A DNA stretch of 62,617 nucleotides, the filler included, from Basidiobolus ranarum (taxonomy: Eukaryota), in assembly GCA_040143965.1 (NCBI GenBank). It is 13 parts of 13 records of this genome, joined end to end, with 100 filler letters (N's around TTAATTAATTAA, not from the genome) between each part and the next. Parts side by side here need not be neighbours in the genome. Positions count along the whole stretch, not along the records: positions 9,683 to 14,416 come from JASJQH010001845.1; 12 more parts are not named here. One strand, given 5' to 3'. The notes under the pieces were generated by a model. It worked only from the letters and a program-made list of their open reading frames with translations. It was not told where the DNA came from and searched no databases. The translations under genes were made by a program, and so were the position numbers. This document shows positions 1 to 62,617 of the stretch, piece after piece. The first letter of the stretch is position 1. Each line of letters opens with the position of its first letter.

Positions 1-1
1 A

Positions 2-214
2 ATGTTCAGCTCTATTGCTCGTGTCCAAGCTCAATCTATTCGTGCCCCTGTCTTGCGTCGCTTCAACTCCCATGGCGCTAACCAAGGCTTCAAGAACAAG
101 AACTTGATGGTTCCCTCCCTCTCCATGGCCGCTTCCGGCTTGTTCATCTTCGGTCTCATCAAGGCTGCCTTGCCTACTGACAAGGTCTTCAACGTCCCTA
201 CTGACGAAGAATAA
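2..214 (+). CDS. Small (70 aa) putative mitochondrial single-pass membrane protein
   Basis: Arg/Ser/Ala-rich N-terminus without acidic residues ending RRFNSH (presequence-like), one hydrophobic segment (LSMAASGLFIFGLIKAAL), strong C/T-ending codon bias, AATAAA at 313-318. Confidence 0.7.
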   Translation: MFSSIARVQAQSIRAPVLRRFNSHGANQGFKNKNLMVPSLSMAASGLFIFGLIKAALPTDKVFNVPTDEE

Positions 215-2199
215 TTCCAATTATCTATGCACTTCACTTAGACAGAGTGTTTCGAACATGTTGATCACTCTATGAGCATGTAGATAATCATTTCACTTAA
301 CCATCATTCATCAATAAACACAGTTGTGGGTTCGTCAGCCTCTAAATGATTATATAACCTTAAATCCCCCATTTCCTATGCACTTGTATTAGTTACCAAA
401 TCTTGATGGAATCAAGATGTTGTAACATCCGCAGTTCCAATTCCAATGGTGGAAATTATTTTCTATGAACTTTGGTTGGTGCTTGTCATACTCAACTAGC
501 ATATGGCAATCTATCAAGCGTACCGATCATTGAACTAAGCGCTGAGATTGGTAGTACCAGTTATGTAATCCATTGCTGATTGGTTCATAATTCACCTCTG
601 GGGCCACAAGATTGTGGGAATACCTCCATCGACCAGATGGTATTATATGGCTGCAGCAATGCCATTGGTAATCAGATACAGGATATTATTTACGTTGGAA
701 GTTCTCGATATAGTAACTTCATGGACTATGGTATAGGGTTCCGATATTTCCTCTTGAAATCTGCTAATGGTCGCAGTATTAATTTCATTCCATTCCATGG
801 CCATTATTATTAACAATCTCGCGCACACAAATGACTAGTGGTAAACTCTCGCTACAACACAACCATGAAACTAATATTACGATGGCGTATAGGTACAACT
901 TCCGACTACTTTTACTTAGTGTGCTTTAAGCAAGGAATATTGTGAGTAGATGTACAGCAACTTAAAATAAATGCGCATCTCCCTAGGATGCTATTCCCGC
1001 TTCCCTTTATCACTATAGGTAATATGTTTATTTGTTTCTCAACTAGATCTTACAGGAGAAGAGGAGGGAAAGAATTGCCCGGTCATCCCCCGAGTTTTAT
1101 GATAAAAAGTGAACGAACCCGATTCTCTTCATATGATAACTTTTCTAGTGCCAATTTAATAATATAGAACACCAAGGGATAGATTCAGAGGGGAGTGTAG
1201 AGAGATTGTAAGCAGTTAGAAGCCAGTATTTGTCTGAGTTTCATTGTACCTCCTTCATGATGAAATGACAGCTGTTAGAGTACCCATGTCCTGAGCGTAT
1301 TTGATGGATTACGTATCTGTTGTGGAACATAAATGTGCGATTTTCAGGTGACAAGGAAGTTAATGTATTGAAGCATTGTGACTCATGCGAGATAAAGAGA
1401 CATCGCATTCAAGTATGCTTATGTTCAGATGATTTGTACTCGGCTTAAACCGTAAACCTGTAGAGCTCATCTATTAGAAGTAGTGGTATATTGAGCATCG
1501 CGCAAACGTGGGCAGGGAATAGTACTCACTGGGTGGATAATATACGAATTCGGCAAAGGTTTCTTTCTTTGACTAAGATTACTGAACAAAATACGGGATT
1601 GGGATCAGAGTGGATGGGGGGGGGGTTCTTGAACTGAATGACATTTGATTATGCATGATAGCGAAAATCCGAATTCTAAGGATAATTTCGTATTGAGATA
1701 TACTACAGATTTGGAAAATTTGGATGATACCATATATTGAAGTTGTTCCGTTTATGGAGAAAGATGTGCGTGTACATTATATCGAAGAGGGTATACATCG
1801 CAAAGCGTGTTGGGCTTGGAACTATATATATTCTTATAGGTTATACTGAATTAGCACCCCTTGGTCTATACTCTGAAGCCCGTTTAGAGAGACATAATAG
1901 ACCTCTACATTGGCCGGTTGGTTCTACGGGTTTTGAGTTATCGTAGTATCCTCGAGGCTAATAAAAGCACGCCATACTTTGCACATAACACTTAATCAAT
2001 AGCTGAGACACACTTTACCCATGTCAGGAACTTTAAGTATGCTGAGACTAATCTCTGGTTGATACCCCATCACCTTCCAACGGATTAGCACATGCAGAAT
2101 GGATGTAGAGCTCGTGCTGGTAATTACTCCTTATTTGTGAATTCAGACCAATTTAATATTTCCTTCCGTCATAATTCAGTAAAATTTAGGATCGTTTTG

Positions 2200-2413
2200 T
2201 AAAGTGACTATTTTGAAGGTGCTAGAGAATATATAAGTTTGGCGCTTCTAGCAGAAGTTTCAAAACCTACATATTTGAGAACTTCAAAGTCGGTAAAGAT
2301 ATTCAAATTAAATTCCAACTAAGAATCATGGGTGATATCTTACTGGTATATAGGACAACTAAGCACTAAGCTATATATGACTCTATAGGTGTTTAGGTAA
2401 TGCTAATTATAAC
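2200..2413 (-). repeat. Copia LTR family C, degenerate 3' LTR (left boundary approximate)
   Basis: Similar to 43853-44180 (ctaagctatatatgact.tataggtgt..aggy.aatgctaatt); preceded on the minus strand by the polypurine tract GGAGGGAGAG. Confidence 0.65.
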
Positions 2414-4500
2414 ACTCTCCCTCCACTAAATAGACATATAAACTAATCCTAAGGAAGGTATAAATTTCCTAAATTTTGACCCAGCTAATGATTGGGTTTA
2501 TATATCAGCAATTATGTTTTCTGTGAAACAAAAAGTTAAGGTGATAAACATATTCTCTATGGTCTCTCTAATAAAATGATATCCAGTTTTTATATGCTGC
2601 CTATTTGTATGTAATGTGGGAGTTCTATCTATTATGATACAACTTTGTTAATCTTGAACTGTTGTAGTTAATGGGTTTTGAGGATAGACTAAATCTGCAA
2701 AGAGTTTTCAAAGCCATATTGCTTTTTTTGTTGCTCCACAAGCAGACATATATTTTACTTCTGTTGTTGATGATGCTACAGCAGGTTGTGTCTGTGAATT
2801 CCAACAAATATCTCCATTATAGTATTGAAACATGTAGCCTGTTCAAGATTTACTGCCCTCTATATCTCTTCTCTGATTAGTATCTGAATATCCCATCAGA
2901 TCAACATTTGAACCAGAATATAAGTACTTTAAGTACTGATCCACAGCAGCTTTCAAATATCTGAAAGTCAACTTCACTGCTATGATTTGATTATAAGAAA
3001 ATTTTGAAGATATTGACACACAACCTTCACAGAATAAGCACTATGTGGCTATATTCCAACCATGATGCACATCAACCTAACAATTTTAAACTCATAAAGA
3101 AGTTTCTTGCTTTCTTCTAAAATCAAGAATATCTGCTTTGAGCCATTCATAGCAAAGTTAAGATTTGTCTTCATTGGGGAAAACACAGGATTACATTCTT
3201 CTATTTCAAGCTTGCTTAGTATATCAAGGATAACTTAAACTGGTTTAAATTAATTATTCTCATGGATCTAACATTCTTTATTTTAATCTCAAGACATTAT
3301 GTTAGTTCACTAAGATCAGTCATTTCGGATTCACCAGATAAGCCAGATTTAGTTTTCTCCAAAGTCTTCAAATCATTGAAGGCTACAGAAGGTTATATAC
3401 ATAAAGTGCTAATAAAACCAGGCTTTTCTTGCTTGGCCTTAAGTAGATACTACTGTCAGCATTCCTCTTTTGGAACTTAGGTGTTTCTGAAAATCCATCA
3501 ATCATGCTAATTCAAGCTCTTGGAGATTATTTAAAACTGTAGAGTTTCTTCCAAATTCTGAAAAGCTTTTTAGAGTGTTCTGGGTCCATAAATGCATCTG
3601 GCTGGTTCATACAGATCTTCTTTGCAAGCCTGAATTTCAAAAAAACCAATCTAATATCTATTTGAAAAATATTAACTGATATCAACTTGCAACTGATAAA
3701 CTTAATCTAACTTCATTAAACTTTGCTACTTGAGCATAAGCTTCTCTATGATCTATTCCCAGTGTTTAGGAAAAGCCTTTAGCCACTAGCCTTATTTGGT
3801 ATCTTCTATATTTCATCAGAGTTGAATTTCATTTCAAATAGTATCAGCAACCTATCATTATTGTACTCTTAAGCAAGTTTGTTAAAGCTAAGTTGATATC
3901 AATCAGAGTTTTGTGCACATCAAGCTTTCCAGCTCTCCAGAACTTTGTTTGAGGGCCATTCCAGGCAACTTTTACAGTATGATGTTCATGTACTTGAGCT
4001 GGGCATGCATATACCAAATTTCGGGTCCCATTGATAGAATAATCAGGTCTGTTTTGGATCCTATTTGCTCTCCTTGTTTGGGATGAGGGTGCTACAACTG
4101 CTGCCACTGTATTTGGCTCTTCAGTAACCTGAACTTTGGTTCAAGAGTTGACAGGAATGCTATTTACTTCATTGCTTTGGATTGAATCAATGTGAATGAT
4201 TAGATTGGGGGTAAATTTATTTTTGTCATTATCTGAGGTCATCTTGTGTGAACATCCTCATTTGCAGCAAACATAACATTCACAGACTTGATTAACTTTA
4301 ACCTTTGGTATAATAGAGTCTGCAGGCCTTTGTTTGTGTACAATAACCTGGAAATATGCATTTGTTACCTTTTGAATCATGTTTGCACCAATTTATGGTC
4401 CTAAATTGGATGTATGCCATTTATCCAAAGATCCTCCAATGTTTTATATCAGTTTTGACTCTAAACCAAGCTTAATATATTGTAGACTAAATAGATAAAA
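2414..4500 (-). mobile_element. Degenerate Ty1/copia pol remnant (post-integrase SH3, RT, RNase H)
   Basis: Minus strand reads KHDSKGNKCIFPGYCTQTKACRLY (~4320-4400) and ICWNSQTQPAVASSTTEVKYMSACGATKKAIW (~2715-2812), with many stops and frameshifts. Confidence 0.85.
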
Positions 4501-4660
4501 TATTATCTTGTCTAATCATCAGTAAAATACCTGAGTATCTTCTCTACCTGAAGAAACATTTTGCACAGGTCCTCAGAGTGTCACAATAAGGAACTGGACA
4601 AGGACTGGAAACAACAACAAGTGGCTAGAAGGCAGGAGAGTACTTGGGTGTAGATCACAA

Positions 4661-4695
4661 GACAAGACAAGACAAGACAAGACAAGACAGGACAG
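4661..4695 (+). repeat. (GACAA)5(GACAG)2 microsatellite, probably inside an LTR end starting TGTCACA at ~4579
   Basis: Direct reading of the sequence. Confidence 0.8.
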
Positions 4696-4742
4696 CAAAA
4701 ATACTTTGGCAAGAATCTTTATTGCTAGCTGGCATTGATCAG

Positions 4743-4842
4743 NNNNNNNNNNNNNNNNNNNNNNNNNNNNNNNNNNNNNNNNNNNNTTAATTAATTAANN
4801 NNNNNNNNNNNNNNNNNNNNNNNNNNNNNNNNNNNNNNNNNN
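4743..4842. other. Artificial contig linker N44-TTAATTAATTAA-N44; repeated at 9583, 14417, 19250, 24080, 28908, 33731, 38553, 43373, 48188, 53000 and 57810
   Basis: Identical 100-nt spacers with stop codons in all six frames; the contigs between them decrease steadily in length. Confidence 0.99.
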
Positions 4843-7571
4843 CAAAAGGCATGGTGCCAAGAAACATGCCGTAGGGAAGAACTGAAAGGAGAGTATACGC
4901 AAAGCTAAAGAATATTTTCAAATAACAAAATGTATTGTGCCAAGAAACACGCCTTATGGGAAGCACTAAAAGGAGAGTATACGCAGTGCTAAAGATTACT
5001 GTCAAATAACAAGAGGTATGGTGCCAAAAAGCACGCCGTATGGGAAGCACTTTAAGGAGAGTCTACGTAGAGCTAAAGAATACTGTCAAATTACAAATGG
5101 TATAGTGCCAAGAAATCATCGGTATGAGAAGTACTAAAAGGAGAGGCTACTCAGGGCTAAAGATTACTGTCAAATAACAAAAGGTATAGTGCCAAGAAAC
5201 ACGCCGTATGAGAGGTACTGAAAAGACAGTATATTCAGAGCTAAAGAATACTGCCAAATAACGAAATGTATGGTGCCAAGAAACGCGCCGTATGGGAAGC
5301 GCTAAAAGGAGAGTTTTCGTAGTGCTAAAGACTTCCTACATATGATGATGGGAATGGTGCCAAGAAACACGCCGTATGGGAAGCACTAAAAGGAGAGGTT
5401 ACGCAGTGCTAAAAGATACTGACAAACGACCCAAGGTATGGTGCCCAGAAACAGGCGGTAATGGAAGCACTAAAAGGAGAGGCTGATCAGTGCTAAAGAG
5501 TACTGACCAGTAACAAAAGGTATGGCGCCCAGAAACACGCCGTATAGAAAGCACTGAAAGGAGAGTATACGCAGAGCTAAAGAATACTGTCAAATAACGA
5601 AATGTATGGTACCAAGAAACATGCCGTATGGGAAGCGCTAAAAGGAGAGTTTTCGTAGTGCTAAAGACTGCCTATATATGACGATGGGAATGGTGCTAAG
5701 AAATACACCGTATGGGAAGCACTAAAAGGAGAGGTTACGCAGTGCTAAAAAATGCTGACAAATGACGCAAGGTATGGTGCCCAGAAACAGGCGGTAATGG
5801 AAGCACTAAAAGGAGAGACTGATCAGTGCTAAAGAGTACTGTCAAATAAAGAAATAGATGGGGCCAAGAAACACGCCATATGGGAAGCGCTAAAAGGAGA
5901 GTCTTCGTAGTGCTAAAGAGTGCCTACATATGATTATGGGAATGGTGCCAACTAATAAACGTTATGTGACACGCTAAAAAGAGAGTCTACGTAGAGCTAC
6001 AGAATACTGTGAAATGACGAAATGTATGGTGCCCAGAAACACACCATATGGGAAGCACTAAAAGAGGAGTATATGCAGAGCTAAAGAATACTGTCGAATA
6101 ACGAAATGTGTGGTGCCAAGAAACACTCCATATGGGAAGCACTAAAAAGAGAGGCTACGCCGTGCTAGAGATTACTGTCAAATAACAAGAGGTATGGTGC
6201 CAAGAAACATGCCGTATAGGAAGCACTAGAAGGAGAGTCTACGTAGATCTACAGAATACTGTCCAATAACAAAAGGTATGGCGCCAAGAAACACGCCGTA
6301 TGGGAAGCACTGAAAGGAGAGTATACGCAAAGCTAAAGAATATTGTCGAATAACGAAATGTGTGGTGCCAAGAGACACGCCGTATGGGAAGCACTAAAAA
6401 GAGAGAGTATACGCAAAGCTAAAGAATATTTTCAAATAACAAAATGTATTGTGCCAAGAAACACGCCATATGGGAATAGTATATATAGTGCTAAAGAATA
6501 CTGTCAAATAACAAAATGAATGGTGCCAAGAAACTCGTCGTATGGGAAGCACTAAAAGGAGAGGCTACGCGGTGCTAAAAAATACCAACAAACGACGCAA
6601 GGTATGGTGCCCGGAAATAGGTGGTAATGGAAGCGCTAAAAGGAGAGGCCGATCAGTGCAAAAGAATACTGTCCAATAGCAAAAGGTGCGGTGCGAAGAA
6701 ACGCGCCATATGGGAAGCACTGAAAGGAGAGTATATGCAGAGCTAAAGAATACTGTCAAATAAAGAAATATATGGTGCCAAGAAACACCCCATATGGGAA
6801 GCGCTAAAAGTAGAGTCTTTGTAGTGCTAAAGAGTGCCTACATATGATTATGGGAATGGTGCCAACTAATAAACATTATGGGACACACTCAAAGGAGAGT
6901 CTACGTAGAGCTACAGAATACTGACAAATGACAAAATATTTGGTGGCCAGAAACACACCATATGGGAAGCATTGAAAGGAGAGTATATGCAGAGCTAAAG
7001 AACACTGTCAAACAACAAAATATATGGTGCTAAGAAACACTCCATATGGGAGGTACTAAAAGGAGAGTCTATGTAGAGCTACAGAATACTGTCAAATAAC
7101 AATGGTATGGTGCCAACAAACACCCTGTATGGGAAGCACTAGAAGGAGAGTCTATGCAGAGCTACAGAATACTGTCAAATAACAAAATGCATGGTGCCAA
7201 GAAACACACTCTATGGGAAGCACTTCAAGGAGAGGCTATGCAGCACTAAAGATTACTGTCAAATAACAAAAGGTATGGTGCCAAAAAACATGCCAAATGG
7301 GAAGTACTATCAGGAGAGTCTATGTAGAGCTAAAGAATACTGTCAAACAACAAAAGGTATAGTACCCAGAAATCAGTGGTATGGGAAATACTAAATGGAG
7401 AGGCTACTCAGTGCTAAAGATCACTGTCAAATAATGAAACGTAAGGTGCCCAGAAACAGGCCATATGGGAGGCACTAAAAGGAGAGTCTTTGTAGTGCTA
7501 AAGACTGCCTAATATGACTGTGGGAGTTGGGCCAAGTGACAAACTTTATGGGACATACTAAAAGGAAAGTC
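4843..7571. repeat. Tandem array of an 84-bp unit, about 33 diverged copies, truncated on the left by the contig end
   Basis: Anchor GTGCC recurs at 4937, 5021, 5105, 5189, 5273 and onward; approximate consensus TGGTGCCAAGAAACACGCCGTATGGGAAGCACTAAAAGGAGAGTATACGCAGAGCTAAAGAATACTGTCAAATAACAAAAGGTA. Confidence 0.97.
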
Positions 7572-8780
7572 AAAATCTCTGTGATTGATGCATCTTAGCT
7601 CTAGTTTACAACAATGACAGTCTTCTCAGTTGATCTTGCACCAATTATTTGAGTGACAAAAAACTAACACAAGTATTATTATTCTCAAGTACCTAATAAT
7701 TATAGGAGGTTAAGTGAGCTAGTATTGTATTCACAAAGATTGGACTGCAGTTTATTGACAGAGATACTCCTTTGTTTATACTTAGACTTATAGATTAGAT
7801 GAGTCATGACTCACCCACTGATTACTATATCTGTATTTAGCTTCATCACAATGAGTTGCACAGTGCTTGGCCAAAATATCCTAGGCCAGCATAGCAATCA
7901 GCTGATATATATGGGAGGCACAGTCAAGATGATCATGTGACCAACTAACAAGGAAGGGATATGAACAAGTGACCTCCCAAGGAATATGATCATAAGACTA
8001 TCATGTGACCTAGTACAACTAACAACTGTAACATCATATGAATGCTGATTAATACTTAGTGATATCTGAATAACTGATGGTACTGATAATACTGATCTGG
8101 GGATTATACCAATATATTGATAATACTTCATATTGCATAACCTTACAAACACTCAAGCTGCTATGAGTAGCTAATCATAGCACATGATTGTTTAGCTGGT
8201 GCAAAGAATATGGTGGATGTATCACAGTTGAACAAGCAATAACAACTTTACAGAGCATCACAGCCATCAGAAAGTAGTTGAGGGATGATGTGATGGCTAG
8301 GTTGAACTATCAAATAAATAACAGAGTTATATATGGGTCAATTACACTATCCACACCAACACCAAGCTAGTATTCCAGTCACATCAATCATGGAAGTTCA
8401 GATCTTTAAGCATAATTTATATAAATGTGACATCATACAGGAATACCAAATCATGTTGATGATTGTTGTAGATTGCTTAAATCATAACTCTTAATGAAGA
8501 CTCAACAAATTGAAATTAATCAAACACCTTGCGCAAAATACACATTCCATTTCATCAAGGCTAGGATTGTGGCTACCTTAGCCAATGGTCAAGAGTGAGT
8601 GTGCATTTTTGTTTAAGAATTTTGCAGCCAATAATCTTTGTTACAAACAGATCAACAACCATTGTGGATGGCTTCAAAGACTGCAATAAAGATATCGCAA
8701 TCATGTTGACTCTTACATTGTTGACTGCTTATGGCTGATATGCTCATTTACAAGCAACTTTGTGCATGGTGTTGAGGAAC
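7572..8780. mobile_element. TE-like DNA interrupting the array: an LTR-like segment ending CCTTACA at 8147 and a possible gypsy integrase relic at ~8330-8500
   Basis: CpG-depleted; repeated ATCATGTGACC; weak MLMIVVDCL similarity to the gypsy integrase motif ILVVVDRL. Confidence 0.4.
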
Positions 8781-8784
8781 CATG

Positions 8785-9162
8785 GGTAAGGAAAACGCCT
8801 AAGGGATATCTTTGTGGTGCTGAAGACTGCAGACATATAAACCTGATGTGATACCAAGTATCTGGTATATTCTACACTTAAAGTAGAGCTTAAGATGCAC
8901 TAAAGACTGATCACAAAAGATTAAGTACCAAGAAAGGAGTAGAATAAGACATACTAAACAGAGACCTTGCTAAATACTAAAGACTGCTGACAACTGACAA
9001 AGGAGCAGGTTCCAAAAAATGATTGTATGGGAAACATTTGTTCTTAAGTGTGCAAAATGCTAAGGAGAGCTGATAAATGAGAAACAATATAGTGCCAAGA
9101 AACTTTGGGTATGGATACACTTAAAGTAGAGTTCATGCTATGCTCAAGACTACTGACAATAG
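8785..9162. repeat. Highly degenerate copies (about 4-5) of the 84-bp unit
   Basis: Recognisable pieces such as gtgctgaagactgc, actaaagactgctgacaa, gtatgggaaac, tagtgccaagaaac and gctcaagactactgacaa. Confidence 0.7.
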
Positions 9163-9328
9163 ACTTGTTCCATTGGACCAGGTCAGATCGTGCTGCTCGA
9201 TCCAGCCTGCTAGTACACCATCTGGCGCGATCTGTCAATTACCATGGCTGGGTCCTATAACACTTGATCGGACACTATAAGGAACAATATGGCACTATCC
9301 CACCACAATTGGACACGATGATTTTTTA

Positions 9329-9582
9329 GGAGATATTGTGCCAGCCCGTACCAAGTTGTCCGATTTAGTATTGCCAAATTACGATTTTGGGTAACTGACA
9401 AAGTAAATTCATCCCCTAGTTTGTAACTTACAAATTACTGAATGTGTAACAATAAACAATTTATACTGTATCTTACCCAATCAAATGTATAACCGAGACA
9501 TTCACATGTTTTTAGGCCAATCATTTGTCCCTCACTAACACAGTATCCTGATTTTCAATTGGGCACAACAGCTCCTGCATTA
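9329..9582. repeat. Unclassified dispersed repeat, homologous to ~19876-20128 in the same orientation
   Basis: Shared blocks tgccagc..gtaccaagtt, gtattgccaaat, tgaatgtgt.acaa, taggccaat, tatcctgat and tgcatta. Confidence 0.8.
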
Positions 9583-9682
9583 NNNNNNNNNNNNNNNNNN
9601 NNNNNNNNNNNNNNNNNNNNNNNNNNTTAATTAATTAANNNNNNNNNNNNNNNNNNNNNNNNNNNNNNNNNNNNNNNNNNNN

Positions 9683-11617
9683 CCAGTAGATTTCGAAGTA
9701 TGCAAAACTTTCGTTGTCGAATGAGCCGATCACTGGAATAACATGCTCGTCATTAAGAATAGTGGAAAGATAATTTCTTTGATGCTCAATAGGTCCATCT
9801 TCTCCCCAGAATTTAGAGACTCTTGGGTCATTCATCCACTTATGTAAATGCTCTACATCCTGTTCCATATTAGCTACTCTGAAAGAGATGGTTTGTCCAA
9901 GTGCAGAGATGTGTCGACGATACAACATTTGACCGGAGGATGGTCTAGGTACGCGAGTAGGGTGAGCTCTATTTTGATCCTGAGATACGACTTGATCCAC
10001 TGAGGGACCACAGTAACGAAGGCAGCCAAAGTTAGCATTGTTCGAGTCAACACCATCAATCCACTGCCACATTTGATCCTCAGTAGAAGGAGTGAGAGGT
10101 CTTGTAGATGGAGGAGATGGCAACGAATCACAAGTTTCTGACTTGTATCTGTCCACGCCGTGCTTACCACCGTTTATTTGTAGTGCAGATGTCAGCTCCT
10201 TTTCTAAAGATTTTGATGAGGATGACCTATCAAGTTCAGTGTCGTGTTCAATCAAAGATTGGACAACCTCAACACCTCTCACTGGAAGGACAGAGAGAAG
10301 TGAGTCACTGAGGCCGTGAGTATTTTCGCAACATCCTTGAAGGTAGATACCAGCACGGCATTTGGGGTCGGTAAGAACTCGATAATCCCTCTGAATGATC
10401 ATTTGGGAATTTTCATCGGTAGTTAGATAAGACTCCATAGGACGAAGGATTTCTTTGTGAAGGCGGCGTTGATACCCAGTTGCAAAGAATACCGCATCGA
10501 AACTTTGTTCAATTTCACCATTTTCTTGATTGAGCTCAGAATCGTCGGTGCTTACCAACTTCAAAGTGATGCTGTCTTCAGAAGGATCTACGGTGAGAAC
10601 TCTACGCGAGTGAAGGATATTGTGCTGCTCTGATTGACCAGGAAGCTTTTGTTTGTATAAAAGAGCATAGATTCTTTCAATGAGTTCAATACGTACTACC
10701 GAATAGTTAGTAGCTTTCTCACGCTTGAGAGTGGCCTGGCGTTTTTCAGTTGGCATATTATAAAAAGTGTTGGTGAATGAAGGATCGAAAATCTCGTTAA
10801 CAAAAGGACTATCATCTGATGGACGCAAAGCGGTATCACGCAAAATAAGGGACACACGAGAGTTAGGATAACGATTGGTTAAATCGTAGAAAATCTCCGC
10901 TCCACTTTGACCGCCACCAACTACGGCGATTGAGTAAGGGGCATCCTTATCGGAAAGTGTCTTAGACACGCGATATGCGTATTGAGATGAATGAATGATG
11001 CGATGGTTATATTCAAACTCCTGGTCGCTTTTAGAGGTGATCAAATCTGGGATACGAGGTTGACCTCCTACAGCCACAACCACATTTTTGGCAATGCGGA
11101 CAATATTCACACCATCTGCAAGTCTTTTTGACGTAACCTTCAAACGCTCTACTTCTTGAGTATCCTCTGAAACAATAGGCTCAATTGCGATAACCTGCTC
11201 TCCAAAACGGCAAACGTCAGTAAAATGAGAAGCAGCCCAAGCCATGTAGTCATTATACTCTGCGCGATAGGGGTAGAAAGATCCTAAGTTGGAGAATGCG
11301 AGAAGTCTGTCCTTTTGGTGGAGATAGTTCAAAAAGGTATAGTAGCTTCTAGGGTCACGCATAGAAGCAAGGTCCTTCAGGAAGCTGATTTGCATTTTAG
11401 AATCATCAAGAAGCATTCCTTCGTGCCAAATAAAAGTGGGTTGCTTTTCGACAAAGCAAACTCGGAGATTCTCTTGAGAAAGCTTCTCACTCTGCCCATT
11501 CTTCGATACGCCTTCTGCTTCAGCCAGTGTGATGGCAATGGAAAGTCCGGCGGGACCGAAACCTACACACAAAATATCGTATTCATGGTTATCATCATGT
11601 TCGTATCTCTCAGCCAT
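9683..11617 (-). CDS. sidA: L-ornithine N5-monooxygenase fused to a hydroxyornithine acyltransferase (SidL/SidF/IucB/AlcB-type GNAT); 3' end truncated by the contig end
   Basis: SidA motifs DILCVGFGPA, WHEGML, MQISFLKDL, VVGGGQSGAE, DDSPFVNEIF, ATNYSVV, FATGY and HGLSDSLLS; then a Ser/Pro-rich linker; then HPTRVPRP...LYRRHI...SFRVA...LHKWMNDPRVSKFWGE...FAYFEIYW; one uninterrupted ORF. Confidence 0.95.
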
Positions 11618-11689
11618 GTTTGTGTAGTTATAAGATCTGCTCGAAGATAAGAGATGGTGAGAATGGGTATTTCAACTCTAGAAATTGGA

Positions 11690-12040
11690 AGTTTATATAT
11701 CAGATTCGATGGAGCAATTCAGAGTTTCACGCGAGGGTGAGGGAATGAACGACCAATTCTAAATGAGTAAGTTACACACTGCCGATTGTATATTATCGTT
11801 CTTGGGTCGGGGCAGATAGTGATGATATGTATTAAGGTAGCAAAATTTTGAATCCAATTTCCTAAAACACCATCCAGGCTAATCCGAAATATACAGCTTG
11901 ATATCAGATTCTTTCATTCGCCTGTATAATTATATCACCTAATACCCTACACCTCGTACAAATATCACCATTTATCTGATCCAAGTGACGCTTGATTCAA
12001 GAAAACTATAGTGATCTAAACCATGACAAATCTGATAAAC
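11690..12040 (-). promoter_or_regulatory. sidA promoter with SreA/Urbs1/Fep1-type iron-repressor GATA sites
   Basis: ATCWGATAA at 11972-11980 (-) and 12030-12038 (+); ATCTGATAT near-matches at 11697-11705 and 11901-11909; TATA-like ATATATAAA at ~11692-11700. Confidence 0.75.
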
Positions 12041-13712
12041 TTACCAAATTCTCGTTACTAATTAATCAAGCTGCATACCCCACCCAATCATACTCTTACG
12101 CTATTCGTAACTCCAGTCGTAAACATGGATCCATGTGCAACGAATAGTGTCTTCGCTATGGATCTGCGATGGTGATGAGAGGCGAGATTGCCAAACAGAT
12201 ATATTTCTTTATGATTTATTAAAACGATGGATCTACAGCAATCCTAGCCTATGCCTGATGCGTTCCGATGGTGCTCAAGTGTCAGCTCAGAGCAAATTTT
12301 ATCAGCTCTTCAGTTGTCTAGCTCTGTTCCTATTCGTGGAAAAATGACCCGCTTCAGTGTGTGCTATATCCGCGATCTTCAGTATGAATATAGAGTACGC
12401 CGGATAAAAGCTACTATTAGCTGCAGTTTCCTTATACCCCATTGCCCATACCATAAACGATCAACCAAAGCATGTCTCCATTTGTGATTAACTGAATCGT
12501 ACCAAAAACTCAGCTCAACAACCTATGCCAACTTATTTCCAGCAGTAGTCAGGTCTAGTTAGTTGGGGCCGCGGCGAGACTTTAATCTCCCAGTTAAGCA
12601 TCATATCCTCGGGATAGTACTGTGATGTTGACATTCGATGTATGACTGAATGGCATGTAGCGATACCTGCTTAAATGAACCAAAGAGACAAGTTTTTCCT
12701 GTGTACATAGCGTACGGGAGGTATGGAAAGGTGAGGTCCCATAAAATTTTCAATGATATCTTGCTGCCCACTACTTGGTGTGGTAAAGTACCTTGGCAGT
12801 CAAGTATAACCAAAATGGTACGTGTAGTTGACGCTGTTACTGTTTAGAGTGTGAATCGGAAGTCAATTCTTCGTGAAAGTAAAGCACATTTCTTTAATAT
12901 CTAAAGCCAACGAAAAAACCTGTTGAGATCTGGAAACTATTTCATCAACGGTAGGTAATATTGACATCTTGAATACCTTAAATCCATACATCTCGAGGGG
13001 CAGGTCTGTCCCATATAGACAATCTATATTGATAGCTGACTACTGATTTATCTAAAGACACGCATAGCATGTATAACGGATACCGCACGCATGCCCCACC
13101 ATTTTATGACGATTTAATAAAATCATGCCTTTGTCACATTCTGTGATACTTGCCAGGCTTCAAAAATTTCCGGCGAAGATCGCCATTGAAGAAAGGCTTT
13201 GGTCACTAACTTCATACGAATTCTCTCAGGACACCTGGGCTAATAATGTAAAAATCTATACATGAAATAGAGCACAATTATTTCATTTCTCGTTGCTCTA
13301 TTAGAACTACATAAACACAAATGTTGAATCTTGGTTACCTCTCTCATTAGGAGTTTGAATGGATACTACTGCTAACCAGACTACCCTTTAATCATGCTCT
13401 TTAGCTATATTTACCTGAGCAAATGTCACTCATCAGACCATTACAAGCACTGATTATCGTTGATATGTCGTGAGACAAGCTTTCTCAGTGCATTCAGGAA
13501 TTTCCTTCGAGAACGTTACCGCATGTGCAGTGCTCAGGTCTATTGAGGCTATGTTAGATTAGGAAATACTCCGTACCAGAGAATCGACACTTTTAGGTTT
13601 AAAGTGAAAACGTGCTTCGTACTGGTAGTCCATGAGCAAAAAGACCCACAGAATTTCCTGAACCGAAGCGAAAAGAACATTTCCTAACAAACACAGGAAT
13701 GGTGCATATTGA

Positions 13713-14337
13713 ATCTGATAAAAAATGTAAAAGAAATTAATAGCTTGGATTTGACTTTAGGACAGGTTTGTTGTTAGATTGACTTAGTTCTTGCAAATCA
13801 TATCTAGTTCAGCACCCATTTGATCAGTCCAACTCCTCGTTTCTAGCTCCCCACAATGTATGAATCCAAGACTGAGCGAGAGTGAATCGGATATGGGTTA
13901 ATCTTAACCAAATATGGCATGAATTCACCGGTATCTTGCAATCGGTGAAAATATGTTGAATATGGACTGCATCACTCTTACTTAGATTAGGCCAGATCAT
14001 GGTGCCAAGCTATAGGTGTATAGTCACTTCAACGATGATCCACAAATGACGACGTACCCTGTTTTGAAGCCGAATGCAGAATCAAAGCCATTTGAGTGGC
14101 TATATGATTCATCGCATATGGCTCAAGCCATTTAGTGTTGAATAAAACTGATAACCGTTGTCAATTTACCAAATATGGGTCAATTCTCCCGAGTTGCCAT
14201 CTTTGTATCATTAGGCTAATGGCTGATCCAAAGTAAACTTATCAGATCAAATTCCACGAATTGTATCACACCTGGCTGTACTACATTATTGTATGTATAT
14301 GTATTAAAAGTTCTATCAGAAATCCGGAATCTGATAT
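13713..14337. promoter_or_regulatory. Second cluster of ATCWGATAA-type sites
   Basis: ATCTGATAA at 13713-13721 (+) and 14239-14247 (-); ATCTGATAT at 14329-14337. Confidence 0.55.
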
Positions 14338-14352
14338 ACCTGCTTGACTCCC

Positions 14353-14415
14353 GGGGGGGCGCGGTGGGGGGATGGGGCGGGGGGGGGGGGGGTGGGGGGC
14401 GGAGGGCGGCGGGTG
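14353..14415 (+). repeat. G-rich tract at the contig end (G-quadruplex potential or low-quality sequence)
   Basis: Several long G runs that end the contig. Confidence 0.6.
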
Positions 14416-14516
14416 TNNNNNNNNNNNNNNNNNNNNNNNNNNNNNNNNNNNNNNNNNNNNTTAATTAATTAANNNNNNNNNNNNNNNNNNNNNNNNNNNN
14501 NNNNNNNNNNNNNNNN

Positions 14517-17500
14517 CTGCAATGATTTTCCAGAAGTACCAGCACCAATAACTTCTAGTATGTATTCAGCGGGATTCTCCGACTGATCGCAGTGACGAGC
14601 ACCATTACGTTCAAAATATTCGTTCATTACCACCGAATTTTCACCGATATCTCCAAAGTAAGCTACCTTACCACCACGGGCAAGTAGTAAGAGTCGATCA
14701 AAGTGCTCAAATAAAATGGAAGAAGGTTGATGGATGGTACACACTAAAGCCATACCAGAATCCGCAAGCTTGCGAATAAATTTGATGATATTGTAAGAAG
14801 ACTGTGAATCCAAACCAGAGGTAGGCTCATCCAAAAACAAGATGGTCGGCTTTGCAACAAGCTCCATACCAATCGTTAAGCGTTTACGCTCTTCTACTGA
14901 AATTCCGACTCCCGCCTCAAGCATACCAATAAGTGCATCTCCTAAATGTTGCATTTCCATCATTTTCAAGACAGTTTCGACATACTCGTACTTCTCCTCT
15001 AACGGAACTTCCATAGGTTGACGCATTTTAGCTGAGAATTGTAAAGCTTCACGAACAGTCAAATAGGGATTATGAACATCCATTTGTTCGACATATCCAG
15101 TGATACGTTCAAAATCTACATTTAGGGCATTTCCGTTCAAGAAAATATCTCCCTCTATAACGCCAATGGTTTTTCTTTTGGCAAGTACATCAAGCAACGT
15201 GGTTTTACCAGCACCAGAAGAGCCCATAAGGGCGGTCATCTGTCCTGGCTTGATCCAACCTTCACAGTTGTTTAGAAGTTGCAACTTTCCACCTTGGAAA
15301 GGAACAGTATAATTAACACTGTCCCAAGTAAATATTCCAGCTTCAGCAGCAAAGCTGTTACCCATATTGTCATAGGCTTGTTGAGCTTCTTGGACCCGCT
15401 TTAGTTCTTCTTCATCGGAGTGAATAGGGGCTTTTCCGGCTTTGTAAACCTTTTTAACAAACCCACCAGTAACCCAGTTTATCTTTTCCATGGCAAGCAT
15501 ATTGCAAGCTACAAAGAATAACCAAAAGAGGAGTACAGCAATAATATCGACGCTCATTTGTGAGGATATGTATCCATAGGCAGCTTCAAGGTAGGCCTCC
15601 CCTGTAACAAATAGTTCACCAGGTTTAGCACCAGCAAGAACACAGACCTGATGAGCTGCATCATCATAACCTGGTCCACTAGGTGCCAAACCTAAAGGCG
15701 GAACGCACGGGAACTTAAGTCCACGCATTTCGTTGGTGAACAAGGCTTTAAAGGCATAAGCATAGGGATCGATCCAATAAATCCAGTATAACTAGAAATG
15801 TCGTTGGAATTTAGTATTGTTCGTTATTTGAAAATAACTCCACGAGAGAAAATACGTACCCAAGGATGCATCTTATTATATGGAATGGAGTAACCGCAGT
15901 ATGTAATTAGCGTAATCAGGCATATGCCTGTGAGCTGGAATGCAACAAAAATCGAAGGACTACAATTGCCGAGTAATCTGATATTACGACGAATCAAATA
16001 TAATGAGTGTTAGTTCAGCGTGATTTCAATGGAAAACGCGATGTTCCTTACCTGAAGAGATCTGTCGTAGTTAAGGTTATCAAAACATTGGTAAACAAGA
16101 AAACGAAGAATTTACCGGCATCTCTGTCCAAACCAAACATGAAATATGCAATTATTGAATACATCAGGCACTGGACAAACACAATGGGTATATCTGTAAC
16201 CACACGAGCGATGTGAAATGCTGATGGATGATACATGGCGTAGGATTTATGTTTTTGCAATGTCATACGACCTGCTAGAACGTTGGGTAATTCAGCTTGA
16301 GATAAAAAGGCATTGAATAGAAGAGAACTCAGGAGTGCGCCACCTCTTTGGAAGGCACCAGTAGAATTCAGACTCATCATGTAAAAAACAGAGCCGTAGA
16401 CGAAACCTTGGATTAAGACGGAAAGGTAGCGCTCGTATAGTGCATGCTTGTCTCCCCATAAGATTTGGAATTGACGTATAGTAAGAGCAATCACTTGTTC
16501 GTAGAAATTGGTAGAGTAAACACTGCTATTGGGGACACCTCGCTGTTTAATTTCTTTTACATATTCTTTGAATTCGGCTGCAGGTTGTTCCTTTTCTATC
16601 CTAGCCTCATAGTCGCTCATGTTTTGAAGTAGAACCTTATAATCTTGAGATTCCTGGAAATATCTTTCGAATTCTTCTGGGCTCTCTGGCACTTTGCCTT
16701 CGAATCCTTCAACAACAATACGTTCATTTGGATTTGTAATGCCAGTCAGGAAATCAGGAATACTCTTTCTTGGCTCACAGGTGTAGCCCATCTCCATGAA
16801 ATAATCTTTTGCCCGATCTCTTGGCCCAAAGAAGATACAACGACCCAGATAAAGCAACATGACTTTATCGTAAAGGTTGTAAATACTATCAGAAGCCTGG
16901 TATAGTGTAGAGATTGTGGTTTTGTTCAGTGAATCGCATTGAATACGAAGCGATTTATTGTAATCCAGGGCACTGGCGGAGTCGAGGCCTCTGGTTGGAC
17001 AATCCCAAGTTGCGATCGCACTACGAGCGGTCATCGCTTCGGAAATGGTCATACGTTTTCTCTCACCACCCGAAAGTCCTCTTACCCAGGCGTTACCAAC
17101 AAGCTGAGAGATTAAAAGGAATCCTGTTTAGAAGATGATGGTTCATTGCTTGTATATTTGAGATAGTACTTACGGTATTTTCTTGCTTCTTTAAACCAAA
17201 GATTTTCAACAGCGTATTCATGAAATCTTCCTGGAAATCTCTACGGCTGATCCCAGGTAAACGGTGAGCCGGGGTCTTCATCTTTAATGCAAAACCCAGA
17301 GTCTCCTTGACAGTCAATTCTGGATAATGTGCATCTTCCTCCATACAATAAATGGCTTCACCGAGATATTTACCGAAATTTTTGGCAGATATACCGCCAA
17401 ATTTCACATCACCAGTGATGTCAAGAAATCCTTGTCTAGAGTTTGCAAGAACGCGTAGCAAACTCGTACAGCCAGAGCCAGGTCTACCTAGTACCAATAG

Positions 17501-18069
17501 CATCTCACCCTCTGGACAATAACCAGTAACGTTGTGAATAATGTCAAATTTAGTACCCTTTTTGGTCTCATGAAACCTATCATTCCGATTTCATATTAGC
17601 GAACATATTTTTAAAAATAGGGAAATCTAATGACGTACCACCACAAGGGATTAAGCATGTTGCCAATGGCTTTGAGAGGACTAAAGAGAGTTAGTATGCT
17701 GGAAGCATCACTGCCTTCCCCGACGATGGTGAGATTTTTGAAGGTCACACCCATATGATGTCTACGAATGCCATTCTGGTCAGCAGCACGTACACCAGAT
17801 TCCAAATAATCTTGGAAACTGAATTCTTCTTCTTGTTGAGGGCCCTTTTCAGGATCATTAGGATACATTGATTGAGTTTCCTTCAGAGAATGCTTCGTGG
17901 AAGCTCTCGATATCCGCCGCTCAAGATCGCGAAACATCTCAGTACTGCGCTCTACCTCAATACTTTCATCGGACGTGTTTATGTATGTACTATGATCATC
18001 TTCGTCTAAAGCGTGAGATTGTGCATTTTCGGGACTTGAGTTGGGCAACTTAGCAGGTTGTTGTGCCAT
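14517..18069 (-). CDS. Full-size PDR/ABCG transporter (NBD1-TMD1-NBD2), 3' truncated; introns 17577-17638, 17104-17173, 15978-16051, 15792-15859
   Basis: Degenerate Walker [10 protein letters not shown], then GLSGGERKR and [15 protein letters not shown] region, [35 protein letters not shown] and CTIHQPS; GT-AG introns with CTAA-type branch sites keep the frame. Confidence 0.96.
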
Positions 18070-18169
18070 GACTCTCGGATAGCTATATTGTTGTTAAACT
18101 TAAAGGCGATGAAATGTCTCCCACAATTACATTGGGTCTTTTATATGTAAATAAATTATTATCAGCCAA

Positions 18170-18227
18170 AACAGATAAAGCGGTCAAAGCATAAATCTAA
18201 CAGATAAAGCGGTCAAAGCATAAATCT
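18170..18227. repeat. Perfect 29-bp tandem duplication in the ABC promoter, each copy containing GATAA
   Basis: AACAGATAAAGCGGTCAAAGCATAAATCT occurs twice. Confidence 0.95.
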
Positions 18228-18380
18228 AACTACAAATCAATGATTAAGTATGTTCCACCTAACACGTTGAGTAGTTTTACCGGCATCTTAACGCTATCAA
18301 TATCATGCTCTAGTATCGCATTCTGTTATCATCTTAGTTATCCTAACCCTACTCTGTTATTATGATCTAAATAGTACAAT

Positions 18381-18912
18381 GAGCAATCAAAGCAGAGAGC
18401 TACCCGCTATGTTGGACTACTTTCATCGGTTATCGGTTATCGGCTATCGGGCCTTGGAGTTAAATTGGTATCAATTGATGTTAATCAGGGTTTATCTTTT
18501 CCACTAGCATGTAAAATCCATTTACCCTCAAGCTTACTTTTACCATTCGCAATAGGAACTGCGGATTCATTTTCGGCATATTTTTAGAATGTTGGGAAAT
18601 TGGTAGTAAATACAATTCGTGGATGCTAAATAGTTCAGCGAGCAATCAAATCGGAGAGATACCCGCTATGTTGGACTGCTTTCATCGGTTATCGGCTATC
18701 GGGCCTTTGAGTTAAATTGGTATTCATTGGTGTTCATCAGGGTTTATCTTTTACACTAGTATGTAAAAATCCATTTACGCCCAAGCTGACTACTTGCAAT
18801 CGGAACTGCGGATTCACTTTTCTCACAATGGGAACTGCGGATTCATTTTTTGGGATATTTTTATTGATTGTTAGGAAATTGGTAGTACAGACAATATGTG
18901 AACACTAAATAA
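18381..18912. repeat. Diverged tandem duplication of about 259 bp upstream of the ABC gene
   Basis: GAGCAATCAAA starts both copies (18381, 18640); both carry tacccgctatgttggact, (ATCGGTT)n, cagggtttatcttt and ggaactgcggattca. Confidence 0.93.
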
Positions 18913-18927
18913 CTGAATGGTTAATAC

Positions 18928-19090
18928 TATTGACATTAACATAACCTAAATATCTATAGTAATATATAGCTTAGTACTTGGTTATTTCTTATGTTGCTAA
19001 GATATCTCAAGAGGAATGTACTTTGAAGATATACAAATTTTCAAAACTTACAGTATTTTCACAAGGAACTTTGAAATTATCAAAATCCTA
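18928..19090 (+). repeat. Copia LTR family C fragment
   Basis: atatatagcttagtactt block shared with the reverse complement of 44120-44180. Confidence 0.55.
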
Positions 19091-19349
19091 CACATGAAAC
19101 ATTATTATTATGCTATTAGATGTAACTATATATTTAGGTAATACTCTATAAGTTGGTATTATATCATATGTCAACGCCGATCTCTCACACAATTCGGAAC
19201 TGGTTGTGAAAATCGGGTTTATTTAGTAGGTTTCCCTTGATAAAATGGGNNNNNNNNNNNNNNNNNNNNNNNNNNNNNNNNNNNNNNNNNNNNTTAATTA
19301 ATTAANNNNNNNNNNNNNNNNNNNNNNNNNNNNNNNNNNNNNNNNNNNN

Positions 19350-19846
19350 AACTTGACATTCCATCTGGTGTTGACCATGCAGATATCTGGGAAGAACTCA
19401 ATACAGAGTGGCACAATATTGCAGGGTATCTGCCAGATAGCTGGAACAATGTTGATTCAGGAATGTTAATACAATGGTGGGCTTTGATGGAGATATTGAT
19501 ACAAACCTGTATCGGGTATGAGCTACCCCTTGGTTATGAAGAACTCTATAAAAATATTCAGGAGAATATATGAAAGTAACTAGGGATTTTGAAGGTGCCA
19601 AATTAGCATTCAAGTGGTAATTGTGTAAAATTTGAGTTATGTTTTTTGCACATATGTTGATCCATAGTTCTCTGAGATTGTAGCCAACTATGTGTAACTA
19701 CTTTGCAAGATCTTGAAATTTCACTCATGAAACTGAAAAAATTCATTAAAATTAAATCTAACTTCATGACTTTATGATGATAAGTAAACGGTCAATCCCA
19801 AATGGATTAAAACTGTGATAGTTTTCCTACAATATCAATCCTCAAA
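19350..19846 (-). repeat. Gypsy LTR family D (partial) with polypurine tract; inverted homolog of 45990-46480
   Basis: Ends TCCTACA at 19831, then atatcaatcctcaaa (reverse of a PPT-like TTTGAGGATTGATAT); long similarity to the sequence from 46004. Confidence 0.8.
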
Positions 19847-21139
19847 TTACTGTTAGAGACACAATGGTTTTTTTTGGAAATATCATGCCAGCTTGTACCA
19901 AGTTACTCAATTAGGTATTGCCAAATAAGATTTTGGATAACGGCCAATGCAAGCTCCTCCCCTACTTAGTTACTTACCAATTATTGAATGTGTGACAAAA
20001 TAGAGTATACACTGTAATTGCTCATTGAAATGTGTAACAAAGACATCAGCATGTATATAGGCCAATTGTCTACCTCTCACTCCTACAATATCCTGATCTT
20101 AAATTTGGCCCAACAGTTCTTGCATTATCAAACACCAGCAGTTTGGACATTTTGGTGGTAAATTACAGCACTTGGGAATGATTTGCTCTGCTGTAGACTA
20201 GTCTTGCTCAGGATGGCTTCATCCATTATTTTTAGATCTGCAAATTTTGCACTCAATCATGGAAGCTCCCAGTTAGGTTGGAATTTGAACAAATTAATCC
20301 ATGTCAAGCCAATACAGCTGCACAAGCTTTTTATTAACATGCCTTTTTCATTTATTTGCAGTGAGATTGCTTGAATGAAAAGGATATTGTTGCATTGTTT
20401 TGATATATGGCAATTTTACACTATCAATGTTCTATAAATACATAAGCAACAATGATCTAACTAAAGCAATTCAAGCCATATTTAACTGCAATCCATTTCA
20501 AGCTTGTCAAGTGTATCAATAACTTTCACATGTCCAAGCAAGAATTCATAGTGCATACCTGGGTATGTGTAAAACCATTGGGCATGTACTACTATGTGCC
20601 ACCTACACCTTGTGCTGACAGCACACACAAAATCCTGGAAGTGGTGGTTTCCTTTACCAAATTAGGTTGTGAATCAGGAAAAATCTGTTTTGACATGATA
20701 CATAATCCCCATATATATCTATGATGTTAGACTTTATTGGTTTCAAACAGAATTAGGGATCCTTTCTATATTTGTTAAAATGTCAAAGTTAATTTCCTAC
20801 AGTGTCATCAATCATAATGCATTCCACATTGAGCCATTTTGGTATATACATATAATAAATTGATTCAGATCAAGCTATGATTAACTTTGTGATGCAGTTT
20901 ATGACATGATTTCCAAGCAATCAAACATAATTAAAATGATGAGGACAATTAATGGAATAAATATATTACCATACAGAATATTGGGAGTTCAACCAAGATT
21001 ATTAAAATACATAGATAAATATCATTTACAAAAAAGATCAATCCAAATTTTGCTGGTTCATTTAAAAATAGTAATATGCTCTCCATCTACATTAAATGAT
21101 CAATCTTCATTAATACAAAAGCATCCACTGTACTTCTAT

Positions 21140-22960
21140 TGAAAGTAACTTATAGCTTGATAATTTGAATAGTGCTTTAGCTCAAGATTTGGTTAAAATG
21201 TTAGCAATTGTTTCTTCAGTAGGGCAATAGATAAGTTCAATTATATCATTCTCTATTGTTGAAATTAGGTAAATAACAACTCATTATTTAGTAGTTAGTT
21301 TATTCATATTCAGATTATTTAGTACTTAATTCTGTCATTCAAAAACATGTGTTTATTGCTCTAATTGATAGAAATATCAATTAGATCACTTTTACCAATT
21401 TTCACTATTTTCTCAAAACTTCTCCAAATCACCTCAAATTTTCACACATGCTTAACAGGCATGTTTGTTATGATCTAAGCACGTCCAATAGTTTTATTTC
21501 ATAGTAAACTATAAATAGGACATATTCAATTCAATAAAACTTAAGTGTCTAATTCACAAATCCAAATCTTGTCCAAAACACTTCCAATTCCCCTAAACAC
21601 TTTTATCATCTATTGCTTCTCTAACAAAATGAAGACTAATAACCATATGTTTGTTCTAGCATGAAATGTAGAGTTTTAGCTAATGACAAAAAACCTTCAC
21701 TATCTTGAAATACAATAACAGCACATTTTTGAATGCATCCTGAGCATGCAAATAACTTCCTCAATCACATGGCTCCTTGTATAGGAGCAGAGCCAGCCAT
21801 ATACTCTGCTTTTGTAATTAAACATGCTATAGTTGGTTGCTTCTTACTATTGAAAGATATGGCTCCATTACCATGGAGAAAAGTGTGTGCAGTTGTTAAT
21901 CTTCAATCATCAAAGTTACCCCCCAGTCTGCATCACTGTAGCCTTCAAATATTTGGGCATCAGCAGTGCAAGAGTATTGGAGAACTAGATCTACCCTTTC
22001 TCTCAATTATCTAAGAATTTGTTTACTTCAGTTTTGTGCTCAGATCATACATTTTTGACATATAGGCTGATAGTTCCCACTGTCATTGCCAAGCCTGGAT
22101 CTGTCCCAGTAATTGCGTACATTGAAATACCCATCATGGATTGAGAAGGGAACTCCTAACTTTGAATTGAGTCATTTTGGGCCCAACTAGATGAAACTTT
22201 AATCAATTTCACATTGGGATTCATTGGTGCTGATACAGGCTTGCTATACTGCTTGTTGAAGTGCTTTACATATAGGATATATCAAGCTTGATTCAGTATA
22301 ATTTTCTAATTGGGTTTATCTTTCTTGATTTGGATTCCAAGAAAGTAACATAATTCACCCATATCAGTCATCTGAAATTGGTTTGATAAGCTGCTCTTTG
22401 TCTGATTAAGTGCTTCTAGATTGTTTGTGGCTATGACCAAGTCATCCACATGTAGTGCCAAGATCAGGATCCTATTTCTGGTTTCTTGATGCATATACTG
22501 TGATCTGCTGTGCATTTTTGGAATTCCAGTGATTCCTAATAGGTATATATCTTGTTCTAACAAGCCCTGGGAGCTTACTTGAGTCCATGCAGGAATTATT
22601 GCAGTTTACACAACTTATTGGGGTGCTTTAGGTCATCAAATCCATCTGGTTGCTCCATATAGATCTATTCATCTAGATTCTCATTCAGAAAGGCTGTTGT
22701 TATATATATTTGATGCAAACTAAGATTAAGGACAGCTGAGAGTGCTAGGAATGATCTAATGAAGCTAACCATAGCAACCAGAGCAAAGGTTCTTTTAATA
22801 TAAACTCCTGGAGTCTGGGAATAAACTTTGGCAACTCACCTTGATTTGTTTCTTTCTACATTTTTGTCAGCTTGGATTTTGACCTTGTACACAGATTTGA
22901 ACATATAGGCTTTCTCCCTGATGGTAGTGGACCTAAAACCCTTTTTTGATTGCTGCAAGT
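21140..22960 (-). mobile_element. Degenerate Ty1/copia RT-RNase H, split by a solo LTR
   Basis: ILALHVDDLVI, FQMTDMGELCYFLGIQI, IYMEQPDGF and ELIYCPTEETIANILTK; multiple stops. Confidence 0.92.
21257..21608 (+). mobile_element. Solo LTR, copia family A, 352 bp, with 5-bp target-site duplication TCTAT
   Basis: TGTTGAAA...TTTTATCA; TCTAT at 21252-21256 and 21609-21613; the RNase H frame resumes on both sides. Confidence 0.93.
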
Positions 22961-23089
22961 GAAGAGAACTCATCAGAAACTGCTTTTTCCCATACTTTGA
23001 CTCTGAACACTCCCATGTTTAAGAATAGTTCCGGTTCCCTTGCTAATTTCTCCTACTGTCTACCAGTTATCTTACCAACATTTTTGCAT

Positions 23090-24079
23090 CCACAGAGAAG
23101 TTTTTAGCACAAGACTCTTACCTTTTGAAGTTCAAGATGCAAATGGTGCTACTAGACAAGGACCTTAGGGGATTTGTTACAGGAGAAAAAATAAAGCCAA
23201 AGGGACCACCAGAAGCTGTCCCTGCCTGTCACAAGAAGCAGAGGAAAGCATGCTCCACACTTTATCACATCTTTGAGACTCTCAATCAAGGCACACACAA
23301 TCAGCCAAAAGTGTCCAAAATGCTTTGGAAATACTTGAAGGACTATATGAGACTAATAGTCTGGCTACTAGGCTATATCTTAGGCAAATATTATTCTTAA
23401 TTTAGATGAATACTGATGATTCCATGCTTGGTCATATCAATTGGATCAAAACCATGGCAGATCAGCTCTTATCCATTGAAGCAACTATGAATGAAGATGA
23501 CTTAGTCATGACAGTACGTGTGAGCCTGCTAGACAAGTTTGGGAACCTCATAATTGCCCTAGAGTTAAGATCAGAGCCATTAACAATGGAATATGTTGGT
23601 GCCTGGCCTTTGAATGAGGAATTAAGGAGATCCAAACCTCAGCAAAAGAATGCAGAACAGGCATTTTTTGGATATGTGAATGTCCAACAGGCTTCAATAA
23701 AGGTGCCCCTAATAGGAAAAGAATTATCTGCAAGTATTGCAAGAAACCAGCCCATTTAATCCAATATTGCAGAAAAAGGATTTTTGCCCAAAAGCTAAAA
23801 TTGGAACAAGAAAATCAAATAAGCACTGATAGGGATCAACTATTGGTGTCTGCCTTTCCAGTAACCACAAAATAAGACTCAGAAACATGGTACATTGATT
23901 CAACAGCTTTCTAACATATGCCAAATAAGAAAGATTGGTTTTCCCGCTTAAAACCCATCCAAACAAGTAAAGTGTACTTAGGTGAAGACAATGCACTAGA
24001 TGCAGTTGGTAAGAGCACAGTTGTGCTCAATTTGGACCAAAATTCAGCTACCCCTTCTGCAAAATTGGATGATGTACTC
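23090..24079 (+). mobile_element. Degenerate copia gag-protease
   Basis: FKMQMVLLDKDLRGFVTGE, UBN2-like DDLVMTV..SLLDKFGNLIIALE, zinc-knuckle relic CKYCKKPAH, protease WYIDST..HM. Confidence 0.9.
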
Positions 24080-24179
24080 NNNNNNNNNNNNNNNNNNNNN
24101 NNNNNNNNNNNNNNNNNNNNNNNTTAATTAATTAANNNNNNNNNNNNNNNNNNNNNNNNNNNNNNNNNNNNNNNNNNNN

Positions 24180-25684
24180 CATCGCCCTTCCCAAAATAAT
24201 ATTATCATACAACGCATATTATCATCTTTGTTATTTGCAGTACATATTAAAATATCAAACCCTTGGTTTTATTTTTTGGAACCATCTATTTTGGAATAGC
24301 ACTTGTTGTGTACAAATATCAGTTTGCTTACGCTTATGTCAAGTGCTATGAAGCAAACGGAAGGATTTGGAAGTATATTTTTCGATACGTGAGCCATGGT
24401 CTCATTATATTTCAGCTTACAATGCTAGGCATTCTATCATTGAAGAATTCTTTTGTATCCGGTATGACACTGATACCATTGCTTGGATGTACTATCTATT
24501 TCATATATCATTGTCGAAGTACATATCGTGATCACACTAAATACGTACCCCTTGATGCTCTTTACGAACGTGAAGAGGCCATAGAAAAGATGCATTCCTG
24601 CACCTATCAAGCATCATCGCCTGATAATTCACAGCCTGTCAAGTCTAGTACCTCAGAGGGCGACGGAAAGCAAAAAGGAGTCACCTCCACATCTCTCCCA
24701 TCCGTAAGCAAATCAATCTCACCTCCAGTACCCACTGATGAAAATACCGTAGTTGCATCCAAGGAGAGCCGATTCAAAGCCACTGATTCCAGCATTCCGG
24801 GTATCTCCTTACCGAAGCGTCGTAAACACCATCCTGGCCCTTTGACAGAATGCTCTGTTGCAGGCACCTATCCCTCTTTGTCAGATGGTTCATTTAGCTA
24901 CAAGCATTTTGAGTATGATCCTAAATCCCCAGTCAAGCAAAAGTTGATCAAGATCCAACATCAAATCTTTTCTACCCCGTTGCTCTCACTTTTATGGCAG
25001 CCAACTGATGCTCATGAAAAGCTAATTGACAAGCACATTGACCCGAAGGAGGTTTTGGCTACTGCCGTACTTCCCAATAGAGAAATTTGTCAAGATGATA
25101 CTAATCCTTTCGAAACGTACCTCCATCCTGATCTAATAAGACCTTTACCTCGGTTTCTCTGGCTTCCTCAAAATCCCTTTCGTCATCTGTATGCTTTAGA
25201 TAGCGAGATGCGAGATTTAGACATGGCGATCACTTCATCCACCTTCGTACCTTCCACTTTGGGAGGTGATTCTAGTCTTGGTTTTGGTGACCGAGCTATG
25301 GCCACTACGCGACGAAATCGCCCTTCGCGCGAAGCTCACACAGCCAATAGACTTCCATTTCTTTTCAACTCCGTTCGTTCGATGGCTAGTAAATCTCTCG
25401 CTCCGCAAAGCTCGTTTGAGGTTTCTAAATTCCAGACAGATCCCTCGGAAGTATCTGGATCTACAGCTAGTGCTAGAAGTAGACCTGCCTCTGGTTTGAT
25501 GGATCTCATTCGCTCGTTCACTTCGAAGGTTACATTAGAAGAGGAAAACATGGGTGGATCACGCTCCATAAGTATGGCCGAATTCCCTGATCAATACAAC
25601 GATGGACCGTTAAGTGAATACGGCTCGAGAGTTGATGAAGAGTATTCTCCTAGAAGCTCTATTTCCAGTGGAAGGAGCGAATAA
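24180..25684 (+). CDS. C-terminal part of a CSC1/OSCA/TMEM63 (RSN1_7TM) channel, 5' truncated
   Basis: IIFVICSTY..IKPLVLFFGTIYFGIALVVYKYQFAYAY...E.NGRIW, IIFQLTMLGILSLK, YVPLD and YLHPDL..PLP.FLWLP; two in-frame TAA in the first 70 bp of the contig. Confidence 0.85.
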
Positions 25685-27444
25685 GCCATGGGTTTGAGAT
25701 TATTTCCCAATGATCTCGTGTATTTGTCTAGACAGAGGGGAAGTTTAAATATGTGTAATAAGTTCCAGTCTTGGTTTATCCCCTAAGAGATATATGTTCG
25801 GGGAGATTTCAAGAGCAGTTTTCATCACTCAAGAACAAATACTACCGAGGGTTTGATATCATTTGTGTACAATAGTTTAATTTAAAGGAACTGCCGAATA
25901 ATGATTGTAGCAAGAGACTTTCTCAAACATTAAAGAAAATTTTGGATTGTTTACCCAAATATACATATTTCTCTACATTTCCCAGTGTGGTTACATTTTA
26001 TGAGATCATCAATGTTTTGCCGCCACTGGGCCTGATGCAACATCGATTGATCAGCAGCCGATTGAACCTCCAACTGATATAAGTCTGTGTAATAGAAATA
26101 CCCGAGCGACGCTGTATTGAGATCAACATAGCACTCCCGACTAATATACGGACCAGGTATTTTGAGGATGGCATATGGTTGAGAAAGTTACCTTTAAGCA
26201 AGATTCCACAGTTTCCTAAAGTATCTAAAGTTTAGCCTAATGATGCCATATCTAAACGATCATTTACAAAGTGGTTTCCGGCAACGATGCTTCTGCACAG
26301 ATAGCAACGTAACATCATCCAAAACATGCGACGTACATTTCTAGCCTTACATTGGATGGGACACACGGTACAGGCTTCTTCCACACACTGATTCTAATGA
26401 TAATTAAACTGGGTTTCTTTCATTCGAGAGACGCTATTTCAGTATCATTCTCTAGAACCTCTTGATTTGGGTATACTGATTCGTAAGATCAAATACATGG
26501 AAGCATGTTCGACGTCACTCAGGTTTGATTGCAGGTTTTGCTTAGAAACCTAGAAATTGGTTTCAAAAATGGTCAAATCGCCCAATCTTATGGACTTTGC
26601 CCATTCCAAGCTAGTCTAGTAACAATTTGATGCCTTTGTGCTCCTGTGCAAGAGTTAACTTTAAGAGCACGTCTACTTCTTAAACTAGTCTCCAGAGTAT
26701 TTGAAGATCAAAAAAACGTACTATCTTCCAAGACTATCTCAACTAAATAACTGGATCAATTTTCTCGTAAAGTTCTCAAGTGCTGGAGCTTAGTATGAGT
26801 TTTGTCAGTATCTCTGCGTGAAAAAAGTTGCAACATAATAAATGATAATAATAGCCATATGTTCGAAATGCTCTTTAGCTCTTCACACAAACATGCTTTA
26901 CAGATGAAACGATACTCATGTTGACCAATATGTCTAGATTTTTTTCTTCCTCATTGCCATGCATTCGTTATATAAAAGAATTGCTGGATGGGTGATAATA
27001 TTGACACAAATATTAAAAATAACTAAGATAACCTGGAGGGATAAACGTAGAGGCTGCAGGTACTTTCATCCCAATAGTAGAAGGCAAGGTTCTGCGATAG
27101 ATAAAGTTACATCAAAAAGTTCATGAAACTGTGTTCTAGTTAGAAGTGCTTTGCGTGTTATATACGCACTCTTTACACCCTGTATTGAATCAAAATGGCT
27201 CTGACTCAAGTTGATCCCTCGTTGATGGGCTCTTCTCGATCACAACATTTATAAACCAATAAGTGGATCATGGAGTTTTATGGCATTATTTCAGCCGAGA
27301 TCATGTGGCAGAGGTGGCTCGAATCTAGTAATCTAGTAGATCAACACAAAAATCTTAATGTATCGGTTAGATTGTGTATAATATGCTGTCGTACTCTATT
27401 GTCGGATTAAAACTTGCCCAACTTTCGTTTGACTTTGAACTGCC

Positions 27445-28907
27445 ATGACTTCAGAGATCTCAGTCTTTACTCTCAACTGCTGGTAAGTATACGCTTTTCT
27501 CCATAACGAGAGCTTAAAATGAGGTTTAACTAAACGTCCCTTTTATTGCCATTTTTTGCAACCATTTGAATGTTTTCTATAGGGGCCTCAAGTTTGTATC
27601 GCAAAAGCGACGTCAACGCCTAGATGCTATTGCCCATTATCTAGCAGAATCTGAGTATGACATTGTAGGTCTTCAGGAAGTATGGGTGTTTGAGGATTTT
27701 GAGATGGTTCGTCGAATTGTCTCGGAAGTCTTGCCATATGCCCGGTTCTTTCATACTGGAGTTTTTGGTGCGGGTTTAGCGATTTTCTCCAAATTCCCCA
27801 TTGTAAATGGCTTTGCCCGACCTTATTCTCTTAATGGGAATCCGTTGAAAGTATTTCAAGGTGACTGGTATGTTGCTAAAGCAGTCGCGTGTTGTCACCT
27901 CTTACACCCAACGGCTGGAGTTATCGAAGTGTATAACACCCATGTAAGGATTTCTTCAGGATGTTTTCTTGTTTTATTGACTTCCCATTTTGCAAATACA
28001 AAACTCACATTTTACCCATATAAATGGTTAGTTGATCGCTCAATACAGTAGCGAGGATGAGAATTCTTATCATCGTGCTGCCCAAGGATGGGAACTCACA
28101 CGGTTGATAGCGGAGGCAGTGAGAAATGGGAATCATATCATTGCGGTTTGTTAAAGAATATTCATTTCCATATCTTTCATTAGTACTTATTCATGCTGGA
28201 TCATTTAGCTTGGGGATTATAACAGTATACCTGATAATCTGGTAATTAATATGCTAAAGACCTACGGTGGATTGACCGATTCTTGGAATCAGGTGTGTGG
28301 TGTCAAAATGCGCGGAACTTCGTACAATCCTAATTTGAGCGTAGACGACATCGTGCGCTTGAATGGGTTGACTTGTGACGTACCATCCAACACATTCACC
28401 AAACGAAAGCTCAAGCAGCAGATGTCTAACCAATTACCCGGCGAGCGTCTAGATTATATCTTCTATTCCCAAAGTCCATATCTTAAGTGTAAGGACTCTC
28501 AAGTTTGTCTAACTGAACTCGTTCCTGGACTCGGATGCTCATATTCAGATCATTTCGGAGTGACATCAAGTTTCGAGATATCCAATAAATCATCTGGTAT
28601 AGAGATCGAAAACTTCCCTCATCATGATATCGAATCAATCGAAACACCTGGGGATTCAATTAAGGATGAGAATTTGATTGAACTCTTGTTACACCTTCTT
28701 TGGGCTGGATTGAATAATTCCCATCAACGTCGTAATGGATATTACTGGAGATTTTGGATATCATTCACCGCACTGGTCATTCTCTACTTAGTGATTGTTA
28801 TCATACAACCAATCTCTTGGGTAATCGCGATATTAAACCTTGCTTTGTTTGTACTGGCTCTGTATGCATTTACCTTCTTTTTAGTCTCTATCTTGTATGC
28901 TAGTAAT
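27445..28907 (+). CDS. ISC1: Inositol phosphosphingolipid phospholipase C / neutral sphingomyelinase, 3' truncated; introns 27483-27582, 27944-28031, 28146-28208
   Basis: TLNCWGLKFVS, DIVGLQEVW, GLAIFSKFPI, GDWYVAK, YNTHL, LGDYNS, RLDYIF, SDHFGV and two C-terminal transmembrane helices. Confidence 0.93.
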
Positions 28908-30467
28908 NNNNNNNNNNNNNNNNNNNNNNNNNNNNNNNNNNNNNNNNNNNNTTAATTAATTAANNNNNNNNNNNNNNNNNNNNNNNNNNNNNNNNNNNNN
29001 NNNNNNNATGATTTTCGTGTAGGTGCATCGGTAATTTACAAACAAATGGCGATCATTTTGTTTGAGATATTAGTAGCTCTAGGCGTGTCACAAAAGGCTC
29101 ATCACCTCTATAGTACGACTACGGTGTTTATCCACTTGTGGGATCTGTAGATAGAATACCTGTATTATCAGGAAATCACCACTATTCGAAGACGACCTGG
29201 ACACATGAACCATGTAGAAGTAAACATTTTAAGGTTAGTTTTGCCTCACCAAGTCTTGCGAATAACCAACTGCTTGTCGTGGTAAACTTTTCAACGGGTG
29301 ATCAATGCCATTCTTTCGTGACTTGACTCAAGTGGTACAAGAGTATTTTTTTGGAAAAACTCTTCAGAACTGTGCTGCTACAGTGTCACTCGAGAAATCG
29401 ATGGGTTCTCTAGTGTGAGTATTGGTCATCTATTCATATTATGGCGCTTTACAAACTAAACACTTAAGAGAATTCTCTCAACTGAAGGTATTTCAATGAT
29501 GGTTTCACACGGATGGGGACTTCATCAAGGTATGAGAGGTGAAACCATGAGCACCATTTAACTCAAGAACTTGATCATGTCTGTACTCATGTACGAACTG
29601 GTTTCTCGCCGCACAGTAGCTTCTGTTGTATCATTTGTGGCCGACGAGCGTTTGGGAGAGCCACGGGTCATAAATTGAGCGTGACGTCAAAATGTTTGTT
29701 AATATCAAGCGTTAGAGTTGAGTATGGGTCACGAAATAACCTTGCTATTTCACACACAATTTGCATTTCACTCAAATTATTATATAATAGCAATCCATTT
29801 AAATCGGTGTATTACTTAAATTGTTTGGTCTCAGTGAATGAAATGCATGTATGGAATTTATCCAGTCACGGGAATCAACGATACGCGTGACAACTAATTC
29901 AATTTACTCCCTTTTATGTGGCCATGGAGAGTGGATATCAACTGGCTTCAGTGATTATGGAATAAGTCAGTATTCTACTTGTATATTAATTCTATCACCC
30001 AAAATTCTACTTGGGTTAATGGAATCTCATGTAAATTGTCGAAAGACCTTTTTGATTTGATTTATTTATCACATGTTTATCCTTTGCACCTAATTGGGGA
30101 GCAATTTGCTGAAGAGTATCATGGAGGTATCAACAACAAACCAATCACTATTCTCACTTTCTTGTTTGCTGCAGTATAGAATTGGTTGCGTTTGAGTAGA
30201 GATTATTTTTGAACATCTTTCGTTACGCCTGATAATTGTATGATTTATACAGATCTTTTTTATTGTTGTTTGTAAAGGAATATATTTCGTGAATAGATGT
30301 TGGGCCCAGATAACTCGACAAGTTAGCTTTACCCTTGTTAATTACATTAAATAAAAGACACGGCTCCCACTCACGGCGAAGCCTAACCGAAGGGAATTTT
30401 TAACGCTCTTTCAGAAAATATACAATAAATCGAGGTTATATCCAGGTAATAGGGAGTTCATTGCTTT

Positions 30468-31325
30468 TCATGGCTTTAAATTTTCCCGTAACTCCAAGTT
30501 AGTTTTGGTTTTGCTCTGGGAAGCATGACTTCTTTTACGATGCTTGATTTTTTGCGCGAATTTTATCAGTTTACTGACTCCAAATATCTCTTTTAGTGAT
30601 GGTATATCTTCTTGAATAAATTCTGTTGATGGTGGAGAATTGATTTCCTGTGGATCATTTTGGCTGACAGAGAAGAACTTCAGTTCAGCTTCGGGAACAG
30701 AAACGATTTCTACAACTGGGAGTTTAGAGGAGGTAGTGAAAGTTGCGTTGTCCCAATCTGGATCCTTAGTTTTATAGTTCGATTCTGTAGCCTCAAGTGA
30801 TTTAAGCCGAAGGTACACTTCTTGATAATTCACTATTTCTAGTGGAATATAGAGAGATCGTCTAAGGTGAAGATTATCGGACCATAGCTTATTGATTCTT
30901 TTCAATCCATCGGTGGTCACGCCGTACAATAAAGCAATCCCTGCTAGGGTATCAGTATTTTTAATACGATGAACAATCACGCGTTTTTCTAGTATATCCA
31001 GTGGCAACGATGAAGATGAGGAGAAATGAGAAGAAAGCGCGTCTTCTATCTCGGATGCAATATCATCTTGAGTCTTTTCACGTCTGATAGGCACAAAAGG
31101 AAACGAAGAGTTTAGCAATGGGTCGGTTAGGGCTTCAATAGTGTTTTGACGCCGTAATGGACGGTGTTCAGTCTTAGCAGGTGCGAAGTAACTAGGCTGG
31201 AAGGTGTTGGGTTGGAATGGTTGGTGTTCAAGTACACCTGGCTCCATAAAACCTTGGAACTCTGAGTCATTCACCAAGTCATGAGAAAAATATGATGCTG
31301 GGAGGGTTACCGCGGCGCACATCAT
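30468..31325 (-). CDS. LysM-domain protein without signal peptide (LysMD1/2-like)
   Basis: HRIKNTDTLAGIALLYGVTTDGLKRINKLWSDNLHLRRSLYIP. Confidence 0.88.
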   Translation of the reverse strand: MMCAAVTLPASYFSHDLVNDSEFQGFMEPGVLEHQPFQPNTFQPSYFAPAKTEHRPLRRQNTIEALTDPLLNSSFPFVPIRREKTQDDIASEIEDALSSHFSSSSSLPLDILEKRVIVHRIKNTDTLAGIALLYGVTTDGLKRINKLWSDNLHLRRSLYIPLEIVNYQEVYLRLKSLEATESNYKTKDPDWDNATFTTSSKLPVVEIVSVPEAELKFFSVSQNDPQEINSPPSTEFIQEDIPSLKEIFGVSKLIKFAQKIKHRKRSHASQSKTKTNLELRENLKP

Positions 31326-33623
31326 GTATATTCTTTCAGAGTTGGAAAAGTAAGGAGTGGGGCGGTCATATCATCGTGCACAACTTCGCTTTATATACCT
31401 TTGCAGAGCGCAATATGAACTATAGATGGAGTATATTGGGAGATCTGGATCTCCATAAATAGATCAATACAATAGAGTAGATCGAAACTGAATGGATTTT
31501 ATTACAACTTTGTAGTATTGTCCACAGATCTTTCCATTCGCCCCACCAGTTGAAGATGCTCAGAATAAGCTAATATATAGTGATGCTAATCTAACATGAT
31601 GAAGCTTACTGGAGAGTTTATTTTATGATTTAAAAGGATCCTCTCCCACCAACGAAAACTGAGACCAGTAAACAATATCTTACAGTGGCCGAAGCATAGA
31701 TTTGGAGGAAAACTTGCTGATCGGTATTAGCTGTTTCCTTCCCCAGACATAAAAATATGATCAATATAGCAATGTCTCTTGACCAAAAGCACAATAGAAT
31801 ACTCATTGAGAATGGCGTGCCTTTTCTTGACTAGGCCTGGATCACATGGTGAATCCAAGATTGGGAGAGTATTGGGCCAGGTATAGACCGACTACCCGAA
31901 GGCGTCGTAAGACTTGATTGAAATATTCCTCAAACCTATCAAGATTACCATATGTCGCCAATGGTTTAGATTGTGGTATGCTTTAGATCACATGTGCTGA
32001 CTCGTAGGATAGTGGAAATGCCAAAATTAACATGAAGCAACGTGTTTCAACGGATTGAAATGGGACTACTGTTTTGGGAGTTGAAGGTTCCCTGTTTGCC
32101 ACATCACAGGTATCCATCTGACAAGTGATGATGGGTTCCTGATGTTATTCAAGAATAGGTAAGGGATTTAGTAATGGCATAAGATTCACATCAACCGATA
32201 TATTTATTCAGATCTCAATGCTAGCTCATTCCCCAAAGAAGATTTACAGAAGAAACTCTAAACTATGATTAAGGTTACACGAGACTGAGACATTGTCTGA
32301 CCCGTTAAGCTTAAACTTAGTCATCGATTGTATAGATGAGTGTGCGATTCAAAGCATAAAGGTTAAACTCCAATAGAGCCAATGAAAGTCACCATGCTGC
32401 CTTCCACCAATCATCGCGGGACAATCCTAATCTCGTCAGTACAATACGTGCCCTCTTTTGGCCACTATGCACTTCTGAATCAGTTTGATTTCGTCCCTGC
32501 TTCTTAAATGACCAGCTATGAAATTCTCAGATAAGGGTCCGGCACTTCCCATGGAACCAAGTTCGGTCATATATTAATTCAATCATTCTGACTGACAAAT
32601 CGGTAACGAATCATATCTTTTGATAGAATAGGCTACGGTTGATGACTCCTTCCATTTGGTACTGACTTTATGGACTTATTCTAATTCATTCTAAATGATG
32701 CCACAAACCGTATCGCTGCAACAAACGGATATTTCCGACGATTAGATAGTATGAGTCGTTCATGTTTGACTCCTATCTGCGACTTTGTTCAAAATCCATC
32801 CATCTCAAACTCATATAGTTGCAATGATCCTTCTACTTCGTGTGTATGAAGCGTTCACCGATTCTAGCCAATTAATGCAAAGGATTCTTGGCCTGAGTGA
32901 TATACTGATCGGGTTGTTATCATTACCATGTGCAGCATGATTAACTACTGCAATACTACTTGCTGGTATAGCATCGATAAAGGTGATATCTATAAGATAA
33001 AGCAATACTCTACTAAATGGCGATAACAATCTATTATAAGCTGGTTCTTTTTTCTAATGCAATAATGTATCGTACCGACCCAAAGCAGAATCTCTATTAC
33101 TATCTCAGTAAGGATAATGACATTTGTTGTAAGTTCCCTCTGCTCCATTCAGACTTGGGATCCAGAATGATACGCCGGATCATTCGTGCTGCTCAAATTT
33201 AATAATTGATTTGATTTTGTTCAAGTTTGCCCATTATATAATTTATCATTATTGGTGTGTTTATCATAATCGCCACTCTTGTATTCAATACATAGATATT
33301 ATTTTAGTTGTAATCAATATTGGATTAATACCACATATGCATCAAGCAGTTGGAATACCAGAGTTATGCACTTAAATGAGTGGCTGTCGAAATATTCAAG
33401 CTAAACACCATTGTTTTATATATTGTTAAATATATCAATAAAAGTATTTATGAAGAAATTTTGATCTGGCCAGGAACTGAGCATGGAACTGGCTGAAATG
33501 CTGAACTCTAACATATAGATATTAATACACCTTGTTCAACATAGTTAATGAGTAGCTACTTATTACTTCCATACATATGTTTAGGATTTGTTCAGAATCT
33601 TGAAGAAAACAAAGGTGATTTTT

Positions 33624-33730
33624 TGTTGGATAATTAATCTTTATTCAACATCATAGTTAACTTTAGTTATGATACATATATCAGAAACAGAAAGCAACGT
33701 ATCTATAGCCCCTATATTCTAAATAGGAAT
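33624..33730 (+). repeat. LTR family B, truncated by the contig end
   Basis: TGTTGGATAATTAATC... is near-identical to the reverse complement of 43685-43791. Confidence 0.88.
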
Positions 33731-34809
33731 NNNNNNNNNNNNNNNNNNNNNNNNNNNNNNNNNNNNNNNNNNNNTTAATTAATTAANNNNNNNNNNNNNN
33801 NNNNNNNNNNNNNNNNNNNNNNNNNNNNNNAAATAGAGTGATTGGAGGTGTCGATGAAAATGGAAATAATTCTATTTAGCGGTAGTCTTGGTCGTCATAC
33901 TAGAGTCGCTTAAGATGTCTCAATTATTTTACTTATGACAGGTTTCATCATTAACCCGGTATTGAACTAAGTAAGAAATCTATACTAGGCGGAGCGTTAG
34001 CCGGTACGAATAGAAATATTGGGCATATGCATGGACGTATCTCTTCACATGAGTTACGGTGAGCCACAGTGACCCACCAAACTCTTCGGATCATTGTATC
34101 CAGTAAAGCTAAAAAAGTACATTGTCTAGGTTCTCGGTTACCATATAGATTTTACAATGCAGCGTTATCAATCACACTCTTAATCTTGGTGTTCCATAAG
34201 GTAACTATTAGAAAGGGTTCTTGTAGTGCGTCTAAATCTTACTCTTAGCCTAGACGTACTTGTGCAATGACTTGGATTACGACGATCTTGTACCATTGGG
34301 TTGAAGCCAACTTGTTACGTAAGCGCATCAGTAAAGTAGCCCAATCATTAGTAACGAGAGATTAGATCGAACCACTCCCAAATGTTACCAAGGATACAAT
34401 TGCCGGTTAAGCACTAGTAATGAGACGTGTTTCCAAGCTGAAAGATGTAACTTTCATTTGCAAATGCTAATCACCAATCAGCCTACTTTGGAACTAACTG
34501 TTAATTGGTAAGTTGTTCCCCAACTAGTGAGCACTCTTACTTCACATTAGCGAACACATATTTCCTGTTTTGACCAAACACTGGCCCCCAGACAGACAGT
34601 AAATCAAATTAAGTATACCAATCGACTTGTTGTTTTCCTAATACATCCTCCGCTAGCAATTTTGTTGCTTTCCATATCCGGGCTCTCTTCACTTTCATTT
34701 AGGATAGTTAAACCGAGCCAATCAATCGGCACGCTCTGACACAAATATATAAAGGATACAACGACAAGTGACGCCAATATTGAATTCGAATCCGGAGCTC
34801 TTATAACAT

Positions 34810-36234
34810 ATGTCTGAGAAATTGGGTCCTCAAGAGAAATTCGATAGCTCGGATCACTCGGTGGAGTTGAACGATAATGGTCATGAAGTAGGCCATGTCT
34901 CCAACTTCTCCACCTACTTCAATATTGTGTAAGTAATTCTTTACAAATTGCCCTCTTCAAATCGTGTTCTTACATTGTGCAACCTTCATGCTAATAGGTG
35001 TGTTATTGCTGGAACTGGTGTGCTTCAAATGGGCTATTCGTTCACTCAGAGCGGTTGGTTTGCGAGCATCATTACTGTACTATGTTGCTTGTTATGTATC
35101 TATACAGGGCACCTTATTATCCTCTGTCTTTACCACGACAAAAAAACTCGCCTAAGTGGGTATAGTGCAGTTGGTGAAGCTGCTTTCGGCAAACCAGGCT
35201 ACTATATTGTACATGGATTTACCCTTTGGTTCTACTTTGGTGTTGGATGTATTTTTATTATGTTGATCGCAACGAATTTGAAAGAATTGGTCGACTATGC
35301 TGGAGCGAGTATCAATCTGAAAGTATGGACCATAATATCCACCGCCATTATCTGTATTCCTTTCATCCTGTACAAGACTATGAAAGAAGTACATCTTCTT
35401 GCGTAAGTTGAAGAAATCTCTATAGCCCAATATTGAGTAGCCAGCTAACCATGATTTTTCATTCGGTACAGTGTCTTTGGTGCTCTATCAACCCTCTTCA
35501 CCGTTATAGTGATTGTTATTGTTGGATTATCAGATCGCAACAAGTTTTCAGAAGCCTCAGGACATGACAATACAGGCCATAAGTTTGTTATTGCTTCCGG
35601 TCTCCCTATTACATTGGCCTCTATTAGTCTGTCATTTGGAGGTAGCCCAGTCTTTCCATCTATCGAGAAAACTATGCGCAGTCCAAAGGCTTGGACCCCT
35701 GTCCTCACTCTTGCTATGCTTACCACATTGATTATGTATATGGCTGCTGGTGTTTTCAGTTACTTGTCTTATGGACAATCCACTCAATCTCCAGTTTTCA
35801 ATAGCTTTGAGATGACTGGAATTACCATCGCTGCTCGCATTGCCATCACCCTTCATATTATCTTTGCTTCACCAATCCTATTAATCACCTTCGCCCTGGA
35901 CATAGAAAAATATCTTCACATCGATCGTGAGCATATGGGCAAGTGGAAAGAATTTACATTCCGGGTGTTGCTAAGAGCCGCTTTGATGGTTATTTTCTGT
36001 CTAGTGTCGATGTTTGTTCCAGCCATTGGTGACTTCATGTCGTTGATTGGGGCGCTAATGAACACTCAAATTATCTTCGTTTTCCCAGTAGCATTCTTCC
36101 TGAAGCTATTTGGATGGAGAAATGTTGGTTGGGTTCATTTGGTGCTCTGTGCCCTCACCATGGTTGTAGGATGGTTAAGTTGTGTTATCGGTACCATTGA
36201 TTCCATCAAAAACCTAATCCACAGTCTATCCTGA
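34810..36234 (+). CDS. AAAP/Aa_trans amino-acid transporter (AVT1-like); introns 34929-34997 and 35403-35471
   Basis: YFNIVCVIAGTGVL, Y..VGEAAFG, SFGGSPVFPSIEKTMRSPK, YLSYG and FMSLIGA; multiple transmembrane segments; GT-AG introns keep the frame. Confidence 0.94.
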
Positions 36235-38223
36235 AGCCGCACAACGCTTTCTACTCAGTCAAATTTTATTAGAATTAATGGTACTAATTTCATAGCTTGC
36301 TTGTCGCTATTACAGTTTTCTTAACATGTATTAGTCATAGAGAACAAACACCATGTAGTCACACTATGCTACCAATATCTTTTAGACTGATTCACTCGTC
36401 ATATAGTATTACAACCTCATCGTATGTCGATTGGAGTAGGGCCGCTTCACCACCCATTATACCATTTCTAAGCACACCTACACCTCCTCTGTTGTATTTT
36501 TAGACTACATCACTTTCGATAAAAAATTTGACACCAACAATTGATCGAAACGCACGCCATAAACCATTTACTCGGGCCCACACAACGTTGCTTGTTTACT
36601 GTTACACCGATATCCTATAGGTTGACACGGTGGAAATTTTTCACACCTATCTGTGCAACCTATTTTGACAACTGTGAGAAACCAATCTCAAATGGATTCG
36701 TATTGACCTCAACTGATTAGATCGATAACATCCATTGCAACCATGCCTTAACTATAAAGGAGATCTTGTCAGACGATAAATACAACGTTTTCTTTCATTC
36801 TAGATGCAAATTTATAGCATGCAATAATATTCTTGGCTGAATTTCATATATCTGACACTACATATTTGGCCCAGATCTAATTTAAGATATTTCTAATATT
36901 AATGAAGATGTTACCAGTCACTTGATTGGATAAAATCGGTTGGAAAAAATATGTAATGCGTGCAATCAGAAGTCATCATAAATTTTTGACCGCCCGCCTT
37001 GGGTTAAATGAAGCAGAGAGGGCAATGAAGCATTCATGAAATAGGGTATATCGTTGCCATTAGTTCATCCATTGAGTAACCTTGAACCGATAGAATACAT
37101 AGTTGCGATCTTAGTCCCTTATTTGTGCACCGTTGACCATTGATATATTCTTTTTTGCAATGTACTGGAAATCAATTCAATTATACACTAAATCTGACCT
37201 ATAATTGCACGCCATCAGAATTGAAGTTATATAGACTGATGCGCAATGATATCTAAAATCTGTGTATATACTCTAATTGAAATCTGCATTCGTCTTCTAT
37301 TAGGAGATCCAATCTCCTTCACATAAAGTGCACCTTCCTTGTGATATATTTAGTGGAAATTCTATCCAACTAGTCTTAACATATCTATGTTCCTATTTTA
37401 TTTTCTGGACAAACTACATCCATTTATCCTTGTTGAAATCATTGCCTAACTACCTTGTAATCTTTTGTTACCTTTTGATGCTCAGATTTGCACTTTTTAA
37501 AATAAACCAGAGGGTTTTCCGAGTTGATTGAGAATACCTTAGGCATTACTTTCCTTCACAGATAATATTGATCAGCAAGTTTATATATGGATTTCATCTT
37601 CCGCTATTACGATTAGAGCATATATTATGCCGAATTACAGCGACTAAATAGGTAAAAAGGGGGCACAACAACATTGAGGAATACTCGATGAGTTCGGGTA
37701 ATTGTCTTGAAGAAATGTGGGGGAAATGACTATATTCAAGTCACATGAAAGTACAACCATCTAATTTGAGAAAACTTATCGAGAAGATCTAAATTCGATG
37801 GTTTTCATATTAGGCGGTTTCATTCCGGAATACAAGTGAAACCTCACTCGGGTTGATGGAGGGTCAAAAATAATACTCCATTAACAGCTCTTTGGTAAAA
37901 TTGGTTGATGTATTCCATGTGAGGACTAGGTGAAAGGTAAGATAATGGTATGGAGATTCTACAAGTTTGAGAGATGGGCTTTTCGCAATATCTGCCCTAA
38001 ATTTTATGTTCATATGAGTGACTTTATTAGTAATTAGAGATACATGACAAGTTTATTATATCAAGTGTTTATAAAAAGTGTATCAACCAATCTTTTGGCA
38101 TCGAAATAGTAGTATTGATGATTAAGTCTAGAAGAAACCATTTTATTTTTACAGGGAAGGGTGGCGGAAAGTGGTTTTCTTTCGGGATTGATCCGGTATA
38201 TTTTTTTACAAAAGGTCATATCA

Positions 38224-38552
38224 TTATTGGTAGAATTTCGACCAGTCTATTCTAACTTCTATATCTTGGTTAGGTTCACGAAAACCATAGTGTATCTGGT
38301 ATGGGTCAAAGATTTCACTTTCGTCTTCCAAGTCTGTGTCATCTTCCAAAGGAATTTCTTGCCCCGAATAAATTAAATACTCTGAGTATTCGTGATAGTA
38401 TGAGAAATCCCTATCAAATTCATCTTTACATGTCTCGTGGCCACACCCTTTCTGCAAGAAATCTAAACTGTGCTTTGGTGCCATGGAATCGGAAGTAATT
38501 CGTGTAGCGACGTTCGGGACGCCCCCACCAATATTCATTTTGGATTGTCGAT
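38224..38552 (-). CDS. Acidic hypothetical protein, possible last exon of a truncated gene
   Basis: Open frame from the contig end for more than 100 codons; no recognised motif. Confidence 0.4.
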
Positions 38553-38652
38553 NNNNNNNNNNNNNNNNNNNNNNNNNNNNNNNNNNNNNNNNNNNNTTAA
38601 TTAATTAANNNNNNNNNNNNNNNNNNNNNNNNNNNNNNNNNNNNNNNNNNNN

Positions 38653-38755
38653 ATTTAAGCAATAAATACACAATTTTTGGAATGGAGAGCTAATTAATCA
38701 GAATATGAGTTAACTAACTACTAAACAATGAGTTGCTATTTACCTAATTTCAACA
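38653..38755 (-). repeat. Copia LTR family A, partial
   Basis: Reverse complement begins TGTTGAAATTAGGTAAATAGCAACTCATT, as at 21257. Confidence 0.85.
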
Positions 38756-39408
38756 CCAAAGCTACAGTAGGCTGTTTGTAGCTCTACAAGGACACAACTC
38801 CTTGTCAAATATTAAGCATATATCCAGTTTTGGAGTTTCTTATATTCTAGTCTCCAGCCTGGTCAGAATCACCGTTCCTCCAAAGTGAGTATTCTTGAGC
38901 TGAAAGCCAATAAATACTCAAATTTACATGGTTAGTTCACCAAGTTTTGACCTTGGTAGCTTGTATTTCAAAATGCTGTTGAACCTCCATGCAATTTGCC
39001 ATGACAAGTAGCATAGTTATACATCTCTAAATAGCTTCCGGCTCACAAAGATTGCTTAATACCAGGAGCACATAAACTGCATGCAAGGCAATGACTAAAT
39101 TATAGTTTTTGGTGAACAAGTGCAGCTGTATTAATCGGTTTTACTACATAAGGAATTCTATCTATCAACCAATGAGTAAATCATCACATTACAGCCGCTT
39201 TATACTGGCTTCAATTAATATAACAATTTCTTTCAAAATGGCAAATTGATTTTGATTGCTTCTCATATCCAAGAAATTAGAGAACTTCAATCTCTTGTTT
39301 CTAGTCACAGTGAAGAAATACTGTCCTTACTTATAATTAACAGGTCACTTGTTTTTCTTGAGCTTCTAAAGCTAATAGAAATCTTACATAGTTTACCTAG
39401 CATCAGGT

Positions 39409-42061
39409 TGATGAAATCAGGCAAATAGCAACTCATCTTTTAGTAGTTAGTTAAATCATGCTCTGACTATTTGGCACTGAACTCAGACATTCAAAAATGT
39501 GTTTATTGCTCAAATTGATAAACATATCAAATAGATTGCTTTTACAATTTCTCACTATTTTCTCAAAATTTATCAAGTCCCCTTTTTTTTTCTTTAGGCA
39601 TTACAGGTATGATTGTTTTGATCATAAATTTTTTGGCAAACCTATTTTGTAGTAAATTATAAATAGAACATATTCCTTTCATTAAATCTTAAGTGTCTAA
39701 TTCACAAATCAAAATCTTGTCTAAACACTTCCAAATCCCTTGAGCACTTTTATCAGGATAGGAGCCCCAAGCTGGCTATTGTAGGAATGTCTACCAATAC
39801 TCTTCCTAAAGTTCTTGCATCAACAAAGAAGCTTGTTGGTGAGGATATGACCTTTGCAAGTTCAAGCTGCACATGATGCTAGAAGACAAAGACCATTTGG
39901 GATTTGTTACAGGAAAAGAAATAGAGCCAATCAGACCACCAGAAGCTATCCCTGCCTTTGGCAAGAAGTAAAGGAAAGCACTCTCCATACTTAGTCTTGA
40001 TCTTTGATGCTCTCAATTGCACTATATAAACTCAGCCAATAACAACCAAAATGTTTGGAAAACACTTGAGAGACTATATAAGACTAAATGTTTGGCTTAT
40101 AGGCCATATCTTAAGCATATATTATTCTCAGTTCAGATGAATTCTGATGATTTTGAGCTCAATCATATGATGGAAATAAAGACTTTGGCAGATCAGCCCT
40201 CATCCATGTTCAAATTAGATAAATAGCAACTCATTATTTAGTAATATATTTATTCATATTTTAGTGTTTAGCACTCAATTCTGGCATTAAAAACATGTGT
40301 TTTAAGATCTAATGGGGAGAAATATCAATTGGATCACTTTGACCAATTTTTGGAACTTTCTCAGAACTTATCCATATCATCTCAAATTGTCACCCATGCT
40401 TTACAGGCATAGTTTTTATGATCCAAGCATGTCCAATAGCTCCATTTTATAGTAAACTATAAGAAGGCTATATTCAATTCATTAAACCTCAAGTGTCTAT
40501 TTCACAAATCAAGATCTTGTCCAATGCACTTCCAAATCCCCTGAACACTTTGAACAACCCATTGGAACACCTTTAATTGAAGATGACTCAAGCATGACAC
40601 TATTTGGGAGCCCGCCAGACAAGTTTGGCAATGTCATGATCACCTTAGCATCAGGAGCAGATCCATTAACAATGCAATATGTTGGGGCCAGGCTGTTGCA
40701 TGAGGAATTGTAATGATCTCACCCTTGGCAAAATAAAGCAAATCAAGCATTTTTTGGAGCTGTAAAATGGCCAACATACTTCAATAATGATACTCTAACA
40801 GGATAACTATTGTCTGTTAGTATTGCAGAAATCAGGCTGTTTAATCAAAGATTGAAGAAAATGGATTTTTGCAAAATAGTTGATACTGTGAAATAAAGTA
40901 AGGACTTATAGTGCTCTTCCAATTGTGTCTGACTTATCAGGAACCACTAAGTCAGACTCAGAAGCCTGAAACATTGATTCAGGTGCTTCTCCACATACGG
41001 CAAACAACAGAGAGCAGTTTTCTTGCTCATGTCAATCCAAAAAAGCAAGTTAAGTTAGGAGATGACTGTGTGCTAGATGCAGTTGGTAAAGGCACAATTG
41101 AGCTCAATTTAGACCAAAATTCAACCACCATGTGTGCCAAACTGGATGATATCCTCTGTGTATCAGCTATAGCCTATAATAAAGTGTAGGTAAGCTGAGC
41201 AACAGCTCAAGGACTATATTTGGGGCTCTGCAAGTCTGGATGCACCATAACAGATCCAAATAATACCACATTTTCTACCGGGATCAGAACCCAAAACTTG
41301 TGTAAGCTAAAAATCAACAAATTACATTCTGAGTATGCAAACCTGGCCAAAACCTGTGCAATAATAATCTGTCAAACATGGCATAGAAGATTAGACCACA
41401 TAGGGGCACAAAAACCAACCAACATGATATGAATTTAGGTTGTCTTGGGTGCAGAAATTGGATATAATGCCAAATTGGAGCTGTGTGAAGGTTTAATTTA
41501 TGAAAAACAGTGCAGAGAGCTATTTTTAAGCTCCAGAGTTGGTTTTTCCACTCAGAATGTTGCCCTGTTTCAATCTGACTCATGGCAGCCTGTGAACAAA
41601 TCTCATTAGGTGGCAAATAACACAATATGACCAAGATTGATGACAAACAAGATATGCTTAAATATTCTGACTCAAATCAACATTTGAAGCCTTAACTTAG
41701 TGCTTAAGCACTATAAATTAACAGTAGAGAAAGAATCAGCACAAAAACAGAGGTTAAAAGGGTGTGAAAACAATGAAGAATACTGCTCTAAAGACTATGC
41801 TAGCTATTGTTCAGAACTTGAAATTATGCAACAGCTACTGTACCTTTCACTACACCACAAAATGAAGTTGCAGAATGTGCCAATACCACCTTAGTGGAGA
41901 TGGCAAGGGCAATTTGCATGTTGAAAGCAGTAGTAACAAAATTGGACTGAATCTGTCTCCACTGCATTCTATATCAATGACAGACACCCAACCAGCTTAC
42001 TAAAGGATTTTATTCCATTTGCAAAGCTACATGAGTCATTATCAATAGTGAACTATCTCAG
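39409..42061 (+). mobile_element. Degenerate copia element, family A: 5' LTR 39409-39755, PBS 39756-39768, gag, protease, pre-integrase and integrase relics
   Basis: LTR TG...TATCA followed by GGATAGGAGCCCC; FKLHMMLEDKDHLGFVTG, DSGASPH, WHRRLDHIG and ENNEEYCS. Confidence 0.9.
40207..40556 (+). mobile_element. Family A solo LTR inserted in the gag of a family A element; target-site duplication ATCCA/ACCCA
   Basis: TGTTCAAA...TTTGAACA inverted ends; gag frame KTLADQPSS continues as IGTPLIEDD after it. Confidence 0.88.
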
Positions 42062-43372
42062 TTGATAAAATTGTGTTTGGGATTTGTAAGAGTTTTGCAC
42101 AAGATTTGGATTTGTGAATTAGTCACTAGAAATTTATTCAATAAAATATATCATATTTACAGCTGACCATCAAATAGGACTACTGGATGTGCTTAGAACA
42201 TTACTAGCATGCTTGTAAAGCATGAATAAAAGTTTGATGGGATTTGGAGAAGTTTTAAAACAATACTGAAAGTTAGTAAAAGTGCAATAAATGCTATTTC
42301 TATCAATTAGAGCAATAACCACATGTGTTTGAGATGTAGACAAAGCATCATGAGTGCTTTCCTCTGCTTCTTGTGAAACAGCAGGATAGCTTCTAGTGGT
42401 CTCTTTGGCTATATTTCTTCTCTTGTAACAAATCCCCAAAGGTTCTTGTCTTCTAGCATCATTTGTATCCTGACAGATAAATGTTGCTAATAGTACTGGT
42501 AGGCATTCTGTTAGCAGCTAACTGAGGGCTCATAATCTGGTAGAAGTGCTTGGGGATTTGGAAGTGTTTCCAACAGGTTTTAGATTTGCAAATTCAACAC
42601 TCAAGTTTGTCTGAATTGAATTCATAATATTGCCAGCTTACTATCAAATAGGATGATTGGATGGGCTTAGATCATAACAAACATGCCTGTAAAGCATGGG
42701 TGAAAATTCAAGGTGATTTGGGGAGGTTTTGAAAAAATAGTGAAAATTGGTACAAGTGATCATATTACTGCTTCTACCAATTAGAGCAATAAACACATGT
42801 TTTTTAATTGCAGACTTTAGTGCTAAATATTGTGAATATGAATAAGCTAACTACAAAATAATGCCTTGCTATTTATATAATTTCAGCATTCTCACCTAAC
42901 TAATTATTTTGTATATCTCTTACACTAACTTATTTCTTAATAACAAGTTTAAGCTTCAGCTAAAGGTTTGGTCAAGAGTTTGGTAATGATTTCTCAAGTA
43001 GGGCCATAGACAAGTTCAATTATATTATTCTCTATTGCTCCTCTAACCAAATGCAGCCTAAAATCTATATGTTATGTACAAGCATGAAATGTAGGGTTTT
43101 AAGCTAATGAAGTACAACTTGGATTATGTTCAAATATAGTAATGGCACATTTTGGCATGTCTCCTAAGTCTGTAAATAACTTCCTTAGCCACATAGATTA
43201 TCATGTAGTTGCAGGGGCAGCCTTACACTGTGCTTTTGCATTGGATAGTGATATGGTTGGTTGCTTCCTGCAATTCCAGGTCAATGACCTATTATCATAC
43301 AGAGAAGTGTACCAATTTGTTGCTCTATTGCCATTAAGGCTTCTTCCCCAGTCTGCATCTCTGCAGCCTTCA
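42062..43372 (-). mobile_element. Copia RNase H end, PPT, LTR (42538-42888), PBS and gag start, followed by a partial LTR at ~42062-42335
   Basis: Minus strand: WNCRKQPTISLSNAKAQCKAA, PPT GGTGAGAA, LTR TGCTGAAA...CTACCA, PBS GATTATGAGCCC, then IQMMLEDKNLWGFVT. Confidence 0.85.
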
Positions 43373-43474
43373 NNNNNNNNNNNNNNNNNNNNNNNNNNNN
43401 NNNNNNNNNNNNNNNNTTAATTAATTAANNNNNNNNNNNNNNNNNNNNNNNNNNNNNNNNNNNNNNNNNNNNCA

Positions 43475-43791
43475 TGTTGGAGGATCTTGACATAATGGGG
43501 GTAGACTTTGAGTATTAGAAGCAACTTATGATAGTGTGTTTTAGTTACTTTATTCTTAAGAGTATATGGTGACTTATATAGTAAAAAAGTAAATCAATTG
43601 TTTGAGATATTCAGGAGTTTGTGTAATAAGATATAATAGATAAGTGGGGGTAATAAGACATACTGGTTATATAAATATAGAGATATTCCTATTTAGAATA
43701 AAGGGGCTATAGATACGATGCTTTCTGTTTCTGATATATGTATCATAACTAAAGTTAACTATGATGTTGAATAAAGATTAATTATCCAACA
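43475..43791 (-). repeat. Complete LTR, family B (317 bp)
   Basis: Perfect TGTTGGA...TCCAACA termini; copies at 33624, 52722 and 57445. Confidence 0.88.
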
Positions 43792-43852
43792 GTTATATAT
43801 GACTATATAGGTGCTTAGGCAAAGCTAATTTCTGCTAAAGTATTTGTGAACC

Positions 43853-44460
43853 TGTTGGAAGGGGTTTGGAGAATTAGAGGAATTGGTGGTTTTCACTAAT
43901 TGATTTATTGAGAAGAAAGTTGACATTTATAGTTTTGTCAAGATATAAACAAAATAATGTGCAGAATATGTTAAGGAAGGTCCCAAAAACATGTGTGCAA
44001 AGTTTAAGGTTTCTAGCACAAGTTTGAAAAATCTATATATCTGAAAACTTCTAAGTTGGTAAAAATATTCTAAGTAAATTCCAATTGAGAATAATGGATA
44101 CTATCTTGATGCATTATAAGATACCTAAGTACTAAGCTATATATGACTATATAGGTGTATAGGCAATGCTAATTTTGACACACTCTCTCAACAAATTAGT
44201 CATATAAATCAATCCTAATAAAGGTCTGAATTTCTCAAATTTCTCTCTATCTAATGGTTTGGTTAATTCATCAGCAATCATATCTTCTGTAGAGCAATAG
44301 GTTAAGTCAATAAACTTATTCTCTATAGTCTCTTTAATGAAGTGATGCTTAATATCTATATATTTGCTTCTAATATGAAATGTGGGATTTTTAGCTAATT
44401 TGATACAACTTTGATTATCTTGAAACATTATAGTTATGATTCCTTACTGAAGCCCCATCA
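43853..44460 (-). mobile_element. Copia RNase H end, PPT (GAGAGAGTG) and 3' LTR family C (43853-44180)
   Basis: FQDNQSCIKLAKNPTFHIRSKYIDIKHHFIKE...MIADELTKPL; LTR with TG...CA ends. Confidence 0.92.
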
Positions 44461-46003
44461 ACTTCAAATTAGTGCAACTGCTCTTTCTCTGCCTAGTTCA
44501 AGCATATTGTATGAAGACATCTGCACATATCAATCTGAATAGTCATTGGTAACATCAATCAAGAAAGCCCCGGATACACTCAAAGGCCTCTCAAGCTTGA
44601 GCATGGACTGCCATTTCTATATCATCAATAAATTCTTGTTTTAAAAGAAGCATCCTTACATTCCAGACCACACTTCCAGACTCAAAATCATGCAGCAAAG
44701 ACATGACTCACTACTTGCAGGACACTTTGGTATTGCCAAATCATATATATTGGCATTCAGGGATTATTGGTGGCCCAAAATATATGCATTTGTCAAGACT
44801 TATGTTTGACCTGTAATACTTGTGCTCAAGTTAAGACTCCAAGACATCTGCCCTTTGGCCTCCTTCAGCCACTCCCAATTCCTGATCAGCAGTGGAAATC
44901 CATATCCCTGGATTTCATAACTGATCAACCCTGGTCTGCCAAATATGATTCAATTCAGGTAATTGTTGACTATCTCACAAAGATGGCCCACTTTGGGCCC
45001 TGTAACAAGTCATTGATGCAAAACAAACATCAAAATTTGTAACTCAAAATAGCTTCCACCTACATGGACTCCCTGAAACTATCATCTCTGACTTAGGACC
45101 TTAGTTTGCTTCCAAACTTTAGAAAAGTCTTCTCCAAACCTTATGTATTCCTGCCAATCTCTTCATTGCCTTCCATCCCCAATCTGATGGCCAAGCAGAA
45201 AGAGTCAATCAAGTTATGGAACAACATTTGTGATGCACTATCAACTAAAATCAGGATAATTAGACACAACTCTTGCCCCTTGCTGAATTTGCTTACAACA
45301 ACTCTTATCATAAATCAACAAAGCAAACTCCTTTCTTTGCAAATTATGGAATCCTTCCTTGTTTCCCAATTTGCCCACCATCCAGTCTACCTTGCCCTGC
45401 TGCCTCAGACCATGCCACTTTCCTTAAAGAGATCCATAAGCAATTAATATCCAAGTTGGAGAATGCTCAATCCTAATACAGGAACTTTGCTGATAAGGAA
45501 AGAAAGCCTAGCCCAGATTTCAAGCCAGGAGATGATGTATGACTACTCCAAAAAAACATCAAAACCACTAGACCTTGTGATAAACTTGATCATAAAAGAC
45601 TAGGGTCTTTTAAGTTCATTAATCAAATCAAAGCAGTAGCCTTCTGCCTTGAACTCCCAACCCATTTCAAAGTCCACAATATATTCCATATGTCTCTCCT
45701 AGAGCCACATACCAGAAACACCTTCCAGGGCCAATCCATTGCCTCACCCCAAGCAATCCAAGTTGAAGAACACCCTGAATATGAAATTAGCAAATTATAG
45801 ATTCCAGAAATTATTGACATAAATTGCAATATTTAGTGGACTGGAAGGGATACTCAACAAATGATCAATCATGGGAGCCAACAACAAATCTTTCCAATTC
45901 TAAAGAACATTTACAGGAGTTGCATGAAGCCTGCACAGAGAAACCTGGCCCTGTGCTGTCTGGAAGCCATTACTAATCCTGACAGATATTTGAGGATGGT
46001 GAT
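44461..46003 (+). mobile_element. Degenerate Ty3/gypsy chromovirus: integrase, chromodomain and PPT
   Basis: HDSLLAGHFG, CNTCAQVK..RHLPFGLLQPLPIP, ISLDFIT, FHPQSDGQAERVNQ, AEFAYNN, YLVDWKGY...SWEP; PPT-like TTTGAGGATGGTGAT. Confidence 0.93.
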
Positions 46004-46598
46004 TGTAGGAAATTCATCACAATTTTAATCCATTTGAGATGGACTGTTTACTTACCATCATAAAATTGTCAGTTAGATTTGATTTTAATCAGTTTTTGCA
46101 GTTTCAGGAGTGATATTGGAAGAACTCACAAGATAGTTGATCATGATTGGCTACATTCTCAGAGAGCTATGGATCAACACATGTGCAAAAAATGTAACTC
46201 AAATTTTACACATTTATCACTTGAATGCTAATTTGTCACTTTTGAAATTGGGAGTTTCTTTAATATAATCTCCTGAATATTTTTATAGAGTTTTTCATAC
46301 CCAAGGTTTAACTCATACCCAACACAAGTTTGTGTCAATATATCAATCAAAGCCCACCATTGAATTAACATTGCTGAATCAATGTTCTTCCAGCTATCTG
46401 GCTGATACCCTGCCATATTGTGCTATTGTGAATTAGGTTTTTCCAGATATCTGCACAGTCAACACCAGACAGAATGTCATGTTGAATGTTCTTCTTCTGA
46501 AGCCACTTTCTGCATACTTGCACCATGTTTTTCCCTTCATACTTCTGCAAATACTCCTCAAACACTTTGACTATTTTATACATCCTTGTAGTGTGACA
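46004..46598 (+). repeat. Probable gypsy 3' LTR, family D; right boundary inferred
   Basis: TGTAGGA directly after the PPT; TGTGACA at 46592-46598; homolog at 19350-19831. Confidence 0.6.
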
Positions 46599-48187
46599 AT
46601 ACTGAGGATCCTTTGCAGTGTTTGTGCAGCTTTTTGCTTGCCTCAAAGTTCGGGGCTAATTTCAACACTTTGAAAAGTACCAGTAGAGGCTGGAGAGCAG
46701 TTAGTTTTATTTGCTGGTGTTTTGGCTTGTTGAGAGGTGCCAGGGGATGGATAAATTCACAAATTTAGCACCCTTCCAACTGGTATACCTAGTTACAGGA
46801 TGAAATTAAGCTTTTTACCAGTACATCTGACTCTGAAAATGCAGATCTTTGTAATGGTGTGAAGAATCTGGTAAGTGGGACAGTAGAGCCTAAACTCACT
46901 GGCTCCTTTGCTTTTCCCTTAGGCTTACAGACTTCCTGCTCCTTGAGTACTTCTTTAGCTGCTTTTCTTGCCTATCCAAGTCAATAATTGAATACATTTT
47001 AAGTTGTTTCATGAATAGGCCTATACTAGCCCAATTGCTATTTACTTGCAAAGACCCAGGATAAGCCACATGAAATAAGTCAAGAACCTTTAGAGTAATA
47101 CCTGGTTACTGGTTTTTCCACAATTGGCTCAAATCCAGGTGATTTTGGGCAAGATTCTGCACAGTTTCCAGAATGTGAAACCACTCATCATCAGAGCAAG
47201 TGATGGCAGCTCTGACATTCAGAGTCTTTTAATTTGCTGGTTTTCCAATGTGATAGACACCTTCATGTGCCCAAGCAATTACAGGTTGTTGTGTTGGCTT
47301 AAAGGTCTGACACTTATTCAGTTCTGCTAGATTGTCTTGGTGATGTCCATAAGTATGTTGTAGGATTAATTGAAATCCCATATGAGAATGGACGGAGGGA
47401 GCAGCCTGTTGCTGTAGCACAAGTACAGCATTCAGAAGATCTTGTCTCATTGTTGAGTAACTCTCTAACTGTTGAATAGTTGCTTGAAAACCCTGCCTTT
47501 ATAGTAATATTGTGGCACTATTGCTTCTCATGGTCTGTATAGCAACTCCATAGTTTTTGTATATGATTGCTCACAAATCATTATGTTGTTGTGCTGCAAT
47601 TCCCTTGTTATAATGAATCTATCCAAATTTCCTGCATTTACAATAGCTGCACAAAGCCTGGTGAAAACCAACAGTAATATGTGTACAAAATCAACTTGAG
47701 TTTTGCCCACTGAGTCCACTTACTGTACTTTGCCTCAAAGTTTTGGTAACACTGCCAAAAGTCAAGATGCCATGGAGTTATCACAGTTATCCCTAACAAA
47801 AATAAAATCGATTTGATCCGGATTGGATCCACCCTCCGAAATAGCAAAACCATCAGAGAACTGTCACAATATTGCTGGCTTGCATTCTGCCAGGGATTTT
47901 GATGGTGTGATGGTGGTTTCTTGATGGTATCTTGATGGTATTCATACATATTAAAATATTGATCCTCAAATTTGGCATGCGTTATTCAATCACCAGCAAT
48001 TTTTGCAAAAATATAATTTTTGAATGGCAAATTACTGGGTTTACTGCTGTAGGAATTTGAATTAATATGCATGCCTTTATTTAGATATTTTAGGCTTTGT
48101 ATTCCAGCCATAATGAGAATCAAAAAATACAAGAATCTTGTTGTGTTTAGTCTCTACATATGCACATATTTGACTGATTAGACATAA
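46599..48187. mobile_element. Unclassified CpG-depleted TE relic, possibly gag-like on the minus strand
   Basis: Fragmented frames and the same CpG loss as neighbouring TEs; no firm motif. Confidence 0.35.
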
Positions 48188-48287
48188 NNNNNNNNNNNNN
48201 NNNNNNNNNNNNNNNNNNNNNNNNNNNNNNNTTAATTAATTAANNNNNNNNNNNNNNNNNNNNNNNNNNNNNNNNNNNNNNNNNNNN

Positions 48288-49302
48288 TATAGGGCGCCGG
48301 TGCCCGATTAGTGCGAACTCTTCCTGAGCTAATACGCAGCTGAACTTGCAAAAAACCGTAAGTTTGATTTGTCAGTTGGTTCAGGAGCTGATCAGGAGGA
48401 AACGACTTCAATTGATCGGCATGGTGGGAGACATATCCATAATCTGTAGCAAATTGATGTAACATTTTGCAGTTTTCAATAACTTTATCCAACCCCAAAG
48501 AATGAGGCGTTCTTTCTGGTGGTGAGCATCTACCAGATCGGCTGTTAACACGGCTCCAATAATCTGCAGGATGAGCCATGGTATACATATCTGGTCTTCT
48601 TCTAGAATCACGTTCAATTTGAGGACGATACCCGCGAAACTCATGAGCCATGCTATATCCATTCTCTGATGGACGATCATATCCGTTACTAGAATAGTAG
48701 GAAGATGGTAACTTAGAGTAGCCTTCGTGTGAAGGTCTTCTCCGAGGCATATCCCATTCTGAGTGGTCTGTTGGTATCCTTGGTCTATGTACTCTAGGCT
48801 CTACCTCAGAGTACAAATACCGACCATACATATTAACGTCCGAGCCCTCATCATAAGTAAAATGACGAGGAGCTGTAGGTGGGACTGGGGGATATTCTCT
48901 TTCATATGGACCAGGGTAGAATCTTGAAGGGCGGCTTTCTCCCATTCGAGAATTGGAAGTCTCATAGATTGGTTTGGAATCAGGATGTCTTATTGGATTC
49001 TGTTTGGGACTAACTGGCTTGCGGTTAGTGTCCTCGAAATAGCTTTCTGCTAAGTCTATCGGTTTAAAGGGTTCATTAGGAAATCGGTTATCTTCCACTC
49101 GAGGATGACCTGGATATATAGGATAATCAGAAGAAAAAGACTCGTGTGGCTTTGAATATAAATCACGGGGTGTTTCAGTATGTTGAGGTGTATTGAAGGA
49201 AGGGAAGCTGGCATCTTTATTGACTATTGAAGCCAAACCTAGATGAGATAACGTTGGAAGCTCTGTAGGTATTCCTACCGGGTAGGTTGTATGCTGTGAC
49301 AT
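48288..49302 (-). CDS. Pro/Ser/Tyr-rich protein, probable N-terminal part of an NsdD/Gat201-like GATA transcription factor; 3' truncated
   Basis: Long low-complexity ORF; LDKVIENCKMLHQFATDY...PPDQLLNQL resembles, from memory, the helical motif upstream of the zinc finger in that family; the zinc finger itself is not in the window. Confidence 0.6.
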
Positions 49303-52300
49303 GATAAGAAATTCTTAAAGAAAAAGAGCTTTAAGTAATATGCGTAGACGTCTAAATATATATAGCTTGTAGTAGTGACAATTGAAGTAAGACCCTAACA
49401 GAAGACCAAAAAGAATAATAGAAAACCACAGCAATATTAAAGGTCTGGTAGAAGAGCTACCAAGACTGAAAGGATAAGGTCAGAAACAAGAGTTTGCAAG
49501 ATATGAAATAGTATATATGCTCAAATATAAAATGAAGTAAATGAGAAAAAAACAGGCACCATTGATTATTTGTTGATTGCATCTGTAAACCTAGCGAATA
49601 GGTTGCTTGTATCAATGACAGATATCTTCCAATCAAGAAACTTTGCCACTTCATATTACTCGTTTTACTTGGATGAAATCTCACCGAGATCGCTAATCCG
49701 ATTAGCTCGGATTAATAAATGATCTAGATATTTTACTGCCACAATCAAGAATCCAAAAACCTAAGCATTTTTGAATCATTTGGATTATTAAGAGTTATTA
49801 CATTACAAATGTATAGGTTTTCTAAGTAATCATATGCTCAAAATCTGAGATCTGAGAAGAATTCATCGCGATGAAATCGACTGTAACTGGTTCTTAAATT
49901 ATCGTATTTCAGTATACTATCGCGATTCCTACTTTCGGAATGGTCAGTATTTATATCAATTTATATACTAGAACTTTCGCTTCGTTTTAAACCTTATTGC
50001 TTTAGTCGATTCATCAGATCTACGTTGCGTAACACACCATTCCAAGTAATATTAATTGTCAACGAATCTTCTACGATATCTAGAAATATCACCTGATAAA
50101 GGGTGTGAGGAAGATTGGTTGATCCGCACCATACTAGAAGTTTATCCGGTAATGCTCTATTATTATAGCCAATGAAAGTGTGGACAGAGCATTCACTGGA
50201 TAAATAGGAATGTGCGTATAATCATTTATTAGCTTATCTGGAATCAAATGTATGTTCCTGAATCGGCACAGAGGTTCTAGAGTTCCCAGATATATCTAGA
50301 TTTAACCAACCAAATCGTATACAATTTCGACCTCTGATTTTTTAGGGTTTGCTTACGATTATTTAATAACAAAATGTGAAGATATAAATGATTTATCTCG
50401 CTATTAATAACAAAACCAATAGTTCTATATTAATATCAGTTATGTTTGAACACCAATATGTGATTGCTGAATGCATTTTTCTAGAATCTTACTAGCACAA
50501 GGGCCTCGTTTTCCTTTCAGGATCATCATTGACGCGCTTGTTAATCAATCATAGACCCTATAGTAGAGATCCGGTCAAGTTTTTTCTAGAACTTTATAGA
50601 ATAAAGCAGAGCAATCTTGGCTTTCTTCTGGGGTTGTCGTTGACACACCGGGTCCCCGGAAGCAATCCGATTTAAATCTGAACAATATCACTGTGTCCAA
50701 TAAATATAAGCCCGATCCAAAATATCTTCAATCCAGTATGTGGAATGTGTGGGATCTTTACAGCTACTCAAGCTAACCTGTTTGATACTGGTGTGTTCAC
50801 CAGGTCAGATCACAATCTTGCACTCCAATTCTGAGCAGAAAGATCAAATCATCCTGCCTAATACAATTTCATCCGAGCTTGGCAGGTGGCAAGAAATCCC
50901 AGCATATACTAACCTATATGCTATATCCGCTCTCGATTAAGGAAGCCGGCTTACAAATGCTCGCATCAAATACTCACAGTGCATAAGTCCAATGAGGATC
51001 TACTAGCTACTGGGTACGAACCATCCGGAAATACTGGTAGTTTTTTATGACCTCACACACATTTGATCAGCCACATCGCTCCGCTCATAGAGAGGCGTGT
51101 GGTTTATACTTTGCAACGAGTGCTATCGACTCCTAAACCAGCTCATAGCAAGAGGTATCATGACACAGGTGTTAAAATGAGACCAAAACCTCACAGACAT
51201 TCCTTGACTTGGGCTTGGACAGGTGTGGTATGTCATATTGGTTGCAATTTGATTCACATTGATATCTGAGACGCCAAGAATTCTCATGTTGAAACAAAAT
51301 ATCAGTATGTGGACGTTACTTAGAGCTTGGAGCAGAAATGCGCTCTTTTGCCTGTAATTACTCTACTGATTGAAGTTTCAAGTGTATAAGGTACTAGTTT
51401 TGAATTGAGTGCATATTGGCTCAACAATGTTTTGCAATCATCAGAGTATGCGTGAGTCCTGGTTTGAGGCCGTATTTCGTTTTAGCTTGACATACATCAA
51501 ATCCATATATTCAAATAGACCAGTTCTGTTTCTATGCAGGCAGCGGTGGAATCCAGATTTGACCAAATCAATGTTTTTTGAAGAGATCTGACGGATTTTA
51601 ACTCTAGATGGTGGAGAACCTCGGGGGATGATGGAGTTCGATTGGTTTATGAGGCTTTGACGCTTCTTCCCAAGGATATACTTTTCGATAAGATGGTTAA
51701 TTCATTCTTGTTGCAAAATACAAAGAATAGACCAGATATTAATGCAAACTCGAAATGAATTTACCAAGCGTAATTATATTTGTTTTATCTCCGTTCATAC
51801 TGTCATATCTAGTAAATAGGATTTTAAGGCTACTTTGGGAGAAAGCTACTAACCATTTTGTCAATGTTTTCTGCATCTGAGTGGGTGTAGCTATATTCTT
51901 GTTTGGTTTGTTGATTCTGTCAAAGTGATTACCACGTATGTAATGCAATATTTTATCTTGAGCTCAACACTTGAATACTCTGATAGCATGCCTAACATTA
52001 CGTGTACTTAATACTTGACAAGTTAATATTTTAACAGTGATTTTAAATTTGTCTTGGGAGCATGGAGAAAAGGCAAATATTCAAACTAGTTCAATATTCC
52101 TCAAGCTCTTCTAGCACTCAAGAACTCTGTTCCTGTATTTATTTTTCGTAGTTTAAAGCCAACATAGAGGAATGGATTTTCAAAAAGGTTCGCATATTTC
52201 TTCATAAACACCCCGAGCACTTTATACCAAACAGCACATTCAACATTGTTATAGAGCGCTTTATAAGCAATATATATCTACTATAGTTGTTGTTTAAATG

Positions 52301-52433
52301 TGACACTGTTAAATGTCAAGCATGATGCTAATATTGCTAACTTGTCCAAATATCAAGACAGAATATTGAAATTTAGGATGATGTCAAATCAAGTAGACAC
52401 TAAAATACAAAATACAGGTAGCGCGGTGGTTAA

Positions 52434-52999
52434 TGTTAAAAATAACATATCTTAAGCCTCTATAAGCATATAGTTAACTAAATTTCACTGATATTACTCA
52501 ATATATTTATGAAGAATTTACTTGGAAGTTCTCAGATTATATGATTTTCTCAAACTCGTCCAGAAGACTTCTAACTTTGTATATATGTTCCTGGGACACT
52601 TATAAGCACATTCTACATGTCAGTAGGTCTACTTGCTGACAAAAATACAAATATCAACTTACACTCAATAAATCAATAAGTGAAAATCACCAATTCTTCT
52701 AGCTCTCCAAACCACTTACAATGTTGGATAATCAATTGTTATTCCATATTAGTTAACTTTAGTTATGATACATATATCAGAAACAGAAAGCAACATATCT
52801 ATAGCCCCTATATTCTGATTAGGATTATCTCTATATTTATATAACCAGTATATCTTATTAACCTCACTTGTCTATTATGACTTATTACACAAACTCCTGA
52901 ATATCTCAAACAATTGATTTACTATTCTACTATATAAGTCACCATATACTCTTGAGAATAAACTAACTAAAACACACTATCATAAGTTGCTTCTAATAA
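52434..52999 (+). repeat. LTR family C (52434-52721) abutting LTR family B (52722-52999, truncated)
   Basis: Similar to the reverse complements of 43853-44180 and 43510-43791. Confidence 0.82.
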
Positions 53000-53664
53000 N
53001 NNNNNNNNNNNNNNNNNNNNNNNNNNNNNNNNNNNNNNNNNNNTTAATTAATTAANNNNNNNNNNNNNNNNNNNNNNNNNNNNNNNNNNNNNNNNNNNNA
53101 GTCCAGGTTATTAAACAGAGCATCAAAGAATACCAATAGAGACTACCGAATTTAAAGTCATATTAAACTAGATCCAGGTACAAATATACCTTGGTTGTGT
53201 TTCAGCTCTCTTATCCGTTACCCTACATAGCGAGCGAATACCAACAAATGGCAGAACAAAAGCCAGAAAACCTGAGATAATTCGTCTAAGAACAAGATTC
53301 AAACTGGGATGAAAGAATATATATAACCAAGGGCAACCAGCTGGATTATGTTCAACCGGAATTAACTCAATTCCGTTGTTTGTTCAAGGTGATCGGGTGT
53401 GCATCTACAGCAACATCCTCCTATTACGCAATTGAATAAGTGTTGATTACTAGCGGGTAGTTTGCTATAATTGCATCATGATGATAATTGGATGAGATAA
53501 TGTACTTTCTATTTGATGTTGAAGTTATTACAAGTTTGCTAGAAATATTAACACTTTCGACATGAATGAGGTGATAGATTACAAGACAAGGGAAACGAAT
53601 AGAACATGTATGCCGGTTGATGATGTATATAGTGATGTAAAATGGTGATAACCGATGCAAGAAT

Positions 53665-54279
53665 TTACGAAACTGTCGTGATCGATGAGTTGGATATTAC
53701 AAAGCTTTGATGGCGACAATCTTTGGCACCACCGTTGAGATCCTGTCCTTGTTCAGGGATGACAACCTGTTTGGCACGGAATTCCATCACGGCAGACCAA
53801 TATTTGTCTAGAAATTGGCTCCACGCATCAAATTCGTCTTCATCTATTTTGATGTTCCAACCAAACGTTGTCAAAACAGCGAGTTCCATTTGAGATAACT
53901 GGGTAACATTCAACCCTGATACTTGTGCCCAACTACGATTGGAATAACATTTATCCTCATGGTATTTGTTGGCGAGAATAAGGGCAACAACTGCGATGTA
54001 ATACTCTGAGCCCAAAACCTCGAGTGAAAGGGGTGCGGTTTCCTTATATCTGTAAATGTAGTTGAGCGCAATTCTTAATGTGGAGGTAGAAGGTTGAGTT
54101 ATTTGGAACAGCCGGGAGCAGAAACTATGGAAAGCTGGAGAAGCACCATAGGGATCATTACTCCACATATGATACACAACATCAGCAAAAAAAGTAGCTA
54201 GGCAGTCAGGGGTTTTGACCTTATAAGAAGGTTTAGCAGGAACACAATGGATAGGTAGTCGAAGTTGGGCGCCGGGCAT
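53665..54279 (-). CDS. Pho85-type cyclin (Clg1/Pcl-like), about 204 aa from MPGAQLRL
   Basis: Cyclin box F..FCSRLFQITQPSTSTLRIALNYIYR, VALILANKYHEDKCYSNRSWAQVSGL and QMELAVLTTFGWNI. Confidence 0.9.
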   Translation of the reverse strand: MPGAQLRLPIHCVPAKPSYKVKTPDCLATFFADVVYHMWSNDPYGASPAFHSFCSRLFQITQPSTSTLRIALNYIYRYKETAPLSLEVLGSEYYIAVVALILANKYHEDKCYSNRSWAQVSGLNVTQLSQMELAVLTTFGWNIKIDEDEFDAWSQFLDKYWSAVMEFRAKQVVIPEQGQDLNGGAKDCRHQSFVISNSSITTVS

Positions 54280-57200
54280 AATGTAAATAGAGCTTAAATT
54301 ACAAATGTGCGAAAGAAGGAAAATGAGAGTAGGGTCAAGCCAGGGGGTGATGCGTAGTAGATCAAGTGGTGGTTGAGTAGGATAGTAGGAAGATATGTTT
54401 GTCAGCAGCGTGGATTTGCAACTTATAAGCAAATTGGAATAGAAAAAAATCGACGTATCGAAGAAGAATTGTCCAAAATTAGAAATCAGAGTATGGGAGT
54501 ATACAGAGTTGCACAAGACTAGTTTGATACTTGCCACTTATGGACCAGTGATTAACTTAAAGATAAGTATAACTAATAGTATAAATTTAGCCACCTTAGG
54601 AGCTGTGACTTTGATTATTGGCTGCAGCGGTGGACTTTCAACGATTAAAGTGGTTCTGTGAATGCAACAGGCGATGACACTGAATCAACCTATCTCACTT
54701 GATTCTGAAACTTGTCTCATGATGAGCTGACCATCCGTTCTCTTGCCCTTTCAGCTGATCCATGACAAAGAGAAGCCTGTGGACACACTGCCATTTAGAA
54801 TGCGTAAGAATAGCAACTAGTTGCAGATCGCTACCACTCAATCTACCTCTTTTGGGGCTTTAACCAGCCACACGTATAAGGATTTGACTGCGCTCTACGG
54901 CTTGTTTGTTCTGTTTAAGGGAAGATGTTTATATTTGCCTTGCCTGGACACCAGGGCGAAACAAAGAGCTGTGCTACTGACTAGTGCACAGCATCAAATC
55001 CATTGATCCCTCATTACTTACCAGTTGAGGCTGCTTTTACCCCTTAGAATGAATTCTCATTATCCAGGGTGATCTCACAAGCTGTAAATGTAAATGGCAG
55101 ATGGAGCTCTCGAACCTTGTGCTGTCGGTCATCCGCCCCGAGATTCAATAGGCTTAATTAAGGTACAACTAATAGTGGAATTCGCATACAAACATCGAGG
55201 AGCGAAGGGATCTGAGCAGTAATGCTCTAGGATCAAATTCATCTCCGCCAATTGGCTAGCCCGATGGGCCTGAATATCAGTCTCATTCCACAGTTCCCTG
55301 ATGCAAGCCAGAGAAGAGGCCTTGCTATAATAGGTTAAGGCGAGCTCTCATCACCCTATGCGCAAATAAATAACCTTCTCTCACTATGCTGATGGCTTGG
55401 GTGCTCTCTTGTCATGTGATACAAGCGTTTTCGTAATGTCGCTGTGACCTCTATCCGACTCTTCCATTACACTAGAATCACAGGCAAGACTCTATTGTCA
55501 TGGACAAAGAGGAGACGACGGATGACGTGTTTGACCATTACGTATATCGCTGATCCGAGCCAAGCGAGGCCAAGTTTACGTCAAGCTCCCTTAAAGCCCT
55601 GAGGATCCCAAGTATTATTTACCGATCTTCCAGAATATTAATACCGGGATTGCATCAGCAAGCTCGAAAGGAATGATGGCGATTTTTCACACTTACAAAG
55701 CACATGAGGTGATAGGCCAAGCGGAATGAGACGAGGGATTTTCATTTGAGGCGAAGAATATCCGATGCCAAACTGATACCAGTAGCCAGATCATGCATAT
55801 GTATTGATTGGATTACTCTAGACCTTGGGCAACCTTGAATTCGGAATTCAGCATTGCTATTCCGCAATTGCTCTGGGAGAGGCGATCCAGATAATCCGTG
55901 TTACAAGAATTTGACAGTAGTTCGTGTTATCCGATATATGCTCGGTATACTAGGACTCTAGAGTGACGGAATTAATGGCAGAACTGATCACAACCAGGAG
56001 TTGCCGAATCCAGTTAAGATGTAATTTGCTCTTTGACGGCTCCTTAGTTCCATCTCTTTGTCCTGAGAGAACGCATTATCAATGCCTAGTCAGGGCTATT
56101 GCTGAAGCGTGCATTGTAACAATTATGAGCTCCGAACGGAGAGTGCATAATCTGATCAGAGATCTGGTATTTGATAATTCCATCATCTAAGCGCTGTGGC
56201 GAATCAGGCTTGCAAAGCTGCCATATGCTGAAGTCATCCAGGTCTGGTGAGTTAATAGGGTTTGTGACGAGGATGGATATCATGTGAGAGCAAGCGAGCT
56301 AGTGGGGATTGGATTCATCCTGTCACTCACAATCAGTGTAGATCACGAGTGGATGGGACTGTAATCCAACACCGTTCTAACTGTTAGGTTTTGGTTGGAG
56401 CAATCATCGAGTCTCGTGCGTGAGTAAGATGAGCGCTGCCACATTTGACCGTCCTGCTGATCCAAGATAAGGTTAGAGAACTATATCAACAACCTATAAG
56501 CAGCATGTGGGTTTTACTTGCCTGGATTGTCTTCAAGTCAGCCAATCATCTACTTTTGGCAACCAAACACTTTATCAGCGCCCTCTTGCTGGATGGTTTA
56601 CTATTGATAAGCACATGACTATTCTGATGGCATCAAATCAGTCCATCTGCTTGGTAGCTCAGGTGCTCTACTTAATCAGTGTGACTACCATTACCACTAC
56701 CAGCTCATAGCCATTTATTTACCATTACCGCTCTCGGTATCATCGGTACGATGATGTAATCGTGAATGGGCTATCGATTTAATCTACTAGTGGTCTATTT
56801 TTAGCCAAATAGAGTAGCTGATTTAGGCATTCATGGATTAAATTCAATTCAGAGTCTAATTCCTCTGGAGTGCTGTTAAGGATAGTACAAGAACGTGTGA
56901 ACCGAATGTACAGTCTAAACACCGCATGACGATATTCAACCCAAAATGTCTTATTTACTCTGCTTACAGTCACTAGAATTGGATAACTTTAAAGGTTCTA
57001 GGTTTCAATGGTGGTTCTTAAAAGACTATGCTGAGAAATTTGGGATGAGCTAACCTTAGATCGTGTCTATTACGGTTGGTTAAACTTGAATGTATCAATA
57101 CCGATACTCCCTACTTTAATTGATCTAGGTGTCCATAAAGCAACATAGATTGCAGCAGAGAAATGCACCAATACTTATATGTATCTGCTATCATATCCAG

Positions 57201-57444
57201 TGTTCTCTTGAGCCAGCTCAGGAGCAGTGAGTAGAAGGTAAAGCCCTTTTTATCATGACTGCAGAGTTTTCTAAATACTTCAACATTACTTCTTCGAAAT
57301 GGATATATAATAGCACTCATAACTGATTCACTTTTTTGCATGCATATTTCAATTGACAATATTAAAGTATTTGTGGTTTGATACTATGCAACACATACAG
57401 GTAGCTCCATGCTTACTTTTCTTCTGGGATCACAAATTCAATTT

Positions 57445-57809
57445 ATTGGATATTTAACTTTAGCTATGGTACATATTTCAGAAACAAGAAAGCCTTGTAT
57501 ATATAGCCCCTATATTCTAATTAGAAATATCTCTACTTCAATATAACTAGTTTATCTTACTTGTTGATGTATTTTGAGAGTTTGTTGAAAGTAGTTGGGA
57601 CAGCCAGAAGATTTGATGGCTTTGACCTACTGATTTATTGAGTAGAAGTTGATATTTATAGTTTTGTCAGGATGTAAGCAAAACAGTGTGCAGAATGCAT
57701 GAATGAAGGTCCCAGGAACATGTGTGCAAAGTTTGGGGCTTCTAGTACAAGTCTGAAAAATCTATATATCTGGGAACATCTATGTTGGTAACATTAGTCC
57801 TGGTAAATT
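57445..57809. repeat. LTR family B fragment (57445-57563) next to LTR family C (57583-57809, truncated)
   Basis: taactttag.tatg.tacatat.tcagaaac and tatagcccctatattcta; tgatttattgag.agaa and catgtgtgcaaagttt. Confidence 0.82.
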
Positions 57810-57909
57810 NNNNNNNNNNNNNNNNNNNNNNNNNNNNNNNNNNNNNNNNNNNNTTAATTAATTAANNNNNNNNNNNNNNNNNNNNNNNNNNNNNNNNNNN
57901 NNNNNNNNN

Positions 57910-58346
57910 CATTATCTTGAGCCGGATTCCCACCAGAAGGAATAGGACCTCTAGCCAAACCTGGTCCTTGTGCTTCGACCATAACAGATGCGTTGGAGCC
58001 CAGTAGATGCTGCAACATAGATTGGACGATGTTAACCACTTCTTGACTCCTACCTTCCATATTAACATCAGTTTCGTTGAACTCAAATTCTTCATCCGTT
58101 TCAGTTTGAGCAAAGAAATCTCTAGGATCGTTTTCCTCCTCGAGCTGTACTAAAGTTAACTAGTTGAAACAGAAATGCCTATAAACTTCATGTAAGGAAT
58201 ACCTCTTCCACAAATTCCCCTAAACAGTGAGGACAAGTCGGATGTGGTGTTAGCATAGGGGCTATTTCGATTTGACATTGATGACACCAATGAGAACGTC
58301 CATTCAGGGTGGCAGTATTTAAGGAGAATTCGAAATCCGTTGGCAT
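57910..58346 (-). CDS. N-terminus of an RNF126/RNF115-like RING E3 ligase (zinc ribbon); intron 58145-58202; 3' truncated
   Basis: Spliced product MPTDFEF...HWCHQCQIEIAPMLTPHPTCPHCLGEFVEE|LEEENDPRDFF. Confidence 0.85.
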
Positions 58347-59069
58347 ACTGAGGTATAGGAAAGATTATTATCGCGTGGGAAAAGCTTTTGAGATGGAACT
58401 TTCAGCTACTTTTAACGTTAAAAAAGAGAACCTAAAGCTTCAGAAGGTAATTTGCGAAAAGAAATGAAATGAACAAAGAGTAAAAGATACTTTATTTTTG
58501 GTTTAAAAAATAAGAATCTAACCGATATTAAGGGTGTAAAGAGCGATATATAGTACACCACAACGGAATTCTAGCCTTTTACACAACGTTCGCTTTACTT
58601 CAAGTGATAGAAGTCCAAATTTTGATCACTACACTTAATTTCTAAATTGAAAAACAATCGCCATCATAATGTAGTCATGTTTAAGTCAACAATGATGACA
58701 TTGATATCAAAAATGTTTATTCCTCTCACCATTGGCTGCATTCTCACTCTGGAATGGTAGGCATGAATGGAAACACACATATTTATTGAATTTATACTTC
58801 AATTGCTGGCATGCTTGTATTTATCACCGTAACTATCCTTGAAAATCACAAAGCTGACTAAGCAGTATTTCATGTACCAGAGACGCCTTCAACTCGGATT
58901 ATATATTCCAGAGGAGGAAATTACATTATGATTTTATTAATTTGAACCGTTTATAGAAGGAATATATACAACATATTTACATCAAGCTTATAGCTAATCT
59001 CTAACTGACGAACGCTATGATCAAACTGTAATGTAGTAACTCCAGGCAAGACATCTGGCACGTAACGAA

Positions 59070-60383
59070 TTACATAAAGCCAGATGTATAACTCCATTGC
59101 GGTAGGCCAGGTGGCATCGTGAGACTCGCAGTATTGGAGAAATTGAAATTCTCTAATGTTTGCACAAAGTTGTCTGCGTTGTTGACTTCCAAAAGTTGTG
59201 GCATTTGCTGAATAGAATTTTGCATAGATGTCTGCAACGATTGATTGAGTGTGTTCTCAAAAGAAAAGAGCTCTTGGCCTTCAGGCAGTGGACGCTTGCC
59301 AAGGTTAGCTCCGGCTTTATTATCAAGGTAATAAAAGAACCGTTTAACCTATTCAAGAGGGTAACAGTTAAAACGATGGACAAGGCATTCAGTATTTAGA
59401 TGCTACATACCTCAGAGCTACGGTGGTCAACCGGGTGTCGTTTGAATATTCTCTGCCCGGAAGAGTCTTCTTCGGTTTCATCGCTGGACATTATTTCCAA
59501 CATCAAATATCTTTCATAATTGGATATATCACTCTGTGGTTTAAACTCTTGAGCAAATTCATTTCGGTGTTTAGACAGTATCTTTTGTCTTTTCTTGAGA
59601 AGCTGTGAATATGAACACGATATTTTTTGGTAAATTAATGAATCATTCGATGGAATAAGTAAGGAAAGAGTAACCCTACATCATGTTTCCTCTTATTTCT
59701 TCTTTTACGAATGTTGTCTCGGTTTTTCTTAAAATCATTCTTGTTATACTCTTCGCGAAGATTATCGAATCGCTTTCTTACGCGTTGCTCGGCGTATTCA
59801 CACGTGCAACTCGAACTTTGGAACACTGAATCGACGATGGCGTGAAACACCTCAGTATTCTTGCGGTCAGCGAGTGGTTTCGATAAGTCGAAGTGAAGTT
59901 TGTTCTCATCAAGCTCGAGAGTATCGTCTCTGACATGACAGGTTAGATGTCGGATTAGCGCCTATAATACTCACTCGTTAGTTCATGTGGCCTTGAATAT
60001 CCAATATTACAGTCTCAGCTGAAATACCTTGATCTTCTTCGCTTCTTCTACAGAAGGAGCTAAAGTCTGGGAATAATTTGAGCAAGTGTCAGCGGAAGTA
60101 TTTAACACCACCTCCTTAAGGGATCTAACTTCGTTTTTTAGGAAGTTGTTTTCTTTGTGTAATACGCTCACATTAGTCTGTAGTACTTTGACAGTATTTG
60201 TCAAATTGGCAACACTATCTTGGAGTCTTTGTAGCTCTCCAAGAAATCCATCGCCAATGTCGTTGGAGGTTTGAAGTGAAAACTTAAAATAGAAAGATAT
60301 TTTATGTAAGCGACAGACTCTAGAACAAACTATGAAACTTAATAATATATATATACAGTGGTGTCAAGGTGATTGGAGTTCAT
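59070..60383 (-). CDS. Five-exon uncharacterised protein, 344 aa; exons 60383-60357, 60282-60028, 59961-59680, 59602-59411, 59348-59070
   Basis: Four phase-0 GT-AG introns join into one open frame; coiled coil, basic stretch RKRRNKRKHDLLKKR and motif IMSSDETEE...HPVDHRSSEVKRFFYYLD. Confidence 0.82.
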
Positions 60384-61676
60384 GCTCAAATCCAAAGAAA
60401 CGAACGAGCGTTGAGCTTTTAGCTTTAACTCAGTACAAAGATTAGGAAAAGTGGAATCTTTTGATATACGCTTGAAACTTGAAAGCCATTATTAGCCTAG
60501 ATTGGACTTTTTCATGTTGAAATGTAATTTAGCCATTTTTGAATAACAAGCAGAGTGTCAACACCAATTTTCGTTTGATATGAAAGATCCAAACTTCGGA
60601 GTTCACCCAATCTCTGACCATCAGAGTGTCACTGGGCTCTTAGCACATTTACCAAGAATTTACACTGGCTAATAAGCCAACTTCAAGTTAGCGACCTGAT
60701 TGGATACCGTCGAGTCATATGATATGTTAGTGGCACTGCCACCTTGGCTATATTTATCCTTTGTCTGTAGAGCTCGAGTGCGACGGTTGTGTGAGGTATT
60801 TCTGGGAGTTTTGATTCAATCTGGGCTTGAATCAGCTATATAGGTTTTGTAGGTTCCAAAACGATGATGATCATTGATTATAGTTAGTTGAGTGATGCAA
60901 GTCAGGTTGTGCATCGACGCCATTGATCGAAAGCCAATTCAGATAACCTCGCATCTGTTTACAACCGAAGTCAACAGCACACACGTAGTCTAATGAGGTT
61001 AAACATCTTGACCACTCAAGTTGCATCGCGTAGTTGCCATCGTTGCAAGCTGACAACTTAATATGAGCTGGACAAATCCATTGACGTAACTAAATTCGGG
61101 TTAAGCTGGCAGCTTATCCAGATCATGTCAACATTGGAAATTCTAAACAACCTACGTGGGACCGCTCTTCTCAGCAGCAGGTTCGTGGATACTATTCAAT
61201 GATCCTGGGGGGCACCGTCTAATCCCTGAAATCAACCCTCCCGTATGGCTTCAGGCTCAATGATTCGTCAAACACGGCTAGATGGTTGCTGTTTAGAGAG
61301 GAGTGGGATTACCATACTTCGGAGCAAGGATTCGTCATAGTTCCTTGTATCGCAGTACTTGTTATTAGGTTGGTATAGTAGTTTCTTGTGGCTGGGACTG
61401 GGACTGGACGTGGGGTGACGTTACATATTGTCGAAGATTCATTGTTTTGTTTTGATCGATACATCATCCAGCTGAGGAGTGATCACATTTCATGGGTAAA
61501 GCTTCTGACTAATAAATACTCGCGTAATCATAATTTTCAATCAATTCTTAGTGACAACTTTGGATAATAATTAATTTGGAAAATTACTTCCTATTTGAAA
61601 TTCTAGGCCTATTGACTGGTATTTCTAAATTATCCCTCAACTATCTCCTTCGGGTATCACTACCTTATTATATTCA

Positions 61677-62617
61677 ATGTTCAAGAGTTGGAAAAAGAAA
61701 GCTAGCACAAAAGTGGAACCCACCGAGAATAAACGTTTCAGTTTACTTGGTTCAAAGAAATCTCGTAACCCCGAGAACCATGTTGTTCAAGATATCAAAA
61801 CTTATTCTTATCCACTAGTATGTTCTTTGAATATTATTCTACTTTTGTGCATGTAAGTAATGTCGATTGAATTATAGAAGGCCAACGAACAGACCCAAGA
61901 AGTCGTCACTCAACCGTATGACCCAACTACATACAATTCGAAGGAGTTGCCAAGTCACGAAGCGAATAGTCACAATAGACTTTCAACTGCACCACCCACA
62001 CCAATTGTTGAAAACATACCCCAGGGCGCTTGCATCCCACCTCAAGTGGATTGTCCTGTTCCAAGTTTGAATGACAACAGTATTGGAATTAACAATGTTA
62101 CAAACGATATTAAAAACCATGAGATATTACACGCAGAAAACGAAAAAGAGCAGTGCGCCAGCACGCTTGAAAGAGGAGACCGCTCAGTGGAAGATATCAT
62201 TGCTCCTACTCGTAAGCCATGAAGGAAAATTGATATATTCTTGCCTAAACTGAGCTAACGCACATTTTCTCATTTAAAAGCAATCACTATCCTCGCTGAT
62301 GAGCTTGATCAAAGCAACTTGGTTTCAGAGGATAATGAAGGTACTGTGCTGGTATACTGTTTCACTTTATCACGTTAAACTAAGCAGGAAACATGTATTT
62401 TTAATAGTGGACAAAGGATCAATCTACCAGCTTAATAGTCAAGTTCAAAGACTTCAGAGACAGGTTAGTTTTTCAGTTCCTCATTTTGACGCTACCCGAC
62501 AGACCTCCACTTATGTTACCAAGTTGGACTATGCGCTCAGGATCAGTACTTATAACACTCGTCATCACATTTGTAGGTAAAAGACATACGCCAGTACTGT
62601 AAGGGACTCCTCAGTCG
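61677..62617 (+). CDS. Multi-exon hypothetical protein, 3' truncated
   Basis: MFKSWKKKAST...YSYPL (61677-61817), intron GTATGT..TAG, then KANEQTQEVV... from 61878; further GT-AG introns at ~62212-62280, 62341-62408 and 62464-62576 keep the frame. Confidence 0.65.

Follow-up and report, generated by a model that had tools for sequence, protein, structure and literature searches.

Does a single gene of Basidiobolus ranarum, a member of the Basidiobolomycota and not of the Mucorales, encode the first two steps of hydroxamate siderophore synthesis in one polypeptide? Fungal hydroxamate siderophore synthesis is taught as a trait of the Dikarya that starts with a separate SidA and SidF/SidL, and in S. 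pombe both steps are also encoded on separate genes (Sib2 and Sib3). An initial annotation, made from the DNA alone, had claimed an ornithine N5-monooxygenase fused to an acyltransferase at this locus. The window analyzed here is the whole stretch of 62,617 nucleotides, in which 12 joints of the form N run/TTAATTAATTAA/N run (0.03 expected by chance) link 13 small contigs. The coding features and the joint that borders them are the following:

9583-9682, no strand: artificial, non-genomic joint between contigs that are unrelated, made of an N run, TTAATTAATTAA at 9627-9638 and a second N run
9683-11617, minus strand: coding fragment of the predicted fused enzyme, 645 codons, starting with the ATG at 11617 and truncated at the 3' end by the end of the contig
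10241-11587, minus strand: predicted SidA-type flavin-dependent L-ornithine N5-monooxygenase domain, residues 11-459 (Pfam, phmmer against PDB SidA)
9956-10240, minus strand: inter-domain linker, residues 460-554, 95 aa, rich in Ser, Asp, Thr and Pro, between the SidA-like and the SidF-homologous parts
10052-10072, minus strand: W-x-W stretch MWQWIDG in the linker, common to the Basidiobolus paralogs
10013-10027, minus strand: GCLRY stretch in the linker, common to the Basidiobolus paralogs
9683-9955, minus strand: first 91 residues (555-645) of a predicted SidF/SidL/MbtK-type GNAT acyltransferase domain (PF13523, SidF homology)

The true contig spans 9683-14416 (4,734 bp). No stop codon occurs on the minus strand from the ATG at 11617 down to 9683, where the frame ends because the contig stops there and beyond which it runs into N. 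The contig end also explains why some 100 residues at the C-terminus are absent, the probable catalytic His among them; a tblastn search of the window's 12 remaining contigs with the Basidiobolus meristosporus protein P0129 and the B. ranarum paralog P0005 found no remainder of the GNAT domain. P0005, a full-length protein of 745 aa, is encoded on another B. ranarum contig. One tblastn alignment pairs positions 11593-9683 with residues 4-630 of P0005, so that no intron is needed in this interval. This agrees with the intronless single frame claimed initially, and the domain coordinates and the linker length of about 95 aa given at that time were also right. Considering the evidence set out below, we find it quite likely that this is a genuine B. 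ranarum gene, truncated by the assembly, for a predicted bifunctional siderophore-precursor enzyme.

The monooxygenase domain is present over nearly its full profile. PF13434 (Lys_Orn_oxgnase) matched residues 12-383 over profile positions 2-338 of 339 (E 3.6e-107, 358.9 bits, cut-off 21.3), and in the phmmer comparison with the PDB the closest solved structure was Aspergillus fumigatus SidA (E 1.3e-121), followed by PvdA (E 1.1e-108), while the lysine enzyme MbtG reached only 3.2e-87. Members of the N-hydroxylase family are defined by an FAD-binding GxGxxG motif, an NADPH-binding GxGxxG/A motif and a D(x)4ATGY motif. The fragment has GFGPAG at residue 19, GGGQSG at 234 and DAVFFATGY at 374. 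Besides, its residues K81, S238, R260, N274, N304 and S442 correspond to K107, S257, R279, N293, N323 and S469 of SidA, the SidA numbers being read via the SidA of Aspergillus lentulus (501 aa), where the same residues stand at those numbers. Mutational evidence has been reported for these SidA residues, with K107, N293, N323 and S469 linked to ornithine and R279 and S257 to NADPH (PMC7347517). The B. ranarum protein keeps all six, as do the 14 fused rows of the alignment that cover those columns; a 15th fused row, a partial protein, is without the first of the six columns only. No NCBIfam model supplied a name at equivalog level: the top match, histamine N-monooxygenase, scored 187.5 bits where the cut-off is 700. 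By sequence, the N-terminal domain is a predicted L-ornithine N5-monooxygenase of the SidA/PvdA type (class B flavin N-hydroxylase), as complete as had been proposed.

The C-terminal part is the start of a GNAT domain. PF13523 (Acetyltransf_8) matched residues 584-645 (9683-9868; E 2.7e-19, 69.7 bits, cut-off 27) over profile positions 2-63 of 145 only, a partial match because the contig ends; both profiles proposed for checking the 645-aa fragment therefore scored above their curated cut-offs. Residues 520-645 are 71% identical to P0129 of B. meristosporus, which bears the source name 'siderophore biosynthesis protein' and aligns with residues 241-435 of A. fumigatus SidF (7qf6; E 1.5e-53), and residues 536-723 of the paralog P0005 also match SidF (E 6e-52). 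The Acetyltransf_8/AlcB assignment made initially thus holds for the first 91 residues, the catalytic half and its acyl-CoA-binding segment lying past the contig end. In the relatives, a nearly invariant DRGxH...RG (H123, R132 and G133 of P0129) has its equivalent position past residue 645 of the fragment, and its His may be the counterpart of the essential His of Rv1347c. The homology begins at SidF residue 241, with the monooxygenase and the linker upstream, which departs from the canonical two-domain build of SidF and SidL; the protein is therefore predicted to be SidF/SidL catalytic-domain-like and not a canonical SidF or SidL. The term SidF/SidL-type covers either clade and implies no preference for a particular acyl-CoA.

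We propose that the N-terminal domain would use FAD, NADPH and O2 to convert L-ornithine into N5-hydroxy-L-ornithine, and that the GNAT domain would transfer an acyl group from acyl-CoA to the N5-hydroxylamine, which would yield N5-acyl-N5-hydroxyornithine, the hydroxamate unit for assembly by siderophore NRPSs. In the fused proteins, the monooxygenase would replace the non-catalytic N-terminal domain of SidF. We infer from the sequences both activities, as well as the acyl donor, substrate channelling, iron regulation, the partner NRPS, which could be of the ferrichrome type, and the siderophore made.

Two adjacent genes could also give such a locus, if an internal promoter, an internal start, or a stop-containing intron that went unrecognised led to separate proteins and the open linker were incidental. 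The ortholog in B. meristosporus, 78-80% identical, is indeed represented by two gene models, P0003 (454 aa) and P0129 (217 aa), each with 44,552 bp given as its longest contig, and the NCBI model of the B. ranarum gene, K7432_014927, to which the fragment is 100% identical over 580 residues, stops before the GNAT domain. However, P0003 is flagged 'partial', and the terminus of the NCBI model, 'SL', fits a gene-caller artefact at the contig end. The 645 codons are open, whereas even 100 stop-free codons have a chance of 0.0023 given the base composition of the contig, the W-x-W and GCLRY stretches of the linker are conserved in the paralogs, and the same order runs unbroken through 14 further proteins, full-length or nearly so, which come from 12 named species and one metagenome. 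We regard two genes in B. ranarum as improbable; a split form in the B. meristosporus lineage is possible. In the AlphaFold2 model of P0005, the region equivalent to the linker forms five beta strands (block pLDDT 59-93).

The fused architecture is shared well beyond this contig. The same domain order is found in the full-length B. ranarum paralog, in B. meristosporus, in Conidiobolus coronatus and in nine named chytrid species, and the fragment is collinear with the fused family up to its last residue. Among 120 homologs listed, at least 10 carry both PF13434 and PF13523, all 10 from Basidiobolus or chytrids. A profile search of 1.84 billion representatives was read through its best 150 matches, of which all 33 of at least 590 aa were checked with Pfam: eight of the 33 are monooxygenase-then-GNAT proteins, the named ones from chytrids, Basidiobolus and Conidiobolus, and no bacterial protein of this order is among the 33 or among the best 150 matches, which reach down to about 336 bits. 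No encoding locus was found in the metagenome contigs scanned with P0283 and P0142. The claim of a SidA-type monooxygenase followed by an AlcB/SidF-type GNAT domain in one polypeptide of an early-diverging fungus is thus supported at the sequence level, with the paralog and the 12 named species alike; as regards novelty, the literature searched held no description of the fused architecture, in line with the statement that no characterised fungal example was known, but the architecture is widespread in public protein sets and by no means unique to B. ranarum, being carried by chytrids, Basidiobolus and Conidiobolus. Public databases already contain members of the fused family, named for one function only.

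A misjoin had been named among the observations that would overturn the fusion, and the highly fragmented assembly gives some ground for suspecting a contig that wrongly joins a monooxygenase gene to an acyltransferase gene. The junction and the linker motifs recur, however, in independent assemblies of other species and on a second B. ranarum contig; since the paralog and the assemblies of other species have the same order, the fusion is not an assembly error, and we consider the probability of a chimera practically negligible. Taken at the level of sequence, the fused proteins constitute a real, conserved and apparently undescribed family of predicted bifunctional enzymes of early-diverging fungi.

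Separate trees of the two domains, which had been proposed as a check, agree with each other. In the monooxygenase tree (49 rows), a fungal clade (98/98) leaves the bacterial PvdA-like rows outside, and all fused rows fall into one clade of early-diverging fungi (84/81) that is sister to the Ascomycota SidA (98/96) and also holds four further rows from early-diverging fungi, which are monooxygenase-only or partial models. Within it, the B. ranarum gene groups with its B. meristosporus ortholog (100/99) on short branches (0.088 and 0.115), and the four Basidiobolus rows form a group of their own (98/87). In the GNAT tree (31 rows), all of the 15 fused rows and P0129 belong to one group (80/80), with subclades largely as in the monooxygenase tree. 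We conclude with moderate support (84/81 and 80/80) that the fused proteins would form one group in both domains. That Basidiobolus recently acquired a bacterial siderophore gene by horizontal transfer would accord with the secondary-metabolism genes of bacterial origin reported and proposed for the genus (Tabima et al. 2020, PMC7466969), and Pseudomonas PvdA-type proteins are 47-49% identical, about as much as ascomycete SidA. Yet the monooxygenase domain lies in the fungal clade, chytrids and Conidiobolus carry the same fusion with largely matching subclades in both trees, and the order is missing from bacteria among the 33 long matches checked; a bacterial origin of the fused gene was rejected on both domain trees, and a recent transfer is extremely improbable. 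The best explanation is an old, vertically inherited fusion that chytrids, Conidiobolus and Basidiobolus share, with two paralogs in Basidiobolus.

A further reading, possible but rather doubtful, is that the fused SidA-GNAT protein is the ancestral form of fungal hydroxamate synthesis, kept in chytrids, Conidiobolus and Basidiobolus, where it would make ornithine-based hydroxamates, and split in the Dikarya. As parts of this one tentative reading, the split would have yielded SidA plus SidF/SidL, the acyltransferases later gaining an N-terminal domain of their own, and the Basidiobolus paralogs with and without the PTS1 -AKL would parallel the peroxisomal SidF and the cytosolic SidL. The C-terminal ends on which this parallel draws are -ESN, not a PTS1, in the ortholog P0129 and -AKL in the paralogs P0004 and P0005.

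Compared with known systems, residues 11-459 align end to end with A. fumigatus SidA (PDB 4b63, 6x0h), with which the protein has the FAD, NADPH and ATGY motifs and the six mutationally tested residues in common, and the SidA fold matches the model of P0005 with a TM of 0.86-0.89, normalised to the target. SidA is a stand-alone protein of about 500 aa, whereas the B. ranarum protein, about 47% identical to it, adds the 95-residue linker and the acyltransferase. SidF, the N5-hydroxyornithine:anhydromevalonyl-CoA transacylase, is homologous through its catalytic C-terminal GNAT domain; according to a 2024 preprint, SidF has a PTS1, and SidF and SidL have a non-catalytic N-terminal domain of their own of about 200 aa (bioRxiv 10.1101/2024.08.20.608788). 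The PTS1 is matched by the -AKL of P0004 and P0005, unlike the -ESN of the ortholog of the gene studied here, and the position of the N-terminal domain is taken in the fused proteins by the monooxygenase and a short linker. The two consecutive reactions predicted here would be those of A. fumigatus SidA and SidL/SidF and of S. pombe Sib2 and Sib3, encoded there by separate genes and here in one polypeptide.

Fusions in bacteria differ in order or partner. The protein P0164 of Lentzea (Actinomycetota; WP_189253289.1) has the same two Pfam domains, with the order reversed and almost no linker (PF13523 at 25-167, PF13434 at 185-516); a full-length match to it occurs in 5 of 38 related loci, from four Lentzea species and one uncultured Actinomycetota MAG, and it is evidently an independent fusion. 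In Erwinia DfoC (PDB 5o7o) and in the NIS-synthetase-GNAT fusions P0125 and P0126, a siderophore GNAT of the same family is joined to a neighbouring pathway enzyme, which is an IucA/IucC-type synthetase there and an N-hydroxylase in B. ranarum. On the other hand, bacterial fusions of PF13434 and FMN_bind_2 (P0225 of Pseudoalteromonas luteoviolacea, and P0232, which is fused to an NRPS) have an ornithine/lysine N-monooxygenase with an extra C-terminal domain that is putatively FMN-binding and not an acyltransferase.

Upstream of the gene, two groups of GATA-type sites were found:

11698-12038, no strand: proximal upstream region, containing ATCWGATA four times (11698-11705, 11902-11909, 11972-11980, 12030-12038)
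13713-14336, no strand: distal upstream sites, ATCTGATAA at 13713-13721 and 14239-14247, ATCTGATA at 14329-14336

The sites at 11972-11980 and 12030-12038 are full matches to ATCWGATAA, which has been reported as the consensus of SreA, a GATA factor that acts as an iron repressor (PMC10500206). Four of the five ATCWGATAA sites of the window lie within the 2.8 kb upstream of the gene (about 0.12 expected, Poisson 7e-6), a count that applies a consensus taken from Aspergillus. For ATCWGATA, 7 of the 10 sites in the window are upstream of the gene, four of them at most 583 bp upstream of the ATG, and the WGATAA core motif itself occurs 125 times in the window against 134 expected, showing no enrichment. 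These motifs suggest that iron probably represses expression of the gene via a GATA factor. The 2.8 kb upstream are poor in open reading frames.

The position of the 3' part outside the contig, and a 4.7-kb contig with an ORF-poor upstream region of 2.8 kb, could also point to a decaying or truncated duplicate, in which only the 745-aa paralog P0005 is functional and the copy studied here is broken past the contig end. This is quite improbable given that no stop or frameshift occurs across 645 codons, that all six key SidA residues are intact, that the ortholog is 78-80% identical with short branches for both genes and a complete GNAT model of 217 aa, and that regulator-like motifs are kept in the promoter. 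The product might, alternatively, be N5-acyl-N5-hydroxyornithine, or only N5-hydroxyornithine, for a use outside siderophores such as another non-ribosomal peptide: ornithine N-hydroxylases serve non-siderophore pathways too, with KtzI among the PDB relatives, and Basidiobolus reportedly has many NRPS genes, which belong to several clades (PMC7466969). We judge such a use very improbable, since fusion to a SidF/MbtK/IucB-type acyltransferase is a signature of hydroxamate formation, ATCWGATAA sites are enriched upstream, and the genus is described as CAS-positive with a SID-clade NRPS (PMC7466969). In that source, B. meristosporus has CAS-positive siderophore activity, and SID-clade siderophore NRPS A-domains are given for all Basidiobolus isolates and for Conidiobolus coronatus (Tabima et al. 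2020, PMC7466969). Basidiobolus and C. coronatus are thus taxa in which both these A-domains, as reported there, and the fusion are found.

For a siderophore-precursor enzyme, the preferred reading, the gene would be a concrete candidate for the unexplained CAS-positive activity of Basidiobolus, a possible compact two-step enzyme for N5-acyl-N5-hydroxyornithine, and a natural experiment on the enigmatic N-terminal domain of SidF/SidL, where a monooxygenase stands instead. The 2024 preprint states that chytrids are without SidF/SidL homologs, and a 2013 paper and the same preprint (bioRxiv 10.1101/2024.08.20.608788) describe chytrids and zygomycetes as without these genes. If true, a conserved single-protein form of the pathway's first two steps in chytrids, Conidiobolus and Basidiobolus would move the pathway's origin closer to the base of the fungal tree, and the ancestral reading, if true, would run counter to the stated absence of SidF/SidL homologs and of hydroxamate synthesis in chytrids. 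The significance is limited in that two well-known consecutive enzymes are joined, which is a common kind of event, and that the reverse-order fusion exists in Lentzea.

The eight other long open frames of the window have, by Pfam, unrelated domains or none: two are without a match, and the matches in the others are to a PDR-type ABC transporter, an amino-acid transporter, LysM, cyclin and RSN1_7TM.

The minus-strand frame opens with an ATG at position 11617 and runs for 645 codons to 9683, where it ends at an artificial joint and not at a stop. Both domain profiles matched the 645-residue fragment, and its parts are as follows.

Residues 12-383, minus strand: match to PF13434 (Lys_Orn_oxgnase, the monooxygenase; Pfam, E 3.6e-107)
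Residues 584-645, minus strand: match to PF13523 (Acetyltransf_8, the GNAT acyltransferase; Pfam profile positions 2-63 of 145, E 2.7e-19)
Residues 11-459: SidA-like region
Residues 460-554: linker
From near residue 555: SidF-homologous region

A single tblastn segment against the full-length B. ranarum paralog (P0005) spans 11593-9683, so the frame is intronless here; the probability of 100 stop-free codons, from base composition, is 0.0023. Frame, Pfam and tblastn thus bear out the proposal of the initial annotation that one intronless frame holds a monooxygenase, a linker and the start of a GNAT domain. The public B. ranarum model of this gene, K7432_014927 (582 aa), is 100% identical to the window protein over residues 1-580, while its last two residues ('SL') are unrelated, and the acyltransferase is therefore absent from it. 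Up to its final residue the window protein aligns collinearly with the fused family, and approximately 100 C-terminal residues are missing beyond the contig end.

On comparative grounds, the fusion is real. Both PF13434 and PF13523 are present in 10 of the best 120 homologues listed, namely those of B. meristosporus, the second B. ranarum gene (P0005, 745 aa, on another contig) and, for the rest, chytrids (Spizellomyces, Powellomyces with two genes, Phlyctochytrium arcticum, P. bullatum, Dinochytrium, Nowakowskiella and Thoreauomyces). A profile of 12 fused sequences, searched against 1.84 billion representatives, gave 3,852 matches at E <= 0.001, and the architectures of all 33 matches of at least 590 aa among the best 150 were assigned by Pfam.

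Monooxygenase-then-GNAT fusion: 8 of 33, adding Rhizophlyctis rosea, Chytridiales sp. JEL0842, Conidiobolus coronatus and one metagenome protein
Reverse-order fusion: 1 of 33, Lentzea flava
Double GNAT: 1 of 33, Derxia
PF13434 with FMN_bind_2: 4 of 33 (P0224, P0225, P0256, P0268)
PF13434 with FMN_bind_2, fused to an NRPS: 1 of 33 (P0232)
Monooxygenase only: 18 of 33

In B. meristosporus, the annotation gives the ortholog of the window gene two models, P0003 (monooxygenase, 'partial') and P0129 (GNAT); for each of them the longest contig on record is 44,552 bp. These two models speak against a fused form, as do the chytrids Chytridium lagenaria and Cladochytrium replicatum, which have monooxygenase-only models that are not flagged as partial. 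In contrast to the fungal order, the Lentzea fusion (598 aa) carries PF13523 first and PF13434 second. Of 38 related actinomycete loci, 5 match it over its full length (match 6001-7794; Lentzea flava, L. nigeriaca, L. waywayandensis, Lentzea sp. and one Actinomycetota MAG), and the others match one domain only. The five FMN_bind_2 proteins are bacterial ornithine/lysine monooxygenases with this domain at the C-terminus, e.g., in Pseudoalteromonas luteoviolacea, and in P0232 (2,336 aa, from a gammaproteobacterial MAG) the fusion is joined to NRPS A-C-A-T modules.

The nearest structures to the SidA-like domain are A. fumigatus SidA (E 1.3e-121), followed by PvdA (1.1e-108) and the lysine enzyme MbtG (3.2e-87), and when laid over SidA structures the paralog model reaches a target-normalised TM of 0.86-0.89. 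Mutational evidence in SidA has been described for Lys107, Asn293, Asn323 and Ser469 (ornithine) and for Arg279 and Ser257 (NADPH) (PMC7347517). All six are kept in the window protein (K81, N274, N304, S442, R260 and S238), and likewise in each fused row covering those columns.

The GNAT part of the window protein is 71% identical to P0129, which aligns with SidF (7qf6) at residues 241-435 (E 1.5e-53) and more weakly matches BH2621, MbtK, Rv1347c and DfoC. The homology thus begins at the start of the catalytic C-terminal domain of SidF. SidF and SidL carry a non-catalytic N-terminal domain (bioRxiv 10.1101/2024.08.20.608788), which is without counterpart in the fused proteins, where the monooxygenase occupies that place. 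The catalytic GNAT portion DRGxH...RG, nearly invariant in relatives, falls past the contig end of the window gene. A C-terminal -AKL, described as the PTS1 of Aspergillus SidF (bioRxiv 10.1101/2024.08.20.608788), is found only in P0005 and its B. meristosporus partner P0004, being absent from the other 11 fused proteins and from P0129, which ends in -ESN. Based on these different ends, we speculate that the two Basidiobolus copies may act in different compartments, one peroxisomal and one not.

The linker of the window protein has W-x-W and GCLRY stretches common to the Basidiobolus paralogs. AlphaFold2 models this region of the paralog as five beta strands (block pLDDT 59-93; whole model, mean pLDDT 87.5 and pTM 0.69) and predicts it to be structured rather than a floppy tether.

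The initial annotation had called for separate trees of the two domains, and in both the fused rows group together with moderate support. In the careful monooxygenase tree (49 rows, with 7 long or partial rows dropped), a fungal clade (98/98) excludes the rows from Pseudomonas and Cupriavidus. Within it, one group (84/81) unites all 15 fused rows with five partial or monooxygenase-only models of early-diverging fungi, and its sister is the Ascomycota SidA clade (98/96). P0003 and the window gene are each other's closest rows (100/99), and the P0004/P0005 pair joins them in turn (98/87), a topology indicating that the Basidiobolus duplication predates the split of the two species. A quick tree of all 56 rows agrees with the careful one, and a second quick tree places the three fungal groups in a polytomy. 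In the careful GNAT tree (31 rows), every fused row and P0129 fall in one group (80/80), with inner subclades largely matching those of the monooxygenase tree. The simplest reading of these trees is a single old fusion, inherited vertically; nothing in them points to a recent bacterial transfer. Such a fusion may be ancestral to all fungi or may have arisen in an early-diverging lineage.

B. meristosporus has shown siderophore activity on CAS plates, and NRPS A-domains of the SID and SIDE clades have been reported in Basidiobolus and of the SID clade in Conidiobolus coronatus (Tabima et al. 2020, PMC7466969); the words monooxygenase, ornithine and hydroxamate are absent from the main text of that study. 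The fused gene would supply the missing precursor step for such NRPSs. According to a 2024 preprint, SidF/SidL homologs were not found in Chytridiomycota or Mucoromycota (bioRxiv 10.1101/2024.08.20.608788), and species listed by Gruendlinger et al. 2013 as unable to make hydroxamate siderophores include oomycetes and the zygomycete Rhizopus oryzae, and probably also chytrids (PMC3709128). The initial annotation knew of no characterised fungal example, and our full-text literature searches likewise found no description of the monooxygenase-then-GNAT architecture, which recurs in Basidiobolus, Conidiobolus and chytrids. The text of a review of N-monooxygenases (PMC7347517) contains neither 'fused' nor 'fusion' in the sense of enzyme fusion, and the public names of the fused proteins are only 'L-ornithine N(5)-monooxygenase' or 'hypothetical protein'. 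Considering the sequence comparisons, the fusion is real and conserved, and it joins two enzymes that follow one another in the textbook pathway. Its chief value is evolutionary, in hinting at hydroxamate siderophores among lineages reported without them.

B. ranarum belongs to the Basidiobolomycota. The N-run/TTAATTAATTAA/N-run joint occurs in 12 copies in the 62.6-kb window versus 0.03 expected by chance (centres 4787, 9627, 14461, 19294, 24124, 28952, 33775, 38597, 43417, 48232, 53044 and 57854). The 13 segments between joints, each of 4.71-4.74 kb and descending in size, are unplaced contigs in an artificial chain, and features flanking a joint are therefore without physical linkage in the genome. 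This holds for the following features.

14517-17127, minus strand: PDR/CDR-type ABC transporter fragments (PDR_CDR, ABC_tran, ABC2_membrane), next contig, unlinked
24251-25684: RSN1_7TM channel fragment, other contig
30468-31370: LysM protein, other contig
35455-36234: amino-acid transporter, other contig
53665-54537: cyclin, other contig

The window gene lies on segment 9683-14416 (4,734 bp), and its sole genuine context is the 2.8 kb upstream. This region (11618-14416) holds no stop-to-stop open frame of more than 82 aa that is confined to it, and no recognised gene; a G-rich run lies at its far end, at the contig edge (~14380-14416). Four of the five ATCWGATAA sites in the window fall within these 2.8 kb, where ~0.12 are expected (Poisson 7e-6), and two of the four lie 355-421 bp upstream of the ATG. 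The 8-mer ATCWGATA has 7 of its 10 window sites upstream of the gene, 4 within 583 bp of the ATG, and WGATAA, the core by itself, shows no enrichment in the window (125 found versus 134 expected). ATCWGATAA is the consensus of the Aspergillus iron-sensing repressor SreA (PMC10500206), and by analogy with this Aspergillus consensus we infer that an SreA-like factor may act on the window gene in Basidiobolus.
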